A DNA stretch of 64,000 nucleotides from Candidatus Zixiibacteriota bacterium (GTDB lineage: Bacteria; Zixibacteria; MSB-5A5; GN15; FEB-12), in the NCBI GenBank assembly GCA_034003725.1, contig JAVEYB010000003.1, forward strand, positions 49,486-113,485. Direction: 5' to 3'. The stretch's first letter is position 1. Every line of letters begins with the position of its first letter. Both the position numbers and the translations under genes were made by a program. The notes under the pieces are model-generated. The model did not search any database. It saw only the letters and a program-made list of their open reading frames with translations, and was not told where the DNA came from. Below, piece after piece: positions 1 to 64,000 of this stretch.

Positions 1-1
1 A

Positions 2-1510
2 TCGAGCGACACCGGCCTTACGTGGCAGCGAATCCTCTTTGACTCGCTGGACGCAGCGTCGCCCGTCAACGCGGCGAACGCCCTCGAAGTGATGCCCGAC
101 ACCCTCCGCATCGGAACCGACTCCGGCTTCGTCACCGCCGTTTTTGATGCGGCCGGAAGTTTCACGCAACCGCCGCTCATCAACGCAGACACGGTCTTTG
201 TCGAGTCGTTGCGGCGTTCCCAGCGCGTCGTTGGCATCCGGACCCAGCGGCTTGCCGCCGACACCATCACGTGGCTTTTGTGTCATCCCGCCACGGCTCA
301 GGGCACGGCGGTACTTCTGTACACCGATGACGGCGGTATCGATTGGGACGGCCGCTTTGTCGATTCGGTCATGACCGATATCGAAATCGTCAACGATACC
401 CTGTACGTGGTTGGTGAGGAGGGCATTTTCTATAACGTCACCGGTCAGGGCGCGGACTTCGTTACCGGCTCCATTACCGCCGGCGGTCTCTCGCTATCCG
501 ATGATTCCGTCCTGACCGTGGTTGCCCGTGACTCCCAACTCGTGTTTGGCACCAACCGAAGCCTGGCGCTCTCGACCCAGCCCGATTCCGTCCGCCGTTA
601 CTCGATTCACCGTGCCAACTTCGATACCCTGACCGCCGATTTGAACATCAACTACAACTTCGACAACACCCTGCTGATAGACACCGGTGGCGTGCGAGTC
701 GGACTCACCGGCGACTTCATCCCGGCCCTCGATATCCAGTACCGCCAGGGCGGCCAGCCCCCGCGTCTCTGGGCGTCGGGCCGCCCGGTCAGCAGTGGCG
801 GCAACGGCATCTCCGTCGCCCGCTTCAACGAAGTCGAGGTCGTCGACACGCTCGGGACTATTCTCGATACCATTGTCGAAGTCCGGTGGCGCGGCGTACA
901 TTTCGACGATTTCGCGTGGAACTTCGCGTTCGACGACGAAGTCGTTTTTGCAGCCTGCAACAGCGGTCTTCTTATGAAAGACATGAGCGCCGCCGACAGC
1001 CTGGACAACACCTGGGACACGGTTCGGTTCGCCGGTACCGATGAAGTGTTCGTGAACCCCGGTACGCCGGTCTACGCGGTCGAGGTCATCGACAACTACC
1101 TGTGGGCGGGGACGGCCGACGGCACGGTGCGGATCAATCTCGATGACTTCTTCGACCAGCGGCGTTTCCATTACACCGATGAGTCGGCCGGTGACGACGA
1201 GGTCTATGCGTTTCCGACGCCGTTTCGTCCCGATCGCGGCGAGGAACTTGACTTCCATTTCACGGTCGTCTCCGACGCGTACGTGACGCTGGAGATATTC
1301 GATTTCGCCATGAACCTCGTGGCGACGCCGATCGACGACGTGTTCCTCACCGCCGGTATCTATCACGGCGGCACGCCGAGCGGAGCACAGGGCATTACCT
1401 GGAACGGGCGCAACGACGAGGGCGACCTCGTGGCAGTCGGCGTCTACTACTTTAAAGTCACCTATTCGACCGGCGAGGTCCACTGGGGCAAGCTCGCCGT
1501 GATTCCATAG
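2..1510 (+). CDS. Secreted BNR/Asp-box repeat protein with C-terminal Ig-like (FlgD-Ig / T9SS-sorting-like) domain; 5' end lies outside the window
   Basis: The frame of listed ORF 89..1510 stays open back to nt 2. The window starts inside 'SSDTGLTWQRI' (Asp-box S-x-D-x-G-x-T-W), and there is a second 'YTDDGGIDW'. The C-terminus 'VTLEIFDFAMNLV..GITWNGRNDEGDLVAVGVYYFKVTY' resembles Ig-like sorting tails. Confidence 0.6.
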   Translation, partial: SSDTGLTWQRILFDSLDAASPVNAANALEVMPDTLRIGTDSGFVTAVFDAAGSFTQPPLINADTVFVESLRRSQRVVGIRTQRLAADTITWLLCHPATAQGTAVLLYTDDGGIDWDGRFVDSVMTDIEIVNDTLYVVGEEGIFYNVTGQGADFVTGSITAGGLSLSDDSVLTVVARDSQLVFGTNRSLALSTQPDSVRRYSIHRANFDTLTADLNINYNFDNTLLIDTGGVRVGLTGDFIPALDIQYRQGGQPPRLWASGRPVSSGGNGISVARFNEVEVVDTLGTILDTIVEVRWRGVHFDDFAWNFAFDDEVVFAACNSGLLMKDMSAADSLDNTWDTVRFAGTDEVFVNPGTPVYAVEVIDNYLWAGTADGTVRINLDDFFDQRRFHYTDESAGDDEVYAFPTPFRPDRGEELDFHFTVVSDAYVTLEIFDFAMNLVATPIDDVFLTAGIYHGGTPSGAQGITWNGRNDEGDLVAVGVYYFKVTYSTGEVHWGKLAVIP

Positions 1511-1518
1511 GAGTTCGC

Positions 1519-2502
1519 ATGGTACGGTTTCTTGCGACAATGGGTGCGCTTCTTGCGCTGATAACGCCGGCTCTGAGCGCGGGCGACGGTGACGGCGGCT
1601 ACGGTGGCGCTTTTTACCAGGTTCCGTTGGGCGCTCGTCCGACCGCCATGGGCGGCGCCTACCGGGCAATATCGAATGACGGCGCTGCCCCGCTGTTTAA
1701 TCCCGCCGGTCTGTCGCTGCTCGATCGTACGCTGGTGGCGTCTTCCTATCGAGCCATGCAGCTCGACCGACAGCTCGGTTATCTGACGTTTATGTTCCCC
1801 GTGCAGGGGCAGACCGCAATCGGCGGCCACTGGCTGTATGCCGGCTCCGGCAAGGTGCGCGAGCGGGACTCCGACGGATTCGATCTGGGACGCGATTTCT
1901 CGCTGAACCACCACCAGTTCAGCGTCGTGTTTGCCAAACGGTTCGAGAAGTACCTCGCGGTCGGCGCCAACCTCTCCTATCTATACGCAAAGTTTCCCGA
2001 AGTCGTGGCGACCGGGGTCGGCTTTGACTTCGGCGGGCTTCTCTTTGTCGACGAACTGATCGACCGCGAAAAGCGCGACGACATGCCGGTGAAAGATATC
2101 CGGCTCGCCCTCACGATCAAGCACATCGGCAAGGAGTTCGCCTGGAACAGTGAGAAGTACAACGCCAGGTACTCCGGCGACGCTATCGGGTATGAACAGA
2201 CCGACAAGGTGCCAGTCGAGTTCGCCCTCGGCTCCTCGGCCCGTTTTTTCGCGCGCAAGCTTCTGCTCGCCGCCGACGTATCCATGAACGAGAAGCAGGG
2301 ACCGATCGCCTACGCGGGAGCGGAATTTTTCCTCCGACCAGAGTTTGCGCTGAGAGCCGGCTACTACCAGAAACGCTTCACCGCCGGCACGGGCTACGTC
2401 TTTACGTTTGGCAGCGTCACGATGGCCGTCGATTACGCCTTCTCGACCGACCGGGTCGACGAAGGTTCGGAACACATTTTTTCGTTCGACTTTCTCCTGT
2501 GA
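1519..2502 (+). CDS. Outer-membrane beta-barrel protein, PorV/PorQ-like (T9SS-associated type)
   Basis: AGGAG lies 5 nt upstream of the ATG. Signal peptide MVRFLATMGALLALITPALSA. The N-terminal 'GARPTAMGGAYRAISNDGAAPLFNPAGLS' motif is typical of PorV/PorQ-type barrels. The sequence has an amphipathic beta-strand pattern and an aromatic/hydrophobic C-terminus 'FSFDFLL'. Confidence 0.5.
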   Translation: MVRFLATMGALLALITPALSAGDGDGGYGGAFYQVPLGARPTAMGGAYRAISNDGAAPLFNPAGLSLLDRTLVASSYRAMQLDRQLGYLTFMFPVQGQTAIGGHWLYAGSGKVRERDSDGFDLGRDFSLNHHQFSVVFAKRFEKYLAVGANLSYLYAKFPEVVATGVGFDFGGLLFVDELIDREKRDDMPVKDIRLALTIKHIGKEFAWNSEKYNARYSGDAIGYEQTDKVPVEFALGSSARFFARKLLLAADVSMNEKQGPIAYAGAEFFLRPEFALRAGYYQKRFTAGTGYVFTFGSVTMAVDYAFSTDRVDEGSEHIFSFDFLL

Positions 2503-2519
2503 TGAGGCGGTGACAGACC

Positions 2520-3416
2520 ATGCACATGCGACAGTTCACGGCCGCCCTCCTGATTGTTCTTGCGGGCGCCGCTCAGGCTAACGACGGGCTCGCGTTGATG
2601 CGGGTCGAACCGGGTGCGCGACCCTCCGGGATGGCCGGCACACTGGTGTCCATCGACGGCGACCCGCTCTCGTCGGCGTACAACCCGGCCGGCGGTGGCG
2701 GCGTTTCCTCCTTTGTCGTGTCGTTCGGGTACAACACCTATTGGGAGAATATCGAGCTGGCCGACGGCTACTTCGTTGCTCCCTTGTTCGCGCGATGGAG
2801 TCTGCACGGCGGGATTCGCTACGCCGGTGTCAACGATATCGAAGGGCGAACGCAGCCCACGCTTGATCCGTTCGAGATAACGACCTTCGATGCCGAAGAC
2901 GTGTCTTTCAAGGCGGGACTCCGGTACGACGTGTCGTCGACCGTATCGGCCGGTGTTGCGGCGGGCTGGTATATCGAGAAGATCTCCAGCTACCGGGGGT
3001 CGGCCTTCAATGTCGATCTCGGCGTACTCGTCCGCGCGACTCACGCTCTCACGATGGGAGCAGCCGTGACCAGTCTCGGGTCTGACTTCCAGCTCGAAGA
3101 GAGCGGGCAGGGTCGCTCCCGTGACATCTCGCTGCCGACCACCTACCGTGTGGGCGGTTCCTACCGCTACGACCGGTATCTCGGCGCTCTCGATGTCGTC
3201 TACGTCAACGACGATCCTCACGTACACGTGGGGGCGGAGGCCGACATCCATGAAGTCTTCACCGTGCGAGCCGGCGTGATGACCGGGTACGATTCCAGGA
3301 ACATCACCGCGGGCGCAACCATCCGTCGGCGGAACTTCTCTTTCGACTACGGCTTTGTCCCGTACAGCAATGACTTCGGGACATCGCACCTGTTCAACCT
3401 GACCGTCACTTTGTAA
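2520..3416 (+). CDS. Outer-membrane beta-barrel protein, PorV/PorQ-like, paralog of the preceding gene
   Basis: Signal peptide MHMRQFTAALLIVLAGAAQA. It has the same N-terminal motif ('GARPSGMAGTLVSIDGDPLSSAYNPAG'), a similar length and a beta-strand pattern, and ends 'HLFNLTVTL'. Confidence 0.5.
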   Translation: MHMRQFTAALLIVLAGAAQANDGLALMRVEPGARPSGMAGTLVSIDGDPLSSAYNPAGGGGVSSFVVSFGYNTYWENIELADGYFVAPLFARWSLHGGIRYAGVNDIEGRTQPTLDPFEITTFDAEDVSFKAGLRYDVSSTVSAGVAAGWYIEKISSYRGSAFNVDLGVLVRATHALTMGAAVTSLGSDFQLEESGQGRSRDISLPTTYRVGGSYRYDRYLGALDVVYVNDDPHVHVGAEADIHEVFTVRAGVMTGYDSRNITAGATIRRRNFSFDYGFVPYSNDFGTSHLFNLTVTL

Positions 3417-3448
3417 CATATAAACCGCTAAGGAGCGCATTACGTCAG

Positions 3449-4567
3449 ATGGCTAAGTACAAGATTGCGTGGATGCCGGGCGACGGCGTCGGCAACGACG
3501 TCATGGACGCCGCAAAGATCGTTCTCGACAAGACCGGACTCGATGCGGAGTACATCCACGCCGATATCGGCTGGGAGTTCTGGCGGACCGAAGCCAACCC
3601 GCTTCCGGATCGCACCATCAAGATCCTCAACGAAACCGACTGCGCGTTGTTCGGCGCGATCACGTCGCTTCCCAAAGAGGAGTGCGAGAAGGCGCTGGTT
3701 CCGTCGCTGCAGGGTAAGGGGCACGTCTACTCCTCGCCGATCGTCCGGCTTCGCCAGGAATTCAACCTTCGCACCAATCTCCGCCCGTGCAAGGGTTATC
3801 CGGGTAACCCGCTGAACTACCGGGACAACATCGACCTGATCGTGTTCCGCGAGAACACCGAAGACCTCTACGCCGGGGTCGAGTTCTTCCCGCTGCCGGA
3901 TGAAGTTCGCGAAGCAGTCAAGAAGCACAACAAGAAGATGGCGCGCTTCGACAAAACACCGAGTAACGAAATCGCCGTCTCGCTTCGTATCAACACCAAA
4001 ACGGCTTGCCGGAATATCATCATCGACGCCTTCGAGCACGCGAAGACTTACGGTTACAAGAGCGTCACGGTGGTCGAGAAGCCCAACGTGGTGCGGGAAA
4101 CATCGGGCCTGATGGTCCGTACCGCCCGCGAAGTGGCGAAGAACTACCCCGGCATCGAACTGTGGGAGACCAATATCGACGCCATGTGCATGTGGCTGAT
4201 CAAGAACCCGCTCGACTACGGCGTGCTGGTGACCTCGAACCTGTTCGGCGATATCGTCTCCGACTTGTGTGCGCAGCTGGTGGGCGGTCTTGGTTTTGCG
4301 GCCTCGGGCAATATCGGCGACAAGTACGCTGTCTTCGAGCCGACCCACGGCTCCGCGCCGAAATACGCCGGCCAGTACAAGGTGAACCCGATGGCCATGC
4401 TTCTGTCGGTGAAACTCATGTTCGACTGGCTGGGCGAGTCGAATCTGAGCGCCGCGCTCGAGAACGCTATAGCCGACGTCGTCAAAGAGGGCAAAGTGCG
4501 CACCTACGACATGGGCGGCAAAAACACGACGCTTGAGGTGGCGCAGGCGGTCGCCGCGAAATTGTAG
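3449..4567 (+). CDS. Isocitrate/isopropylmalate dehydrogenase family protein (beta-decarboxylating dehydrogenase)
   Basis: 'KIAWMPGDGVGNDVMDAAKIVL', 'ALFGAITS', 'RENTEDLYAGVE', 'NLFGDIVSDLCAQLVGGLGFAASGNIG' and 'FEPTHGSAPKYAG' are family hallmarks. Substrate specificity cannot be decided by eye. Confidence 0.85.
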   Translation: MAKYKIAWMPGDGVGNDVMDAAKIVLDKTGLDAEYIHADIGWEFWRTEANPLPDRTIKILNETDCALFGAITSLPKEECEKALVPSLQGKGHVYSSPIVRLRQEFNLRTNLRPCKGYPGNPLNYRDNIDLIVFRENTEDLYAGVEFFPLPDEVREAVKKHNKKMARFDKTPSNEIAVSLRINTKTACRNIIIDAFEHAKTYGYKSVTVVEKPNVVRETSGLMVRTAREVAKNYPGIELWETNIDAMCMWLIKNPLDYGVLVTSNLFGDIVSDLCAQLVGGLGFAASGNIGDKYAVFEPTHGSAPKYAGQYKVNPMAMLLSVKLMFDWLGESNLSAALENAIADVVKEGKVRTYDMGGKNTTLEVAQAVAAKL

Positions 4568-4610
4568 GGCGGATCCGTATTCGAATCCGCTACTGGTAAA
4601 GCGTGCCACA

Positions 4611-4650
4611 GGTGCCGTTAGGCGAGATCGCCTGACGGCACTTTTTTTTA
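4611..4650 (+). terminator. Rho-independent terminator after the dehydrogenase gene
   Basis: GC-rich hairpin ggtgccgttaggcga / tcgcctgacggcac followed by an 8-T run (4642-4649). Confidence 0.7.
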
Positions 4651-5281
4651 TTCCCGGCGCATAGGCGAATTTGAAAAAGTCCCTGTAATTTGTTGTCGAC
4701 GGGCCAGTTACAGCAAAATGGCTTTGTTTTGTTATTTTCAGGGTACCCTATAGTGTCAATCTGTCTAACTCGATGTGGCGGGGGAGGATAATATCTCGCC
4801 TGGTGTTGTTGTTCTCGCCGGGGCCGTGAGCCATGATTGAGATCGATTCCTCCGTGAATATCGGGGTCACGGTGATATCCGGGAATGCATCTCAACGTGC
4901 AACCCCGACTCCGCCGCAATACGGAAAAGTCATTGTACAAGTCTGATCGCATGGGAGTTACAGCCCGCCGCGGCGGGGTTCGTTTTGTCATTTTTGAGGG
5001 GGCCCCATTTTTGTTCTGCGGATCGGTGACGGCGATATGACGTTGCCGCAGCCGTGTTACGGTGTCAGGCAGACAAGTACACCGGTCGTTTTTCGCGTGG
5101 TTCGCAGACATCAGTTAGGCTCCTCTTTCTACAATAGAGGGTCGCGCCGTTTTTACCTTCGAGGATGCAGCGAAAGTGAGGGGGGATTGATTCGAGGAAA
5201 CAAGAGCGTCACGTCGAAGAGAACGGGGGTCCTGTTAGTGAACCCATAGCAATCAATGGGGGACTCAGCCACGGCGGCGAT

Positions 5282-5403
5282 AATGGCAGGTCCGGAGACG
5301 AACTTTCCGTACGGTGACTGACGGTCCTGGGGGCAGGCCCACCACAGGCGGGCGGGCCAACGGGCGGGGCACCACGGGGTCGAGGAAGATGCTGTTGCTG
5401 AAG
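5282..5403 (+). repeat. Upstream copies of two short direct repeats (element B at 5282-5314, element A at 5379-5403) that recur downstream of the next gene
   Basis: 'aatggcaggtccggagacgaactttccgtacg' recurs at 7023-7054 with one mismatch. 'gtcgaggaagatgctgttgctgaag' recurs at 6957-6981 with an exact 25-nt match. Confidence 0.8.
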
Positions 5404-5481
5404 CAAGCGATCTGTCAGTGGTGCGGAGATAGAAACTGTACAAGCGAGTCGAGTTTTGTATATTGGTGCAGGAGGGACGTT

Positions 5482-6984
5482 ATGACAAAAATAGCTCGTC
5501 TTTTGTTAGGTCTCGCACCGCTGTTATTTATCGGTTCCGCAGGCGCGGTCGACATTCTTCATCAGGATGTAATTGGTGACCTTGCTACCTACCATCGATT
5601 AAGCCCAATCGCAAGCGCCGAGGGGGGTTACCGTGGCTTCGTCGCAAGCGACCTTCTGCAGGACCGCATTGATATCTACGATATTGCTGGGGTCATCACC
5701 GATAGCCTGCTCATACCGATCGACCTCTCGGATGCGATTGCCCGCCTGAGTGAAGGCGACGATATGTTGCTCGTTTATGTACTTACGGACACTTCAGGCA
5801 GTGTGCATGGTACCCAGTTCCATGTGCCTCGTGTGACCCTCTATACGTTGCCCGGTCCTCAACCAAGCGCGGTGACCGACGATCCGGAGCTCATCTCGCT
5901 TTACAATCCGGCGATGGGGACGTATATCGTTGAGGTGAGTGGCAGGCTCGCATTTGAGCAAGACACTGCAGGTTATCCCTCGGCGGTGATCCTTCGTGCT
6001 AACATTAGCACTTCCCTCTCCGAAGGGACGATGGGGACGCGGTCTGACGGGGGGCAGTCATTCGTTCGATACGGGCTCGACCTCGCCGCCCGGCAGGTGT
6101 GGGGAAGCGCCGGAGATTATGTCACCGGAGATTTTTGTGGCGCCGCATCGGCGGGATACGCCCGTTTCGTGAATTGGATGCACTCCGTCGCCGACGATCC
6201 CTGGAACAGCGGATACTGGTGGGGAACGTACCTGCGTGTCGGCCTCCACGACAGCGTGGCCGTCGGCTGCAGTACCGACGAAGGAGCCTCTTACCGGTTG
6301 TTCGCCGGTAACTTCGACCCAGCGTCGGCAACGGATGAACTCATCCACCATGGGCGAGCCATCGACATGCTCGGACTGGACAGCACGGCTTCCCGCCACC
6401 TCGCCTGCTACAGCTTCGCGGACTCATCAGTCAGCATAGTATGGAGGATAAGCGAGCCGACCGGCTTTGTGGCACATCATTACCTACCCGAACGGAATGT
6501 CATCGTGGGCCTGCAGTCAAACGGGGTCGTGCTGACTATCGACTGTGCGACCGGTGCTATCGTCGACTCCATCCCGCTCGGCCGTGCGATCGTGCATCCC
6601 GCGTTTCTGTTCGGTCAGGATCGTACATTGCCGGACCTGTTTGGCCGAGTCGGCGATACGGTGTTCGTTTTCGCCCCGGGTACGCCAACCGATGTTGAAG
6701 AAGCCTCTCCGGGATTACTCCCGAATTCGTTCGTGCTCCGGCAGAACTACCCGAATCCGTTCAATCCAACCACGACAATCTCGTTCGATCTTCCGGTCGC
6801 GGGTGAGTATCGGCTGACTGTCTACAACACGCTGGGTCAGGAGGTGGATCGCATCGATGGCATGTCATCGGCCGGGTCTGTCTCGATCGAGTGGAATGGT
6901 TCAGGACTGGCTTCGGGCGTGTATCTCTACAAAGTGACGGTCGCTGATTTCGAAGCGTCGAGGAAGATGCTGTTGCTGAAGTAG
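5482..6984 (+). CDS. Secreted protein with type IX secretion C-terminal sorting domain (T9SS cargo), N-terminal part of unknown function
   Basis: GGAGGGA RBS at 5471-5477. Signal peptide MTKIARLLLGLAPLLFIGSAGA. The C-terminus 'LRQNYPNPFNPTTTISFDLPVAGEYRLTVYNTLGQEV...GVYLYKVTVADFEASRKMLLLK' matches the Por secretion tail pattern. The listed ORF start 5314 was trimmed to the ATG that has an RBS and a signal peptide. Confidence 0.75.
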   Translation: MTKIARLLLGLAPLLFIGSAGAVDILHQDVIGDLATYHRLSPIASAEGGYRGFVASDLLQDRIDIYDIAGVITDSLLIPIDLSDAIARLSEGDDMLLVYVLTDTSGSVHGTQFHVPRVTLYTLPGPQPSAVTDDPELISLYNPAMGTYIVEVSGRLAFEQDTAGYPSAVILRANISTSLSEGTMGTRSDGGQSFVRYGLDLAARQVWGSAGDYVTGDFCGAASAGYARFVNWMHSVADDPWNSGYWWGTYLRVGLHDSVAVGCSTDEGASYRLFAGNFDPASATDELIHHGRAIDMLGLDSTASRHLACYSFADSSVSIVWRISEPTGFVAHHYLPERNVIVGLQSNGVVLTIDCATGAIVDSIPLGRAIVHPAFLFGQDRTLPDLFGRVGDTVFVFAPGTPTDVEEASPGLLPNSFVLRQNYPNPFNPTTTISFDLPVAGEYRLTVYNTLGQEVDRIDGMSSAGSVSIEWNGSGLASGVYLYKVTVADFEASRKMLLLK

Positions 6985-7054
6985 CGGCCGGGTGGGCCGC
7001 CCCCGGCGACAGAGTCAATAGGAATGGCAGGTCCGGAGACGAACTATCCGTACG
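6957..7054 (+). repeat. Downstream copies of the same two direct repeats (A at 6957-6981 = last 8 codons of the T9SS cargo gene; B at 7023-7054), separated by a GC hairpin
   Basis: Same sequences as 5379-5403 and 5282-5314 but in the opposite relative order. The hairpin gcggcc-gggtg-ggccgc lies between them. Confidence 0.8.
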
Positions 7055-7315
7055 TTGGCTTTGTACCGTTAAAATGTGTCACCCATGATCCCGGATCAAC
7101 CTGTTACCTATGTCGCCGGTTTGTACCCGTCGACATCCCACCCGGGACGCCTGTCCGCCGAGGCGGGGGTGGGCTACTCGGTTAACCAATGTCCCGACAG
7201 AACATGTTACCTATCTTATGACACCGTACACCGAAGACGGACCTTCCCGACGGTGAGCTGCGCGCGGTCTCGGGGCATCCCGGCCGTGCGCAGCGATTAG
7301 CCCGACGAGCCGCCG

Positions 7316-7918
7316 TTATTTGTCCGGGTGCAGGGCGGCGACTTTTTCTTCGAGTTCACGCACGCGCTTGGTCAGGCGGGTGATCTTGCCGTCAAGCTTC
7401 GCCAAATCGGCCGGGCGGACCCAGATGTTCTCTTTGGCGAATTTGGACACGCCCTTCTGGGCTTTGTCGGCTTCCTCGATGACCTTTTTCCGGAAGGAGT
7501 CGGTCGATTTTTCGGCCTTGTCGAGCAGTTCCATGATGGCCGCTTTGCGGTCGGACTTGTCGACTTCGCCCTTCTTGATGAGGTCGTCGATAATCTTCTC
7601 GGCCTTCGCCTTGGTCACGTTGAACAGACCGATCGAGGCCAGAACCGTGTTTTTGAGGATCGACATGGAGGTATCCTTTCCCAATTGTATGGCATTATGC
7701 AGAAATTGAGTCGCTTCGGTGACATCGCTCCACAGGCCCGACTGGCCGGCCATGACCCGTCCCAGCACGGTGGGCGTGATGTCTTTGCCGGTGGCCGAGT
7801 CGAGCACCTGGACCTGCTCGCCTTCTTCGATCATCCGGGCCAGCTCGAACTGCGTGATCGTGCGACTGGTCCGGGTGTCGTACAGCCGCCGGTTTTTATA
7901 CCGTTTGATAACGCGCAT
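7316..7918 (-). CDS. phaR: PhaR-type polyhydroxyalkanoate synthesis regulator (N-terminal PHB/PHA accumulation regulator DNA-binding domain fused to a phasin-like coiled-coil C-terminus)
   Basis: The N-terminus 'IKRYKNRRLYDTRTSRTITQFELARMIEEGEQVQVLDSATGKDIT' is the PhaR DNA-binding signature. The C-terminal half is a K/E-rich helical, phasin-like region. Confidence 0.8.
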   Translation of the reverse strand: MRVIKRYKNRRLYDTRTSRTITQFELARMIEEGEQVQVLDSATGKDITPTVLGRVMAGQSGLWSDVTEATQFLHNAIQLGKDTSMSILKNTVLASIGLFNVTKAKAEKIIDDLIKKGEVDKSDRKAAIMELLDKAEKSTDSFRKKVIEEADKAQKGVSKFAKENIWVRPADLAKLDGKITRLTKRVRELEEKVAALHPDK

Positions 7919-8016
7919 GGTACAGAAAATATAGTGCAGTGCACAAAAAAGTCAAGCGGTGAGATGCGGGGGCCGAAAGCGGCCGCCCGGGGGGATGCGG
8001 TGGGCAAAAAGGCCGG

Positions 8017-8418
8017 TCAGCGTTTGCCGGTCGACATGATGACGATATTGACGATTTCGAGCAGCCGTTCGCAGGAGAACGGCTTTTTGATGAACATGTC
8101 TCCGCCGACCTTGAACGAGCGTCCCATGTCGTCGTTGCGGTCTTTCCCGGTCAAAAAGATCACCGGTATATGGGAGAGGGTGGGGTCTTTTTTGAGTTCG
8201 TTGCAGATGCTGTAGCCGTCGACCTGCGGCATCATGATATCGAGCAGGACGAGGTCGGGTTTGAATTGGCGGATGGTGTTCAGCGCGTTCTGGGGCGCGT
8301 TTTCGACACTCACCGCGTAGCCCGACTCGGTCAGAAAGGTTTCGACGATATCGGTGATTTCCGGCTCATCGTCGACAACGAGAACGCGGGCCTGCTGTGT
8401 TGCTACGTTGTTGGCCAT
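8017..8418 (-). CDS. Single-domain response regulator (CheY-like receiver only)
   Basis: 'VLVVDDEPEI', 'PDLVLLDIMMPQVDGY' and 'IPVIFLTGK' (phospho-acceptor Asp and conserved T/K); 133 aa with no output domain. Confidence 0.85.
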   Translation of the reverse strand: MANNVATQQARVLVVDDEPEITDIVETFLTESGYAVSVENAPQNALNTIRQFKPDLVLLDIMMPQVDGYSICNELKKDPTLSHIPVIFLTGKDRNDDMGRSFKVGGDMFIKKPFSCERLLEIVNIVIMSTGKR

Positions 8419-8508
8419 CTCGGATCCTTACTGGTCTGATGCAGGACAGTCCCTTGTCTTTCCTTGTTTATATCGGCGGCTGGGCGCAGACACTTGAGGC
8501 GTGATCGG

Positions 8509-8907
8509 TCAGTCCGAAACCGACATCAGGGTCACCCGGACGAGGTCCTTGAGCTGCCTCGGGGAGAACGGCTTCCGTATAAACGCCAGTCCCCCAGTGG
8601 AAAAGGACCGACCGCCATCCTCCGCCGGCGGGCGTCCGGTGAGGTATATCACGGGCGTATCACGGAGCGCCGTATCCTCTTTCAGCTGCCGGGTAACCTC
8701 GTATCCCGACATGTCGGGCATGGTGATGTCGACAAAGATGAGATCGGGCGATAACGCGCGAGCCTGCGACAGCCCCTCGCGTCCGCCGTTCGCCGTATGG
8801 ATGACATGACCGTCCGATTCAAGCACGGTCGCCACCAGCCGGGTGATCATCGGATCGTCGTCGATGACCAGGATCGATGCTTTTTTCGCAGCGGAGTCCT
8901 GACGCAT
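8509..8907 (-). CDS. Single-domain response regulator (CheY-like receiver only)
   Basis: 'ILVIDDDPMI', 'PDLIFVDITMPDMSGY' and 'TPVIYLTGR'; 132 aa with no output domain. Confidence 0.85.
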   Translation of the reverse strand: MRQDSAAKKASILVIDDDPMITRLVATVLESDGHVIHTANGGREGLSQARALSPDLIFVDITMPDMSGYEVTRQLKEDTALRDTPVIYLTGRPPAEDGGRSFSTGGLAFIRKPFSPRQLKDLVRVTLMSVSD

Positions 8908-9091
8908 GCTCGCCCCTCCTTGGTCGTATCTCGATGGAACTCGTGTCCGTATCGATTTTTATCGACAGGGCGCCGGATTTCCTGACACGATTCGGCAGTT
9001 TCGTTCGATTTGCGGCGTTCTCCTGCCGCGCGGCGATGTCGTGGGGGCGTTTTACATTGCCAAGCAGGGCCCGTTTTTCTATTCTCCGTCG

Positions 9092-9562
9092 ATGGAACAG
9101 CGGACGCCACAGATTCGGATGATCGCCCAAAACCGGCGCGCCCGGCGGGATTTCGAGATCCTCTCGACGGTCGAAGCCGGCATAGAACTGCGCGGCAGCG
9201 AAGTGAAGTCGCTTCGCGAGGGCAAGGTCAATCTTGCCGACGCCTACGCGGCGATCGAAGGCGGACAGGTTGTCCTGCGCAATCTGCATATTCCGAAGTA
9301 CAAGATGGCGACGCACGATACGCTCGATCCAGACCGTCCGCGACGGCTTTTGCTTCATCGGCAGGAGATCCGCAAACTGACCGCGCGGACGGTGCAGCGG
9401 GGCATGACCCTGATACCGCTGGCGTTGTATTTCAAGGGCAAGCGCGCCAAGGTCGAACTGGGACTGGCGGTCGGGCGTAAAAAGTACGATAAGCGCGACG
9501 CGATCGCCAAAGCCGAGGCAGATCGTCGCATCAAGCAGGCACTGAAAAAGGACCTTCGATAA
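9092..9562 (+). CDS. smpB: SsrA-binding protein SmpB
   Basis: 'IAQNRRARRDFEILSTVEAGIELRGSEVKSLREGKVNLADAY' and 'LLLHRQEIRKL', with a basic C-terminal tail. The listed ORF (8906) was trimmed to an internal ATG that gives a typical length of about 156 aa. ATG 9119 is an alternative start. Confidence 0.85.
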   Translation: MEQRTPQIRMIAQNRRARRDFEILSTVEAGIELRGSEVKSLREGKVNLADAYAAIEGGQVVLRNLHIPKYKMATHDTLDPDRPRRLLLHRQEIRKLTARTVQRGMTLIPLALYFKGKRAKVELGLAVGRKKYDKRDAIAKAEADRRIKQALKKDLR

Positions 9563-11068
9563 ATGACTCCTTTCGTGACGCGGTTGTTGTCGTTGCTGAT
9601 GGTCATGGCGCTGTCGGCCGGTCCGGCGTTCGCGCGGGACGTCAAAGTCTCCATTTCGGGCGGCTATGAAAAGGTGGAGGCGATCGAAAACAACCGGATC
9701 ATTTATGTCTCGCTGTCGCAGCTGTCGGAGATACTGGGCGGGTCGCTCGACTGGGAGATGATCGGCCATCGCGTGATCTACACGCAGAACGACGTAGCGT
9801 TCACGCTGATAATCGGCGCGCCGTACTTTCGGATGGCCGACAGCCTGTTCAACCTGACCTACCCGGTGGACTTTCGCGACGGGCAGGTGTACGTGCCGGC
9901 GATGACGTTTATTCCGTTCCTGGACCGAGTCGTGGCGCAAAACGTGTCGTGGAACTCCGACAACGAGACGATACGAGTCGACTCCGACTATTTCAACGTG
10001 ACCGATCTCGGGATCAGTCCGAAAGCCAACGGCTTGTTGATCGAGATTTTTTTGTCCAATGCCCTTGCGTACGAGCTGTTTGTCACCGAAGGGAACTGGG
10101 TGAACGTGTCGATCCGCGACGCGCGGCTCAACCGCGCGAGGATCGAGTCGCGACGCGACAGCCGGTACATGTACGATCTCAAGACGCACCAGGTGGAAAA
10201 CACGGGGCAGGTGTCGTTCCGGCTTCGCCGGGGGATCGGCACGCTGAACCACAAGCTGGTCTATAATCCGCCGCGCATCCAGATTTCGATCGCCGATACC
10301 GATTTCGAATTCGATACGACGCCGAAACCGGCGGTGGGGCCGGACGACAAGATCGACGTGATCGTTATCGACGCCGGTCACGGCGGCAAGGACTACGGGG
10401 CGGTCGGGGCGGACGGCACCCGCGAGAAGGATGTGGTGCTCGATATTGCGCGGGAGCTGGCCAAGCAGATCCGCAAGGAGAAAGAGTTCAAGGTCATCAT
10501 GACGCGGGACCGGGACAAATATGTGTCGCTGGACGAGCGGGCGAAAATCGCCAACGAGGCGGGAGCGGATTTGTTCATTTCGATTCACGCGAACGCGTCG
10601 CCGAAAAAAAATGTCCGGGGCTGGAACGTCTTTTTCCTCGCGCCCGCCAAAAACGACTCGGCGCGGGCGGTCGAGCAGTTCGAGAACTCGTTTTTCCTTC
10701 GGGAACTGGCCGACTCGCAGGACCGCGATCACGACGAGTCGTTTTCGCCGGGGCTCGATCCGATCAGCGATATACTCAACCAGATGATCATGACCGAATT
10801 CCAGGTCGAGTCGCATGATTTTGCCATGATGGTCGACCGGGAGCTTCGCCGTCGCCTCAAAAGCCCGGCGCGCGGCGTGGACCAGGCGGGGTTTTTCGTG
10901 CTCAATAAAGTGTATACGCCGTCCATCCTGGTCGAGGCGGCTTTTATCTCGAACAAGACCGAGGAGAAGCTGCTCCGCGACGGCGATTTCCACAAGGACG
11001 TTGCGGACGGCATCTACCAGGCAATCAAACGCTTCAAGGCCAAGTACGAGCTGGCCGCAAAGCAATAA
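9563..11068 (+). CDS. N-acetylmuramoyl-L-alanine amidase (AmiC-like) with N-terminal targeting/AMIN-like region
   Basis: Signal peptide. The catalytic domain contains 'VIVIDAGHGGKDYGAVG', 'DLFISIHANAS' and 'VLNKVYTPSILVEAAFISN'. The ATG directly follows the smpB stop. Confidence 0.85.
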   Translation: MTPFVTRLLSLLMVMALSAGPAFARDVKVSISGGYEKVEAIENNRIIYVSLSQLSEILGGSLDWEMIGHRVIYTQNDVAFTLIIGAPYFRMADSLFNLTYPVDFRDGQVYVPAMTFIPFLDRVVAQNVSWNSDNETIRVDSDYFNVTDLGISPKANGLLIEIFLSNALAYELFVTEGNWVNVSIRDARLNRARIESRRDSRYMYDLKTHQVENTGQVSFRLRRGIGTLNHKLVYNPPRIQISIADTDFEFDTTPKPAVGPDDKIDVIVIDAGHGGKDYGAVGADGTREKDVVLDIARELAKQIRKEKEFKVIMTRDRDKYVSLDERAKIANEAGADLFISIHANASPKKNVRGWNVFFLAPAKNDSARAVEQFENSFFLRELADSQDRDHDESFSPGLDPISDILNQMIMTEFQVESHDFAMMVDRELRRRLKSPARGVDQAGFFVLNKVYTPSILVEAAFISNKTEEKLLRDGDFHKDVADGIYQAIKRFKAKYELAAKQ

Positions 11069-11081
11069 CACGGTACAACGC

Positions 11082-11897
11082 ATGGATGCACCAATCGGCA
11101 TTTTCGACAGCGGTGTCGGCGGACTGACGGTGGCCCGCGAAGTTTTCAAGCTGCTGCCGTACGAGGACGTGGTTTATTTCGGCGATGTCGGCCGCACACC
11201 GTACGGTCCGCGTTCCAAGGAGATTATCACCCGGTTTACGGCGCAGGATATCGCCTTTCTTCTGGAGCAGAAAGTCAAGTTCATCGTGTGCGCCTGCAAC
11301 ACGGCGTCGTCGGTGGCGCTGGACCAGATCGCGGGAAACTACACGATCGATATGGTGGGGGTCATTCATCCCGGTGTCGCGGCCGCGCTGGAGAAAACGA
11401 AAAACGGCCGGATCGGCGTTATCGGCACCAACGCAACGATCAGCTCAAACGCCTACGCGCGCGTTATCCATGAAAACGACCCGGATATCAAAGTCTTCTC
11501 GCTGGCCTGTCCGCTGTTCGTGCCGCTGGCCGAGGAAGGATATATCAAAAAAGCGACCTACCTGATCGCGCAGGACTACCTGCAGACGATGCACGATGTC
11601 GAGATCGACACGCTGATACTCGGCTGCACGCATTATCCGTTGCTGAAGGACGTGATTGCCGAGGTGATGGGGGACACGGTCGTGCTTATCGACAGCGGCG
11701 AGGAGACCGCGCGGGTGGTGTACCGTCGGCTGACCGAATCCAGCCTGCTGCATTCGCGCGCGTCGCAGCATCCCCGGGTGGAGGGGGAGCACAAGTTCTA
11801 CGTGTCCGATGTTCCGGAGAAGTTCACGCAAGTGGCGAGCCGGTTTCTGGGGTGGAATATCGACAAGGTGACGCGGATAGATATAGGGCAGTACTAG
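11082..11897 (+). CDS. murI: Glutamate racemase
   Basis: 'IGIFDSGVGGLTVAREV', 'VYFGDVGRTPYG', 'IVCACNTASS' and 'LGCTHYPLL'. The start was trimmed to MDAPIG. Confidence 0.9.
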   Translation: MDAPIGIFDSGVGGLTVAREVFKLLPYEDVVYFGDVGRTPYGPRSKEIITRFTAQDIAFLLEQKVKFIVCACNTASSVALDQIAGNYTIDMVGVIHPGVAAALEKTKNGRIGVIGTNATISSNAYARVIHENDPDIKVFSLACPLFVPLAEEGYIKKATYLIAQDYLQTMHDVEIDTLILGCTHYPLLKDVIAEVMGDTVVLIDSGEETARVVYRRLTESSLLHSRASQHPRVEGEHKFYVSDVPEKFTQVASRFLGWNIDKVTRIDIGQY

Positions 11898-11925
11898 GCA
11901 GAGTCTCGATTACACGGAACCGTAG

Positions 11926-12549
11926 ATGCAACTCGTTCTGGCGACGAATAACAAAGACAAAATCCGGGAGATCAAAGACCTGCTCGATGATCTGCCGATC
12001 TCGATTTTCACCCGCGATGACTTTCTCGAGTTTCCCGATCCCAAAGAACACGGCGCGACGCTCGAAGAAAACGCGATTATCAAGGCGACCGCAATCCGCG
12101 ACTTCTGCGGGATGCCGTCGCTGGCCGATGATTCCGGGCTCGAGGTGGACGCGCTTGACGGGGCGCCCGGCGTGTACAGCTCCCGTTACGCAGGGGAGAA
12201 CTGCACCTATGCGGACAACAACCGCAAGCTGCTGCGCGAGCTGACCGGGGTGCCGGACCGCAAGCGCACCGCCCGATTCTGCTGTGTGATCGCGATTGCG
12301 TGGGTCGACGGTTCGGTGGAGACGGTGGAGGGGGTCGCCGAGGGGAGAATTGCCGAAGATGTGACCGGCCGCGAGGGGTTTGGATACGATCCCGTGTTTT
12401 ACTATCCGCCGGCCAAGAAGCGGTTCGCCGAAATGACGCTCGACGAGAAAAACCTCGTCAGTCATCGCGGCATTGCGCTGGAGAAAGCACGCGACCTGTT
12501 GATCGAGCGTCTCAACGAGAACCTTCCCGACGACATCTACGAACTCTGA
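11926..12549 (+). CDS. rdgB: dITP/XTP pyrophosphatase (RdgB/HAM1 family)
   Basis: 'LVLATNNKDKIREI', 'ADDSGLEVDALDGAPGVYSSRYAG', 'GFGYDPVF' and 'KNLVSHRGIAL'. Confidence 0.85.
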   Translation: MQLVLATNNKDKIREIKDLLDDLPISIFTRDDFLEFPDPKEHGATLEENAIIKATAIRDFCGMPSLADDSGLEVDALDGAPGVYSSRYAGENCTYADNNRKLLRELTGVPDRKRTARFCCVIAIAWVDGSVETVEGVAEGRIAEDVTGREGFGYDPVFYYPPAKKRFAEMTLDEKNLVSHRGIALEKARDLLIERLNENLPDDIYEL

Positions 12550-12616
12550 TGATCCGGTGACGTAAGGCGGGGGAGAGGACGCTAGAGGTCTTTACCTTGA
12601 TGCGCGTAAGGGGGGA

Positions 12617-14659
<2,043 letters not shown>

Positions 14660-14674
14660 TCAATCACAAGTCGT

Positions 14675-15172
14675 TTATGCCTGCGGAGGGGGATCGGGCC
14701 GGCTTTTCCGGAAGGCGGCGATGTCCTGCCCGGCGAGATCGTCGACGATATCGGTGACCCAGATGCGGGCCACGCATCCGGTGTCATCGCAATCGACAAT
14801 CACCGACCACGCGGGCTGATAGCTCGATGTGGCGGGCCGGTCGCTGAACTCGACCATGAGCAGGTCGCGGTCCGGATTGGTGAAGAAACGCGCCGGGGGC
14901 AGCGCCGCGCGGAAGTCCAGCCACCGGATATCGGACGGCTGCGCGTAATGGGGGACGGTCAATTTCTCGACCACCTCCCAGCGTCGCCGCGCCTCGCGAA
15001 TTTCCACAAACAGCAACATCCCGTGTTTGTCGAGGTCGAACCGGATGAGATCGGACTCGAGGTAATTGAAAAAGCGGTGCGCCGGATCGTACGGGGCAAG
15101 CTGGACGTACAGCGTGTCTTCTTCCAGTTGATAAAAACCCCGGCCGATGGGGATTTCATCGGCCGGGGGCAT
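14675..15172 (-). CDS. Hypothetical protein, possibly a tandem pair of DUF2283-like small domains
   Basis: The listed 293-aa ORF overlaps ybgF. I trimmed it to the ATG at 15172 (MPPADEIPIG..). Two halves share a pattern ('EDTLYVQL..IRFDLDKHGMLLFVEI' and 'RDLLMVEF..VIVDCDDTGCVARIWVTDI'). Confidence 0.4.
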   Translation of the reverse strand: MPPADEIPIGRGFYQLEEDTLYVQLAPYDPAHRFFNYLESDLIRFDLDKHGMLLFVEIREARRRWEVVEKLTVPHYAQPSDIRWLDFRAALPPARFFTNPDRDLLMVEFSDRPATSSYQPAWSVIVDCDDTGCVARIWVTDIVDDLAGQDIAAFRKSRPDPPPQA

Positions 15173-15206
15173 AATGCTGATTTCCAATCGCCCCGTGTCC
15201 ACCGGG

Positions 15207-16013
15207 TTATAACTCCTTGAGACGGTCCTTCGCTTGTGGCGCTTCAGGAGACTCGGGATAGTCGCTGACGATCTTCTGAAACAGGGTACGCGCCTCATCC
15301 TTCCGTCCGAGTTCCTGCTTGGCGCGTCCGATCTTGTACATGGCCGAGACCAGCTTGGATGACTTCGGATAGGTCGCCACGAGGTGTTCGAATTCCGGCA
15401 CGGCCCGATCATATCGTTCCTGCCGGTAGTAGCATTCGCCGATCCAGAAATAGGCATCGGATACGTTGCTGTGCGTGCCGCACTCGGCCAGGAAGTTCCT
15501 GAAGCCGTCGATTGCACGGTCGTACTGCTCGGCCCGGACAAGCAGGAATGTCTCATCGTAGGTCGAGTCGCAGTTGTACAGAGTTGTCACCGGCGGCGGA
15601 GGCGGCGTGCCCGGAGCGGCGTTGGTCGGGCCGGTGTGGGTCGCATCGCCGACCGATCCTCTCAGCACCCCGCGTGACTCGAGTTGCCGCCGCATCTGGT
15701 TCAACTCGTTGACCAGCTGGTTGTAATTTTCCAGCAGGGTCGAAATCTGCTGCTGCAGCTCGGCCATCGAAAGGCGCACGTCGGAGCGAAGCGCGTTGTT
15801 GGATGCGGTCGACGTCGCGATCAGTGAGTCCACGCGCTCGACGATATTGGCGTTGGTGCGATTCTGGGACTCGATCCGCGTCAACTGGTCTTTGATTTCT
15901 TCGACGTCGCGCTTGGTTGCGCACGAGGAGAACAGCAGGCCGACAAGAAGAACCGCCGTCAGGACGACGGCGGTTCTTGGCATATGTCTTACACTAAACA
16001 TGATTGCCACCAC
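15207..16013 (-). CDS. ybgF: Tol-Pal system protein YbgF/CpoB (coiled coil + TPR)
   Basis: It has a signal/anchor, an N-terminal coiled coil ('IEEIKDQLTRIESQ..') and a C-terminal TPR ('YDRAIDGFRNFLAECGTHSNVSDAYFWIGECYY', 'AKQELGRKDEARTLFQKIVSDYPES'). It sits directly downstream of pal. Confidence 0.7.
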   Translation of the reverse strand: MVAIMFSVRHMPRTAVVLTAVLLVGLLFSSCATKRDVEEIKDQLTRIESQNRTNANIVERVDSLIATSTASNNALRSDVRLSMAELQQQISTLLENYNQLVNELNQMRRQLESRGVLRGSVGDATHTGPTNAAPGTPPPPPVTTLYNCDSTYDETFLLVRAEQYDRAIDGFRNFLAECGTHSNVSDAYFWIGECYYRQERYDRAVPEFEHLVATYPKSSKLVSAMYKIGRAKQELGRKDEARTLFQKIVSDYPESPEAPQAKDRLKEL

Positions 16014-16022
16014 AAATCGTGG

Positions 16023-16538
16023 CTACTGCGAGATAATGCGGAACTCGACGCGACGGTTCTTGGCCCAGGCGGCCTCGGTGTGGCCGTTGTCGGCCGGACG
16101 CTCTTCGCCATAGCTGATCGTCGACAGGCGAGCCGCATTGATTCCGCGGTCCACGAGGTATTTCTTCACCGCGTTGGCGCGTTTCTCGCCGAGCGCGATG
16201 TTATACTCGACGGTGCCGCGCTCATCGCAGTGTCCCTCGAGCATCAGCATCGCATTCGGAAATTCCACGAGTTTCTCGTAGTTTTTATCCAGCGACGTCA
16301 TTGCATCGGGGCGGAGGTTGAACTTGTCGAAATCGAAATACACGGTTTCGAGCTGTGATTCTTTCAACTCCGGCGGCGGCGGTGGCGGCGGCGGCGGAGG
16401 CGGCGGCGGTTCCGGAGTCGTATCCTGTACTACCGGAGTAGGTTCTTCGGGCGGCGGCGGAGGGGTCTTCCCCGGGCAGCCGGCGAGAACCGCCATCAGA
16501 AAAGTGGCACCCAGTAACAGAAAAAGCGCTTTCTTCAT
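16023..16538 (-). CDS. pal: Peptidoglycan-associated lipoprotein Pal (OmpA-like domain) with long polyproline linker
   Basis: Lipobox 'LAGC'. OmpA-like region 'VYFDFDKFNLRPDA..LEGHCDERGTVEYNIALGEKRANAVKKYL..ISYGEERP'. It lies in the tol operon. Confidence 0.85.
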   Translation of the reverse strand: MKKALFLLLGATFLMAVLAGCPGKTPPPPPEEPTPVVQDTTPEPPPPPPPPPPPPPELKESQLETVYFDFDKFNLRPDAMTSLDKNYEKLVEFPNAMLMLEGHCDERGTVEYNIALGEKRANAVKKYLVDRGINAARLSTISYGEERPADNGHTEAAWAKNRRVEFRIISQ

Positions 16539-16731
16539 ACTTCCCTGCCCTTCCTAGCGGGTATAGCGTAAAGTTATCTGTGTCAAGCCAATAACGGCTC
16601 GAATCTATACAACGAGCACGTCCGGGTCAACAAAAATCGACCAAACATTCCCCCCCGGGACAGTCTCTGCGTCGGGATACCTCGGACCCCGGAAGGCGGC
16701 CGAGGGTACCGACAGGCGCCCCTGCGGCGTG

Positions 16732-18048
16732 TCACCGCCTCGGAAGCGGCCCCCAGGCCGGATTTGTGACGTTTCCTTCGGAAGTCAGTCGCCGCTGGTT
16801 GCGTCCCGACAAATCCATCGTAAAAATATCTCCTCCGCTCAGGCGTGTGGAACTGAAGACGATGTGCTTGCCGTCGGGGGAGAAGTGGGGATTTTCGTTC
16901 GTGCCGAGCTGGGTCATGATGCGGTAGTCGTATCCTGACGTATCGATCGAGGCCAGGTCGAACCGTCCGCGCGGCGTGCGAGAGACAAAGGTGATTCTAT
17001 CACCGCGATGCGACCAGATCGGCGAGTCGTTATATCCTCCGGCGAACGTCAACCGACGCGTCTCGATACCGTCGGCGTCCGAAATGTAGATCTGGGGCGA
17101 TCCCGTCCGGTCCGACGAATACGCGATATAACGACCGTCGGGGGACCAGGTGGGAGACGACTCGATTGCCGGATGTCGCGTCACACGCTTGATGATACGA
17201 CCTTCGAGATCCAGCACGTAGATTTCGTGGTCGCCGTCTTTCGAAAGTACACAGGCGATTTTCTTGCCATCGGGCGAAACGGACGGCGCGGTTACCGATC
17301 CCGGGAAATCGCCGATTTTCCGTTCCTCGCCGGTATTCACATCGACCCGGTACAACTGCGGCGAACCGCCTTTGTAGCTGGTGAAATAGACGTGTTCGGC
17401 GTCGGGGGCGAAGGCGGGAGACACGTTGATCGATTTATTATTGGTCAGTTGCTTTTCGTTGGCCCCGTCGTAGTCCGCCATAAACAGCTCTTTGGCCTGG
17501 CCGATCTTTTTGATATACGCGATCTTCGTGCGGAAAATGCCCGGGTCGCCGGTCATTTCCTGCACCACCTGATTGGCGACATCGTGAGCCAGCAGTCGCC
17601 AGAACTGGCGATGATAGTCGAAATGACCGTCGGCGATCTCCCGTCGAGAGCGAGTATCATACAGCCGCCATGTGACGCGCATGTTGGCGCCGGGGAAGGA
17701 GCCGTCGAGCTTCACGACATAATCAGCGCCGAGGCGCTGCCATCCGCCGATATCGAGCTCGGTCAATTCGTACGTTTCCATGTAGAACGGATCGAGCGGG
17801 ATCAGCTCGAAGTCCGCGTAGAAATCCAGGTCGTTTTGAATCACACGCACCACGTACTGCATCAGCAGGGAGTCGTCGGCGGAGATCGGATCCGAGGTCG
17901 CGGGTTTCATGTTGTCAACCGCCACCGGGATGGCACGGAAACCGCCGGAGATGGTGTCAAAGGGAATGGTGCGGACGCTCGTGTCCTGAGCGGCTGCGCT
18001 GCCGGCCAGGATGACGAGTGTTGCCCAGACTGCCAGACCGAATTTCAT
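16732..18048 (-). CDS. tolB: Tol-Pal system beta-propeller protein TolB
   Basis: Signal peptide MKFGLAVWATLVILAGSAAAQD. It has repeated 'SPxFSPDGKxIxF/YxS' propeller blades ('PAFAPDAEHVYFTS', 'PSVSPDGKKIACV', 'PTWSPDGRYIAYSSDR', 'PHFSPDGKHIVFSS'). The listed ORF was trimmed to the ATG at 18048. Confidence 0.85.
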   Translation of the reverse strand: MKFGLAVWATLVILAGSAAAQDTSVRTIPFDTISGGFRAIPVAVDNMKPATSDPISADDSLLMQYVVRVIQNDLDFYADFELIPLDPFYMETYELTELDIGGWQRLGADYVVKLDGSFPGANMRVTWRLYDTRSRREIADGHFDYHRQFWRLLAHDVANQVVQEMTGDPGIFRTKIAYIKKIGQAKELFMADYDGANEKQLTNNKSINVSPAFAPDAEHVYFTSYKGGSPQLYRVDVNTGEERKIGDFPGSVTAPSVSPDGKKIACVLSKDGDHEIYVLDLEGRIIKRVTRHPAIESSPTWSPDGRYIAYSSDRTGSPQIYISDADGIETRRLTFAGGYNDSPIWSHRGDRITFVSRTPRGRFDLASIDTSGYDYRIMTQLGTNENPHFSPDGKHIVFSSTRLSGGDIFTMDLSGRNQRRLTSEGNVTNPAWGPLPRR

Positions 18049-18058
18049 TACGAGTCCT

Positions 18059-18805
18059 TTACCTGTTCGTAAACGGTACGGTAATCCCGATGATTTCGTC
18101 GCGGAATTCCCTCGGGAGCGGGGTGAACGGTTTGGAGCGCTCGATCGCCGCGACGCAGGCGTCATCAAAGGCCGGGACGCCGCTGGGCGTCTGCACTTTG
18201 ATTTCGAGCACCCGGCCGGAGCGAATAACCTGAAAATAGACCACGCACACGAGCTTGGCGTCGGTATTGATCGGGTTCTGGAAATTGTTCGCTATCTGTG
18301 TGAACGCCAGGTCAAACCAGTACGGATAGTCGAACGAGGCGTTGTCGACGCGAGCGCCGGCGAACGGCGATCCGGAGGCGCTCACTTCGACATCGGTAGA
18401 GCCGTCGGCCGTGCCCGCGCGGCGCGTATCGCCGGTCACGGCGTCGAGGTTTTTCTGTGTCTTGTCGGGTTTTTTCTGTTCCGGCTTTTTGACGGGCGCG
18501 GGCTTCGTCTCCGGGATTTTCACCGGCTTGGCCGTGACCGGGTCATCGATCGGAATTACTTCCGGTTCCGCTTCCATCGCTTTGGGAATCGTCAGCGGCT
18601 TGATCGGCTGCGGCGGGGCGTCGGGCTGGACCGGCAGCGGCGGCGCGGAGATCAGTCTGACGGAGATGACGTTGCCGAGCGTGTCGGGCCGCGAGGCGAA
18701 GGTCACGGGAAGAAACGTCGATGCGACGATCATCACGTGCAGGATCACCGACAGCGTGATGTCTTTCGAGGAGAGGTCGGTGCGTATGGAGGCTGCTTTT
18801 CGCAC
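18059..18805 (-). CDS. TolA-like protein (N-terminal anchor, Pro/Lys-rich linker, TonB-type C-terminal domain)
   Basis: TM 'LSVILHVMIVASTFLPV', linker 'PVKIPETKPAPVKKPEQKKPDK', C-terminal 'GRVLEIKVQTPSGVPAFDDACVAAIERSKPFTPLP'. It lies between tolR and tolB. Confidence 0.65.
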   Translation of the reverse strand: MRKAASIRTDLSSKDITLSVILHVMIVASTFLPVTFASRPDTLGNVISVRLISAPPLPVQPDAPPQPIKPLTIPKAMEAEPEVIPIDDPVTAKPVKIPETKPAPVKKPEQKKPDKTQKNLDAVTGDTRRAGTADGSTDVEVSASGSPFAGARVDNASFDYPYWFDLAFTQIANNFQNPINTDAKLVCVVYFQVIRSGRVLEIKVQTPSGVPAFDDACVAAIERSKPFTPLPREFRDEIIGITVPFTNR

Positions 18806-18807
18806 GG

Positions 18808-19230
18808 CTATTTTCGCCCGCCTTCCTCGTGTCCGGTGACCAGGCCGATCGCCTCGATGCCCATTTCTTTCATGCGGCCGATGATGTCGATCACCGCCCC
18901 GTACGCGACCGCGGAGTCGCCGCGCACGTATACCGACCCGGTGTTCTTACTGACCATTTCCGCTTTGAGGCGCTCTTCGAAATTGGTCGGGTTCGAGAAA
19001 ACGTCGTTGATATACACGCCGCCTTTCTTGTCGACCGTAATCACCACGCCTTCGGCTTCTTCCTCGATGGCCGCGGCTGTCGTTTTCGGCAGGTCGATTT
19101 CAATACCCGACTGCAGCAGCGGCGCGGAGATCATGAAGATGATCAGCAGCACGAGGACCACGTCAACGAGATTGGCGATATTGATATCGGCCATGGTGTG
19201 GTACGAGCGGATATGGCGCCGACGGATCAT
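18808..19230 (-). CDS. tolR: Biopolymer transport protein TolR/ExbD
   Basis: 'MADINIANLVDVVLVLLIIFMISAP' (the conserved TM with Asp) and 'VYVRGDSAVAYGAVIDIIGRMKEMG'. It overlaps tolQ by 4 nt. Confidence 0.85.
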   Translation of the reverse strand: MIRRRHIRSYHTMADINIANLVDVVLVLLIIFMISAPLLQSGIEIDLPKTTAAAIEEEAEGVVITVDKKGGVYINDVFSNPTNFEERLKAEMVSKNTGSVYVRGDSAVAYGAVIDIIGRMKEMGIEAIGLVTGHEEGGRK

Positions 19231-19919
19231 CGCGATTCCTTCTTTGCGCGGGCGATGAAATCGAGCACGAAGGCGTTGGTGTGGTCGGTCAGCTGTCGCA
19301 TGAAGTTGTTCGCCCAGTTGTAAGCGATCACGGCGGGGATGGCGGCGCCGAGTCCGACGATAGTGGCCAGCAGCGCTTCGGCAATACCGGGTGCGACCAC
19401 CGCCAGCGACGCCGACCCGCGCTCGCCGATCGACCAGAACGAATCCATGATGCCGACGACCGTACCGAGAAGGCCCATGAAGGGGGCCGAAGATCCGGTG
19501 GTGGCCAAAAAGACGTTTCGTCGTTCGAGCCGCGACAATTCATCGGTGCCGACCTTCTGCATGGTCATCTCGACGATCTCGAAGTCATCGTTGTCGAGTC
19601 GATCGAGTTGGTTCTGGAGTCCGCCGCCCTCGTTTTTGAGTTCGCGCAGCCGGGTCATCTCTTCATAGCCGGCGGTATACATGGTGGCCAGCGGAGAGAG
19701 GGCGTACGATTTGGCCTGACCGATCGAATCCGCCAGGCGTCGCGAACGGCTGAACTGGGCGCGGAACTGCGCGTCGGCGTGCGACACGGCGCGAAACAGG
19801 CGCCACTTGTGTCCGATAATGGCCCATGACACCAGTGACATGGTGACCAGCACAATCAGGATAAAGACGCCGAATGTGGACGTCTGTTTGATAATCTGCC
19901 AAATCGAGATGCTCTCCAT
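19227..19919 (-). CDS. tolQ: MotA/TolQ/ExbB-family proton channel, TolQ
   Basis: Three TM segments. 'LATTGSSAPFMGLLGTVVGIMDSF' and 'VAPGIAEALLATIVGLGAAIPAVIAYN' are family hallmarks. Confidence 0.85.
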   Translation of the reverse strand: MESISIWQIIKQTSTFGVFILIVLVTMSLVSWAIIGHKWRLFRAVSHADAQFRAQFSRSRRLADSIGQAKSYALSPLATMYTAGYEEMTRLRELKNEGGGLQNQLDRLDNDDFEIVEMTMQKVGTDELSRLERRNVFLATTGSSAPFMGLLGTVVGIMDSFWSIGERGSASLAVVAPGIAEALLATIVGLGAAIPAVIAYNWANNFMRQLTDHTNAFVLDFIARAKKESR

Positions 19920-20152
19920 ACCGGTTCTACACGCCTTTCAGAACAAAGTTTACGCCGCGACAGGCGGGCGGCGGGAAAAAATTACCCGAATTGTAATCAT
20001 TAGACTCATGTGCAAAGACTGTCAACAACAATAGCCGAACCGGCAAAAAAAGTCCGCGGGTGCGACTAAAAACTTGACTTGTTTTGCGGGACGGTCCTTT
20101 TTGACGCAGTTAGTTGTAAACTGTCTCGTTCAGTCGTAAGGAGTCCGTACCC

Positions 20153-20422
20153 ATGAAGAAACTGCTGATACTGCTGTTTTGTTCAGTGCTGGTGATCGCC
20201 GTGGTTGCCAGTTGCGGTCAGAAGAAGACCGAGGACGGCGACATGTCCGCCGGCGGTCACGCCGACGAGATGGCCGATACCACGCGGATGCACGAAGGTG
20301 TGGTTGACTCGCTGATCGGCGAAGGGGAAGCGCTGCTTGATTCCGCCGCCGCTGCGGGCGAGCAGATGATTGACTCCGCCGCTGCAGCGGGCAAGAAGAT
20401 GATCGAAGGCGCCGGACACTAA
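20153..20422 (+). CDS. Small lipoprotein of unknown function
   Basis: AAGGAG RBS. Lipobox 'VVASCG'. Internal repeat 'DSAAAAGEQMI / DSAAAAGKKMI'. Confidence 0.5.
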   Translation: MKKLLILLFCSVLVIAVVASCGQKKTEDGDMSAGGHADEMADTTRMHEGVVDSLIGEGEALLDSAAAAGEQMIDSAAAAGKKMIEGAGH

Positions 20423-20441
20423 GAGCGAACTACCGAAATTG

Positions 20442-20476
20442 AAAGGCCTCCCGTCATCAGGCGGGAGGCCTTTTTT
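20442..20476. terminator. Bidirectional hairpin terminator between convergent genes
   Basis: Stem ggcctcccg / cgggaggcc flanked by an A-run on the left and a T-run on the right ('gaaaggcctcccgtcatcaggcgggaggccttttttc'). Confidence 0.7.
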
Positions 20477-20492
20477 CATTTGATCGATCGAA

Positions 20493-21614
20493 TCAGCCTT
20501 CGATCATCTCCACGTTGGCGCGTGGTACGATTGCCCGGGAGCCGTCGGCAAACTCGACTTCGAGGATTCGCGCGCGTGATTCAGATTCAAGCGTCTGGAG
20601 CGGCGCCGGCAGATCGGTGACGAGGCCCAGTCGGCCGAAGTGGGGGTGGCGGATGACGCGGATGGGCGACCCTTTCTGCAGGCCGAGTACCTCGCCGCTC
20701 TGTTCCGCCTGCGCCACATGTTCGGTCTTGGTGGGGATGACCACTTCCGGGCGAATCACGCCCGCCCTGATCTGGGTGGCCCCGTTCATACAGGCCAACT
20801 CGCCCTCGTGACGTTTCAGAAGGGAAAAGGTCTTCTGGGCCATGTCGATTTTGCCGAATCCTTCGGTCACGACAAGCGTCACGCCGATCTCTTCGGAGCC
20901 GGTGATGGCGACCCCGATGTCGTAGCCGAGGAAGTCGCGAAGGTCTTTGTCGTCGAATCCGCCGGTGACGATTCCCTTGACGCCCGCCTTGATGGCCTTC
21001 TTCAGCGCGGCCGCGGTGACCTGGGAGCCGCCGACGATGATTTTGCCCTTCATGCTGTCGTTGATCATGTTTTCGTCGAGCACGGTCGAATTGTCCGGGG
21101 TGGCCATCATAATGGGGCCGAACGTCTCTCCACCGATGCCGAAAATGCCCTGAACGAAGGACCCGATACAGGTCACGACCACGCCCTCGTTGGGGATGAC
21201 TTCGGTCACTTCCCCTTTGACGTACGCCTTGACTTCGACCGGAGTCGGGTGCCCTCGCTGCAGCACCTGGCCGGTGACGCTTGAGACGGACTCGATAGAG
21301 CCGTCGATGGTCGCGGCACAGCGCGACTTGAATATCCACAAGGAGACCGACAGCGCGATCTCTTCGCCTTCCTTGATCGGATCGCCCGCCTTTTTGGTCA
21401 TCACCAGCTCGAGGTCTTCGGGCGGGACGCCGAGTTTGTTGGCGACGTTGATCGGGACCACCTGACCCGGCAGGTGCGTGCGCGCGACCACCGTCTGCGG
21501 CTCGACCTTGTCACCGACTTTGACGATTACATCACCCTTGAGCGGGAGAATGCGCTGCTTTTTGATGACGACTTGATCCGTTACTTTCAGACCGGGCGTA
21601 TACGCGTGACCCAT
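20493..21614 (-). CDS. Conserved hypothetical protein (373 aa), last gene of the GlmL-like operon
   Basis: Coding-like composition with no TM segments. N-terminal barrel-sandwich-like segment 'KGDVIVKVGDKVEPQTVVART', central 'IIVGGSQVTAAALKKAIKAGVKGIVTGG', SH3/KOW-like tail. I cannot assign a family name. Confidence 0.6.
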   Translation of the reverse strand: MGHAYTPGLKVTDQVVIKKQRILPLKGDVIVKVGDKVEPQTVVARTHLPGQVVPINVANKLGVPPEDLELVMTKKAGDPIKEGEEIALSVSLWIFKSRCAATIDGSIESVSSVTGQVLQRGHPTPVEVKAYVKGEVTEVIPNEGVVVTCIGSFVQGIFGIGGETFGPIMMATPDNSTVLDENMINDSMKGKIIVGGSQVTAAALKKAIKAGVKGIVTGGFDDKDLRDFLGYDIGVAITGSEEIGVTLVVTEGFGKIDMAQKTFSLLKRHEGELACMNGATQIRAGVIRPEVVIPTKTEHVAQAEQSGEVLGLQKGSPIRVIRHPHFGRLGLVTDLPAPLQTLESESRARILEVEFADGSRAIVPRANVEMIEG

Positions 21615-21639
21615 GGGGGGTACCCTTCCCTATATCGAA

Positions 21640-22434
21640 CTACTCTTTCTCGTGTTGGTTGCGTCGTTTGCGACGCGCTGCCAGCGCGATGATGATGATC
21701 ACCACCGCGGCTGTGGGTATCACCACCGTCGTTTTCGAGACCCCGGAGGCGCCGTCCCGCTTCTGCAGGTGCTCGGGGTCGGCCAGCTTGACACTTTCAC
21801 GCGGCATTCGCTGAGCCACGTCTTCGGTGGAAAACGACATGAGGATGTCATAGAACTGCGGACGGTATTCGTCAAAGGTCGAGTCGGGCGCAAAGAAGTA
21901 GAAATGTGCGGTCCCCTTTTCGTAGAACCGCAGGCAGTAGAGGTGCTTCTTGAATCCCTGCTGTTCATCGCCTACGTCGGTCAGACGGATGAACAACATC
22001 CGATCCCGGTCATAGGCCGGGCGATCGACCTCCAGCGCCGCGAAAGACTCCTGAATTGGTCTGTATTGGACTTCCTCGCCAAACAGGTCGGCCAGCTCGG
22101 CAACGACAGAATCGCGCGCCCGCCGATCCATTTCGCCGCTCGTGTCCACGGTGACGATGAGGTACTCATAGTCGTGGAACGGTGCGAGCTTGCGGGCCGA
22201 AAACACGGCGTCGTAATCATAGGTGTCGGGGTCGGCCTGAAGTTGCTGCAGGTAGTAGTCTACCGTCTGGTAGTCGACCTGCCACCACTGATCCGGGTAC
22301 TCGATGTAGAACCCACCGTTCAGCGAGACGAACACTTTGGCGAGTGCGCCGGTCGAGAGTACGATGACAGCGAGCAAACCGACCACAACAGCAAGCCGGC
22401 TTGTTTTCCGTAGGGGGGAACTCTGCGTGCTCAT
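21640..22434 (-). CDS. Membrane-anchored hypothetical protein (N- and C-terminal TM helices, acidic/aromatic central domain)
   Basis: TM 'LAVVVGLLAVIVLSTGALA' and TM 'VVIPTAAVVIIIIALAA' followed by 'RRKRRNQHEKE'. Its start overlaps the upstream gene's stop by 4 nt (ATGA). Confidence 0.55.
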   Translation of the reverse strand: MSTQSSPLRKTSRLAVVVGLLAVIVLSTGALAKVFVSLNGGFYIEYPDQWWQVDYQTVDYYLQQLQADPDTYDYDAVFSARKLAPFHDYEYLIVTVDTSGEMDRRARDSVVAELADLFGEEVQYRPIQESFAALEVDRPAYDRDRMLFIRLTDVGDEQQGFKKHLYCLRFYEKGTAHFYFFAPDSTFDEYRPQFYDILMSFSTEDVAQRMPRESVKLADPEHLQKRDGASGVSKTTVVIPTAAVVIIIIALAARRKRRNQHEKE

Positions 22435-24290
22435 TTTACGTGCTTCAGAGCTCCTTCGGGGTAAATATTCAGTTCGGTGGCCCAGGAGACGAGATGCGAC
22501 ACGCGCTCGTGTTCGCTCAGCGACGACAGGTCAAACGGTCGTCCGCGCCCGTCGAGAATGATACCGACCACGCCACCATGAATTTCGCGCTCAACGGTTT
22601 TGCCGGGTCCGGCGCCGACATCGAAGTTTCGTTCCGGTTCAAACCGCGCCTTCGCCCTCAGCGGCAGGCTGTCCGGTCCCATCCCGAGTTCAAACCGCTT
22701 CATTTCCAGGAAGTTGAGCGTGCCGCTCACCTGGCCGGAGGGGAGGTCAATCGAGTACTTCATGACCGGTCCGCCCTTTTTGGACACCCCGGCGGGGGCG
22801 ATGCAGGTGCCGAGGTGAATCAGGCAGTCTTTCTCGAACACTTCAGTCGCGGCTTTCGGCTGAACCTCGGTGAGTACGCCGAGCTGCGGCATCATGAAGA
22901 TTGAATCCACGGCGAGCCGGGTGATCCCCTCGGGTAAGAAGGAATCGATCATCATGAGCGCCGACTGCTGGCGGCGCGGCGCGTGTGAGAGCACTCCGCC
23001 GGAGCCGATCAGCATGTCGAGCGTCATCATATTGACGATCGTTTTTCCGGAGGAGCTCTGGTCGAACGCGTCGGCGATCGTCCGTTGCTGCTGGACGCCT
23101 TTCAGCACGGTGGCGAAGTTCTTATGCTGGACGAAGGCCAGGCGCAGCGCCTCGCGCGCAATGGCCTGCTCGAAAATCAACTCTTCCATCGACTGCGGAA
23201 TGGTCGTCGGGCGAATCATTTTGTTTTTCACGCGGTTGCGCAGGTCGCGCTCATCCATGATAAACGGAACCCATCGCATGACCATCGGCAGCGTCGCCTC
23301 GGCAAACACATTCGAGATCGAATAGGACATGCCGAGGTTCGCCGATACCGTGCGGTTGAAGACCGGCTGGTCGTCGGGACGGAAAACCGAGAACACGTCG
23401 GTTGTCGCACCGCCGATATCGACCCCGACCGCTTCGATGTTATATTGTCTGGCGATAGTCTGGATGATCAGGCCGACCGCGCCCGGAGTCGGCATGATCG
23501 GGGCGTCGGTCCACGACATCAGCTTTTTGTATCCGGGCGCCTGCGCCATCACGTGCTCCATAAACAGCTCGTGAATCTCTTCGCGGGCAGGTCCGAGGTT
23601 TTCACGCTCGAGGACGGGGCGGAGGTTGTCGACCGACCGGAGGTCCACTTTATCAGCCAGCACTTTTTCGACATCTTTGGTGGCGTCCCGGTTACCCGCA
23701 TAAATGATCGGGAGCTTGTAGGATGATCCCAGGCGGGGGCGCGGGTCGGCCGCCGACACGAGCTCGGCGAGTTCAACGACGTGAGTGGTCGTTCCGCCGT
23801 CGATACCGCCGGACAGAAGGATCATGTCGGGGCGCAAGTGCCGGATACGTTCTATTTGCTGATGCGGCAGGCGCTTGTCGTTGGACGCGATCACGTCCAT
23901 GACAATCGCCCCGGCCCCCAGCGCGGCGCGTTCAGCGGATTCGGCCGTCATCGACCGCACCACTCCCGCCACCATCATCTGAAGACCGCCGCCGGCCGAC
24001 GACGTCGAGATATACACGTCGGTGCCGACATCACCTCTCGACGGTGTGATGAACTTACCGTTTTCGTCGAGAATTTTGCGTCCGGAGAGCTCCTCGAGTT
24101 CGCCGACCGCGTTGAGCACGCCCATGGTAACGTCTTCGAATGGCGCCTCAACAGTCGTCGGCGCTTCGCCACGGGTGGTCTGGCGATACTCGCCGTTGAT
24201 ATACTCAATGAGAATGGCTTTGGTGGTGGTGGATCCGCAGTCGGTTGCAACGATGATCTTAATGTCGTCCGGATTATCGAATTTAGCCAT
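22431..24290 (-). CDS. GlmL/MutL-family protein (glutamate-mutase-L-like, actin/ASKHA-fold ATPase), long 619-aa form
   Basis: 'IIVATDCGSTTTKAILI', 'ISTSSAGGGLQMMVAGV..TAESAERAALGAGAIV', 'MILLSGGIDGG' and 'AVGVDIGGATTDVFSV' are the phosphate-1/2 and adenosine motifs of the GlmL (MutL) family. Confidence 0.7.
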   Translation of the reverse strand: MAKFDNPDDIKIIVATDCGSTTTKAILIEYINGEYRQTTRGEAPTTVEAPFEDVTMGVLNAVGELEELSGRKILDENGKFITPSRGDVGTDVYISTSSAGGGLQMMVAGVVRSMTAESAERAALGAGAIVMDVIASNDKRLPHQQIERIRHLRPDMILLSGGIDGGTTTHVVELAELVSAADPRPRLGSSYKLPIIYAGNRDATKDVEKVLADKVDLRSVDNLRPVLERENLGPAREEIHELFMEHVMAQAPGYKKLMSWTDAPIMPTPGAVGLIIQTIARQYNIEAVGVDIGGATTDVFSVFRPDDQPVFNRTVSANLGMSYSISNVFAEATLPMVMRWVPFIMDERDLRNRVKNKMIRPTTIPQSMEELIFEQAIAREALRLAFVQHKNFATVLKGVQQQRTIADAFDQSSSGKTIVNMMTLDMLIGSGGVLSHAPRRQQSALMMIDSFLPEGITRLAVDSIFMMPQLGVLTEVQPKAATEVFEKDCLIHLGTCIAPAGVSKKGGPVMKYSIDLPSGQVSGTLNFLEMKRFELGMGPDSLPLRAKARFEPERNFDVGAGPGKTVEREIHGGVVGIILDGRGRPFDLSSLSEHERVSHLVSWATELNIYPEGALKHVK

Positions 24291-24542
24291 CTGAAAACCG
24301 CTATGTGAGAAAGTGTATTGTTCTTCTATCTTATTGTCTCTCTTCGAGGTATAGGCGGTTGTTGCCGCGTTACCCCGACTGAATCAGACAACGAGTATAA
24401 CATACCCTGCAAAGTTTGTAAAGCGCCATTTTACCTCGGAGGCCCGCTTCAGTCGGAAGAGCCGGAGGCCCGGAGTCATGGCGAAACGGACCCGCAAGCT
24501 GTTGTGTGGCAGGAAGATGGCGGCGACAGCCGATTTTTTCGC

Positions 24543-24572
24543 TTGACTTGGTGGTGGAGCGCTTCTTAATTA
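24543..24572 (+). promoter_or_regulatory. Candidate sigma70-type promoter for the 12-gene cassette operon
   Basis: TTGACT (24543-24548), a 17-nt spacer, then TTAATT (or an 18-nt spacer and TAATTA). This would leave a leader of about 150 nt before the TTG start at 24730. Confidence 0.3.
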
Positions 24573-24729
24573 CCACCTTTCGCTGGGAACGGTAGTGCAA
24601 TTCCCCGCTGGTGAGGCTGACGGGACCGGGGCACTTCGGTTAATCACTGTTTGATAAACGGTCCGGATCAGCCGTCTCTCCAGAAAGTGCCGGCACGTGC
24701 GGACTGATATTCGGTAAGGGAGCCTGAGC

Positions 24730-25986
24730 TTGACATTGCCACCTACGAGGTCCACCTCCCGCGCGATTGTTTCGCTTCTACTGGCGATTGTACTCGCCTG
24801 GGCCCCGCCATTGGCCGCTCAGGATCAACCCGGCGTTCCTTCCGACACTATTCTTTCAGACACTACTCTGCAGATTCTTCTGCCGCGTCCCGTGCCCGCG
24901 GTGACCGTCAAGGATACGCAAGACGACGGCGGCGGCTCGATCACGGTAACCTGGGAGGCATCGGCCGATGACGGCGATGGCGGGATCATTAACCGGTATG
25001 TGATCTACCGGGCGACATCGGCGGAAGGCCCTTTTGAAGAAGTGGGCGATGCCACCAACAACGCCACGACCTTTTCCGACGGGAGTGCGGAAGACGACGT
25101 GGCGTATTTTTATCGGGTAGTTCCGATGACGCTGGCGCTGGCCGGCCAGCCGGTGCCCCCGGCGCTGGTCGAGGGCGCGATGGTTGCCGGTCCGGTGAGT
25201 TCGTCGGCCCAGTGGCTTGACTGGCGGCGGATCAACGTACTGGTTGGCGTGCTGCTGCTGTGCGTTTTCATTATCTACTACATCAATCAGGCGAAAGCCG
25301 GCAAGTCGTTGTTTATCCGCAAGATTGCCGGACTGGAAGCGGTGGACGAAGCGGTCGGGCGCGCCACCGAGATGGGCAAAAAGATTTACTATATCCCCGG
25401 CACGCAGGACATGGACAATGTCCAGACGATTGCGGGCGTCACCATTCTGGGCCGGGTCGCGGAGCTTGCCGCTCAATACGAAACATATCTGCAGGTGCCG
25501 GTTTCGCGTTCGCTGGTGCTGGTCACCGCTCGCGAAATCGTCAAGGAAGCCTACTCGAAGGCGGGGCGCCCGGATGCCTTTCAGGAGGATCAGGTTCATT
25601 ACCTGACCGACGATCAGTTCGGTTATGCCGCCGGTATCGACGGGATGGTGGTGCGGGAGAAGCCCGCCACGATTTTCTTCATGGGAGCTTTTTACGCCGA
25701 GTCGCTGATTCTCGCGGAGACGGGCAATTCGATCGGGGCGATTCAGATTGCGGGCACCGGGATGCCGTCCCAGTTGCCCTTTTTCGTCGCGGCGTGCGAC
25801 TACACGCTGATCGGCGAGGAGTTGTTTGCGGCCTCGGCGTATTTGTCGCGCGAGCCCAAGCTGCTTGGATCGCTGAAAGGGCAGGATATGGGCAAGGCGG
25901 TCATACTTATCGCGATAGTCGTCGGGCTCGTTCTCGAGACCTTCGGTATATGGAGCTTCTCCAGGCTTTTTTCGGTGATACAGTAG
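24730..25986 (+). CDS. Cassette subunit A1: signal peptide + FN3-like periplasmic head + TM + conserved ~195-aa core + C-terminal TM; uncharacterised family
   Basis: TTG start 7 nt after AAGGGAG. Leader 'AIVSLLLAIVLAWAPPLAAQD'. FN3-like pattern 'SITVTWEAS..INRYVIYRATS..YFYRVVPM'. TM 'INVLVGVLLLCVFIIYYI' followed by 'KAGKSLFIRK'. Core motifs 'GRATEMG', 'AESLILAETG' and 'LIGEELFAASAYL' are shared with A2 and A3. Confidence 0.8.
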   Translation: MTLPPTRSTSRAIVSLLLAIVLAWAPPLAAQDQPGVPSDTILSDTTLQILLPRPVPAVTVKDTQDDGGGSITVTWEASADDGDGGIINRYVIYRATSAEGPFEEVGDATNNATTFSDGSAEDDVAYFYRVVPMTLALAGQPVPPALVEGAMVAGPVSSSAQWLDWRRINVLVGVLLLCVFIIYYINQAKAGKSLFIRKIAGLEAVDEAVGRATEMGKKIYYIPGTQDMDNVQTIAGVTILGRVAELAAQYETYLQVPVSRSLVLVTAREIVKEAYSKAGRPDAFQEDQVHYLTDDQFGYAAGIDGMVVREKPATIFFMGAFYAESLILAETGNSIGAIQIAGTGMPSQLPFFVAACDYTLIGEELFAASAYLSREPKLLGSLKGQDMGKAVILIAIVVGLVLETFGIWSFSRLFSVIQ

Positions 25987-25987
25987 C

Positions 25988-26635
25988 ATGCGTAGAGAAA
26001 TTCCTCTGATCATAACGGGCATCGTGGGCATCGTGTTCGTCGTCCAGTACTTCATTCCGCACTGGCCGTTCAACCGCATGAATGCCTGGTTTTCGGACTG
26101 GTTCTCTATCGTGCAGGCGTGCGCAATCTGGCTGGGCGCGCTGAACCTGCTGAAGATTTCGCTGGAGAAAATCGCGCGGCGCAAGTCAGACTGGGGCTAC
26201 GCGGTCGTGATCATCGTGAGCTTTTTGCTGATCGCGATTATCGGGTTCCTCGAAGGCGAGGCGTTCCGTGACCCCGGCACCAAGTTTACGTGGCTGTACG
26301 ATTTCGTGTACACGCCGCTGTCGTCGACCATGTTTGCAATCCTGGCGTTTTTTGTCGCGTCGGCGTCCTACCGCGCCTTCCGGGCGCGCAATTTTGAGGC
26401 GACCCTGTTGCTGCTGGCGGCCTTTTTCGTGATGCTCGGGCGGGTGCCGGTCGGCGACGCGCTGACGGCGTTTATGCCCGAGGGATGGCGATTGACCGAC
26501 CTGGCCACCTGGATCATGAACTTCCCGCAGACGGCCGGACAGCGCGCCATCATGATCGGTATTGCGCTGGGCATCGTGTCGACTTCGCTGCGGATTATTC
26601 TCGGGATCGAGCGGTCTCACCTCGGAGGCGATTGA
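25988..26635 (+). CDS. Cassette subunit B1: ~6-TM integral membrane protein; uncharacterised family
   Basis: ATG 1 nt after the A1 stop. 'MRREIPLIITGIV', 'LAFFVASASYRAFRARN' and 'AGQRAIMIGIALGIVSTSLRIILGIER' are shared with B2 and B3. Confidence 0.8.
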   Translation: MRREIPLIITGIVGIVFVVQYFIPHWPFNRMNAWFSDWFSIVQACAIWLGALNLLKISLEKIARRKSDWGYAVVIIVSFLLIAIIGFLEGEAFRDPGTKFTWLYDFVYTPLSSTMFAILAFFVASASYRAFRARNFEATLLLLAAFFVMLGRVPVGDALTAFMPEGWRLTDLATWIMNFPQTAGQRAIMIGIALGIVSTSLRIILGIERSHLGGD

Positions 26636-26636
26636 C

Positions 26637-27647
26637 ATGAGCACTCGCGTGAAAGAAATCCTTGTCGTCGTCCTGGTGTTGCTCTTCAGCGCCGTGATCT
26701 ATGCCGGCAAAGTCTCCGGCTGGATGACGGGGGTCAGCTTCTCGCCGGCGGTGTCTGTATTAGTGATCGTCGCACTGGCGGCGTCGCTGATCGTGATCCT
26801 GGTGATGACTATCAAGGGCCGGCTGGTGGGCCGGCGCACGGTCTTTTTGTATGTCGGCTTCGCCGTGGCGCTGCCGTTGTTCATGTCCATCAGCCAGTAC
26901 ATACCGACATCGCCCGAGGTTCGTTCGCTTTACGAAGGGCTGGAGTCGCTTCCCGACGGTTCCAAAGTGCTGGTTTCATTCGACTACGATCCGCCGTCCG
27001 CGCCCGAGTTGCAGCCGATGGCGGAGTCGTTTTTCCGGTACGCGTTCGATCGTAAGTTCAAAGTCATCATCATGGGGCTCTGGCCCCAGGGACCGCTGCA
27101 GGCCAACCAGGCAATCGAGCGCGTGATGCAAGACGAGAAGTACGCGTCGCTCGGCCTGCAATACGGTGTGGATTACTGCAACCTGGGTTTTCAAACCGGG
27201 AACGAATTCGTCATTCAACGCATGGGATCGGACTTCCGGTCCATGTTTCCGACCGACTACAGCGGGACGCATTACGAAGACCTGCCGATCGTGAGAAACG
27301 TCAAGAATTTCTCGAACGTCGATTACGTGTTCAATCTCTCGGCCGGTTACCCGGGGACGATCGAGTGGGTGCAGGTGGCGGTTGACCGCTACGGGGTCAA
27401 ACTCGGCGCAGGGAACACCGCGGTGCAGGCGCCCCAGTGTTATCCGTACCTGCGGTCGGGACAGTTAATCGGCATACTGGGCGGGATGAACGGCGCCGCC
27501 GAGTTCGAGAAGATGACCGGTCATGAGGCGAAGGGCACGAAGTTTATGCTGTCGCAGTCGTTTTCGCATATGATCGTGATCGCGTTTATCATCATCGGCA
27601 ACGTCGCGTTTTTCATGGGCGGCCGGAAGAGCAACCTGTCGGCATGA
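26637..27647 (+). CDS. Cassette subunit C1: membrane protein with N-terminal TM(s), ~250-aa predicted periplasmic domain and C-terminal TM; uncharacterised family
   Basis: ATG 1 nt after the B1 stop; the listed ORF was trimmed. 'SFDYDPPSAPELQPMAESF', 'YPYLRSGQLIGILGGMNGAAEFE' and the C-terminal TM 'HMIVIAFIIIGNVAFFMGGRK' are shared with C2 and C3. Confidence 0.8.
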   Translation: MSTRVKEILVVVLVLLFSAVIYAGKVSGWMTGVSFSPAVSVLVIVALAASLIVILVMTIKGRLVGRRTVFLYVGFAVALPLFMSISQYIPTSPEVRSLYEGLESLPDGSKVLVSFDYDPPSAPELQPMAESFFRYAFDRKFKVIIMGLWPQGPLQANQAIERVMQDEKYASLGLQYGVDYCNLGFQTGNEFVIQRMGSDFRSMFPTDYSGTHYEDLPIVRNVKNFSNVDYVFNLSAGYPGTIEWVQVAVDRYGVKLGAGNTAVQAPQCYPYLRSGQLIGILGGMNGAAEFEKMTGHEAKGTKFMLSQSFSHMIVIAFIIIGNVAFFMGGRKSNLSA

Positions 27648-27664
27648 CGGTGGAAGGTCAGTAG

Positions 27665-28312
27665 ATGTTCTGGGAACACTTTGCACTCTGGGTCGCCGCG
27701 TTTCTGACGCTCGGGATCTACTCGTTCCTGTACAAGGACAACCCGTGGTACAAGCTGTGCGAGTCGATCTTTGTCGGCATCTCGGCCGGCTACTGGTTTG
27801 TCACGCTGTTCTGGGATAACATCTACGGCAAGTTCTGGGTCGGCGTGTTCCCGACCGGAGACGCCCAGCCCGATTACTGGCTTTTGGTGGGCGCGGCGCT
27901 GGGGCTGTTGATGCTGTTGCGCCTGATTCCGAAGATCGGCTGGGTGTCGCGCTGGTCGCTGGCCTTTATCGTGGGTGCGACCGCCGGATTTTACCTGATC
28001 AATTATTTCTCCTCGAACGTCATGCGCCAGGTGCAGGACACCGTGATGCCGCTGTTCGGGCCGGGCTTCAATGCCTCCGCGTATGTCATCATCGGCAACA
28101 TCGTCGTGGCCGTGGGCACGTTTACCGGGTTGGTATATTTCTTCTTCTCGAAGGAGCACAAAGGGGCGTTCGGGGCATCGGCGAAGATCGGGATATTCTT
28201 TCTGATGGTCACCTTCGGCGCGTCGTTCGGCTACACGGTGATGAGCCGTATGTCCCTGTTGATCGGACGTATAGACTTTCTTCTGAGCGACTGGCTGGGG
28301 TTGATTCGCTAG
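27665..28312 (+). CDS. Cassette subunit D1: ~6-TM integral membrane protein; uncharacterised family
   Basis: 'FLTLGIYSFLYKDNPWYKLCESIFVGISAGYW', 'YFFFSKEHKGAFG' and 'FGASFGYTVMSRMSLLIGR' are shared with D2 and D3. Confidence 0.8.
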   Translation: MFWEHFALWVAAFLTLGIYSFLYKDNPWYKLCESIFVGISAGYWFVTLFWDNIYGKFWVGVFPTGDAQPDYWLLVGAALGLLMLLRLIPKIGWVSRWSLAFIVGATAGFYLINYFSSNVMRQVQDTVMPLFGPGFNASAYVIIGNIVVAVGTFTGLVYFFFSKEHKGAFGASAKIGIFFLMVTFGASFGYTVMSRMSLLIGRIDFLLSDWLGLIR

Positions 28313-29583
28313 TGCGATTCGCGCCGATGACAGACGGGGGACGTCGCACTCGCCTCACGGTCGTTGTCCTCGCAGCGTGCTTCACCATCAGTATTATCGC
28401 CGTCTCCGTATCGGGGCAGTCGGAGACCGTTTCCATCGCGCCCGCCGATACCGCAATCGCGGTTCGCCCGCCCGCGCCTCCGACCTCGGTGGTTGCCGAG
28501 GACTACAAGTACGACAACGCCAAGCATCTCGTCTTGTCGTGGGTGCCCTCGATTGACGATCAGCCCGGCCGCACGCTGGTCCTGGGCTATCGCATTTTCC
28601 GTTCGTCGGGCGGCGGGGCTTTTATGCCTGCGGGCTCGGCGCTGCCCGGCGCGTCCTCGTTCCGCGACGAACGATTGAGCAAAGATTCCAGCTACGTGTA
28701 CTATGTCGCGGCGGTATCCGCCACCGATACGGTGGCGTCGATCAAAACGCAGGCGATTTCGCCGAAGCGCGAGTATCTGCATCTCGATCTGGTCTGGCTG
28801 TTCGTGATCGCGTTCTGCATATCTTCGTCGGTCATCTACTTCATCTGGAAAGCGCGCGCGGGCAAGAAGCTTTTTGTCCGCAAGATTGCGGGGTTGGACG
28901 CGGTCGACGAGGCCATCGGCCGCGCGACCGAGATGGGCCGCCCCATACTGTTTATTCCAGGCATACAGGACATGGACGACGTACAGACGATCGCCGGGCT
29001 GACGATACTGGGGCGGGTCGCCAAGCAGATCGCCGACTACGACACGCGCATCCGCATGCCGGTGTCGCGTTCGCTGGTGATGACGGCGGCGCGAGAGACG
29101 ATCAAGGCCGCCTACCAGATCGCGGGCCGCCCCGACGCGTACTCCGACGACATGGTGAATTACGTGACCGATGAGCAGTTCGGGTACGTGGCCGCGGTGG
29201 ACGGTATCATGGTTCGCGAGAAACCAGCCACGATCTTTCTGCTCGGCGCGTTTTTCGCCGAATCGCTCATTCTGGCCGAGACCGGAAATTCTATCGGCGC
29301 AATCCAGATCGCCGGCACCGCGCGACCGGCCCAGCTGCCGTTTTTTATCGCCGCGTGTGACTTCACGCTGATCGGCGAAGAGCTGTTTGCGGCGTCGGCG
29401 TATCTTTCCGGCGAGCCCAAGCAGCTTGGCTCGCTGAAGGGTCAGGATGTCGGCAAGGGACTGGCCATGGCGGCCATTCTGCTGGGTGTGCTGTCCGTGA
29501 CGCTCGGGCAGGCGTTTGATATCGGCTTCTTCAACTGGCTGGCCGACGGTCTGTCGACCATCTTCTCGGCGGCGGTGGAATAG
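28312..29583 (+). CDS. Cassette subunit A2 (paralog of A1)
   Basis: GTG start overlapping the D1 stop (TAGTG); ATG 28327 is an alternative. FN3-like pattern 'HLVLSWVPS..GYRIFRSS..YVYYVAAVS'. The core is about 74% identical to A1 by my hand count over about 195 aligned residues. Confidence 0.8.
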   Translation: MRFAPMTDGGRRTRLTVVVLAACFTISIIAVSVSGQSETVSIAPADTAIAVRPPAPPTSVVAEDYKYDNAKHLVLSWVPSIDDQPGRTLVLGYRIFRSSGGGAFMPAGSALPGASSFRDERLSKDSSYVYYVAAVSATDTVASIKTQAISPKREYLHLDLVWLFVIAFCISSSVIYFIWKARAGKKLFVRKIAGLDAVDEAIGRATEMGRPILFIPGIQDMDDVQTIAGLTILGRVAKQIADYDTRIRMPVSRSLVMTAARETIKAAYQIAGRPDAYSDDMVNYVTDEQFGYVAAVDGIMVREKPATIFLLGAFFAESLILAETGNSIGAIQIAGTARPAQLPFFIAACDFTLIGEELFAASAYLSGEPKQLGSLKGQDVGKGLAMAAILLGVLSVTLGQAFDIGFFNWLADGLSTIFSAAVE

Positions 29584-29585
29584 TC

Positions 29586-30263
29586 ATGAAACGCCAGGTA
29601 CCCCTGTTCATCACGTTTTTCGTGGGCACGCTGCTGATCGTGTCGGTGTTCAGCCCGCCTATCGAAACGCTGGGCGAAGATTTCTCCGTGTTTTTCGATA
29701 TCATCGCGGTGTTCGCCTTTTTCCTCGGCGGCGGCAATCTGCTGCGCGTGCATTTGACGAAAATCTCGCGCCGGAAGCACGACTGGGCGTACTCGATCGT
29801 CACGCTGGTCGGATTCGTCGTCATGCTCTGGGCCGGGTTGTTCAAGGTGTGGAACGAGGGCGGCATCGCCGCCTCGGTGACGGCCGAGGAGTCCCTGTTC
29901 GGGATGATTTTCAACTCGGTGCTGATTCCGCTTCAGTCGACCATGTATTCGCTTCTGGCGTTTTTCATCGCCTCGGCGTCCTATCGCGCGTTCCGGGCCA
30001 AAAACCGTGAGGCGACGATTCTGCTGGTGGCCGCCTTCATCATTCTGCTCGGTCGCACCGCGTTCGGCACCATGTTGACCGCGTGGATGCCGTCGAGCCT
30101 GTCGGCGATGGAGATCCCGAATCTGGCTATCTGGATCATGAATTCACCAAACCTGGCCGGACAGCGTGCGATCCTGATCGGAATCGGGCTGGGTGTCGTT
30201 TCGATGTCGCTGCGTATTATTCTCGGCGTCGAACGGACGTACCTGGGGGATGACGGCAAATGA
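29586..30263 (+). CDS. Cassette subunit B2 (paralog of B1)
   Basis: 'MKRQVPLFITFFVG', 'LAFFIASASYRAFRAKN' and 'AGQRAILIGIGLGVVSMSLRIILGVER'. Confidence 0.8.
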   Translation: MKRQVPLFITFFVGTLLIVSVFSPPIETLGEDFSVFFDIIAVFAFFLGGGNLLRVHLTKISRRKHDWAYSIVTLVGFVVMLWAGLFKVWNEGGIAASVTAEESLFGMIFNSVLIPLQSTMYSLLAFFIASASYRAFRAKNREATILLVAAFIILLGRTAFGTMLTAWMPSSLSAMEIPNLAIWIMNSPNLAGQRAILIGIGLGVVSMSLRIILGVERTYLGDDGK

Positions 30264-31219
30264 TCTTCGACGTCCCCCTGCTGCTGCTGGCCGCCGGTAG
30301 CGAGGCTACCGCAGGTACCTATGTGTCTCTGCTCGTCATCGGGCTCGGCCTGCTCGCGCTTCTCTACGTGTCAATCAAGGCAATCGAAGTCGACCGCCGC
30401 GTCATCTTCTTGTTTATCTTCCTATCCGTTTCCGTGCCGATTCTCTTTCCGATCACGTTCGAGGAACAGGCGACGCCGGTCGTAAAGCGGGCGTTTGACC
30501 ATATCGAAAACCTTCCCGAGGGTTCGCGGGTGCTGCTGTCGTTCGACTTCGATCCCGCCATGGCGCCCGAAGTACAGCCGATGGCGGACGCAATCATGCG
30601 CCATGCCCTCGCGAAGAATCACAAAGTTATCTTCATGTCTCTCTGGGCGACGGGGCAGGGGCTGCTCGATCAGACCATGCGTCGTATTCTACCTGTCGAG
30701 TTTCCCGACAAGATCGACGGCAGAGATTACGTCTCGGTCGGATACACGGCCGGCAACGAAGGCGTTCTGAACGTGATCGTATCGGATTTCAAGAAGATGT
30801 TCCCGTCGGACGTCAACTCGGTTCCGCTCGACAGTATCGAGATTTTCGAGGGTGTTTCATCGTGCCGTGACCTTGACCTTGTCGTCACCTTCGGCGGCGG
30901 AAAGCCCGGCGCCAAGGAGTGGGTGCTTTTTGTCGGAGACCGTGCCAGCGTACCCGTTGCGGTCGGGGTGGCCGCCGTGGTGGCGCCGCAGATGTACCCG
31001 TATTTCCCCGACCAGGTGGTCGGCATTCTGGGAGGCATCAAGGGTGCGGCGGAGTACGAGTCTGAACTGATCAAGCAGTATCCGCAGTTCGCCGAGCGCG
31101 GCACGCCGGGTCTGGTGATGATGGGGCCGCAGACGCTGGCGCACGTCGTTATCATCGCCTTCATCGTATTCGGCAATGTCGCTTACTTCGTTGGGCGAAG
31201 AAGGGAGATGAAACGGTGA
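30260..31219 (+). CDS. Cassette subunit C2 (paralog of C1)
   Basis: ATGA overlap with B2. 'SFDFDPAMAPEVQPMADAI', 'YPYFPDQVVGILGGIKGAAEYE' and C-terminal TM 'HVVIIAFIVFGNVAYFVGRRR'. Confidence 0.8.
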   Translation: MIFDVPLLLLAAGSEATAGTYVSLLVIGLGLLALLYVSIKAIEVDRRVIFLFIFLSVSVPILFPITFEEQATPVVKRAFDHIENLPEGSRVLLSFDFDPAMAPEVQPMADAIMRHALAKNHKVIFMSLWATGQGLLDQTMRRILPVEFPDKIDGRDYVSVGYTAGNEGVLNVIVSDFKKMFPSDVNSVPLDSIEIFEGVSSCRDLDLVVTFGGGKPGAKEWVLFVGDRASVPVAVGVAAVVAPQMYPYFPDQVVGILGGIKGAAEYESELIKQYPQFAERGTPGLVMMGPQTLAHVVIIAFIVFGNVAYFVGRRREMKR

Positions 31220-32019
31220 AACGGTCATCGATCGTCATCCTCAGCGCCGTTGTCGTTTTGTTTCTGGTCAGTTGGATTTTGAAGGGCGCATCGTTCAGCG
31301 GCGACGACAATCCCTATCTGCGCGGCTTCCTGACAACCGCGGCGGCGTTTTTGACGTTGGCCGTGTTTTCGTTCCTGTACCAGGACAATCCGTTTTACAA
31401 GTTTGCGGAGCACCTGTTTGTCGGCGTTTCCGCCGCCTACTGGATGGTGCTCGGGTTCTGGCAGACGCTGGTCCGCAATTTGATTCCGCGTTTGTCCTCC
31501 GATTTGGCGGCCTGGTTCGAGACGCCGTCCAAAGACATCAGTCTCTGGTACATCATTCCCGTCATTTTCGGGTTGCTGTTGTTGATGCGACTGTCCAAGT
31601 CGGCCGGCTGGATCTCGCGCTGGCCGCTGGCGCTGATTATCGGATACACCGCGGGAATCAACTTCGTCGGCTACATGCGCTCCGACTTCGTAAATCAGAT
31701 TGCGGCCACGTTTGTGCCGCTGCTGGTGAACTGGCAGGGGACAGGAGCGTTTTTCAGCGACTTCTCGCTGGCGATCGACGGGCAGTTCGTCATGATGCTG
31801 TCGAACTGGGTGATTTTTGTCGGCGTCATGTGCGGTTTGATTTACTTCTTCTTTTCCAAGGAGCATACGGGCCTGTTCGGATCGGCGTCGAGGGTGGGCA
31901 TCTGGATTCTGATGATCACGTTCGGTGCGTCGTTCGGTTACACCGTCATGGGCCGCATCTCATTGCTGGTGGGACGGCTCACCTTCCTGTTCAGGGACTG
32001 GCTGGAACTGATCGGCTGA
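31216..32019 (+). CDS. Cassette subunit D2 (paralog of D1) with extra N-terminal TM segment
   Basis: GTGA overlap with C2. 'FLTLAVFSFLYQDNPFYKFAEHLFVGVSAAYW', 'YFFFSKEHTGLFG' and 'FGASFGYTVMGRISLLVGR'. Confidence 0.8.
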   Translation: MKRSSIVILSAVVVLFLVSWILKGASFSGDDNPYLRGFLTTAAAFLTLAVFSFLYQDNPFYKFAEHLFVGVSAAYWMVLGFWQTLVRNLIPRLSSDLAAWFETPSKDISLWYIIPVIFGLLLLMRLSKSAGWISRWPLALIIGYTAGINFVGYMRSDFVNQIAATFVPLLVNWQGTGAFFSDFSLAIDGQFVMMLSNWVIFVGVMCGLIYFFFSKEHTGLFGSASRVGIWILMITFGASFGYTVMGRISLLVGRLTFLFRDWLELIG

Positions 32020-32064
32020 TTGAGGATATTACACGCAGGTACTCTTCATGACTGTGGAGGGACT

Positions 32065-33678
32065 ATGACATATGTGCTACGGGCGTTCCTGGTCTTCGTG
32101 TGCCTGACGGGCACCGTGATCACGGCGCAGACCGACCCGCCGCCGGTGGATACGACGGCAGTGGAGGTCGCCGCGATCGCGCCGCCGGCGCCGGTGACCG
32201 GGCTTGTGGGCCGGGACAGGAACAACGATCACGGCCATGCCATCGACCTGAGCTGGACACCGTCGGTCGACGATCTGGAGAGTCCCGATGGGGCGAAGTC
32301 GGTCGTTCGGTACCGGATCATGATGTGGAAGCCGGCGTATGCGTATCACGTGGATACGCTCCGCCAGATGTACGAGATGGCGCGCAGCAGCCTGCCGCCC
32401 ATTCGCGTCTACAAGCCGCTGGTCGACTCCGCCCTGTCGCTGCTCAGCAAGGGCGTCGCGAGTGTCGCCGAACTGCCGTTTGCGGTCGCACTTCCCGAGG
32501 GGGTCGATTTCTCGGACACGACCGTGAACTGGATGGACCAGGTGCGGAGGTCGCTCGAGGACACGCTGGCCGCGATGACCGGCGAGGTTGAAATATCCAA
32601 GGATTCCGTCAAGAGCTTCCGTCGGGCCTTTCTCGCGGCGGTCGACTCGTTGCCGGCCGCCTACGGCGCCGCCGGCCCGTCGACCGGAGGCGGCCGCTGG
32701 GATTCGGTGGGGGCTGAAGTCCCCGGTGCGACCGGTTTCCGGCACTCCGGTTCCAAAGACGAGGTCTCACCGGATTTCCTGCCCGATTTCACCGACCTGT
32801 ATTACCGGGTCGACGCCGTGACGTCGGATGCCGCCATCTTTACGCCATCCGAGGGGTACGGTCCGGTGCAGGCATCCGGACAGTGGTATAACACGGGGCG
32901 TACGGTGGTGCTGATTTCGGTGCTCATTTTCACTATTCTGACGGTGACGTTCGTGTCCCATGCGCGCGGCGGCAAGCAGTTGTACGTTCGACCGCTGGCG
33001 GGAATCGAAGCGGTTGACGATGCGATCGGCCGCGCCACCGAAATGGGCAAACCGATCCTGTACGTGCTTGGCCTCGGCACGGCGGCCGATATCGCGACGA
33101 TCGCGTCGTTCACGATTTTGAGCCGCGTCGCCAAGCGTGTCGCCGAGTACCAGACGCAGTTGATCGTTCCGACCTACGACCCGATCGTCATGACGGTCGC
33201 GCAGGAGGTCGTGAAGTCGGCGTATCTTGACGCCGGTCGACCGGATGATTACAACGAAGATATCGTGTACTTCGTAACGCAGTCGCAGTTCGCGTACGTG
33301 GCGGCGGTCAACGGCGTGATGCTTCGCCAGCTGCCCGCGACGAACGTGTACATGGGACGGTTCTATGCCGAGTCGCTGATTCTCGCCGAGACCGGCGCGC
33401 TGGCCGGGTCGATCCAGATTGCCGGCACCGACGAGATCGCGCAGATTCCGTTCTTCGTCGTCGCCTGCGACTTCACGCTGATCGGCGAGGAGCTCTACGC
33501 GGCGTCGGCCTACCTCGGCGGCGAGCCGGTGCTGCTTGGATCGCTCAAGGCGCAGGATTACGCCAAGGCGCTCTTTGTGACCTGTGCGGTGCTGGCCTTT
33601 GTCGCCCTCGTAGTGGGGGATCTCACCGGCGCCGAGTGGATCGCACAATTCAAAGACTGGTTCAGAGTGTCGGATTAG
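32065..33678 (+). CDS. Cassette subunit A3 (paralog of A1/A2) with enlarged periplasmic head
   Basis: ATG preceded by GGAGGG; the listed TTG start at 32020 is an alternative. Signal peptide 'MTYVLRAFLVFVCLTGTVITAQT'. The FN3-like strands 'AIDLSWTPS..VVRYRIMMW' and 'LYYRVDAVTS' are split by a segment of about 150 aa. The core is about 57% identical to A1 by hand count. Confidence 0.75.
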   Translation: MTYVLRAFLVFVCLTGTVITAQTDPPPVDTTAVEVAAIAPPAPVTGLVGRDRNNDHGHAIDLSWTPSVDDLESPDGAKSVVRYRIMMWKPAYAYHVDTLRQMYEMARSSLPPIRVYKPLVDSALSLLSKGVASVAELPFAVALPEGVDFSDTTVNWMDQVRRSLEDTLAAMTGEVEISKDSVKSFRRAFLAAVDSLPAAYGAAGPSTGGGRWDSVGAEVPGATGFRHSGSKDEVSPDFLPDFTDLYYRVDAVTSDAAIFTPSEGYGPVQASGQWYNTGRTVVLISVLIFTILTVTFVSHARGGKQLYVRPLAGIEAVDDAIGRATEMGKPILYVLGLGTAADIATIASFTILSRVAKRVAEYQTQLIVPTYDPIVMTVAQEVVKSAYLDAGRPDDYNEDIVYFVTQSQFAYVAAVNGVMLRQLPATNVYMGRFYAESLILAETGALAGSIQIAGTDEIAQIPFFVVACDFTLIGEELYAASAYLGGEPVLLGSLKAQDYAKALFVTCAVLAFVALVVGDLTGAEWIAQFKDWFRVSD

Positions 33679-33691
33679 GAGGACATGACTG

Positions 33692-34342
33692 ATGAGACGA
33701 CAACTACCTTTCATACTTGTCTTCCTGGCCGGCTTCTTCATGATCTTCCAGTATTTCGTGCCGCACGAAAGATCGGAGTTCGTGTACGAGTTTCTGCTGG
33801 ACTGGTTGACGATTATCGGCGGATTCGCCATGGCGCTCGGCATCTGGTCGTTGATCCGTGTCTCGACGGACAAGATCAGGCGCAAGCGTGAAAACTGGGG
33901 CTATTCGATTATCACCCTCGCCGGTCTGTTCTCTATGATGTTTTTCGGCATCACGAACTGGGAGGACGGGTCGTTCGGGTTCTACATCTACACGGCTGAA
34001 GGCCTGAGCAATTCGATGTTCCGGCATTTCTTCGATTATATCCTTATTCCGATCCAGGCGACGATGTTTTCGCTGCTGGCGTTTTTCATCGCCTCGGCGG
34101 CCTACCGCGCCTTCCGCGCCCGCAGCGTGGTGGCGTCCTTGCTGCTGCTGGCGGCGCTGATCGTGATGATGCGGTTTAATCCGATGTTCGGGGCGTGGAT
34201 CGAGACGGTCGCCAACTGGCTGATGAACGTGCCCAATCTCGCCGCCCAGCGGGCGATCGTGATCGGCATCGGGCTCGGCATCGTGGCGACCGCGCTCAAG
34301 ATCATCCTCGGGATCGAACGCGGCTACATGGGACAAGGGTAA
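33692..34342 (+). CDS. Cassette subunit B3 (paralog of B1/B2)
   Basis: AGGAGG lies 8 nt upstream. 'MRRQLPFILVFLAG', 'LAFFIASAAYRAFRARS' and 'AAQRAIVIGIGLGIVATALKIILGIER'. Confidence 0.8.
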   Translation: MRRQLPFILVFLAGFFMIFQYFVPHERSEFVYEFLLDWLTIIGGFAMALGIWSLIRVSTDKIRRKRENWGYSIITLAGLFSMMFFGITNWEDGSFGFYIYTAEGLSNSMFRHFFDYILIPIQATMFSLLAFFIASAAYRAFRARSVVASLLLLAALIVMMRFNPMFGAWIETVANWLMNVPNLAAQRAIVIGIGLGIVATALKIILGIERGYMGQG

Positions 34343-34354
34343 GGAGAGAAGACT

Positions 34355-35230
34355 ATGAACTTTTTTGATCGGTTAATGAGACTTGACCGGCGCTGGGTCT
34401 TTCTCTTCCTCACCGTGGTGTGTGTGGCCGGCTATTATGTCGACTACTCCATACCGATCCGCGTGACCAAGGAGACCCGGTCCATCTACGACTTCATCGA
34501 TTCGTTGCCGCCGGGTGATATCGTGTTTGTCGCGATCGACTACGATCCGTCGAACCAGGCGGAGCTGCACCCCATGACCTACGCGATCATGGAACACGCA
34601 TTCCGCAAGAACCTGCGGATCATTTTCACGGCGCTCTCGCAGAACGGCCCCGGCATGGCGGACCAGGCGATTCGGGACATCACTGACTCGGTCGCACTCG
34701 ACCGGACCTACAACGGGATCGAATACAAGGGACGGCAAATCGTCAACGGCGTCGACTACACGTTTCTCGGATACAAACCGTACTTTTCGATTATCATCCT
34801 GAGTATGGGGCAGAACTTCCGGATCTCGTTCCCGACCGATTATTACGGGACGCCGCTGGATTCCATTCCGATGATGCGTGGCGTGCTCAACTACGACAAC
34901 GTGGCCTGCCTGATCGACCTGTCGGGCGGCAATATCACCGATGCGTGGATTTCGTACGGGCAGGGGCGTTACAATTTCCCGCTGGCGCTCGGTCTGACCG
35001 GCGTCATGACCGCGCAGTACTATCCGTACCTCAATTCCGGGCAGGTGTTCGGGATTATGGGCGGTATGCTTGGCGCGGCCCAGTATGAAAGACTGGCCGA
35101 TAATCCCGGGCTGGCGATTGACGGTATGCGGGTGCAGCTGCCGGCGCATATCGTTATCCTGCTGTTTATCATCATCGGGAACATCGGCTACTTCGTCACT
35201 CGGCGCAAAGTACAGCTGGAAGGGAGGTAA
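34355..35230 (+). CDS. Cassette subunit C3 (paralog of C1/C2)
   Basis: AAGGAGAG RBS. 'AIDYDPSNQAELHPMTYAI', 'YPYLNSGQVFGIMGGMLGAAQYE' and C-terminal TM 'HIVILLFIIIGNIGYFVTRRK'. Confidence 0.8.
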   Translation: MNFFDRLMRLDRRWVFLFLTVVCVAGYYVDYSIPIRVTKETRSIYDFIDSLPPGDIVFVAIDYDPSNQAELHPMTYAIMEHAFRKNLRIIFTALSQNGPGMADQAIRDITDSVALDRTYNGIEYKGRQIVNGVDYTFLGYKPYFSIIILSMGQNFRISFPTDYYGTPLDSIPMMRGVLNYDNVACLIDLSGGNITDAWISYGQGRYNFPLALGLTGVMTAQYYPYLNSGQVFGIMGGMLGAAQYERLADNPGLAIDGMRVQLPAHIVILLFIIIGNIGYFVTRRKVQLEGR

Positions 35231-35236
35231 CGAGGT

Positions 35237-36046
35237 ATGGACTTCACAACATTCTTGTGGACGACCCTGGGCGCCTTCCTGACGCTGGCCACGTTTTCCT
35301 TTTTGTATAAGGACAATCCCTTCTACAAGCTGGCCGAGCATCTGGTTGTCGGCGTGTCCGCCGGGTATTTCGTGATAATCGTGTGGCACGGCACCATGGT
35401 GCCGAACCTGTTCCAGAAGCTGGCCGACGGCGACTGGTTCATGTTGTGGCTGAATTCAACGCAGCCGTGGTATATCGTCCCGGGGATCCTCGGCATTCTC
35501 ATGTGGACGCGCTTCTCCCGGAAGTACGGCTGGTTGTCGCGCTGGCCGATGGCGCTGTATATCGGTATTGCTGCCGGTGTGGCAGTGCCGCTCGAGATGT
35601 CCAACAAGGTCAACAAGCAGCTGGTCGCGACCATGGTGGACATCAACTGGTCCAACTTCATGGGCACCGGCTTTTTTGATCCTTTCTCCGGACTGGCGAA
35701 CCTGCTGATCTTTATCGGGGTCATCGCCGGGCTGATCTACTTCTTCTTCTCGAAAGCCCACACGGGCGCGGTCGGAGGAGTGGCCAAGCTTGGGATCTGG
35801 ACGCTGATGATCGGATTCGGGGCGTCCTTCGGATTTACCGTGATGGCGCGTATATCGCTGTTTATCAACCGTCTGCAGTATCTGGATAAAAACTGGCGGG
35901 AGGCGGCATTTGATTCGTCGAACCCGAACTACGGCGCCGGATTCCAGATCGTGTTCTGGCTGATAATCGCGCTGATTGTGGTTTACGTCGTGCGGGAAAT
36001 AATGACTCACCTGAGTCACAAAAAGGCCAATTCGGCGACTGAGTAA
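35237..36046 (+). CDS. Cassette subunit D3 (paralog of D1/D2) with extra C-terminal TM segment
   Basis: 'FLTLATFSFLYKDNPFYKLAEHLVVGVSAGYF', 'YFFFSKAHTGAVG' and 'FGASFGFTVMARISLFINR', with a C-terminal extension 'FQIVFWLIIALIVVYVV'. Confidence 0.8.
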   Translation: MDFTTFLWTTLGAFLTLATFSFLYKDNPFYKLAEHLVVGVSAGYFVIIVWHGTMVPNLFQKLADGDWFMLWLNSTQPWYIVPGILGILMWTRFSRKYGWLSRWPMALYIGIAAGVAVPLEMSNKVNKQLVATMVDINWSNFMGTGFFDPFSGLANLLIFIGVIAGLIYFFFSKAHTGAVGGVAKLGIWTLMIGFGASFGFTVMARISLFINRLQYLDKNWREAAFDSSNPNYGAGFQIVFWLIIALIVVYVVREIMTHLSHKKANSATE

Positions 36047-36077
36047 GTCCTCGCACGGAAAAACGGGACTGAAAAAA

Positions 36078-36110
36078 ACTGCCCGGAAATAGTACCGGGC
36101 AGTTTTTTTA
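36078..36110 (+). terminator. Rho-independent terminator closing the 12-gene operon
   Basis: Stem actgcccgg / ccgggcagt, loop aaatagta, followed by a 7-T run. Confidence 0.8.
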
Positions 36111-36348
36111 TGTGGCATTTTTGAATCAGTGGAAGTATAAGATTGAGGTTTGAGTGTACTGACGGGCCGATTCCCCGATCGGCCTACGGGGGGCAGGCGA
36201 CGGGCGGCCGGGCAACATCTTGGGCCGCAACGCCGTAGCGAGAAATATCGCCATCCCGTAACAGGTTATCCCACAAGAGCTTACGACCGGATCAACTTCC
36301 TCTCGTGGGAACTCATTTACAGTCTGGGAGTTACCCGACTTTTTTTCG

Positions 36349-36396
36349 CTGTCAAGCAAAAAAGTACTTGACAGTCCGGCAAATTTTTCCTACCAT
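36349..36396 (+). promoter_or_regulatory. Sigma70-like promoter overlapped by a perfect 8-bp inverted repeat (possible operator)
   Basis: TTGACA (36368-36373), a 17-nt spacer, then TACCAT (36391-36396). The inverted repeat ctgtcaag (36349-36356) / cttgacag (36367-36374) covers the -35 element. Confidence 0.45.
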
Positions 36397-36481
36397 GGCG
36401 GCGGAGTGAGGGACCTTCACAAGACAACACTTTAGCCACGGAAAGGGTAGCAACCGCAACACATGGAAAGTGAGGTGGCTC

Positions 36482-36835
36482 ATGCCGCGGACGAAGAAGA
36501 GTGCCGAGGCCGAAGCCCTAGCCGACTCCGTGTCAGACGGCACTTCAGCCCAGGATGAGCAGAAGCCGAAATCAAAATTGTCGACCGCAGAAGCCCGACG
36601 CGAGTATCAGCGGCGGTATTATCAGATGCATAAGGAAAAAGCAAAAGAGTACCAGCGGCAGTATAACCTGACGCACAAGAAAAAGGCGCGCGGACGCGGA
36701 AAATCCAGTTTTTCGGCGCCCCGTGAGGTCGTGCGGTCTACTTTCAATACGTCGGACATCATGCACGCACCCGTCGAGAAGACGGTTCGCATGTTGGAGC
36801 AGATCATCCGGGGTGATCGATTCTTCACAATGTGA
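36482..36835 (+). CDS. Small lysine/arginine-rich hypothetical protein
   Basis: ATG preceded by GAGGTG; the listed ORF starts at GTG 36470. Sequence 'KPKSKLSTAEARREYQRRYYQMHKEKAKEYQRQYNLTHKKKARGRGKS'. I recognise no family. A candidate hairpin (36860-36897) follows. Confidence 0.4.
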   Translation: MPRTKKSAEAEALADSVSDGTSAQDEQKPKSKLSTAEARREYQRRYYQMHKEKAKEYQRQYNLTHKKKARGRGKSSFSAPREVVRSTFNTSDIMHAPVEKTVRMLEQIIRGDRFFTM

Positions 36836-36970
36836 GCTGGGTTGCGACAACCAGATCTGAGGCGGCCGGAATCAGGAGGTTTCGGTCGCCTTTTCTGTTG
36901 CCTCACAACGTTTTTTTCTTAGATTGTTGGGACTTTACCAGAGTTTTTAAGTCCTAACTTGGGAGAACGT

Positions 36971-39805
36971 ATGCCCGCGAAGAAAGGCGCCACTGCCAGG
37001 AAGGCATCGGCCAAACCAACAGGTAAAAAGACGGCGAAAAAGGCCGCGGCTAAGAAGCCCGCAGCCAAGAGCGCTGACACAAAGACCGCCTCAGCCGCAT
37101 CCAAAGTATCGGCTGTCAAAAAGGCATACTACTTCTTTGGCGGCGGTAAAGCCGAGGGTCGCGCCGACATGAAGGACCTGCTCGGCGGCAAGGGCGCAAA
37201 CCTCGCCGAAATGGTGAATGCGGGAGTTCCTGTCCCTCCGGGGTTCACGATCACCACGGAAGTGTGTACCGCGTACTATGAGAACGGTATGGAGGTGCCG
37301 AAGAAGATCGACGCCGAGCTGGAGTCGATGATGGCGAAGATCGAGAAAGAGACCGGCGCCAAATTCGGCGATGCCAATAACCCCCTGCTCGTATCGGTCC
37401 GCTCCGGCGCCAAGTTCTCCATGCCGGGCATGATGGACACGGTTCTCAATCTCGGATTGAACGAACAGACGGTCGAGGGCCTTGCCAAAAAGACCGGCAA
37501 TGCACGTTTCGCCCTGGACAACTACCGCCGGTTCATCCAGATGTTCGGCAACGTCGTGCTTGGCATAGACAAGGACCAGTTTGAAGAAGTCATCTCGAAG
37601 CTGAAGAAGGATCGCCGTATCAAGCAGGACAGCTCGCTTCAGGAAGGCGATCTTCGCGAGATCATCAAGAAATTCAAGGGTATCGTAAAGCGCAAATCGG
37701 GCGAGGCGTTTCCCGATGATCCGTACGTGCAGCTTCGCATGTCCCGCGACGCGGTGTTCCGTTCGTGGAACAACCCGCGTGCGATCACGTATCGCCGGCT
37801 CAACGACATTCCCGCCGATCTCGGCACCGCCGTCAACATACAGGCGATGGTGTTCGGCAACATGGGAACGACCTCGGGCACGGGAGTCGGGTTCACGCGC
37901 AATCCCTCGACCGGCGACAAGGAGTTCTACGGCGAGTACCTGACCAACGCGCAGGGTGAAGACGTGGTGGCCGGCGTGCGTACGCCGCAGCCGATTCGCG
38001 AGCTGGCGACGGATATGCCCGACATCTACAAGCAGCTCAACGCGATCACCACCAGGCTGGAGAAGCATTACCGCGACGTCCAGGATTTCGAGTTTACCGT
38101 GCAGGAAGGCAAGCTGTACATGCTGCAGACCCGCACCGGCAAGCGCACGATCCAGGCGGCAGTGAAAATCGCGGTGGACATGGTCAAGGAGAAGCTGATC
38201 ACCAAGGAAGAAGCGCTGATGCGGATCGATCCCACTCAGATCGACCACCTGTTGCATCCGCGCATCGATCCCAACGCGAAATACGACGTGATCGCCAAGG
38301 GGCTGGCGGCCTCGCCGGGCGCAGCCTCGGGTAAAGTCTATTTTACCGCCGAGGAGGCCGTCAAGCACAGCGCCAAGGGCCCCGTGATTCTCGTGCGCGA
38401 GGAGACCAATCCCGACGATATCGAAGGGATGTCGGTTGCGAAGGGTATCCTGACCGCGCGCGGCGGTATGACGTCCCATGCGGCCGTGGTCGCCCGGGGG
38501 ATGGGAAAATGCTGTGTATCGGGCGCCGAGTCGATCCGTGTCAGCGCCTCGAAAAAGCAGTTCCAGGTCGGCAAGCTCACGGTCAAGGAAGCCGAGATGA
38601 TCACCATCAACGGCTCGACCGGCGAAGTGATTCTCGGCGAGGTATCCACGATCGACCCCGAGTTTTCGCCGGAATTCAACGAGTTGATGACGTGGGCCGA
38701 TGAGATTCGCACGCTACGCGTCCGCACCAACGCCGACGTTCCGCGCGACGCCCGACAGGCGATCGAATTCGGCGCCGAGGGGATCGGCCTGTGCCGCACC
38801 GAACACATGTTTTTCGCCGAGGATCGTATCCCGATCGTGCAGGAGATGATTCTCGCCGACACGCCCGAGGACCGGCAGGCGGCGCTCGACAAGCTGCTGC
38901 CCTTCCAGAAGAGCGATTTCAAGGGGCTCTTCGAGGCGATGGACGGATTCCCGGTGACGATCCGCACGCTGGACCCGCCGCTGCACGAGTTTCTGCCGCG
39001 CCGCGACGAGATCCAGGCGAAGATCGACAAGCTCGACAAAAAGAGCGATGACTACGAAGAGGACCTCGAGCGGCTGCAGAAGACGATCAAGCGGATCGAC
39101 GAACTGCAGGAGCTCAACCCGATGCTCGGTCATCGCGGCTGCCGGCTCGGTATCGTGTATCCCGAGATCACCGAGATGCAGGTGCGCGCCATTATCGAGG
39201 CGGCCTGCGAGCTGACGAAGGCCGGCAAGAAGGTCAAACCGGAAATCATGATTCCGCTGGTCGGACACGTCAACGAGTTCAAGAACCAGAAGGAACACGT
39301 GCACCGGGTCGCGACCGAGGTGATCAACCGGTACAAGATCCGCAAGCTCGAGTACCTGGTCGGAACGATGATCGAGATCCCGCGCGCGGCTTTGACGGCC
39401 GACCAGATCGCGCAGGAAGCCGATTTCTTCAGCTTCGGGACCAACGACCTGACGCAGATGGCCATGGGCTTCTCGCGCGACGACGCCGGCAAGTTCCTTC
39501 GCTACTATGTCGATCACGGAATCCTGCCGCAGGATCCGTTCGTGTCGATTGACCGAGAGGGTGTCGGCCAGCTCGTGCGCACCGGCAAGGAACTCGGTCG
39601 CAAGGCTCGTCCCGATCTCAAGATCGGTATCTGCGGAGAGCACGGCGGGGACCCGAAGTCGATCGATTTCTGTCACGAGGTCGGTCTCGACTATGTGTCC
39701 TGTTCGCCGTTCCGTGTGCCGATCGCCCGACTGGCGGCGGCGAGAGCGGCTATCCAGCAGGGCGCCGGGTCGACCGGAAAGAAGACCGGGAAACCCAGGA
39801 AATAG
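36971..39805 (+). CDS. ppdK: Pyruvate, phosphate dikinase with ~50-aa Lys/Ala-rich N-terminal extension
   Basis: 'FFGGGKAEGRADMKDLLGGKGANLAEM', the catalytic His region 'GGMTSHAAVVARGMG', and the PEP-utiliser C-terminus 'GICGEHGGDP'. ATG with GGGAGA RBS; the listed TTG at 36959 is less likely. Confidence 0.9.
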   Translation: MPAKKGATARKASAKPTGKKTAKKAAAKKPAAKSADTKTASAASKVSAVKKAYYFFGGGKAEGRADMKDLLGGKGANLAEMVNAGVPVPPGFTITTEVCTAYYENGMEVPKKIDAELESMMAKIEKETGAKFGDANNPLLVSVRSGAKFSMPGMMDTVLNLGLNEQTVEGLAKKTGNARFALDNYRRFIQMFGNVVLGIDKDQFEEVISKLKKDRRIKQDSSLQEGDLREIIKKFKGIVKRKSGEAFPDDPYVQLRMSRDAVFRSWNNPRAITYRRLNDIPADLGTAVNIQAMVFGNMGTTSGTGVGFTRNPSTGDKEFYGEYLTNAQGEDVVAGVRTPQPIRELATDMPDIYKQLNAITTRLEKHYRDVQDFEFTVQEGKLYMLQTRTGKRTIQAAVKIAVDMVKEKLITKEEALMRIDPTQIDHLLHPRIDPNAKYDVIAKGLAASPGAASGKVYFTAEEAVKHSAKGPVILVREETNPDDIEGMSVAKGILTARGGMTSHAAVVARGMGKCCVSGAESIRVSASKKQFQVGKLTVKEAEMITINGSTGEVILGEVSTIDPEFSPEFNELMTWADEIRTLRVRTNADVPRDARQAIEFGAEGIGLCRTEHMFFAEDRIPIVQEMILADTPEDRQAALDKLLPFQKSDFKGLFEAMDGFPVTIRTLDPPLHEFLPRRDEIQAKIDKLDKKSDDYEEDLERLQKTIKRIDELQELNPMLGHRGCRLGIVYPEITEMQVRAIIEAACELTKAGKKVKPEIMIPLVGHVNEFKNQKEHVHRVATEVINRYKIRKLEYLVGTMIEIPRAALTADQIAQEADFFSFGTNDLTQMAMGFSRDDAGKFLRYYVDHGILPQDPFVSIDREGVGQLVRTGKELGRKARPDLKIGICGEHGGDPKSIDFCHEVGLDYVSCSPFRVPIARLAAARAAIQQGAGSTGKKTGKPRK

Positions 39806-39830
39806 TCCGGTCATTTGTGCGCTTATTTTT

Positions 39831-39869
39831 GCGGGCTGTCGCCGTTCGGCGGCAGCCCGCTTTGCTTTG
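39831..39869 (+). terminator. Rho-independent terminator after ppdK
   Basis: Stem gcgggctgtcgcc / ggcggcagcccgc (one G-U pair), loop gttc, then 'tttgctttg'. Confidence 0.6.
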
Positions 39870-40026
39870 GGCCGAAGCGGGATGTTTCGCTTGACTTTCA
39901 AGGGGCTTTATGTTCATTCGGTGTGACATCGCCGGCCCGGGGCGCACCGCTGCGCGATAACTCGGCCTCGCCGCCGGAAGCGTCTATGAACGGAGCAGTA
40001 CCGGCCGTACGGGCCGTTGGTCTGGT

Positions 40027-42138
40027 ATGAGACACGAACTCGATTACATTTTCAGTCCTCGTTCGGTGGCCGTGATCGGCGCATCGACCCGCAAGGGGAG
40101 CATCGGCCGCGAAACGCTGCATAACATTCTGACCGCGGAGTACAACGGCAAGGTGTTCCCGGTCAATCCGACCACGCAGGTGATCCATTCCATCAAGGCC
40201 TATTCCACCGTGCTCGATGTTCCCGACGCGGTCGATCTCGCCATCATCATCATTCCCAAGGAAGGCGTTAAAGACGTCGTCCGGCAGTGCGGTGAGAAAG
40301 GCGTGAAAGGACTCGTCATTATCACCGCCGGTTTTTCGGAGACCGGGCCTGAGGGAAAAGCACGCGAAATGGAAGTGCTGAGAGTCGTACGCGATCACCA
40401 CATGCGCATGGTCGGACCGAACTGCTTCGGCGTGGTCAACACCGATCCCTCCGTCAGCCTGAACGCAACGTTCGGCAAGACGTTTCCCAAACAGGGCAAG
40501 ATCGGCTTCATCACCCAGTCGGGCGCAATGGGTGAAGCGATCATGAGCCAGGCCAAGGAAATGGGGATCGGCTTTTCCGTGGTCGCCTCGATCGGCAACA
40601 AGGCCGACATCTCGTCGAATGACATGCTGGAGTATTTCAAAGACGACCCCAATACGGACGTCATCCTGATGTACCTCGAGAATTTCGGTAATCCGCGCAA
40701 TTTCACGCGCATCGCGCGCGAAGTATCGCAGGTGAAGCCGATCGTGGCGGTGAAATCGGGACGTACGAAGCTCGGCGCCAAGGCCGCATCGTCTCACACC
40801 GGCGCGCTGGGCGGTCTCGACGTGGGGGTCGACGCCCTGTTCGAACAAACCGGCATCATGCGAGTCGACACTGTCGAGGAGTTGTTCGACGTTGCGATGG
40901 CGCTGTCGTCGCAGCCGATTCCCCGGGGCAATCGCGTGGTGGTGGTGACCAACGCCGGAGGACCGGGGATCCTTGCGACGGACGCCCTGATCAACGAAGG
41001 CATGGAGATGCCGAATCTCACGCCGCAGACGATCAAGGAGCTTCGCACCTTCAGTTCGACTGAAGCGTCGTTTTCCAACCCGATGGACATGGTGGCGGGC
41101 GCCGGACCAAAAGAGTTCCGGCTCACGCTCGAAGCGATCAAGAAAGACAAACATTTCGATACGATCCTTCCGATATTCGTGCCGCCGGTGACGATCGATC
41201 AGGCCGAGGTGGCGCGCAATATCAGCGAGGCGCTCGAAGATACGGACAAGACCGTCCTCGCGTGCTTCATGGGGGCAGGCGGAGGGTCGGCCGGTATCGA
41301 ACATCTCAAAAACCACGGCATACCGGTTTATATTTTCCCCGAAGCGGTCGCCAAGACGCTGGCCACGATCCACAAGTACAAAGAGTGGCGGTCGCGCAAG
41401 CGCGGCAAGATCCTGACGTTTGACGTGGACACGGACCGGGTGCAGAGTATCGTGGCGCGGGCGCTGCACGGCAAGGAGGGAGCTATTGTCGGCGACGACG
41501 CGATCGATATTCTGGCCGCGTACGGTATCCCGGCGGCCTCGTATCAGTATGCGTCGACCGTGAAGGATGCAGTCGCGGCCGCCAACCGGATCGGCTATCC
41601 GGTGGTGCTCAAGATCGCCTCGCCCAAGATTCTGCACAAAACCGAGATGGGCGGCGTGAAAGTTGACCTTCGTTCCGACGCCGAAGTCCGCAGAGCCTAC
41701 ACGGAGCTCGAGACGGCGGTCGGCAAACTGAAAAAAGGGCAGTCCTTCTCCGTGGCCGTACAGCAAATGATTTCGGGCGGAGTCGAGACCGTGCTCGGCA
41801 TGACGACCGACCCGTCGTTTGGCCCGCTGATCATGTTCGGACTCGGCGGGATCTACGTGGAGATCATGAAAGACGTGGCCTTTCGCATTCACCCGCTGAC
41901 CAATCGCGGGGCGCGCGAGATGATCGAGTCCATTCGCTCGTATCCGCTGTTGACCGGGTTCCGCGGCGCGCCGCCGGTGGATCTGGCAATTATCGAAGAG
42001 ACGTTACTTCGACTTTCACAGTTGGTGAAGGATTTCGACAACTTTTTGGAGATCGATATCAATCCGTTTATTGCCTCGCCCGAGCCCGACAAGTGCAAGG
42101 CGGTGGACGCCCGGTTTATCGTACGCGGCGCACGCTAG
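40027..42138 (+). CDS. ADP-forming acetyl/acyl-CoA synthetase (fused CoA-binding, succinyl-CoA-synthetase-like and ATP-grasp domains)
   Basis: 'PRSVAVIGASTRKGSIGRE..NGKVFPVNP', 'VGPNCFGVVN', 'FITQSGAMG' and the C-terminal ATP-grasp 'GYPVVLKIASPKILHKTEMGGVKVDL'. Confidence 0.8.
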   Translation: MRHELDYIFSPRSVAVIGASTRKGSIGRETLHNILTAEYNGKVFPVNPTTQVIHSIKAYSTVLDVPDAVDLAIIIIPKEGVKDVVRQCGEKGVKGLVIITAGFSETGPEGKAREMEVLRVVRDHHMRMVGPNCFGVVNTDPSVSLNATFGKTFPKQGKIGFITQSGAMGEAIMSQAKEMGIGFSVVASIGNKADISSNDMLEYFKDDPNTDVILMYLENFGNPRNFTRIAREVSQVKPIVAVKSGRTKLGAKAASSHTGALGGLDVGVDALFEQTGIMRVDTVEELFDVAMALSSQPIPRGNRVVVVTNAGGPGILATDALINEGMEMPNLTPQTIKELRTFSSTEASFSNPMDMVAGAGPKEFRLTLEAIKKDKHFDTILPIFVPPVTIDQAEVARNISEALEDTDKTVLACFMGAGGGSAGIEHLKNHGIPVYIFPEAVAKTLATIHKYKEWRSRKRGKILTFDVDTDRVQSIVARALHGKEGAIVGDDAIDILAAYGIPAASYQYASTVKDAVAAANRIGYPVVLKIASPKILHKTEMGGVKVDLRSDAEVRRAYTELETAVGKLKKGQSFSVAVQQMISGGVETVLGMTTDPSFGPLIMFGLGGIYVEIMKDVAFRIHPLTNRGAREMIESIRSYPLLTGFRGAPPVDLAIIEETLLRLSQLVKDFDNFLEIDINPFIASPEPDKCKAVDARFIVRGAR

Positions 42139-42202
42139 CGACGGCGCCGGGTCGTTTCGGGTGTGGGGGCAAATGAAGCACGCCACGTGTTGAGACAAGC
42201 CT

Positions 42203-42931
42203 ATGCGGTATGAAATTCGCTCTATCAGTGTCTGGACCACGATCAAGGTCGGTTTCTTTCTCAATTTGATTACCGGCTTCGGGCTGGGTGTCATGTACGC
42301 ATTTTTCAGCATGGTTACGCTGGCGGTCAGCTCCGGGCTGATGGGGTATGCGATGGGATTCAGTGCGATGACGCCCGAGCAGATGCTGCTGATGCTTCCG
42401 CCGCTGTTCGCCTTTGGGAATGCGTTTTTCGGAACGCTGCTTCTGGCGTTTATCGCGCTGTTTTACAACCTGATCGCGCGGCTGCTCGGCGGCGTCGAAT
42501 TGGTTTTGGTGGCGGATACGGAGCGCTCGGTCGCGTCGGCGCCTCTGCGCCGCCCGGCCGCTGAGACGACACGATCAGCCGTGTCCGGCAGTTTGATGAC
42601 GCCTCCTCCTCCTCCTCCTCCGGTGATCGGTTCCCGCCGCGACACGGGCGAGACACGGTCCGAGGCACGTACCGCCGAGACTCCGCCTCCCTTGCGGCCG
42701 GCGATTGAGACATCGACGACCTCAGGCACGCCGGACACCGTTGAGAAACCGAACGATCCTCGCCCGGACGAAGCGACCTTCACCTGGCCCGAGCAGGTGA
42801 GCGCGATCGAGCCGGGCGACCGCGGTGCCGAGTTGTCGCAGGAGGATGTCACCGACGGTGCGGAAGCACCTCGCGAGGACGACGAAGCCGGGAATTCGGC
42901 CGACGACGAGGACAGGAAACACCACGAATGA
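42203..42931 (+). CDS. Membrane protein (DUF3566-like N-terminal TM domain) with Pro-rich, acidic disordered tail
   Basis: 'IRSISVWTTIKVGFFLNLITGFGLGVMYAFF' followed by more TM segments, then 'PPPPPPPVIGS..' and an acidic C-terminus. Its stop overlaps the gltX start (ATGA). Confidence 0.45.
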   Translation: MRYEIRSISVWTTIKVGFFLNLITGFGLGVMYAFFSMVTLAVSSGLMGYAMGFSAMTPEQMLLMLPPLFAFGNAFFGTLLLAFIALFYNLIARLLGGVELVLVADTERSVASAPLRRPAAETTRSAVSGSLMTPPPPPPPVIGSRRDTGETRSEARTAETPPPLRPAIETSTTSGTPDTVEKPNDPRPDEATFTWPEQVSAIEPGDRGAELSQEDVTDGAEAPREDDEAGNSADDEDRKHHE

Positions 42932-44382
42932 CTGAGAGCGCGCCCGTTCGAGTCCGCATAGCGCCGTCGCCTACCGGCTACCTTCATGTCGGCACGGCCC
43001 GCTCGGCGCTGTTCAATTATCTGTTCGCCCGCCACCACGGCGGCAAGTTTCTCGTTCGGATCGAAGATACCGACCTGGAACGTTCACGGGCGGAGTTTAT
43101 CGAGCCTATCCTCGACGCTCTTCGCTGGCTCGGACTGGAGTGGGACGAGCAGATCGTCTACCAGTCCCAGCGGCTGGATTTGTATCGATCGTACGTGAAC
43201 ACCATCCTGCAGTCCGGCCATGCGTACCGGTGTTTTTGTACGGTCGAAGAGCTGGAGGCGGAACGCGAACGCGCACGGGAGGCGAAACTGCCTCCGCGAT
43301 ACAGCGGACGGTGTCGGCATCTCACCGAGGCGGAAATCGAAGATCGACTCAGCGCGGGGATGCCGTTTACGGTACGTGTGAAAATCCCGGAGGGCGTGAC
43401 GACATATCGTGACATGGTTTCCGGCGAGTTGAGCCGGCACAGCGACGATATCGAGGATCTCATAATTGCCCGCTCTGACGGTTCCGCGACCTACAATTTC
43501 GCGGTGGTGATCGACGATCACGAGATGGGTATTACGCATGTGATCCGGGGCAACGACCACATCACGAATACCTTCAAGCAGATCCACATTTACCGGGCGT
43601 TCGACTGGGCGGAGCCGCAGTTCGGCCATGTGCCGCTGATTTTGCGCCCGGACAAGAAAAAGGTCTCTAAGCGGTTGGGGGATAAGGACGTAGGCGAGTA
43701 TCGCAACGACGGTATTGTCCCCGACGCCATGTTCAACTATCTGTGCCTGCTGGGCTGGAACCCGAAAACGGAGCAGGAGATCTATTCGCGCCGGGAGCTG
43801 ATTGAGCGTTTTACCGAGGACAACCTCAATCCGTCCAACGCGGTGTTCGACGAGGAGAAGTTGATCGCCTTCAATAAGGCTCACATCATGCGGATGTCGG
43901 ACCATGACCTGGCGGTCCTGGTTGCGCCTCTGCTGGTGGAGGCAGGCGTCACCACGAAGTACTGGCTGGAGACGCGCTGGGAGTATCTTCGATTAGTCAT
44001 CCGACTGCTCAAGGAGCGGGTGCGAACGCTGCACGATTTTGTCGGGCTGGGTGGATATTTCTTCAGTTTTGATTATACTTACGAGGAGACCGCGGCCGCG
44101 AAGCAGTTCGTGCCCGAGACCGCGGAGTTGCTTGCGGCACTGGCGGCCCGTTTTGAGGCGCTGGCTGAGTTCAGTCACGATACTCTCGAATCGGCGCTCA
44201 AGGGTCTGGCTGCGGAGCGGGCGGTCAAACCGGGTGTCCTGATCCACCCGACCCGCCTGGCGGTGAGTGGGATGTCGATCGGTCCCGGCCTGTACGACCT
44301 GTTACAGGCGTTAGGCAAGCCGATTGTCCTTGATCGGATGAGAAAAGCAGTGGAGTTTATAACCAGGAAGAATCCGGCCTGA
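42928..44382 (+). CDS. gltX: Glutamate--tRNA ligase
   Basis: 'RIAPSPTGYLHVGTARSALFNYLFA' (HIGH region), 'RIEDTD' and 'KVSKRLG' (KMSKS variant). Confidence 0.95.
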   Translation: MTESAPVRVRIAPSPTGYLHVGTARSALFNYLFARHHGGKFLVRIEDTDLERSRAEFIEPILDALRWLGLEWDEQIVYQSQRLDLYRSYVNTILQSGHAYRCFCTVEELEAERERAREAKLPPRYSGRCRHLTEAEIEDRLSAGMPFTVRVKIPEGVTTYRDMVSGELSRHSDDIEDLIIARSDGSATYNFAVVIDDHEMGITHVIRGNDHITNTFKQIHIYRAFDWAEPQFGHVPLILRPDKKKVSKRLGDKDVGEYRNDGIVPDAMFNYLCLLGWNPKTEQEIYSRRELIERFTEDNLNPSNAVFDEEKLIAFNKAHIMRMSDHDLAVLVAPLLVEAGVTTKYWLETRWEYLRLVIRLLKERVRTLHDFVGLGGYFFSFDYTYEETAAAKQFVPETAELLAALAARFEALAEFSHDTLESALKGLAAERAVKPGVLIHPTRLAVSGMSIGPGLYDLLQALGKPIVLDRMRKAVEFITRKNPA

Positions 44383-44398
44383 CGGCTGGTGAGGGATT

Positions 44399-44899
44399 AT
44401 GGCGACGACGAAACAACAAATCGGCGAAGTGCTGAAGCGGGCCATTAAGGGCGAAGAGGACGGCCACAAGTTTTACGATCTTCTGGCCAAAAAGGCAACC
44501 AACCCGGACGCGCGCCGCAAGCTGGAGAATCTGCGTGACGACGAAATCCGTCACAAGCAGACGCTGATGGAAATCTACGCCACGCATGTCGGCGGACCGA
44601 TGGGCGAGCTTCCGGAGCACGGGATCAACGCGCTCGCGCAGGTGTTCCGGAAGGGTCGGCTCGAGGAACGGAAGACCGAAATGGAGTTCATCAACCTCGC
44701 CATCGAGGCGGAACTGGCGGCCACCAGGTACTACCAGGCCGAGCGGGATCTGGTCGATGACCCGACTTTTCGGGAGATATTCGATCAACTCGCCGAGGAA
44801 GAGCACCTGCATTTCGAACTGCTGCAGGCGGAAAAGGACGCCCTGGGCGGAAATTACTCGTGGTTCGGATACGATGAAAGTACTCCGCTGGAACACTGA
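44399..44899 (+). CDS. Ferritin-like di-iron domain protein (rubrerythrin-family, lacking the rubredoxin domain)
   Basis: Two E..ExxH-type helices pairs: 'EEDGHKFY', 'LRDDEIRHKQ', 'IEAELAATRYY' and 'LAEEEHLHFELL'. Confidence 0.7.
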   Translation: MATTKQQIGEVLKRAIKGEEDGHKFYDLLAKKATNPDARRKLENLRDDEIRHKQTLMEIYATHVGGPMGELPEHGINALAQVFRKGRLEERKTEMEFINLAIEAELAATRYYQAERDLVDDPTFREIFDQLAEEEHLHFELLQAEKDALGGNYSWFGYDESTPLEH

Positions 44900-44939
44900 C
44901 ACCCGACGGTGAACCGGCTGCCGGAAGCAAAATAGATGT

Positions 44940-45149
44940 ATGACAGGTGACCCCATGGATCAGTGGATGTGTTCGATTTGCGGCTACGTGCATGATGATG
45001 AAGAGCCGCCGGATATGTGCCCCATTTGTGCCGCGCCGTCAAGCAAGTTTGTCGAGTACCTGCCTGATGAGGACGATGAAGACTCGTTCCGTCGCCCGGG
45101 AAAGCCGGACGATGACGACGAGTTCTATGGTGAATTCGACGAACCGTAA
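44940..45149 (+). CDS. Small rubredoxin-type zinc/iron-ribbon protein with acidic tail
   Basis: 'MCSICGYVHDDEEPPDMCPICAAPSSKF' (CxxC...CxxC), as in the C-terminal domain of rubrerythrins. ATG 44955 is an alternative start. Confidence 0.6.
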   Translation: MTGDPMDQWMCSICGYVHDDEEPPDMCPICAAPSSKFVEYLPDEDDEDSFRRPGKPDDDDEFYGEFDEP

Positions 45150-45167
45150 ACGGCGGCGAGCTCTTTC

Positions 45168-45692
45168 ATGACGACCAGCGTCAGACACGCGACAACCACG
45201 CTCGCGATCGGAGATCCGGCCCCCGATTTTTCGCTGCCGACTCACAACGAAGGCGAGCTGAATCTCGGGTGGTACCGGGCGCGCAAAAATGTCGTGCTTG
45301 CCTTTTACCCGGCCGACTGGACACCCGTCTGTGCCACGCAAATCCCGGGCTACCAGCAGATCATCGACCAGTTCGACAAGTACGACTGCCAGCTGCTGGG
45401 CATCTCGGTGGATTCGGTGCCCAGCCATATGGCCTGGGCCAGGTCGATGGGCGGTCTGTCGTTTCCGCTGATGTCGGACTTCTGGCCCCACGGCGAGATC
45501 GCCCGGCGTTACGGCGTGCTGACGGCCCGTGGATTCGCCGAACGGGCGGTCCTCCTGATCGACAAAGCGGGAATCATCCGTTATATCGAGATTGTCGATC
45601 CGGCCGTGCTGCCCGATACGAAGAAGCTGTTTGACGCCATCAAGGCGCTTCCGTCGGGACCCGAACGAACCGACGACTTTCTCCGCAAATGA
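45168..45692 (+). CDS. Peroxiredoxin (AhpC/TSA-BCP type)
   Basis: 'VVLAFYPADWTPVCATQI' (peroxidatic Cys motif) and 'LLGISVDSVPSHMAWA'. Confidence 0.85.
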   Translation: MTTSVRHATTTLAIGDPAPDFSLPTHNEGELNLGWYRARKNVVLAFYPADWTPVCATQIPGYQQIIDQFDKYDCQLLGISVDSVPSHMAWARSMGGLSFPLMSDFWPHGEIARRYGVLTARGFAERAVLLIDKAGIIRYIEIVDPAVLPDTKKLFDAIKALPSGPERTDDFLRK

Positions 45693-45738
45693 CCGGTTCC
45701 CGGGCACATCGGGCCGGTTCACGTGTTGTACTAAAGCT

Positions 45739-46854
45739 ATGAGCGACGCAATGACGCGAACGACAGCGGAAGACGGCCTGTACGATATCACATTCGTGGG
45801 GGCCGGTCCCGTTGCCCTCTACGGGATGTATTATGCGGGCCTGCGCATGACCCGATTCAAAGCCATCGACATGCTCGACGAAGTCGGCGGCGGTCTGATG
45901 GCTCTGTACCCGGAGAAATATATCTACGATGTCGCCGGCTTCCCGAAAATCCTCGCCAAGGACCTCACCCGCCAGATGCAGCAGCAGGCGACCCAGTATC
46001 CGCACACGATGTGCCTCGGCGAGAAAGTGGTGCACATACGGAGAACGGACGCCGGCATAATCGAATTGACCACCGACAAAGGCATGCACCTGTCCAAAAC
46101 CGTGATCATCTGCGCCGGGCTGGGCGCGTACATCCCCAAGAAGCTCGACATTCCCGAAGTGCACGAACTCGAAGGGCGGGGCATCTTTTACTCCGTACGC
46201 CGTATCCGCGATTTCGCGGACAAAAACGTGCTGGTGGTCGGCGGCGGCGACTCGGCGTTCGACTATTCCATGATGCTGGAACCGGTCGCGCGCAAAATAA
46301 CGCACATTCATCGCAACGACTTCTTCAGCGCTCACGAAGATTCCGTACGAAAAGTGCGGGAATCCTCGGTTGAGTTGCTCGTTCCGTTCTGGGAAGTGAA
46401 GCGGATCGAAGGCGACGACTGGGTCTCTCGCGTGACGATCGTGCAGACGCGAACGGGCGAGGAACGGGTGCTGGATGTGGACGCGATCGTGTTTAATATC
46501 GGCTTTCTCACCAATCTCGGCCCGATCGAGCAGTGGGGATTGAAGCTGGATAAAAACGCCATCGCCGTGGACAGCCGCATGCGTACCAATATTGAAGGCG
46601 TCTATGCGGCCGGTGATATCGTCACTTACGACAGCAAGTTGAAACTGATTTCGACCGGCTGCGGCGAAGTGGCGATTGCCGTGAACAACGCCAAGAACTA
46701 TTTGAACCCAAAAGCAACCGTGAGCCCGGGGCACTCGACCGACAAGCATGAACTCGCCCAGCAGAGATGGGCCAAAAAACAGGCGGCGGCCCAGACTGCT
46801 CAAAAATCGGAAAACCCGCCGTCGACCCCGACATCTCACGAGACCGGAAGATAA
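45739..46854 (+). CDS. Thioredoxin-reductase-like ferredoxin--NADP+ reductase / pyridine nucleotide-disulfide oxidoreductase
   Basis: 'YDITFVGAGPVALYGMYYAG', 'VLVVGGGDSAFDYS' and 'GVYAAGDI'. It has no CxxC redox pair, which fits the TrxR-like FNR type. The listed ORF was trimmed to MSDAM. Confidence 0.7.
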   Translation: MSDAMTRTTAEDGLYDITFVGAGPVALYGMYYAGLRMTRFKAIDMLDEVGGGLMALYPEKYIYDVAGFPKILAKDLTRQMQQQATQYPHTMCLGEKVVHIRRTDAGIIELTTDKGMHLSKTVIICAGLGAYIPKKLDIPEVHELEGRGIFYSVRRIRDFADKNVLVVGGGDSAFDYSMMLEPVARKITHIHRNDFFSAHEDSVRKVRESSVELLVPFWEVKRIEGDDWVSRVTIVQTRTGEERVLDVDAIVFNIGFLTNLGPIEQWGLKLDKNAIAVDSRMRTNIEGVYAAGDIVTYDSKLKLISTGCGEVAIAVNNAKNYLNPKATVSPGHSTDKHELAQQRWAKKQAAAQTAQKSENPPSTPTSHETGR

Positions 46855-46856
46855 CC

Positions 46857-47936
46857 GTGTATTTTGCCCTGCCGAAAGAATATCGCGAGGCGCCTGTCGA
46901 TGAGTTGAAAGAGCGCATCACCGCGGCCCGACAGAAACTCGGCAGCCGCCTGATGATCCTCACTCACCATTACCAGCGGATGGAAGTCGTGGCGTTCGGC
47001 GACCACGTCGGCGACAGCTACGGTCTTTCCAAAATCGCCGCGGCCCGCAAGGACGTCGAGGTTATCGTTTTCTGCGGCGTGCATTTCATGGCCGAGTCGG
47101 CCGATATTCTCACCGCCGACCACCAGACGGTCTTTTTGCCGAATCCGCTGGCGGGCTGTCCGATGGCCGACATGGCGGAAATGGCCGACGTGCTCGAGGC
47201 CTGGGAGTATCTCAAACCGTTCGGCGCCGAGCGGACGATTATGCCCGTTTCGTACATGAACACGGCCGCCGGCTTGAAGGCCTTTACCGGCAAGTACGGC
47301 GGGTTGATCTGCACGTCGTCGAACGCCAAAGCCGCGCTTTCGTACGCCTTGTCCCGCCGGGAAAAAGTCTTCTTCTTCCCGGACGAAAATCTCGGCTACA
47401 ATACCGGCCATGCGTACGGTTTGAAGCCGGACGAGATGGTCATCTGGGATTTCCGTAAAGACCGCGGCGGATTGTCCGAGCAACAAATCGAGCGGGCGAA
47501 GATCATTCTCTGGAAGGGCCACTGTCACGTCCATACGAATTTCACGGCCGCGCATGTCGCGCAGATGCGGATGGACTATCCGGGCGTCAGGGTTGTGGTT
47601 CACCCGGAGTGCCCGCCACCGGTCGTGCAGGCTGCCGACGCCAACGGCTCGACCAAATTTATCGTCGAGTATTGTCGCAAAGCCGAACCGGGTTCCGTTA
47701 TCGCGATCGGCACCGAAATCAACCTGATCAATCGGATGGCCCACGAGCATCCGGACAAGACGATCCTCGAACTGTCGGGGCAGACCTGCCCGGTCTGTGC
47801 CAATATGTACCGCACGACCGTGAACGATTTGGCATATTGTCTCGAGAACTACGCCGATCTCAAGCCGATCCGGGTGCCGGAGCCGACTCGCTCCGAGGCG
47901 TTGCTGGCGCTGGAGAAAATGCTGGAGATCGCGTAG
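46857..47936 (+). CDS. nadA: Quinolinate synthase
   Basis: 'ILTHHYQR', 'VFCGVHFMAESADIL', 'CPMADM', 'WKGHCHVH', 'VVVHPECP' and 'CPVCANMYR'. GTG start 2 nt after the preceding stop. Confidence 0.85.
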   Translation: MYFALPKEYREAPVDELKERITAARQKLGSRLMILTHHYQRMEVVAFGDHVGDSYGLSKIAAARKDVEVIVFCGVHFMAESADILTADHQTVFLPNPLAGCPMADMAEMADVLEAWEYLKPFGAERTIMPVSYMNTAAGLKAFTGKYGGLICTSSNAKAALSYALSRREKVFFFPDENLGYNTGHAYGLKPDEMVIWDFRKDRGGLSEQQIERAKIILWKGHCHVHTNFTAAHVAQMRMDYPGVRVVVHPECPPPVVQAADANGSTKFIVEYCRKAEPGSVIAIGTEINLINRMAHEHPDKTILELSGQTCPVCANMYRTTVNDLAYCLENYADLKPIRVPEPTRSEALLALEKMLEIA

Positions 47937-48049
47937 ATAATCGGTCCAAATTGACGCCGCTGCTTGACGGGCGCGCGTATGAGAGTGTATATTCAAGTCT
48001 GTATTACATTTCCGGCGAAAACAACCAACGTACGATAAGGAACTCGGTT

Positions 48050-49444
48050 ATGGTGTCAGACGTCCTCGTCCCGCAGATGGGCGAATCAGTGCTGGAAGGA
48101 ACGATCCTCGAGTGGAAGGTCAAGGTCGGCGACAAGGTCGAAATCAATCAGCCGCTCGTCGAGCTGATGACCGACAAGGTCAACGTGGAGATTCCCGCCG
48201 AAACCGCCGGCGTCCTCACCCAGCAGTTTGCCCAGGTCGGCGAGGTCGTGCCGGTAGGGTCGCGAATCGCGACGATCGACGACGGCAAGGAAAGCGCCGC
48301 CGCGCCCGACTCCAAGGGGGGCGCAACCTCGGCCCCGCCCAAACCCTCGGCAGCGGCAACAAAGGCCGCCGCCCCGCCGGCTAGCCGGCCGGTCGTCCCG
48401 CCTCCGCCCCGTCCTGAAGTCAAAGGGACGGCGGCCGCCGGCAAGGGAAAGATGTCGCCGAAAGTCAGGATGCTGGTTCGCGAGTACGGGGTCGATCCCA
48501 AGGCTATTATTCCGACCGGCAAGGACGGCCTGGTGACGGTTGATGACGTCATGCGGACGGTCGAGGATCGGTCGGTATCGGCCGGGTTCACGATGGGTCC
48601 GATTCCCGCGCCGCCGCGTCCGATGACGATGGGTGTCGCCGCCCGAGAGGCTGCCGCACCGGCCCCGGGAACCGCGCCGGCCGCGCCGCCGAAGCCGAAA
48701 GTCGACGTGACTATTCCGAAGTTCGAACCGCTTCCGGCCGCCCAGCGCGAAACGCGCAAGCCGCTGGTTGGCGTGCGAAAACTAATCGCCGATCATATGG
48801 TGCGGTCCGTGCAGATTTCGCCGCACGTTACGACGTTCGAAGATATCGACATGACGGATCTGGTCCGTTACCGCGACGAGATAAAAGCCGATTTCAAGGC
48901 GACCTACGGGGCCAACATCACGTTCATGCCGTTTATCATCAAGGCGGCCTGCGTGGCGCTTAAGGAGTTCCCGACGATCAACGCGTCGCTGACCGAAAAA
49001 GAAATCATCCTGAAGAACTACTACAACATCGGTATAGCGGTCGCTCGCGATGAGGGGCTGATCGTTCCCGTCATCAAAGACGCGGACAAGAAAACGATTG
49101 TCGAACTGGCGGTCGAAATAGCCTCGATCGGCGAGAAGGCGCGTACCAACAAATTGACGCCGGACGACGTATCCGACGGCACTTTCTCGCTCACCAACGC
49201 CGGGATGTTCGGCGCGACGGCCTCGACACCGATCATCAGCCAGCCGCAGGTGGCCATTCTCGGCATACATCAGATTGTCAAGCGGCCGTGGGTCGTCGAC
49301 GGAGAAATTGTCATCCGCGACATCTCCAGTTTCGGCATGTCGTTCGACCATCGGTTGATCGACGGTCACACGGCGGTGCAGTTCCTCCACCGCGTGCATG
49401 AATATCTCGCCGATGCGCGCCGGCTTCTGATGAACCTGCGCTGA
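48050..49444 (+). CDS. 2-oxoacid dehydrogenase E2 component (dihydrolipoamide acyltransferase)
   Basis: Lipoyl domain 'LVELMTDKVNVEIPA', Ala/Pro linkers, peripheral-subunit-binding 'SPKVRMLVREYGVDPKAIIPTGKDGLVTVDDV', and catalytic 'SFDHRLIDG'. Confidence 0.85.
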   Translation: MVSDVLVPQMGESVLEGTILEWKVKVGDKVEINQPLVELMTDKVNVEIPAETAGVLTQQFAQVGEVVPVGSRIATIDDGKESAAAPDSKGGATSAPPKPSAAATKAAAPPASRPVVPPPPRPEVKGTAAAGKGKMSPKVRMLVREYGVDPKAIIPTGKDGLVTVDDVMRTVEDRSVSAGFTMGPIPAPPRPMTMGVAAREAAAPAPGTAPAAPPKPKVDVTIPKFEPLPAAQRETRKPLVGVRKLIADHMVRSVQISPHVTTFEDIDMTDLVRYRDEIKADFKATYGANITFMPFIIKAACVALKEFPTINASLTEKEIILKNYYNIGIAVARDEGLIVPVIKDADKKTIVELAVEIASIGEKARTNKLTPDDVSDGTFSLTNAGMFGATASTPIISQPQVAILGIHQIVKRPWVVDGEIVIRDISSFGMSFDHRLIDGHTAVQFLHRVHEYLADARRLLMNLR

Positions 49445-49455
49445 ACAGACGGGGC

Positions 49456-50160
49456 ATGAAGACGGTTTCCGCCGAAACGACATACGGGTGGGTACTGAGA
49501 CTGGACCGGGCCGACTACGGCCGGGTCCTTTCGTTTCAGCGGGGGCTCGTGCGGATGCGCAAGGACGGTTTCGCGCGCGATACCATCATATTTGTCGAGC
49601 ACCCGCCGGTGGTGACCGTAGGGCGCAACGGCCACGAGGAAAACTTCAAAGGGCTCGCGGTAGAGCCCTTTTTCATCGAACGCGGGGGAGACGTCACCTA
49701 CCATGGACCCGGGCAGCTCGTGGTCTACTTCATCTTCAACCTCGCCCGCCGCGGTCGCGACCTGCACCTGTTTATGGATCAGATACAGCAGGGCGTGATC
49801 CGGGCTCTCGCCGAGTACGGACTCGCCGCCCGTAAAGACGACACCAATACGGGGGTCTGGGTCGGCGACAAAAAGATCGCGTCAATCGGAATCGCCGTAA
49901 AAAACTGGATCACGTATCACGGAACGGCGATCAATGTCACGACCGATCTCGCCGACTTCGCGGCGATCAATCCGTGCGGGCTCAAAGCCGACGTCATGAC
50001 CACGCTGGCCCGGCTGACCGGCAGGGACGTGACGGTCGATCAGTTTGCCGACGTCATCCTCGCCCGCTACAGCGACATTTTCAGGACGGTGTTTACGCCG
50101 GTGACGCTCGAAGAACTGGCCGAAGATGTAGAGAGCCAGACGGGCGGCAACGAAGTCTAA
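49456..50160 (+). CDS. lipB: Octanoyltransferase (lipoyl(octanoyl) transferase)
   Basis: 'FVEHPPVVTVGRNG', 'RGGDVTYHGPGQLVVY', 'KIASIGIAV' and 'TYHGTAINV'. Confidence 0.85.
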   Translation: MKTVSAETTYGWVLRLDRADYGRVLSFQRGLVRMRKDGFARDTIIFVEHPPVVTVGRNGHEENFKGLAVEPFFIERGGDVTYHGPGQLVVYFIFNLARRGRDLHLFMDQIQQGVIRALAEYGLAARKDDTNTGVWVGDKKIASIGIAVKNWITYHGTAINVTTDLADFAAINPCGLKADVMTTLARLTGRDVTVDQFADVILARYSDIFRTVFTPVTLEELAEDVESQTGGNEV

Positions 50161-50957
50161 GGGCGCCGAGCCGCCCGCCGCTGCACCAGGTAGATCGCCA
50201 GTCCAAGCAGGAACAGCGAGATCGATATCGCCTGGTTGTAGGTCGGATCGAGTCCGAAAATCGAAAAGTACATCTCATTCTCGTAATACCTGACGTACTC
50301 GATTCCGAAGCGGAAGACCGCCTCAACCATAAACAGAACCGCCACGACCTGCCCGCTGAACGACTGGTGTTTCAGCATCTTGTGCAGCACGAGAAACAGC
50401 CCCAGACCGTACAGGGAGCTGTAGATCTGTGCCGGGTGCAGGTGAGCGTCTCCGAAGACGTAGTAGGGGATCGAACTCGCCGGGAATGACACCCCCCAGG
50501 GAAGGTCGGTCGGCGTGCCGAAACAACAGCCGTTGCAGAAGCAGCCGATGCGCGTGAAAAACAGGCCGATGCCCATGGTGGGCGAGAAGTAGTCGAAGAC
50601 CTCCAGCACCGACAGCCCTTTGATACGGCAGTAGACGAAGGCCCCGACTATCGCAAGGACTACTCCGCCGTACAGGTTGAGACCGGCGATGCCGAATGAG
50701 CCCGAATGGAACGGGTTGATCGCCGCGCCCCAGTTACCCGCGAACTCCTCCAGATGGAAAAGCACATAGGCAAGCCGGGCGCCGATAATGCCGCCGAATA
50801 TCAGTATGTACGCTATCGCGAGGTATGGCTCGAAACGCTTGCCGTCCCGCTGGGTTGCCCGGTACACATAGTAGACTCCCAGCAGAAACGAGACGGCCAG
50901 CATGAGGCCGTACATCCGGATCGGAAACGGGCCGATTCTGAAGAGCTCAGGCAGCAT
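50157..50957 (-). CDS. lgt: Prolipoprotein diacylglyceryl transferase
   Basis: 'FPIRMYGLMLAVSFLLG', 'GARLAYVLFH', 'GGVVLAIVGAFVY', 'RIGCFCNGCCFGTPT' and 'HPAQIYSSLYG'. Trimmed to MLPELF. Confidence 0.85.
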   Translation of the reverse strand: MLPELFRIGPFPIRMYGLMLAVSFLLGVYYVYRATQRDGKRFEPYLAIAYILIFGGIIGARLAYVLFHLEEFAGNWGAAINPFHSGSFGIAGLNLYGGVVLAIVGAFVYCRIKGLSVLEVFDYFSPTMGIGLFFTRIGCFCNGCCFGTPTDLPWGVSFPASSIPYYVFGDAHLHPAQIYSSLYGLGLFLVLHKMLKHQSFSGQVVAVLFMVEAVFRFGIEYVRYYENEMYFSIFGLDPTYNQAISISLFLLGLAIYLVQRRAARRP

Positions 50958-51858
50958 GTGACACTGGTACCTTCGATGTTGAGTTTTGTTTCCGGCCGAC
51001 CGGGTCCCACCGGTCATACCATTTCCAGACGACAACGGTACAGGCAACCGCGATAGCGACGCCGACAACGACGTCGGAGACATAGTGGAACCGTCCCCAC
51101 ACGGTGCCGATCGCGAGCCCGATATTGATCGGCAGCAGCAGCCATCCGAGCCGGCGGTAATGCCTGAAGCAGAACAGCAGGATTACCAGGGCGACGGCGA
51201 CATGGGTCGACGGCACGCAGCCGCCTCGGACGGCTCCGTTTTCGATGACGATGTTGACCAACTCGCGAAAGACCGGCCCTTCAACGGCGTGCGTATACTC
51301 CTCGGCGAAATGCCAGCGCGGCCCCTGGACCGGGTACAGGAAGAACAGCGGGTACGACACGAAAAACGTGAGGCAAATCGCCGATATGCCGCGCTTGAGG
51401 ATCTCGTAGTCCTTTCGAAAGAAGGCATACAGCGTGAAGCCCGGGATCATGAAATAGTAGCAGAAATAGCAGAACATTACCGCCTCGGTAAACCATACCG
51501 CAGGCAGGAGCCGGTCGATGTACATTGTCGGATTTACGCCGAAAAGCGCTTTTTCGAATTCCGTAATCCGCCCGTCGAACCACCCCTCATGCAGAAGGAA
51601 AATAGTGCCGCCGGTCATTTTGTAGAAAAACGTAAACAGAAGCACCGGGTACGCATAGCGAACCAGTGCCATCAACCGACCCCGTGACGGGTCGACAAAG
51701 CGAGCGACCGCAAACGGCAGCGCCGCCATTAGTCCGTAAAAGGCCAGCTCGTCGACGTAGCCCGGCAGCGGCCGGCCGACGATCAGCAGCAGCAGCGCCA
51801 TTCCGACGCTGTACCCGATGACGATTATATCAGTGGGGAGGAGGCGCCGAAACGTCAT
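50947..51858 (-). CDS. PAP2-superfamily membrane phosphatase-like protein
   Basis: Polytopic. C-terminal 'PSTHVAVALV' and 'GRFHYVSDVVVGVAIA' (PAP2 motifs C2/C3). ATGA overlap with rsmI. Confidence 0.6.
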   Translation of the reverse strand: MTFRRLLPTDIIVIGYSVGMALLLLIVGRPLPGYVDELAFYGLMAALPFAVARFVDPSRGRLMALVRYAYPVLLFTFFYKMTGGTIFLLHEGWFDGRITEFEKALFGVNPTMYIDRLLPAVWFTEAVMFCYFCYYFMIPGFTLYAFFRKDYEILKRGISAICLTFFVSYPLFFLYPVQGPRWHFAEEYTHAVEGPVFRELVNIVIENGAVRGGCVPSTHVAVALVILLFCFRHYRRLGWLLLPINIGLAIGTVWGRFHYVSDVVVGVAIAVACTVVVWKWYDRWDPVGRKQNSTSKVPVSHAA

Positions 51859-52571
51859 GTATGATCCTGCGTATCGATCAGTTTCGGGTTGTTGCCGGCC
51901 ACCACGACCACAATCTCACCCTTGACGCTTCGCCCGGCGAATCGCTTGATGATATCCGAGAAGGAACCGCGCGCATACTCCTCGAATTTCTTGGAGACTT
52001 CCCGGGCCACGCAGGCCGGCCGGTCACCGAACACCTCGCGCATATCCTCGAGACATGCGAGCAGCCGGTGCGGTGATTCGTAGAATACGAGCGTGTGCGG
52101 GTAGTCGTGCAATTCGCCGAATCGGCGCTTGCGCGCCGACGTTTTCGGCGCGAGGAACCCCTCGAAATGGAAGCGGTCGGTGGGAAGCCCGGAGGCCGTG
52201 AGCGCGGGCAACAGCGCGCTTGCGCCGGGAAGCGCAACCACGTCGATGCCGGCGTCGATCGCGGCCCGCACGATCCGGTACGCCGGATCGGAGATTCCCG
52301 GGGTGCCGGCGTCGGTCACCACGGCCACGGATTTCCCTGAGGCGATTTCCTGCGCCAGCGACCCGGCCTGCTGCCGCTCGTTGTATTCGTGGTAACTGAT
52401 CAGTTTCTTCTTCAGGTTGAAATGAAACAGCAGCTGACCCGTTGTCCGCGTGTCTTCACACGCCACCAGGTCAACCTCGCCGAGCACGCGGAGCGCGCGC
52501 TGCGTGATATCTTCGAGATTGCCGATCGGCGTCGGCACCAGATACAACTTGCCTTGTTCGGAGTCCACCAC
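51855..52571 (-). CDS. rsmI: 16S rRNA (cytidine1402-2'-O)-methyltransferase
   Basis: 'LYLVPTPIGNLEDITQRALRVL', 'VACEDTRTTGQLL', 'VTDAGTPGISDPAYRIV', 'LPGASALLPAL' and 'VFYESPHRL'. Confidence 0.9.
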   Translation of the reverse strand: MVDSEQGKLYLVPTPIGNLEDITQRALRVLGEVDLVACEDTRTTGQLLFHFNLKKKLISYHEYNERQQAGSLAQEIASGKSVAVVTDAGTPGISDPAYRIVRAAIDAGIDVVALPGASALLPALTASGLPTDRFHFEGFLAPKTSARKRRFGELHDYPHTLVFYESPHRLLACLEDMREVFGDRPACVAREVSKKFEEYARGSFSDIIKRFAGRSVKGEIVVVVAGNNPKLIDTQDHT

Positions 52572-52577
52572 GCGTCC

Positions 52578-53387
52578 TTACGTGTCGAGATTGAGTCGCT
52601 CGGGGACCGGCTTTTTGCCGAGCGGCGCGATGTCCGGCAATCTTCTCTTGAACGCCGTACGATTGAGCATCGACACGACCCTGCTGGCGTCGGCGCCGGA
52701 CAATCCGGCCGCTTCGATGTGCGCCAGCGACGTCACCCCTTCGTCCACCAGCATCGTCAGCAGCCTGTCGATGGTGTCGTACGTCACACCGATCTCTCCC
52801 TCGTCCGTCTGCCCCTGCCACAAATCGGCGGTCGGCGTTTTTGTAATGATGCTGTCGGGAATGCCGATCGCCTTTGCAATCTCGCGCACTTCTGTTTTAT
52901 ACAGCTCGCCGATCGGATTCACCGAACACGCCGAATCACCGTACCACGTGGTGTATCCGAGACAAATCTCCGTGCGGTTGCCTGTGCCGAGGACCAGTCG
53001 ATTGGTTTCGTGAGCGATATCAAACAGGATGCTCATCCGTTCGCGCGCCATCTTGTTGCCCGCCCGTACGCGGTTGGACTGGTCGATGGTCGGGAAATAC
53101 GCGTCGATCATCGGCGAAATATCCACGCGGCGAAAACTGATGCCGAGCTGATCGATCAACGCGCGGGCGTCCGCTTCCGATCGAGCGGACGACGTCCGGT
53201 AGGGCAAAAGCACCGCGAGCACCCGGTCCGCGCCGCAAGCTCGCACCGCCAGCGCGCAGGAAACCGCCGAATCGATCCCCCCGGACAGCCCGACCACATA
53301 CCCGCTCAGGCCGGAACGCAACAGCTGCCCCGTGATAAACCGCTGCATGGTCGTGATGGCCGAATCACGATCGAACCTGTAAGTCAT
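52578..53387 (-). CDS. nadE: NH3-dependent NAD+ synthetase
   Basis: 'VVGLSGGIDSAVSCALAV' (PP-loop), 'LVLGTGNRTEICLGYTTWYGD' and 'NPIGELYKTEV'. Trimmed to MTYRFD. Confidence 0.85.
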   Translation of the reverse strand: MTYRFDRDSAITTMQRFITGQLLRSGLSGYVVGLSGGIDSAVSCALAVRACGADRVLAVLLPYRTSSARSEADARALIDQLGISFRRVDISPMIDAYFPTIDQSNRVRAGNKMARERMSILFDIAHETNRLVLGTGNRTEICLGYTTWYGDSACSVNPIGELYKTEVREIAKAIGIPDSIITKTPTADLWQGQTDEGEIGVTYDTIDRLLTMLVDEGVTSLAHIEAAGLSGADASRVVSMLNRTAFKRRLPDIAPLGKKPVPERLNLDT

Positions 53388-53510
53388 TGTCACACTCCGT
53401 TGATTGCAGACAATAGCCAATTCACCGGGGGCTTTCAAGTCAAATATGCGATTGACAAAGCCCACGATTGCCTCTATCGTTTGCTATTTCCAAAACACGG
53501 AGAAGCGACC

Positions 53511-53942
53511 ATGAGTGTAAACAAAGCGATCCTTATCGGACGGCTGGGCCGGGATCCCGAGTTACGGTATACCCCCGGGGGGAAGGCTGTGGCGAGCTTT
53601 TCGCTCGCGACCACGGAACGCTGGACCGGTCAGGATGGTCAGAAAAACGAATCCACCACCTGGCATAATATCGTCGCGTGGGGACGGCAGGCCGAAGTAA
53701 TGAAAGAGTATCTCGCCAAGGGACGCCAGGTGTACATCGAGGGGAGGATCGATAACCGGAGTTATGAGGACAAGGAAGGCAACAAGCGGTACATTTCCGA
53801 AGTGGTCGTGCAGAATTTCCAGTTCCTCGAGTCCCGGGGCGACTCCCGCGGCGGGACCGCCTCCTACGATCAGACCCCGCCCCCCGATCTTCCGCCCGAC
53901 CGGGGAGCCGGCGGCGGTCAGGATGATGACCTCCCGTTCTGA
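53511..53942 (+). CDS. ssb: Single-stranded DNA-binding protein
   Basis: GGAGAAG RBS. 'NKAILIGRLGRDPELRYTPGGKAVASFSLA', 'TTWHNIVAWGRQAE' and the acidic tip 'DDDLPF'. Only the last 143 codons of the listed 517-aa ORF are used. Confidence 0.9.
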   Translation: MSVNKAILIGRLGRDPELRYTPGGKAVASFSLATTERWTGQDGQKNESTTWHNIVAWGRQAEVMKEYLAKGRQVYIEGRIDNRSYEDKEGNKRYISEVVVQNFQFLESRGDSRGGTASYDQTPPPDLPPDRGAGGGQDDDLPF

Positions 53943-53968
53943 TCACGGCATGCACAGACAAACCGCTA

Positions 53969-53998
53969 AGGCCCCATCGGATGGGGCCTTATTTATTG
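53969..53998 (+). terminator. Rho-independent terminator after ssb
   Basis: Stem aaggcccca / tggggcctt, loop tcgga, then 'atttatt'. Confidence 0.65.
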
Positions 53999-54135
53999 CT
54001 CAAATTCCGCGCCCGGTTTGTTCAAGAGTCGGGCTCAGTTTGGCCCTCCGGTCTGCCGTCTTCCATAATAGATAACAGTAGTGGCACGGCCCGGCTTTGT
54101 GTTGCCGGCGCCGGAAGATGGAGGTTGAACCACCT

Positions 54136-54714
54136 ATGTCTGCTCAAGTACAACCGATTGACTCCCCGGCCCAGATCAGTGCGGGCAAGCTGCAGCTGTA
54201 CAAGGCGATCGTACTTATGGCCGGTACCGCCGTATTCGTCTCGGCGGCCGTGATCATCTACTTCGATCAGATCGTCTCGCAGCAGGTCACCGAAGGGCTG
54301 GCCGGCCGGCTGAACCTGCTCGCAATCACCCTGATGCCGTACCTGATTTCCGCGGCCGTCGCGGCCATGACGGCGATCGGGATTCTCGCCCTGCTGCCGT
54401 CTGCGCGGCTGTATGATCCCGCCCAGACTCTGCTTCTGCGGCTGCGGGAACTGCGCCATGGCGATCTGTCCAGCAGGGTCGCCCTGACTCATCCGCAGCT
54501 CAAGATTCTCGCCATGGAACTTAACGACGCGGTCGGAACACTGGGCAGCCAGTTGACCAGTTTGAAGGTTCTCAACCGGCAGCAGTGGGAAGTCCTCGGC
54601 CGCATTCGTGCCGCAGCGGAGATGAACGGTTGCAGGGAGGTTCTTTCGCACGTGGAAGAGATGGAACGCAACTGGGCGAGGATTGCCGAGGTCGAAGAGC
54701 GCCTGATTACCTGA
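54136..54714 (+). CDS. Membrane protein with two TM helices and a HAMP-like domain, no recognisable output domain
   Basis: TMs 'AIVLMAGTAVFVSAAVIIYF' and 'LLAITLMPYLISAAVAAMTAIGILALL', then 'LRLRELRHGDLSSRVAL..LKILAMELNDAVGTL' (HAMP pattern). The start choice is uncertain (54097, 54118 or 54136). Confidence 0.5.
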   Translation: MSAQVQPIDSPAQISAGKLQLYKAIVLMAGTAVFVSAAVIIYFDQIVSQQVTEGLAGRLNLLAITLMPYLISAAVAAMTAIGILALLPSARLYDPAQTLLLRLRELRHGDLSSRVALTHPQLKILAMELNDAVGTLGSQLTSLKVLNRQQWEVLGRIRAAAEMNGCREVLSHVEEMERNWARIAEVEERLIT

Positions 54715-54720
54715 GCGAAC

Positions 54721-55743
54721 TCAGCCGCCGACTTTCTTCTCGAGGGCGGCGAGACGGCGCGCGAATTCCGGGAGCCGGGACAGCGACGCCTCGATCCGTT
54801 TCGCCTGCATGAACTCACGAGCCGGGGAACCGAACACGACGGTACCCGGCTCGACGTCTTTGGTGACTCCGGATTGCGCCGCTACCGTTACCTTGTCGCC
54901 CAGTTCGATGTGTCCTATCAAGCCCACCTGCCCGGCCAGGATGACGCCGTTGCCGATCTTCGTGGAGCCGGAGATACCTGCCTGCCCCGCAACGAAGCAG
55001 AACATGCCGATCTGCACGTTGTGGGCTATCTGCACGAGATTGTCGAGCTTGGTGCCCCGACCGATACGCGTTGCGCCGAGCATGCCGCGATCGACCGTCG
55101 TATTGGCGCCGATCTCCACGTCGTCCTCGATCACCACCGTCCCGACATGCTGAATCTTGTGGATCCCGCCCTCGCCCGGGGCGAATCCAAAACCATCCGA
55201 GCCGATCACGACGCCGGGTTGAAGAATGACGTTGTTTCCGATCGTGCACCGGTGGAGTATGCGCACCCCGGGATGAAGCACGCAGTTCTCTCCGATTGTC
55301 GTCTGGGGACCGACGTGAACCGATGACACCAACTGGGTGCCGGCGCCGATGCGCGCCCCGGCCTCGATCACACACAGCGGACCGATACCCGCGTTGCCGT
55401 CAACCGCCGCGGACCCGTCAACCACCGCCGACCCGTGGATACCGGCGGGGACGATCCGGGCGACGGGGTGGAGGATGTCGATGATGCGGGCGAACGTCAG
55501 GTACGGGTTCGGATGCCGAAGAGCCGGACGCCCCGACGAGTCGGTCTCTAAATCCAAAACCAGGGCCGAGGCCCTGGTTTCGGGGATGAACTTCCGGTAT
55601 TTCTTGTTGTGAACAAAACTCAACTGCCCCGGCCCGGCGTCGGTAATGGTGTTGACGCTATGGACGGCGACACTGCCGTCGCCGTCGATCCGGGCGCCGA
55701 CCCGATCCGCGAGATCGGCCAGCGTATGCGATCGCTTATTCAT
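54721..55743 (-). CDS. lpxD: UDP-3-O-acylglucosamine N-acyltransferase
   Basis: The N-terminus '[17 protein letters not shown]', left-handed beta-helix hexapeptide repeats throughout, and '[18 protein letters not shown]'. Confidence 0.9.
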
Positions 55744-56284
55744 CGAGTGTTTCGAGACGCTCGAGTACTTTGTCCGTGAGGTCGTAGGTTTCCTTGATGT
55801 AGCCGAGCCCGCTTTGCATGGTGAAAACGACGTCGTAATTCCCCTCGACCGCGATCAGCTCGATCGCCTGGGTCACCCGCTCCAGCAGCGGAACAATCAG
55901 CGTCTGCTGCGTCCGCTCGGCCGTGCCGTTGGGGCCGTATATCTGGCGCGTGTAAGCGTCAAGACTCTCCTGCTTGGTGCGGATCGCTGCTTCGCGCTCC
56001 CGCCGTTTGTCTTCGGACAGAATGAGCTTCTGTTTCTCATACTCGGTCACCATGTCCTGCAGCTCCTGCTGCTTGGTCGACGCTTCATCCTCCCACGCCT
56101 TCTGTTCCGTCTCCCATTGCTCCTGTGCGCGCTGCCAGGCCTTGTAATTGTCTTTTATGACGTCGTCGCGGACGAAGCCGATTTTCATGCCCTGGGCCTC
56201 AACCTGCGTCGAGAGACCGACTATCACGCCGGCTGCAACAAGGAGTGCGATAAACGTGCGCTGTACGAGTCGCATAATTCTCAC
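55736..56284 (-). CDS. skp: OmpH/Skp-family periplasmic chaperone
   Basis: Signal peptide and a long K/E/Q-rich coiled coil. It lies between bamA and lpxD. Confidence 0.75.
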
Positions 56285-56311
56285 CCTCTGTATTCCTGTT
56301 TCTTTGTGTCG

Positions 56312-58816
56312 TTATCTAAATGTGGTGCCGACCTGGAAATGCGGCTTCCAGCCCTGCTTGTCATTGCCAATAAACTCATCAAGCGGGTACCCGAAGTCAA
56401 ACCCAATTGTACCGATTCCGGGCACGAGCAGCCGGAACCCGAATCCAAGGCTCTTATACAATTTTAACTTCGTGTTGAGGTCTTCGTGGCGCAAAAAGGC
56501 ATTACCCGCGTCGAAAAATCCCAGCAGGTACAACTGCTGGGGAATGATCGGGAACTGCAACTCGATATTGGTAACCCACATGTAGTTGCCGCGCACGCGC
56601 GTGCGGAACGAACCCGGCAGAATCGTGGAGTCGGGAACACCACCGGGAGTGAGCCGGTAATACACCGTGTCCCCCTGCGTGACGGTGGAGTCCGGCGTCA
56701 GCTCGCCGTCATCGTATCCTCGAACGATCCCGTCATAGGCAGTGCCGCCGGGGGTGAACCGATCCGAAAGCAAAATCCGGTCGTCTCCCTTCGGCGCGCG
56801 GATAGCCCCAAACTCGGTCTTGGCGGCCAGCGCCAGATTCCCCCAGATCGGGATGAATTTGGCTATCTCGAGCTGATGCTTCTGGTATTCCCAGAATCCG
56901 CCCAGCGGACCGCCGGTCTGCTCAAACGTGTACGAAATGCGTGATCCCGAAGTCGCGAACTCCGGCAGGTTGCGGGAGTCCCGCAGGATCGTCAGCGAAA
57001 TGCGCGAGGCCGAGTTCCATTTCTCGTCGTACTTCAAAATCGAACCGGGATAGGGGCCCAGGCTCGTGGCAGTGAGGGTGTCGGCCTTGTACACGGTATT
57101 GCCCTCGGAGTCGAGGCTGTCCGATCGCTGCCAGCCGACTTGTCCGTTGGTTTCGATCCAGTCGTATCGGGTGAATGAGTTTTGCGCTACGAAGGCGTCA
57201 TCGAAATCGTCATAGCGGGTGCGCTCCAGCCGGTACGCCGCATATACCCGGAAGTAGTTGTCCGGCCATCGCAGTCGCCGACCCACCCGAACGGCTCCGC
57301 CCTGCCGCGCTTCCGTGTACTCGTCGTACCACCGTCGGTTAATCGAGTACAAGTCGGTGCCAAGCGATGTCGGGCGACCGAACAGCCACGGTTCCGTAAA
57401 CGACACCGAAAACGAGTTGCGGTTGCTGCCGAACTCCACATTGAAACTCAGGCTCTGACCCATGCCCCGGAAGTTGGGTATCCCCATGCCGACCGTGCCG
57501 ACCACCTTGTCCTGGCTGTTGTATCCGGCGCCCGCCGAAACCTGCCCGGTTTGTTTTTCCTCCACCTGGAATTCCAGATCGACATCGCCGTTGGGCAGAT
57601 CGACCGGCACCGGCGCGACGTTGGCGAAGTAGTTCAGCGCCATGACGTCACGTACGGAACGGATGAGCAACGAGCGGTTGAACGTCTGACCCGGATACGA
57701 TTTGATCTCGCGGCGGATCACGTGGTCCTTGGTGCGGGTGTTGCCGACGATTCGGACCATGTTGATTTTCGACGGCAGTCCTTCGCTGACCGTGTACGTG
57801 ATATCGAGGATGGAATCGGCCCGGGTCGTCCGCTCGTCGTTTATCCGGACATGCAGATGACCGATTTCCTGGTATGCCGTATACAATTCGAACAGCGACT
57901 CTTCGTACACCTCGCCGTTGAACACCTCGCCTTCGTCATATTTGAGCTTGTCGCGAAGCAGTTTCTCGGGCAGGACGGAGTTCTCCGCAAACGTCGCGTT
58001 GCCGAAGTAGTACTGTGGCCCTTCGTATACCGTCAGGAAGATGGTCATCCGGTTGCGGACGCTGTCGATTGACATCGAGTCATCAACGAGGTAGGCGTCG
58101 ATGAACCCCCGCTTGTTGTATTCCGCGATGACCTTCTCGAGATCCTCTTCGTACTTGTCCTGTGCGAAATCGGACGAGCGAAGGAACCCGCGCTTGCGGT
58201 TTCGCATCTTGCCGACCAGATCGCCGTCCCGGACCCGTTCGTTGCCGAGTATCTCGACATGCTCGACTTTGACCTTGGACTTCTCATCGATTTCGTAGAC
58301 GAGGGTGGCTTCGGTCGAGTCGGCGTTGTACTTGAGGACCGGGGTGATCTCGGCCTGGAAGTACCCCTTCCCGGCGTACAGCTGCCGGATCTCCTCCATC
58401 TTCTGGTGAATGAGGTAGGGGGAGATATAGCCGCCGACACCCAGATTCAGTTTCTCGCGAAGATCGTCGTCGCTGATTTTGCCGTTGCCGTCAAAGTTCA
58501 GGTTCGCCAGTTTCGGCAGTTCGCTGACCACGATATAAATGTGCAGTCCGCCGGGCACTTCCTCGGCATCGATGCGAACATCCCGAAAGATGCCGAGCGA
58601 ATAGAGCCGGTGGATAGACTCCTGTACGGCGGTGGGCGACAGAGGGGAACCGAGGTCGATCGCCGCCACCCCCAGAATCAGCGATGGGGTGGCGATGCGA
58701 TTGCCGATCACGTCGATTTTGACCACCCGGGGGCTTTCCTGGGCCGCCACCCCGGCCGACAGGACGAAGAGCGACAGGCAAATAACGAGTAGAGCTTTCC
58801 CTGCTCCCAGCCTCAT
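56312..58816 (-). CDS. bamA: Outer membrane protein assembly factor BamA
   Basis: 834 aa. Signal peptide, five POTRA-like repeats ('VVKIDVIGN', 'VEHVEILGN', 'INMVRIVGNTRTKDHVIRREI'), a C-terminal 16-strand barrel, and an ending of 'QVGTTF'. Confidence 0.9.
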   Translation of the reverse strand: MRLGAGKALLVICLSLFVLSAGVAAQESPRVVKIDVIGNRIATPSLILGVAAIDLGSPLSPTAVQESIHRLYSLGIFRDVRIDAEEVPGGLHIYIVVSELPKLANLNFDGNGKISDDDLREKLNLGVGGYISPYLIHQKMEEIRQLYAGKGYFQAEITPVLKYNADSTEATLVYEIDEKSKVKVEHVEILGNERVRDGDLVGKMRNRKRGFLRSSDFAQDKYEEDLEKVIAEYNKRGFIDAYLVDDSMSIDSVRNRMTIFLTVYEGPQYYFGNATFAENSVLPEKLLRDKLKYDEGEVFNGEVYEESLFELYTAYQEIGHLHVRINDERTTRADSILDITYTVSEGLPSKINMVRIVGNTRTKDHVIRREIKSYPGQTFNRSLLIRSVRDVMALNYFANVAPVPVDLPNGDVDLEFQVEEKQTGQVSAGAGYNSQDKVVGTVGMGIPNFRGMGQSLSFNVEFGSNRNSFSVSFTEPWLFGRPTSLGTDLYSINRRWYDEYTEARQGGAVRVGRRLRWPDNYFRVYAAYRLERTRYDDFDDAFVAQNSFTRYDWIETNGQVGWQRSDSLDSEGNTVYKADTLTATSLGPYPGSILKYDEKWNSASRISLTILRDSRNLPEFATSGSRISYTFEQTGGPLGGFWEYQKHQLEIAKFIPIWGNLALAAKTEFGAIRAPKGDDRILLSDRFTPGGTAYDGIVRGYDDGELTPDSTVTQGDTVYYRLTPGGVPDSTILPGSFRTRVRGNYMWVTNIELQFPIIPQQLYLLGFFDAGNAFLRHEDLNTKLKLYKSLGFGFRLLVPGIGTIGFDFGYPLDEFIGNDKQGWKPHFQVGTTFR

Positions 58817-58834
58817 GCGGGCATCACAATCGCG

Positions 58835-59149
58835 TTAAGGGGTGACAATCTTGTTGATTTTGATCTCGGTAAAATCCTGGCGGTGGCCCTGGCGGCGGCG
58901 ATACTTGGTCCGGCGCTTATATTTGTAGATTTCGACCTTCTCGCCTTTGCCGTGCCGAAGGACTTCGGCCTTGATGCTGGCGCCTTCGACAAACGGTGTA
59001 CCGACGGTCGCGGCGTCCTTATCCTGTACCAGGAGCACGTCGGTCAGATCCAGCGATTCGCCCTGACCGACTTTCTGAAGGGGAATCTGAAGGACCTGGC
59101 CTTCTTCCGCCCGATACTGAAAGCCGGATACCTGAAACACTGCGTACAT
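58835..59149 (-). CDS. rplU: 50S ribosomal protein L21
   Basis: 'MYAVFQVSGFQYRAEEGQVLQIP', 'KVEIYKYKRRTKYRRRQGHRQDFTEIKI'. Confidence 0.9.
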   Translation of the reverse strand: MYAVFQVSGFQYRAEEGQVLQIPLQKVGQGESLDLTDVLLVQDKDAATVGTPFVEGASIKAEVLRHGKGEKVEIYKYKRRTKYRRRQGHRQDFTEIKINKIVTP

Positions 59150-59362
59150 GCATATCCTCCAATTAGGTAGAAGTCGTTACCTGCTTTCGAGATAGACCAC
59201 GCAAGGTAGCACATCCCACCCGCAAGTCAAGGCCTTTCTTTCGCCGCCTGACTGTTGTTATACCCTGGCGCCGGTTAGTCCGTTTCCGTTTAACACGGAG
59301 CGGGAATGTGATTTGGCGACCACGGGAACGTTTTGTATACTAACACGGTAGTAGCTACTATC

Positions 59363-61411
59363 ATGAAGTCGATGAAACCTCTCTCACACCCAACCGGGCC
59401 GGCAGGCTCGGCCTTTCAACTTAAGACCAGCTACGAACCGCGGGGTGACCAGCCCCGTGCGATCGAAGAGCTGACGCGAGGAGTTCTCGACAGGCGGCCG
59501 TACCAGACTCTGCTCGGCGTCACCGGATCCGGAAAAACGTTCACCATCGCCAACGTGATCGCGAACGTCGGCAAACCGACGCTGGTCATATCCCACAACA
59601 AAACTCTGGCGGCGCAGCTGTACGGCGAACTGAAGGCCTTCTTCCCCAATAATGCCGTCGAGTTTTTCATCAGTTATTACGACTACTACCAGCCGGAAGC
59701 GTATCTGCCCACGACCGACACGTATATCGAAAAAGATACGGCGATGAACGAGGATATCGACCGTCTGCGCCTTCGCGCCACGGCATCGCTGCTCGAACGC
59801 GACGACGTTATCATCGTGGCGTCGGTCTCCTGCATTTACGGACTGGGTTCGCCTCAGGAGTACAAAAAGCAGTTGCTGTTTCTCGAAGTCGGCGCCGAAC
59901 GGGACCGGGACGAAGTGATCCGCACCCTGATCGGCATACACTACAACCGGAACGATATCGATTTCAGCCGGGGCAACTTCCGCGTGCGCGGCGACACGAT
60001 CGAACTGATTCCGGCCTATCGCGAGACCGCGATCCGCATGGAGTTTTTCGGCGACCAGATCGAGCGGATTACCGAGATCGATCCGCTGACGGGCGAGATT
60101 ATCGCCGAGCGGGACCGGGTCGCGATCTATCCCGCCAAACACTTCGTTACCTCGAAACCAACGCTCGAATCCGCCATCGAAGAGATCAAGCAGGAGCTTG
60201 CCGAACAACTGGCCCTGTTCCGAGGCGAAAGCAAACTGCTCGAGGCGCAACGATTGGAGATGCGCACGAAATACGATATCGAGATGCTGCAGGAGATCGG
60301 GTACTGCGCGGGCGTCGAGAACTACTCGCGCTTTCTGACCGGCCGCAAAAAAGGAGAGCGTCCGTACACGCTGATCGACTTCTTCCCGGACGACTTCCTG
60401 ACGATCATCGATGAATCTCATCAGAGCGTGCCGCAAATCCGGGGGATGTTTGCCGGCGACATCAGCCGCAAGGAAGTGCTCGTCTCACACGGTTTCCGTC
60501 TGCCGTCGGCGCTGGACAACCGGCCGCTGTATTTTGACGAGTTTGAGCGACTCGTGCCGCAGATCATTTTCGTTTCCGCCACCCCGGCCGACTACGAACT
60601 GGAGAAATCCGAGGGTGTGATTGTCGAGCAGGTGATCCGTCCCACCGGGCTGCTCGATCCGCTGATAACCGTGAAACCGCTCGGCACGCAGGTGGACGAC
60701 CTCATCGAGCAGTGCAAGCAGCGCGTGGCGCGCGGGGAGCGGGTCCTGGTGACCACCCTCACCAAGCGCATGTCCGAAGACCTGACCGACTACCTGTCCA
60801 AAATCGGTATCCGGGTGCGCTACCTGCATTCCGAAATCGATTCGATCGACCGCACCGAGATTATCCGCGACCTCCGGCTGCGCGAGTTCGACGTGCTCGT
60901 GGGCATCAATCTTCTGCGCGAGGGGCTGGACCTTCCCGAGGTGTCGCTGGTGGCGATTCTCGACGCCGACAAGGAGGGGTTCCTTCGGTCGGAGCGGTCG
61001 CTCATACAGACAGCCGGTCGCGCCGCTCGAAACAAGGGGGGCGAGGTCATTTTTTATGCCGACAAGGTCACGGATTCGATGCGCAAGGCGATCGAGGAGA
61101 CCAACCGCCGGCGCCTGAAGCAGGCCGCATACAACGAAGAACACGGTATCGATCCCGAGACGATCTTCAAGACCCGCGACGAAATTCTCAGGTCGACCCT
61201 GTTCGCGGACAGCAAAACAATCGAGGAAAAGACCTTTGAGAAGCCCGACCATTTTGATATGATGTCCCGTGAGGACCAGCTGGCGTTTATGCTGAAGGCC
61301 ATGAAAAAGGCGGCCGAAAACCTCGATTTCGAAACCGCCATTGCCATCCGCGACGAAATCACCCAGCTCAAGGCCGACATGAAAAAGTCTAAGACGAAAA
61401 GGCGGAAGTAA
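59363..61411 (+). CDS. uvrB: Excinuclease ABC subunit B
   Basis: '[12 protein letters not shown]', '[11 protein letters not shown]', '[13 protein letters not shown]', 'DESHQSVPQ' and C-terminal 'AIAIRDEI'. ATG at 59363 is preferred over the listed TTG at 59333. Confidence 0.95.
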
Positions 61412-61439
61412 CCGTCAGTACTGACGGAGGCACACGCAC

Positions 61440-62363
61440 ATGAACCGTACCCTCGGACTCATTTCCGGCGCGCTGATCGCGCTCGTTGTCCTGCTGTCTG
61501 CCGGATGCGACGAGCGCGATGTCGAGGGTGTGCTCGATGCCGATGAAATCCGTCGATTCATCGCCACCACCGAGATTGGCCGGGAGCTGTTTCGCACGGA
61601 CAGTCTCATCGTGCCCGACCCGTACCTTCGGCCCGGTGACACCACAATCTATTCCGACACCGTTATCGCCCTCGAACGGACCATCGACATCGATACGATA
61701 TCGTCCGGCGCATCCGGTAGTGACCTCGCCAACTGGGGAGCGCTCGGGCTGCTTCGCGAAGGTGTCGCCACCGTGCAGGACCGCTTCACCGTCGTTACCC
61801 GCAAACTCAATATCCCCGGCGCCGCCGCCGACACCACGACCCGTACGTTGGTGCGAATGGGTCTGTTCCTGAAGCTGCTCAACGACAGTTACCCGTATCT
61901 CGGCTGGGACCTCTGGGCGTTTAACGGCACCGGTACGGTGTCCTCGAGCCAGACGCCTCTTCGAGTCGGTGTGACCGTTGAGAACGACGCCGGGGTCGAA
62001 CTCGACCAGTTCCGCGGCGATGAAGACGCCTACACCATCTCGCCGCGAAAGATTCGCACGACCGTGCGGTTTATCGAAACTCGCCAGATTCCCGTCACCG
62101 TCGGCGGCGTGCGGTTTATTGTCGACACGGACATCCGCAACACGCAGTCTCCGACCCGCTACTACAGCCTGCTGTCGGGATCCGGACCCGATCGCATCTC
62201 CATGCAGATGATGAATCAGATCGATCGCGCCACCTATCTTGACACCGTTTTCTCACCGAGTCCCAACCCGCGCCTGTGGAATATCATGTTCCTGCAGGCG
62301 ATCAACGACACGATACACCAGTTCCAGCGGAGTTGGGTGATACCGTATCGAGTGCCGCAGTAG
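61440..62363 (+). CDS. Lipoprotein of unknown function
   Basis: Lipobox 'LLSAGC'. Coding-like composition with no recognisable motifs. Confidence 0.5.
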   Translation: MNRTLGLISGALIALVVLLSAGCDERDVEGVLDADEIRRFIATTEIGRELFRTDSLIVPDPYLRPGDTTIYSDTVIALERTIDIDTISSGASGSDLANWGALGLLREGVATVQDRFTVVTRKLNIPGAAADTTTRTLVRMGLFLKLLNDSYPYLGWDLWAFNGTGTVSSSQTPLRVGVTVENDAGVELDQFRGDEDAYTISPRKIRTTVRFIETRQIPVTVGGVRFIVDTDIRNTQSPTRYYSLLSGSGPDRISMQMMNQIDRATYLDTVFSPSPNPRLWNIMFLQAINDTIHQFQRSWVIPYRVPQ

Positions 62364-62549
62364 TGCCGGCGCGGTCAGCCGCGACTGCAATTTTCCGCCC
62401 GTTGCGACGCTTTTCTCTCACCTGTCTCAGAACCATCACGCCCTTCGCCCGATTTTACTTGAATACCGACTCCGTGCGGGTGTATCTACAAAGAAACGCA
62501 CGATGAGACATTTCTCAGGACACTGTTATATCATGAGGAGGAAGAGACA

Positions 62550-63365
62550 ATGAAAAAGGAACGGATTCGCGCACTGCCCGTGCTGATGGTCGCATTGGCA
62601 GCCCTGCTGATGGTTGGGTGCGGCACCCAGGTGCCGTCAGGACACCGGGCCGTGTTTTTCAGCAAGTTCGGCGACGGTACGGAACTTGGCAAGATCTATC
62701 CGGAAGGGTTCAACTGGCACATGCCGTGGAACTCTATGATCGTGTACAAGATTCAGATTCAGGAACAAATGGAAAACCTCACGGTGCTGTCATCCGATGG
62801 CGCATCGATCCAGATGGAAGTCTCCATCTTGTATCGTCCGATCATGGAGAAGATCGACTCACTTCAGGTGACGATCGGACCGGGCTACTACGATGTCAAA
62901 GTTGCGCCGACGCTGCGGGCGATCGCCCGGGGTATTGCCGGACGTTACAAGCCCGAAGAAATCTACTCCACGAAACGCGAGGAAATGGCCAACGAGATTC
63001 GCGACGCGCTCATCACCCAGATGCAGAATAATTTTATCGAGATTGAAAATGCCTTGATTCGCGATGTCCAGATTCCAGCCAAAATCAGCGAGGCGATCAA
63101 TTTCAAGCTGACTGCCGATCAGGAAGCCCAGCGCATGCAGTTCACGATCGAGAAGGAACGGCTTGAGGCTGAACGGAAACGAATCGAAGCCAAGGGAATC
63201 TCCGACTTCCAGCAGATCGTCTCTGCCGGCATCACGCCGTCGCTGCTGAAATGGAAAGGGATCGAGGCAACCATGAAGATCGCCGAGTCGCCCAACACCA
63301 AGATAATCGTTGTGGGCAACGATGCCGGCTCGCTGCCGATTATTCTGAGCGGGGAAGACAAGTAG
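62550..63365 (+). CDS. SPFH/band-7 (prohibitin-like) lipoprotein
   Basis: GAGGAGGAAG RBS. Lipobox 'LMVGCG'. SPFH pattern 'GHRAVFFSKFG..', 'VLSSDGASIQMEVSILYRP', 'IRDVQIPAKISEAI' and the coiled coil 'EAQRMQFTIEKERLEAERKRIEAKG'. Confidence 0.8.
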   Translation: MKKERIRALPVLMVALAALLMVGCGTQVPSGHRAVFFSKFGDGTELGKIYPEGFNWHMPWNSMIVYKIQIQEQMENLTVLSSDGASIQMEVSILYRPIMEKIDSLQVTIGPGYYDVKVAPTLRAIARGIAGRYKPEEIYSTKREEMANEIRDALITQMQNNFIEIENALIRDVQIPAKISEAINFKLTADQEAQRMQFTIEKERLEAERKRIEAKGISDFQQIVSAGITPSLLKWKGIEATMKIAESPNTKIIVVGNDAGSLPIILSGEDK

Positions 63366-63387
63366 CGCAAACCGGTCTCAAAAGAGA

Positions 63388-63417
63388 AACGGGCGACCTG
63401 CCGTCTGGTCGCCCGTT
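63388..63417. terminator. Hairpin between convergent genes, probable terminator mainly for the minus-strand acyl-CoA dehydrogenase gene
   Basis: Stem aacgggcgacc / ggtcgcccgtt. An A-rich run on the plus-strand 5' side gives a T-rich tail on the minus strand. Confidence 0.45.
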
Positions 63418-63452
63418 CCCCAATGCGTCGAGTAGCTAACTGTGCCTTTCGG

Positions 63453-64000
63453 CTACTTTTCTACCGCCAACTCCTTCAATAGTTCCCGGGCAATCACGAT
63501 TCGCTGTACCTCGTTCGTACCCTCAAATATCTCGCAGAGTCGGACGTCGCGGTAAATCCGTTCTACGTTGTACTCGTGGGTATAGCCGTACCCGCCGAGG
63601 ATTTGCATGGCCTGATGTGCGATTTCCGTTCCGACCTCAGAGGCGTACATTTTGGCGATCGCGGCGTCCTTGATGACCGAAAGCCCTTGGTCTTTTCTCC
63701 ACGCCGCCTCATACGTAACTAGCCGTGCAGCATGGAGTTTAGCCTGCATATCGGCCAGCTTGAACTGGATCGCCTGGAATTTTGCCAATTCCTGACCAAA
63801 CTGCACCCGCTGCTGTGCGTAAACGGTGGCAATTTCCAGCGCCCGCTGCGCCATCCCCACTGACTGCGCACCGACCGAAATCCGGCCGTGGTTCAGCGTC
63901 TCCATGGCGATATTGAACCCCCGGCCGACCTCGCCGATTCGGTTAGCCTTGGGCACCCGGTACTCGTCAAAAACCAGTTCCGAGGTCGGGGAAGCCTTGA
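63453..64000 (-). CDS. Acyl-CoA dehydrogenase, C-terminal part (5' end beyond window edge)
   Basis: 'RVPKANRIGEVGRGFNIAMETLNHGRISVGAQSVGMAQRAL', 'QFGQELAKFQAIQFKLADM' and 'QILGGYGYTHEYNVERIYRDVRLCEIFEGTNEVQR'. The frame stays open to nt 64000, and the listed 'M' is an internal GTG. Confidence 0.85.
   Translation of the reverse strand, partial: KASPTSELVFDEYRVPKANRIGEVGRGFNIAMETLNHGRISVGAQSVGMAQRALEIATVYAQQRVQFGQELAKFQAIQFKLADMQAKLHAARLVTYEAAWRKDQGLSVIKDAAIAKMYASEVGTEIAHQAMQILGGYGYTHEYNVERIYRDVRLCEIFEGTNEVQRIVIARELLKELAVEK

Follow-up and report, generated by a model that had tools for sequence, protein, structure and literature searches.

A GlmL-type ATPase operon without a mutase as the possible ATPase unit of a conserved membrane-associated gene module

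Introduction

In the diol dehydratase reactivase DdrA/DdrB and in EutA, an Hsp70-like ASKHA ATPase works together with a second protein, and ATP serves to remodel a partner complex. Or-4 is an ornithine-degradation protein related to GlmL. From some ABC and ECF systems it is known that one ATPase can serve several permease sets, while we know of no GlmL-type ASKHA protein that powers a membrane complex. Glutamate mutase is considered to have canonical MutL/GlmL as its chaperone, and the gene of the latter is found together with those of this B12-dependent enzyme in the arrangement glmS-glmL-glmE (PMC4682846). In the window analysed here (the whole stretch of 64,000 nucleotides), a gene of the MutL family is found in a different setting, back to back with a cassette of membrane protein genes.

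Results

An earlier note had described a three-gene operon at positions 20493-24290 of the minus strand, and all three open reading frames are present in the ORF list. The first (22431-24290) encodes a protein of 619 aa that belongs to Pfam MutL (PF13941), referred to as MutL-long, the second (21640-22434) a membrane protein of 264 aa (TM264) and the third (20493-21614) a soluble protein of 373 aa (P373). The ATGA stop/start overlap, by which TM264 is translationally coupled to MutL-long, exists, as does the 25-nt spacer preceding P373, which contains the ribosome-binding-like stretch GGGAAGGG. Since clustering at 90% leaves over 8000 relatives in the database for MutL-long and for P373 each, their reading frames are not due to chance. 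Nineteen nucleotides past the P373 stop codon lies a GC-rich hairpin of 15 bp (20441-20474, no strand assigned). It is terminator-like and probably serves P373 and a convergent small lipoprotein gene.

The divergent control region, previously given as 440 bp, measures 439 bp (24291-24729). For the MutL-long operon, a sigma-70-like promoter on the minus strand (24394-24422; TTTACA, 17 nt, TATACT, with TG) was detected by a consensus scan, and when the divergent intergenic regions of 13 related loci were aligned, both of its hexamers proved to be conserved. The sigma-70-like promoter of the cassette on the plus strand (24543-24571; TTGACT, 17 nt, TTAATT, preceded by a T-run) was missed by the strict scan and its coordinates were read off the sequence. 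Across the same 13 loci, CTTGACTTG and aTagaTT are conserved, most relatives having ATAGATT where the window has TTAATT.

MutL-long matches Pfam MutL over residues 13-489 with 435 bits (gathering threshold 27 bits), covering model positions 1-450 of 450. Because the match spans these residues, the protein can be divided into a GlmL-like core (13-489) and a family-specific C-terminal extension of approximately 130 aa (490-619); an extra length of about 150 residues had been noticed before, which holds for the presence of additional sequence and only roughly for its size. The nucleotide-binding motifs were rightly called intact. The phosphate-1 (ATDCGSTTTK), phosphate-2 (GVDIGGATTD) and adenosine (GSGGVLSHAP) motifs are all there, placing the protein in the ASKHA ATPase superfamily. 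Within an alignment of 24 sequences (A8), D17-K24 (except T23), D291-D298 and S430-P438 (except V433) are invariant, and the other positions of the three motifs are at least 90-95% conserved. Identities of 64-88% to orthologues across phyla indicate that MutL-long is under very strong purifying selection.

In public records, this protein carries the label 'glutamate mutase L' or 'methylaspartate mutase'. This label, Pfam MutL membership and the chaperone role ascribed to MutL/GlmL (PMC4682846) would fit a reactivase of a B12-dependent mutase encoded elsewhere, in which case MutL-long would lie beside the cassette incidentally. The scores speak against such a role: MutL-long reached 240.3 bits with the GlmL equivalog NF040745 (cutoff 475), 222.4 bits with the Or-4 equivalog NF040744 (cutoff 600) and 175.1 bits with the family model TIGR01319 glmL_fam (cutoff 204.05). 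Moreover, the absence of a mutase or other B12-enzyme gene from the window, as earlier asserted, was borne out by a Pfam scan of nearly all called genes (all except UvrB and a few short ORFs), and among the neighbours of approximately 165 related loci no mutase-like family recurred. Thus, the linkage to a mutase that would place MutL-long with GlmL was found neither in the window nor recurrently at these loci. A consistently co-occurring B12 mutase, which according to the earlier note would have contradicted a link to the cassette, did not turn up in either data set. A cobalamin riboswitch was not found, and the conserved neighbours of MutL-long are P373, F6 and the cassette proteins A-D. Assignment to canonical GlmL was rejected on the basis of the score (240 versus 475 bits), the C-terminal extension and the lack of a mutase near the related loci, and a canonical reactivase role, largely refuted by scores and neighbourhoods without mutase or cobalamin riboswitch, is hardly credible.

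The AlphaFold model of P373 (pLDDT 89.4) comprises an N-terminal beta-rich, barrel-sandwich-like part (residues ~1-170), a central alpha/beta domain (~190-295) and a small C-terminal barrel of KOW/Tudor type (~315-370), to which the matches with solved structures are confined. The family forms 2418 clusters at 50% identity. In 34 diverse homologues, 31 residues are invariant, including those in QGIFGxGGE, TEGFG and GxTQxRAGxxRPE. No sequence relation was found in comparisons of P373 with MutL-long, A and C.

For TM264, a transmembrane helix at each end had been proposed. The C-terminal helix was recovered; the N-terminus instead resembles a signal peptide that would be cleaved off (...STGALA/KVF). 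With such a peptide, the mature protein would expose about 200 aa as a domain in the periplasm and be fixed by a single anchor at the C-terminus, with a basic tail in the cytoplasm, as read from the sequence. By tblastn among loci L001-L081, the family was detected under 18 locus ids, which correspond to 17 distinct places as L001 and L003 coincide, all of them window-like loci, and an HMM search recovered 16 of the 18 ids. At every locus possessing it, TM264 lies between MutL-long and P373; neither Pfam nor NCBIfam gave a match. The three-gene set of the earlier note is therefore conserved with respect to MutL-long and P373, while TM264 is lineage-specific and stands outside the conserved core.

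Divergent from the ATPase operon, 12 genes on the plus strand (24730-36046) form three tandem A-B-C-D sets, for which Pfam and NCBIfam confirmed the reported lack of an ATPase domain. The first set (24730-28312) is composed of A1 (24730-25986), B1 (25988-26635), C1 (26562/26637-27647) and D1 (27665-28312). According to hydropathy and the positive-inside rule, from which the topology of the module proteins was read, A1 has a signal peptide, an Fn3 ectodomain, a TM helix, DUF6754 and a second TM helix, C1 a periplasmic domain between two TM helices, and B1 and D1 have five to six TM helices each. The second set (28312-32019; A2 28312-29583, B2 29586-30263, C2 30260-31219, D2 31216-32019) is paralogous to the first (alignments A2-A5), and in the third (32020-36046; A3 32020-33678, B3 33692-34342, C3 34355-35230, D3 35237-36046) the ectodomain of A3 is enlarged. 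DUF6754 (PF20539), a Pfam domain of unknown function, was identified in A1, A2 and A3 with 421, 408 and 375 bits, exceeding the gathering threshold. Its 120 closest database relatives, the named ones belonging to Zixibacteria or GN15, are 80-100% identical, which indicates very strong purifying selection on this domain as well. Searches of Pfam, NCBIfam and PDB with A-D revealed no resemblance to a transporter family. An ABC/ECF-type transporter was rejected as neither a P-loop nucleotide-binding subunit nor a permease family occurs in the trio or in A-D; B gave one weak TMD0_ABC match (19.8 bits, cutoff 27). PADLOC defence models returned nothing at E <= 0.01 for nine proteins (MutL-long, TM264, P373, one each of A-D, F6 and F7).

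At related loci, the conserved order is F6, MutL-long, P373, followed by A (DUF6754), B, C and D. MutL-long is located directly upstream of P373 at 52 of the 66 P373-anchored loci with enough flank, and at 80 DUF6754-anchored loci P373 follows every MutL-long match with room for a neighbour. The co-occurrence with A-B-C-D that the earlier note had proposed to examine for the three-gene set does exist for MutL-long and P373: of 33 testable species-level loci, 23 have A-B-C-D no more than 10 kb away from these two genes, and the linkage extends to a distant branch (P373 33-39% identical; order F6-A-B-C-D-MutL-P373) and to gene fusions. These 23 loci carry about ten phylum labels (unclassified MAGs included) and four gene orders, A-B-C-D being placed downstream on the same strand in 16, divergently in five, upstream in one and convergently in one. 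For a cassette within 10 kb in a genome of 3-4 Mb, the chance expectation may be roughly 1-2%. At least two independent MutL::P373 fusions (995 aa and 1003 aa) were found, the first on at least seven contigs, and A-B-C-D comes after the fusion gene. Altogether, the seven-family module is present in at least 557 species-level genomes and ranks among the most conserved gene sets of its genomes. The searched resources offered neither a functional annotation nor a solved structure nor any literature on six of the seven core families.

Among A-B-C-D cassettes whose flanks are complete, about one in two occurs by itself, and a cassette is missing within 10 kb at 10 of the 33 loci with MutL-long and P373, so that linkage at the genome level is an assumption. 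The one nominally complete genome examined possesses elsewhere only a partial A gene without B-C-D, and in Poribacteria and WOR-3 there are loci with P373 and without MutL-long within 10 kb. The separate occurrence of cassettes and ATPase genes would be expected if MutL-long and P373 cooperated independently of A-B-C-D and owed their proximity to shared ancestry of gene order or to horizontal transfer of a block, and the high identities across phyla fit a lateral spread. However, the adjacency was kept through at least five rearrangements (inversion, change of order) and down to 33% P373 identity. Inherited order alone is therefore insufficient, and such independence is very unlikely.

Another explanation is metabolic. 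MutL-long and P373 could together make up a two-subunit, soluble enzyme that depends on ATP, be it a kinase, a hydrolase or carboxylase-like, as in other ASKHA families such as hydantoinase/oxoprolinase, and A-B-C-D could be the transporter of its substrate or product. Operons of this kind are common, as are fusions of enzyme subunits, MutL-long shows a weak Pfam match to Hydantoinase_A (E = 1.3e-4, just under the cutoff), and many of the invariant residues of P373 are charged, reminiscent of an active site. On the other hand, a single ATPase pair accompanies two or three A-B-C-D sets at some loci, A-D are unlike any transporter family, A and C have sizeable periplasmic domains (Fn3 included) without a binding protein, and neither riboswitches nor metabolic genes recur beside the module. 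An enzyme with its own transporter is thus an unlikely explanation.

By analogy with MreB-MreC-MreD and ParM-ParR, MutL-long might also form actin-like filaments which, with P373 as adaptor, position or organise A-B-C-D complexes. The actin fold, a conservation matching the level of cytoskeletal proteins and the bitopic and polytopic membrane partners are in line with this, and there is faint similarity to archaeal actin-like proteins, with MreB-like_C (16.9 bits, E = 0.01, Pfam cutoff 27.8) and Ta0583 (E = 0.26) as matches. These matches are below threshold, though, and MutL-long was not assigned to the filament families MreB, ParM, FtsA or MamK. Its own family consists of chaperone-like reactivases rather than filament formers, and a filament subunit covalently fused to its adaptor would be unusual, making a cytoskeletal role rather improbable.

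Discussion

The operon is best interpreted as coding for an ATPase unit that resides in the cytoplasm and belongs to a membrane-associated system, conserved and not described so far; a probability of about 0.55 is given to this interpretation. To the same degree, it is likely that seven families make up the core of this system, namely the small protein F6, MutL-long, P373 and the membrane proteins A (DUF6754), B, C and D. The idea of the earlier note that a GlmL/MutL protein without a mutase is the partner of a cassette without an ATPase gains support, as MutL-long and P373 adjoin A-B-C-D at related loci, in several orders and as fusions.

In such a system, B and D would form the membrane core, A would contribute its Fn3 domain in the periplasm and an alpha/beta domain of about 200 aa in the cytoplasm, and C a periplasmic domain. 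MutL-long and P373 may bind to each other and dock from the cytoplasmic side. The most plausible docking site would be the DUF6754 domain, which is a guess because the structure model of this domain has low confidence (pLDDT 68). ATP binding and hydrolysis by MutL-long would bring about a domain-closure switch as in Hsp70 and the reactivases of B12 enzymes. Passed on via P373, this switch might drive or gate the action of A-B-C-D at the membrane or in the periplasm, an action that probably forms part of cell-envelope transport or assembly. In the lineage of the window, one ATPase pair would serve three paralogous A-B-C-D sets from a back-to-back promoter pair, and the periplasm-facing TM264 has taken the place of the usual small partners F6 and F7. 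A more far-reaching notion sees in MutL-long and P373 an ATP-driven engine that powers a previously unrecognised trans-membrane machine (F6, MutL-long, P373, A-D) in roughly twenty mostly uncultivated phyla. A membrane complex energised or gated by an actin-fold ATPase of the GlmL type would then be without precedent, and it would probably act in envelope transport or assembly. This notion is tentative and falls somewhat short of even odds.

The label 'glutamate mutase L' or 'methylaspartate mutase' is attached to thousands of metagenome-assembled genomes, and it would falsely credit Zixibacteria and related bacteria with fermenting glutamate in a B12-dependent manner; the MutL-long gene marks the seven-family module instead. 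If the ATPase pair indeed drives a membrane complex, this would be a new mode of coupling ATP to a membrane process and would give access to the biology of the cell envelope in phyla without cultured members. Expression and structural work is feasible immediately, since few genes are involved and the set is clearly delimited.

Compared to known systems, MutL-long shares the Pfam domain (residues 13-489) and the ASKHA motifs with GlmL/MutL and Or-4 (NF040745, NF040744, PF13941). It differs from them by scoring about half of what either equivalog requires, by the conserved 130-aa C-terminal extension and by its neighbours, which are P373 and usually F6 and A-D, and among which a mutase has not been seen. 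DdrA/DdrB and EutA are the mechanistic template for the proposed action of MutL-long and P373, except that their partner is a soluble B12 enzyme, while the partner proposed here is a membrane complex. MreB-MreC-MreD and PilM-PilN-PilO likewise combine a cytoplasmic actin-fold protein with bitopic proteins bearing periplasmic domains and small polytopic proteins, yet there is no detectable sequence relation and MutL-long belongs to another ASKHA branch. As with the shared ATPases of ABC and ECF systems, one ATPase unit stands with two or three paralogous membrane sets; here, by contrast, the ATPase is not of the P-loop type, and A-D match no ABC or ECF family.

Organization of the ATPase operon

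The ATPase operon consists of three minus-strand genes in a head-to-tail arrangement. They encode MutL-long, a GlmL/MutL-type ASKHA protein of 619 aa (22431-24290), the membrane protein TM264 of 264 aa (21640-22434), and P373, a protein of 373 aa (20493-21614) that is identical to RBT76_05095 of the Zixibacteria MAG from which the window derives. The ATGA coupling of the first two genes, reported in an earlier note, is visible in the window sequence as an overlap, and the spacer of 25 nt between the TM264 gene and the start of P373 was likewise confirmed; a GGGAAGGG stretch precedes this start. Between the P373 stop codon and a convergent small ORF, a GC-rich 15-bp hairpin (20441-20474) looks like a bidirectional terminator. 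The product of the small ORF (20153-20422, plus strand; 89 aa) carries a lipoprotein-type signal (…VVASCGQ). Farther downstream, a complete Tol-Pal cluster (TolQ, TolR, TolA-like, TolB, Pal and CpoB) occupies 15207-19919 of the minus strand. Since the hairpin and the lipoprotein-type ORF intervene, the trio should not be co-transcribed with tolQ-tolR-tolA-tolB-pal-cpoB.

On the other side, the operon diverges from the cassette of the membrane-protein families A (DUF6754), B, C and D. When 13 such divergent regions were aligned, two sigma-70-like promoters lying back to back proved to be conserved, one for the ATPase operon (24422-24394, minus strand) and one for the cassette (24543-24571, plus strand). 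No shared operator was seen between them, and the structure of the 5' leaders of both operons is not unusual (z = +0.8 and -2.0). Rfam searches detected no cobalamin or other riboswitch in the window and in seven diverse loci containing the module described below; an sX6 match (22.5 bits, gathering score 40) was dismissed.

Other genes of the window were also recorded. Directly past the cassette, 36959-42138 (plus strand) encodes pyruvate phosphate dikinase followed by ADP-forming acetyl-CoA synthetase. Two neighbouring stand-alone response-regulator receiver genes (8017-8907, minus strand; 133 and 132 aa) are devoid of an output domain. Large secreted proteins encoded at 89-1510 and 5314-6984 (plus strand) have FlgD-Ig-like C-terminal domains. 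A type IX secretion sorting domain (Por_Secre_tail) is also present in the second one, suggesting that this Zixibacteria genome encodes a T9SS.

A conserved gene module

MutL-long and P373 (the ATPase pair), the families A to D and a small family, F6, constitute a conserved gene module. A scan with the P373 alignment, taking one genome per species, yielded at least 557 species, the best 80 of which bear about 18 phylum-level labels and are MAGs throughout. MutL-long lies immediately upstream of P373 in 52 of the 66 P373 loci with enough flank. The association with A-B-C-D, which the earlier note had considered, was upheld at the locus level, as 23 of the 33 testable loci containing MutL-long and P373 have the cassette, always in this gene order, at a distance of no more than 10 kb. 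It lies downstream of P373 on the same strand in 16 of these 23 loci (labelled Eisenbacteria, Acidobacteriota, Latescibacterota, Dormiibacterota and Zixibacteria, among others), is divergent from the ATPase pair as in the window in five, and is located upstream or convergent in one locus each. Conversely, when the DUF6754 alignment was used to scan metagenome contigs, 80 further loci were obtained. The order A-B-C-D was not rearranged in any of them, a few having gaps or sets cut by the contig end, and P373 follows every MutL-long that has room for a neighbour. About half of the full-flank cassettes are adjoined by the ATPase pair. For the remaining ones no other conserved neighbour was seen, which fits extra cassette copies.

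F6 (~136 aa) and a second small family, F7 (~156 aa, two TM helices), closely precede MutL-long in 33 and 28, respectively, of the first 81 loci. Both are absent from the window and its clade, and Pfam and NCBIfam scans gave nothing for either. Distant P373 relatives (33-39% identity) reside in clusters of the order F6-A-B-C-D-MutL-P373. Moreover, MutL-long, including its C-terminal extension, is joined directly to P373 in two independent natural fusions of ~1000 aa (P0352/P0522; fusion genes at L163 10001-12988 and L164 7214-10201). One of them, from marine metagenomes, occurs on at least seven contigs, with F6 ahead of it and A-B-C-D behind it; the other comes from Candidatus Ozemobacteraceae. 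Thus, MutL-long and P373 are paired and occasionally fused. A reading of the pair as a soluble two-subunit enzyme, with A-B-C-D as a transporter, would accommodate the fusions and is considered unlikely.

Some loci depart from this pattern. P373 orthologues of Poribacteria (L053, L061, L065, L072, L080 and L081; 52-56% identical) have no MutL-long or A-D within 10 kb and are accompanied by PhyH dioxygenase and ABC-2 permease genes. In the MAG CP070824, which was submitted as a complete chromosome, a lone DUF6754 gene annotated as partial was seen 1.75 Mb from the trio (L162 10001-12388; 0.53-0.55 Mb). Behind it, an S49/NfeD-like protease gene takes the place of B-C-D, which may reflect a misassembly or a decayed cassette.

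Proteins of the ATPase operon

Residues 13-489 of MutL-long match Pfam MutL (PF13941) end to end with 435 bits. The scores against the GlmL equivalog (240 bits, cutoff 475), the Or-4 equivalog (222 bits, cutoff 600) and the glmL family model (175 bits, cutoff 204) are all below the cutoffs. The nucleotide-binding motifs had been described as intact, and the ASKHA phosphate-1, phosphate-2 and adenosine motifs are indeed all present. At the majority of motif positions, the 24 diverse sequences compared do not differ, two members at 44-48% identity included; the other positions are at least 90-95% conserved. The family is exceptionally well conserved, with 85-99% identity for the 120 best database clusters and still 64-70% for orthologues in other phyla. 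The extension (residues 490-619) is common to all orthologues (597-630 aa) and less conserved than the core. It closes with a conserved RVxKLxxWxxALxxYP motif (22431-22530) showing the spacing of an amphipathic helix, which could serve as a docking or membrane-binding element. A PDB sequence search with MutL-long yielded no related solved structure. An actin-like filament of MutL-long with P373 as adaptor would agree with the actin fold, and appears improbable.

TM264 consists of a signal-peptide-like N-terminus and a domain of ~200 aa, followed by a predicted single TM helix at the C-terminal end with a basic tail. Of the TM helices formerly assigned to both ends, the C-terminal one was retained and the N-terminal one resembles a signal peptide. 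The family is confined to window-like loci (17 distinct places among L001-L081 and six metagenome loci among L082-L161), and in each of them its gene is located between those of MutL-long and P373. Pfam and NCBIfam scans of TM264 gave nothing.

For P373, no Pfam or NCBIfam family was found. Its relatives number more than 8000 when clustered at 90% and form 2418 clusters at 50% identity, of which 478 have E <= 1e-30. Its AlphaFold model is confident (pLDDT 89.4) and predicts a beta-rich N-terminal part, an alpha/beta centre and a small C-terminal barrel. This KOW/Tudor-like barrel was the sole region matched by Foldseek in the PDB; sequence and profile searches of the PDB gave only sub-threshold biotinyl/KOW hints. 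Across 34 homologues (lowest identity 32%), 31 residues are invariant. Some relatives carry weak biotinyl/RnfC_N annotations. A role as biotin or lipoyl carrier was rejected, since the N-terminal hairpin region contains no invariant lysine in the 34 homologues.

The A-B-C-D cassette and a possible role of the ATPase pair

Protein A comprises a signal peptide, Fn3, a TM helix, an alpha/beta-type DUF6754 region of ~200 aa and a final TM helix. The polytopic proteins B and D each contain 5-6 TM helices, and C has a domain of ~220 aa flanked by TM helices, which by the positive-inside rule would lie on the periplasmic side. A3, the third DUF6754 paralogue of the window (32020-33678, plus strand; 552 aa), possesses an ectodomain of ~280 aa, far larger than that of A1 and A2; therefore, the three cassettes may differ on the periplasmic side. 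Comparisons by hhalign of A with C and of B with D detected no relation, and as far as sequence comparison goes the four families are mutually unrelated. Pfam scans of B, C and D gave zero family matches, A matched DUF6754 (no assigned function) and Fn3 only, and NCBIfam has no model for any of the four. PDB sequence and profile searches with A to D found only the Fn3 of A, which was also the sole Foldseek match of the A model, whose DUF6754 part is of low confidence. PADLOC defence models did not match the module proteins, and no ATPase domain was found in the cassette proteins.

We propose that MutL-long and P373 would form a cytoplasmic ATP-driven unit acting on an A-B-C-D complex through a conformational switch of the Hsp70 or reactivase type, and that a single ATPase pair may serve the three paralogous cassettes of the window genome. 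There are weak hints that the complex is tied to the cell envelope. Periplasmic domains are predicted in A, C and TM264. In three other Zixibacteria loci (L022 9281-9973; L027 6044-7993; L028 8852-9535), a GT2 glycosyltransferase gene is inserted between those of MutL-long and P373, and in one of the three a PMT_2 mannosyltransferase-family gene is present as well. In four WOR-3 loci, P373 is directly preceded by the gene of a TMEM260-like GT-C enzyme that contains TPR repeats (L039 7204-9999; L047 7140-9998). Finally, Tol-Pal genes adjoin the module in the window-like clade, namely in 16 of the 81 first loci (15 distinct places) and in four metagenome loci, in two orientations. A functional tie to Tol-Pal was weighed. 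Because this adjacency is limited to one clade among the loci compared, and a convergent gene and a terminator lie between in the window, it was taken as lineage synteny only.

Comparison with canonical MutL/GlmL

Pfam (2025), NCBIfam (2026), PDB (2026) and the literature searched offer only the DUF label and the name 'glutamate mutase L'. Since nothing further is given there on its families, the system is rated as new in kind, the role proposed here being hypothetical. The idea of a subunit-swap mimic, derived from diol dehydratase reactivase, is without sequence support, as hhalign showed no relation of P373 to MutL-long, A or C. The absence of a mutase or other B12 enzyme from the window, already pointed out in the earlier note, held, and none recurs near the module. 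Despite the end-to-end MutL match, a canonical B12-mutase reactivase is nearly excluded, and the name 'glutamate mutase L' is misleading for this family. The gene of canonical MutL/GlmL, regarded as a reactivating chaperone, sits between glmS and glmE (PMC4682846); by contrast, MutL-long lacks this context and is encoded next to P373.
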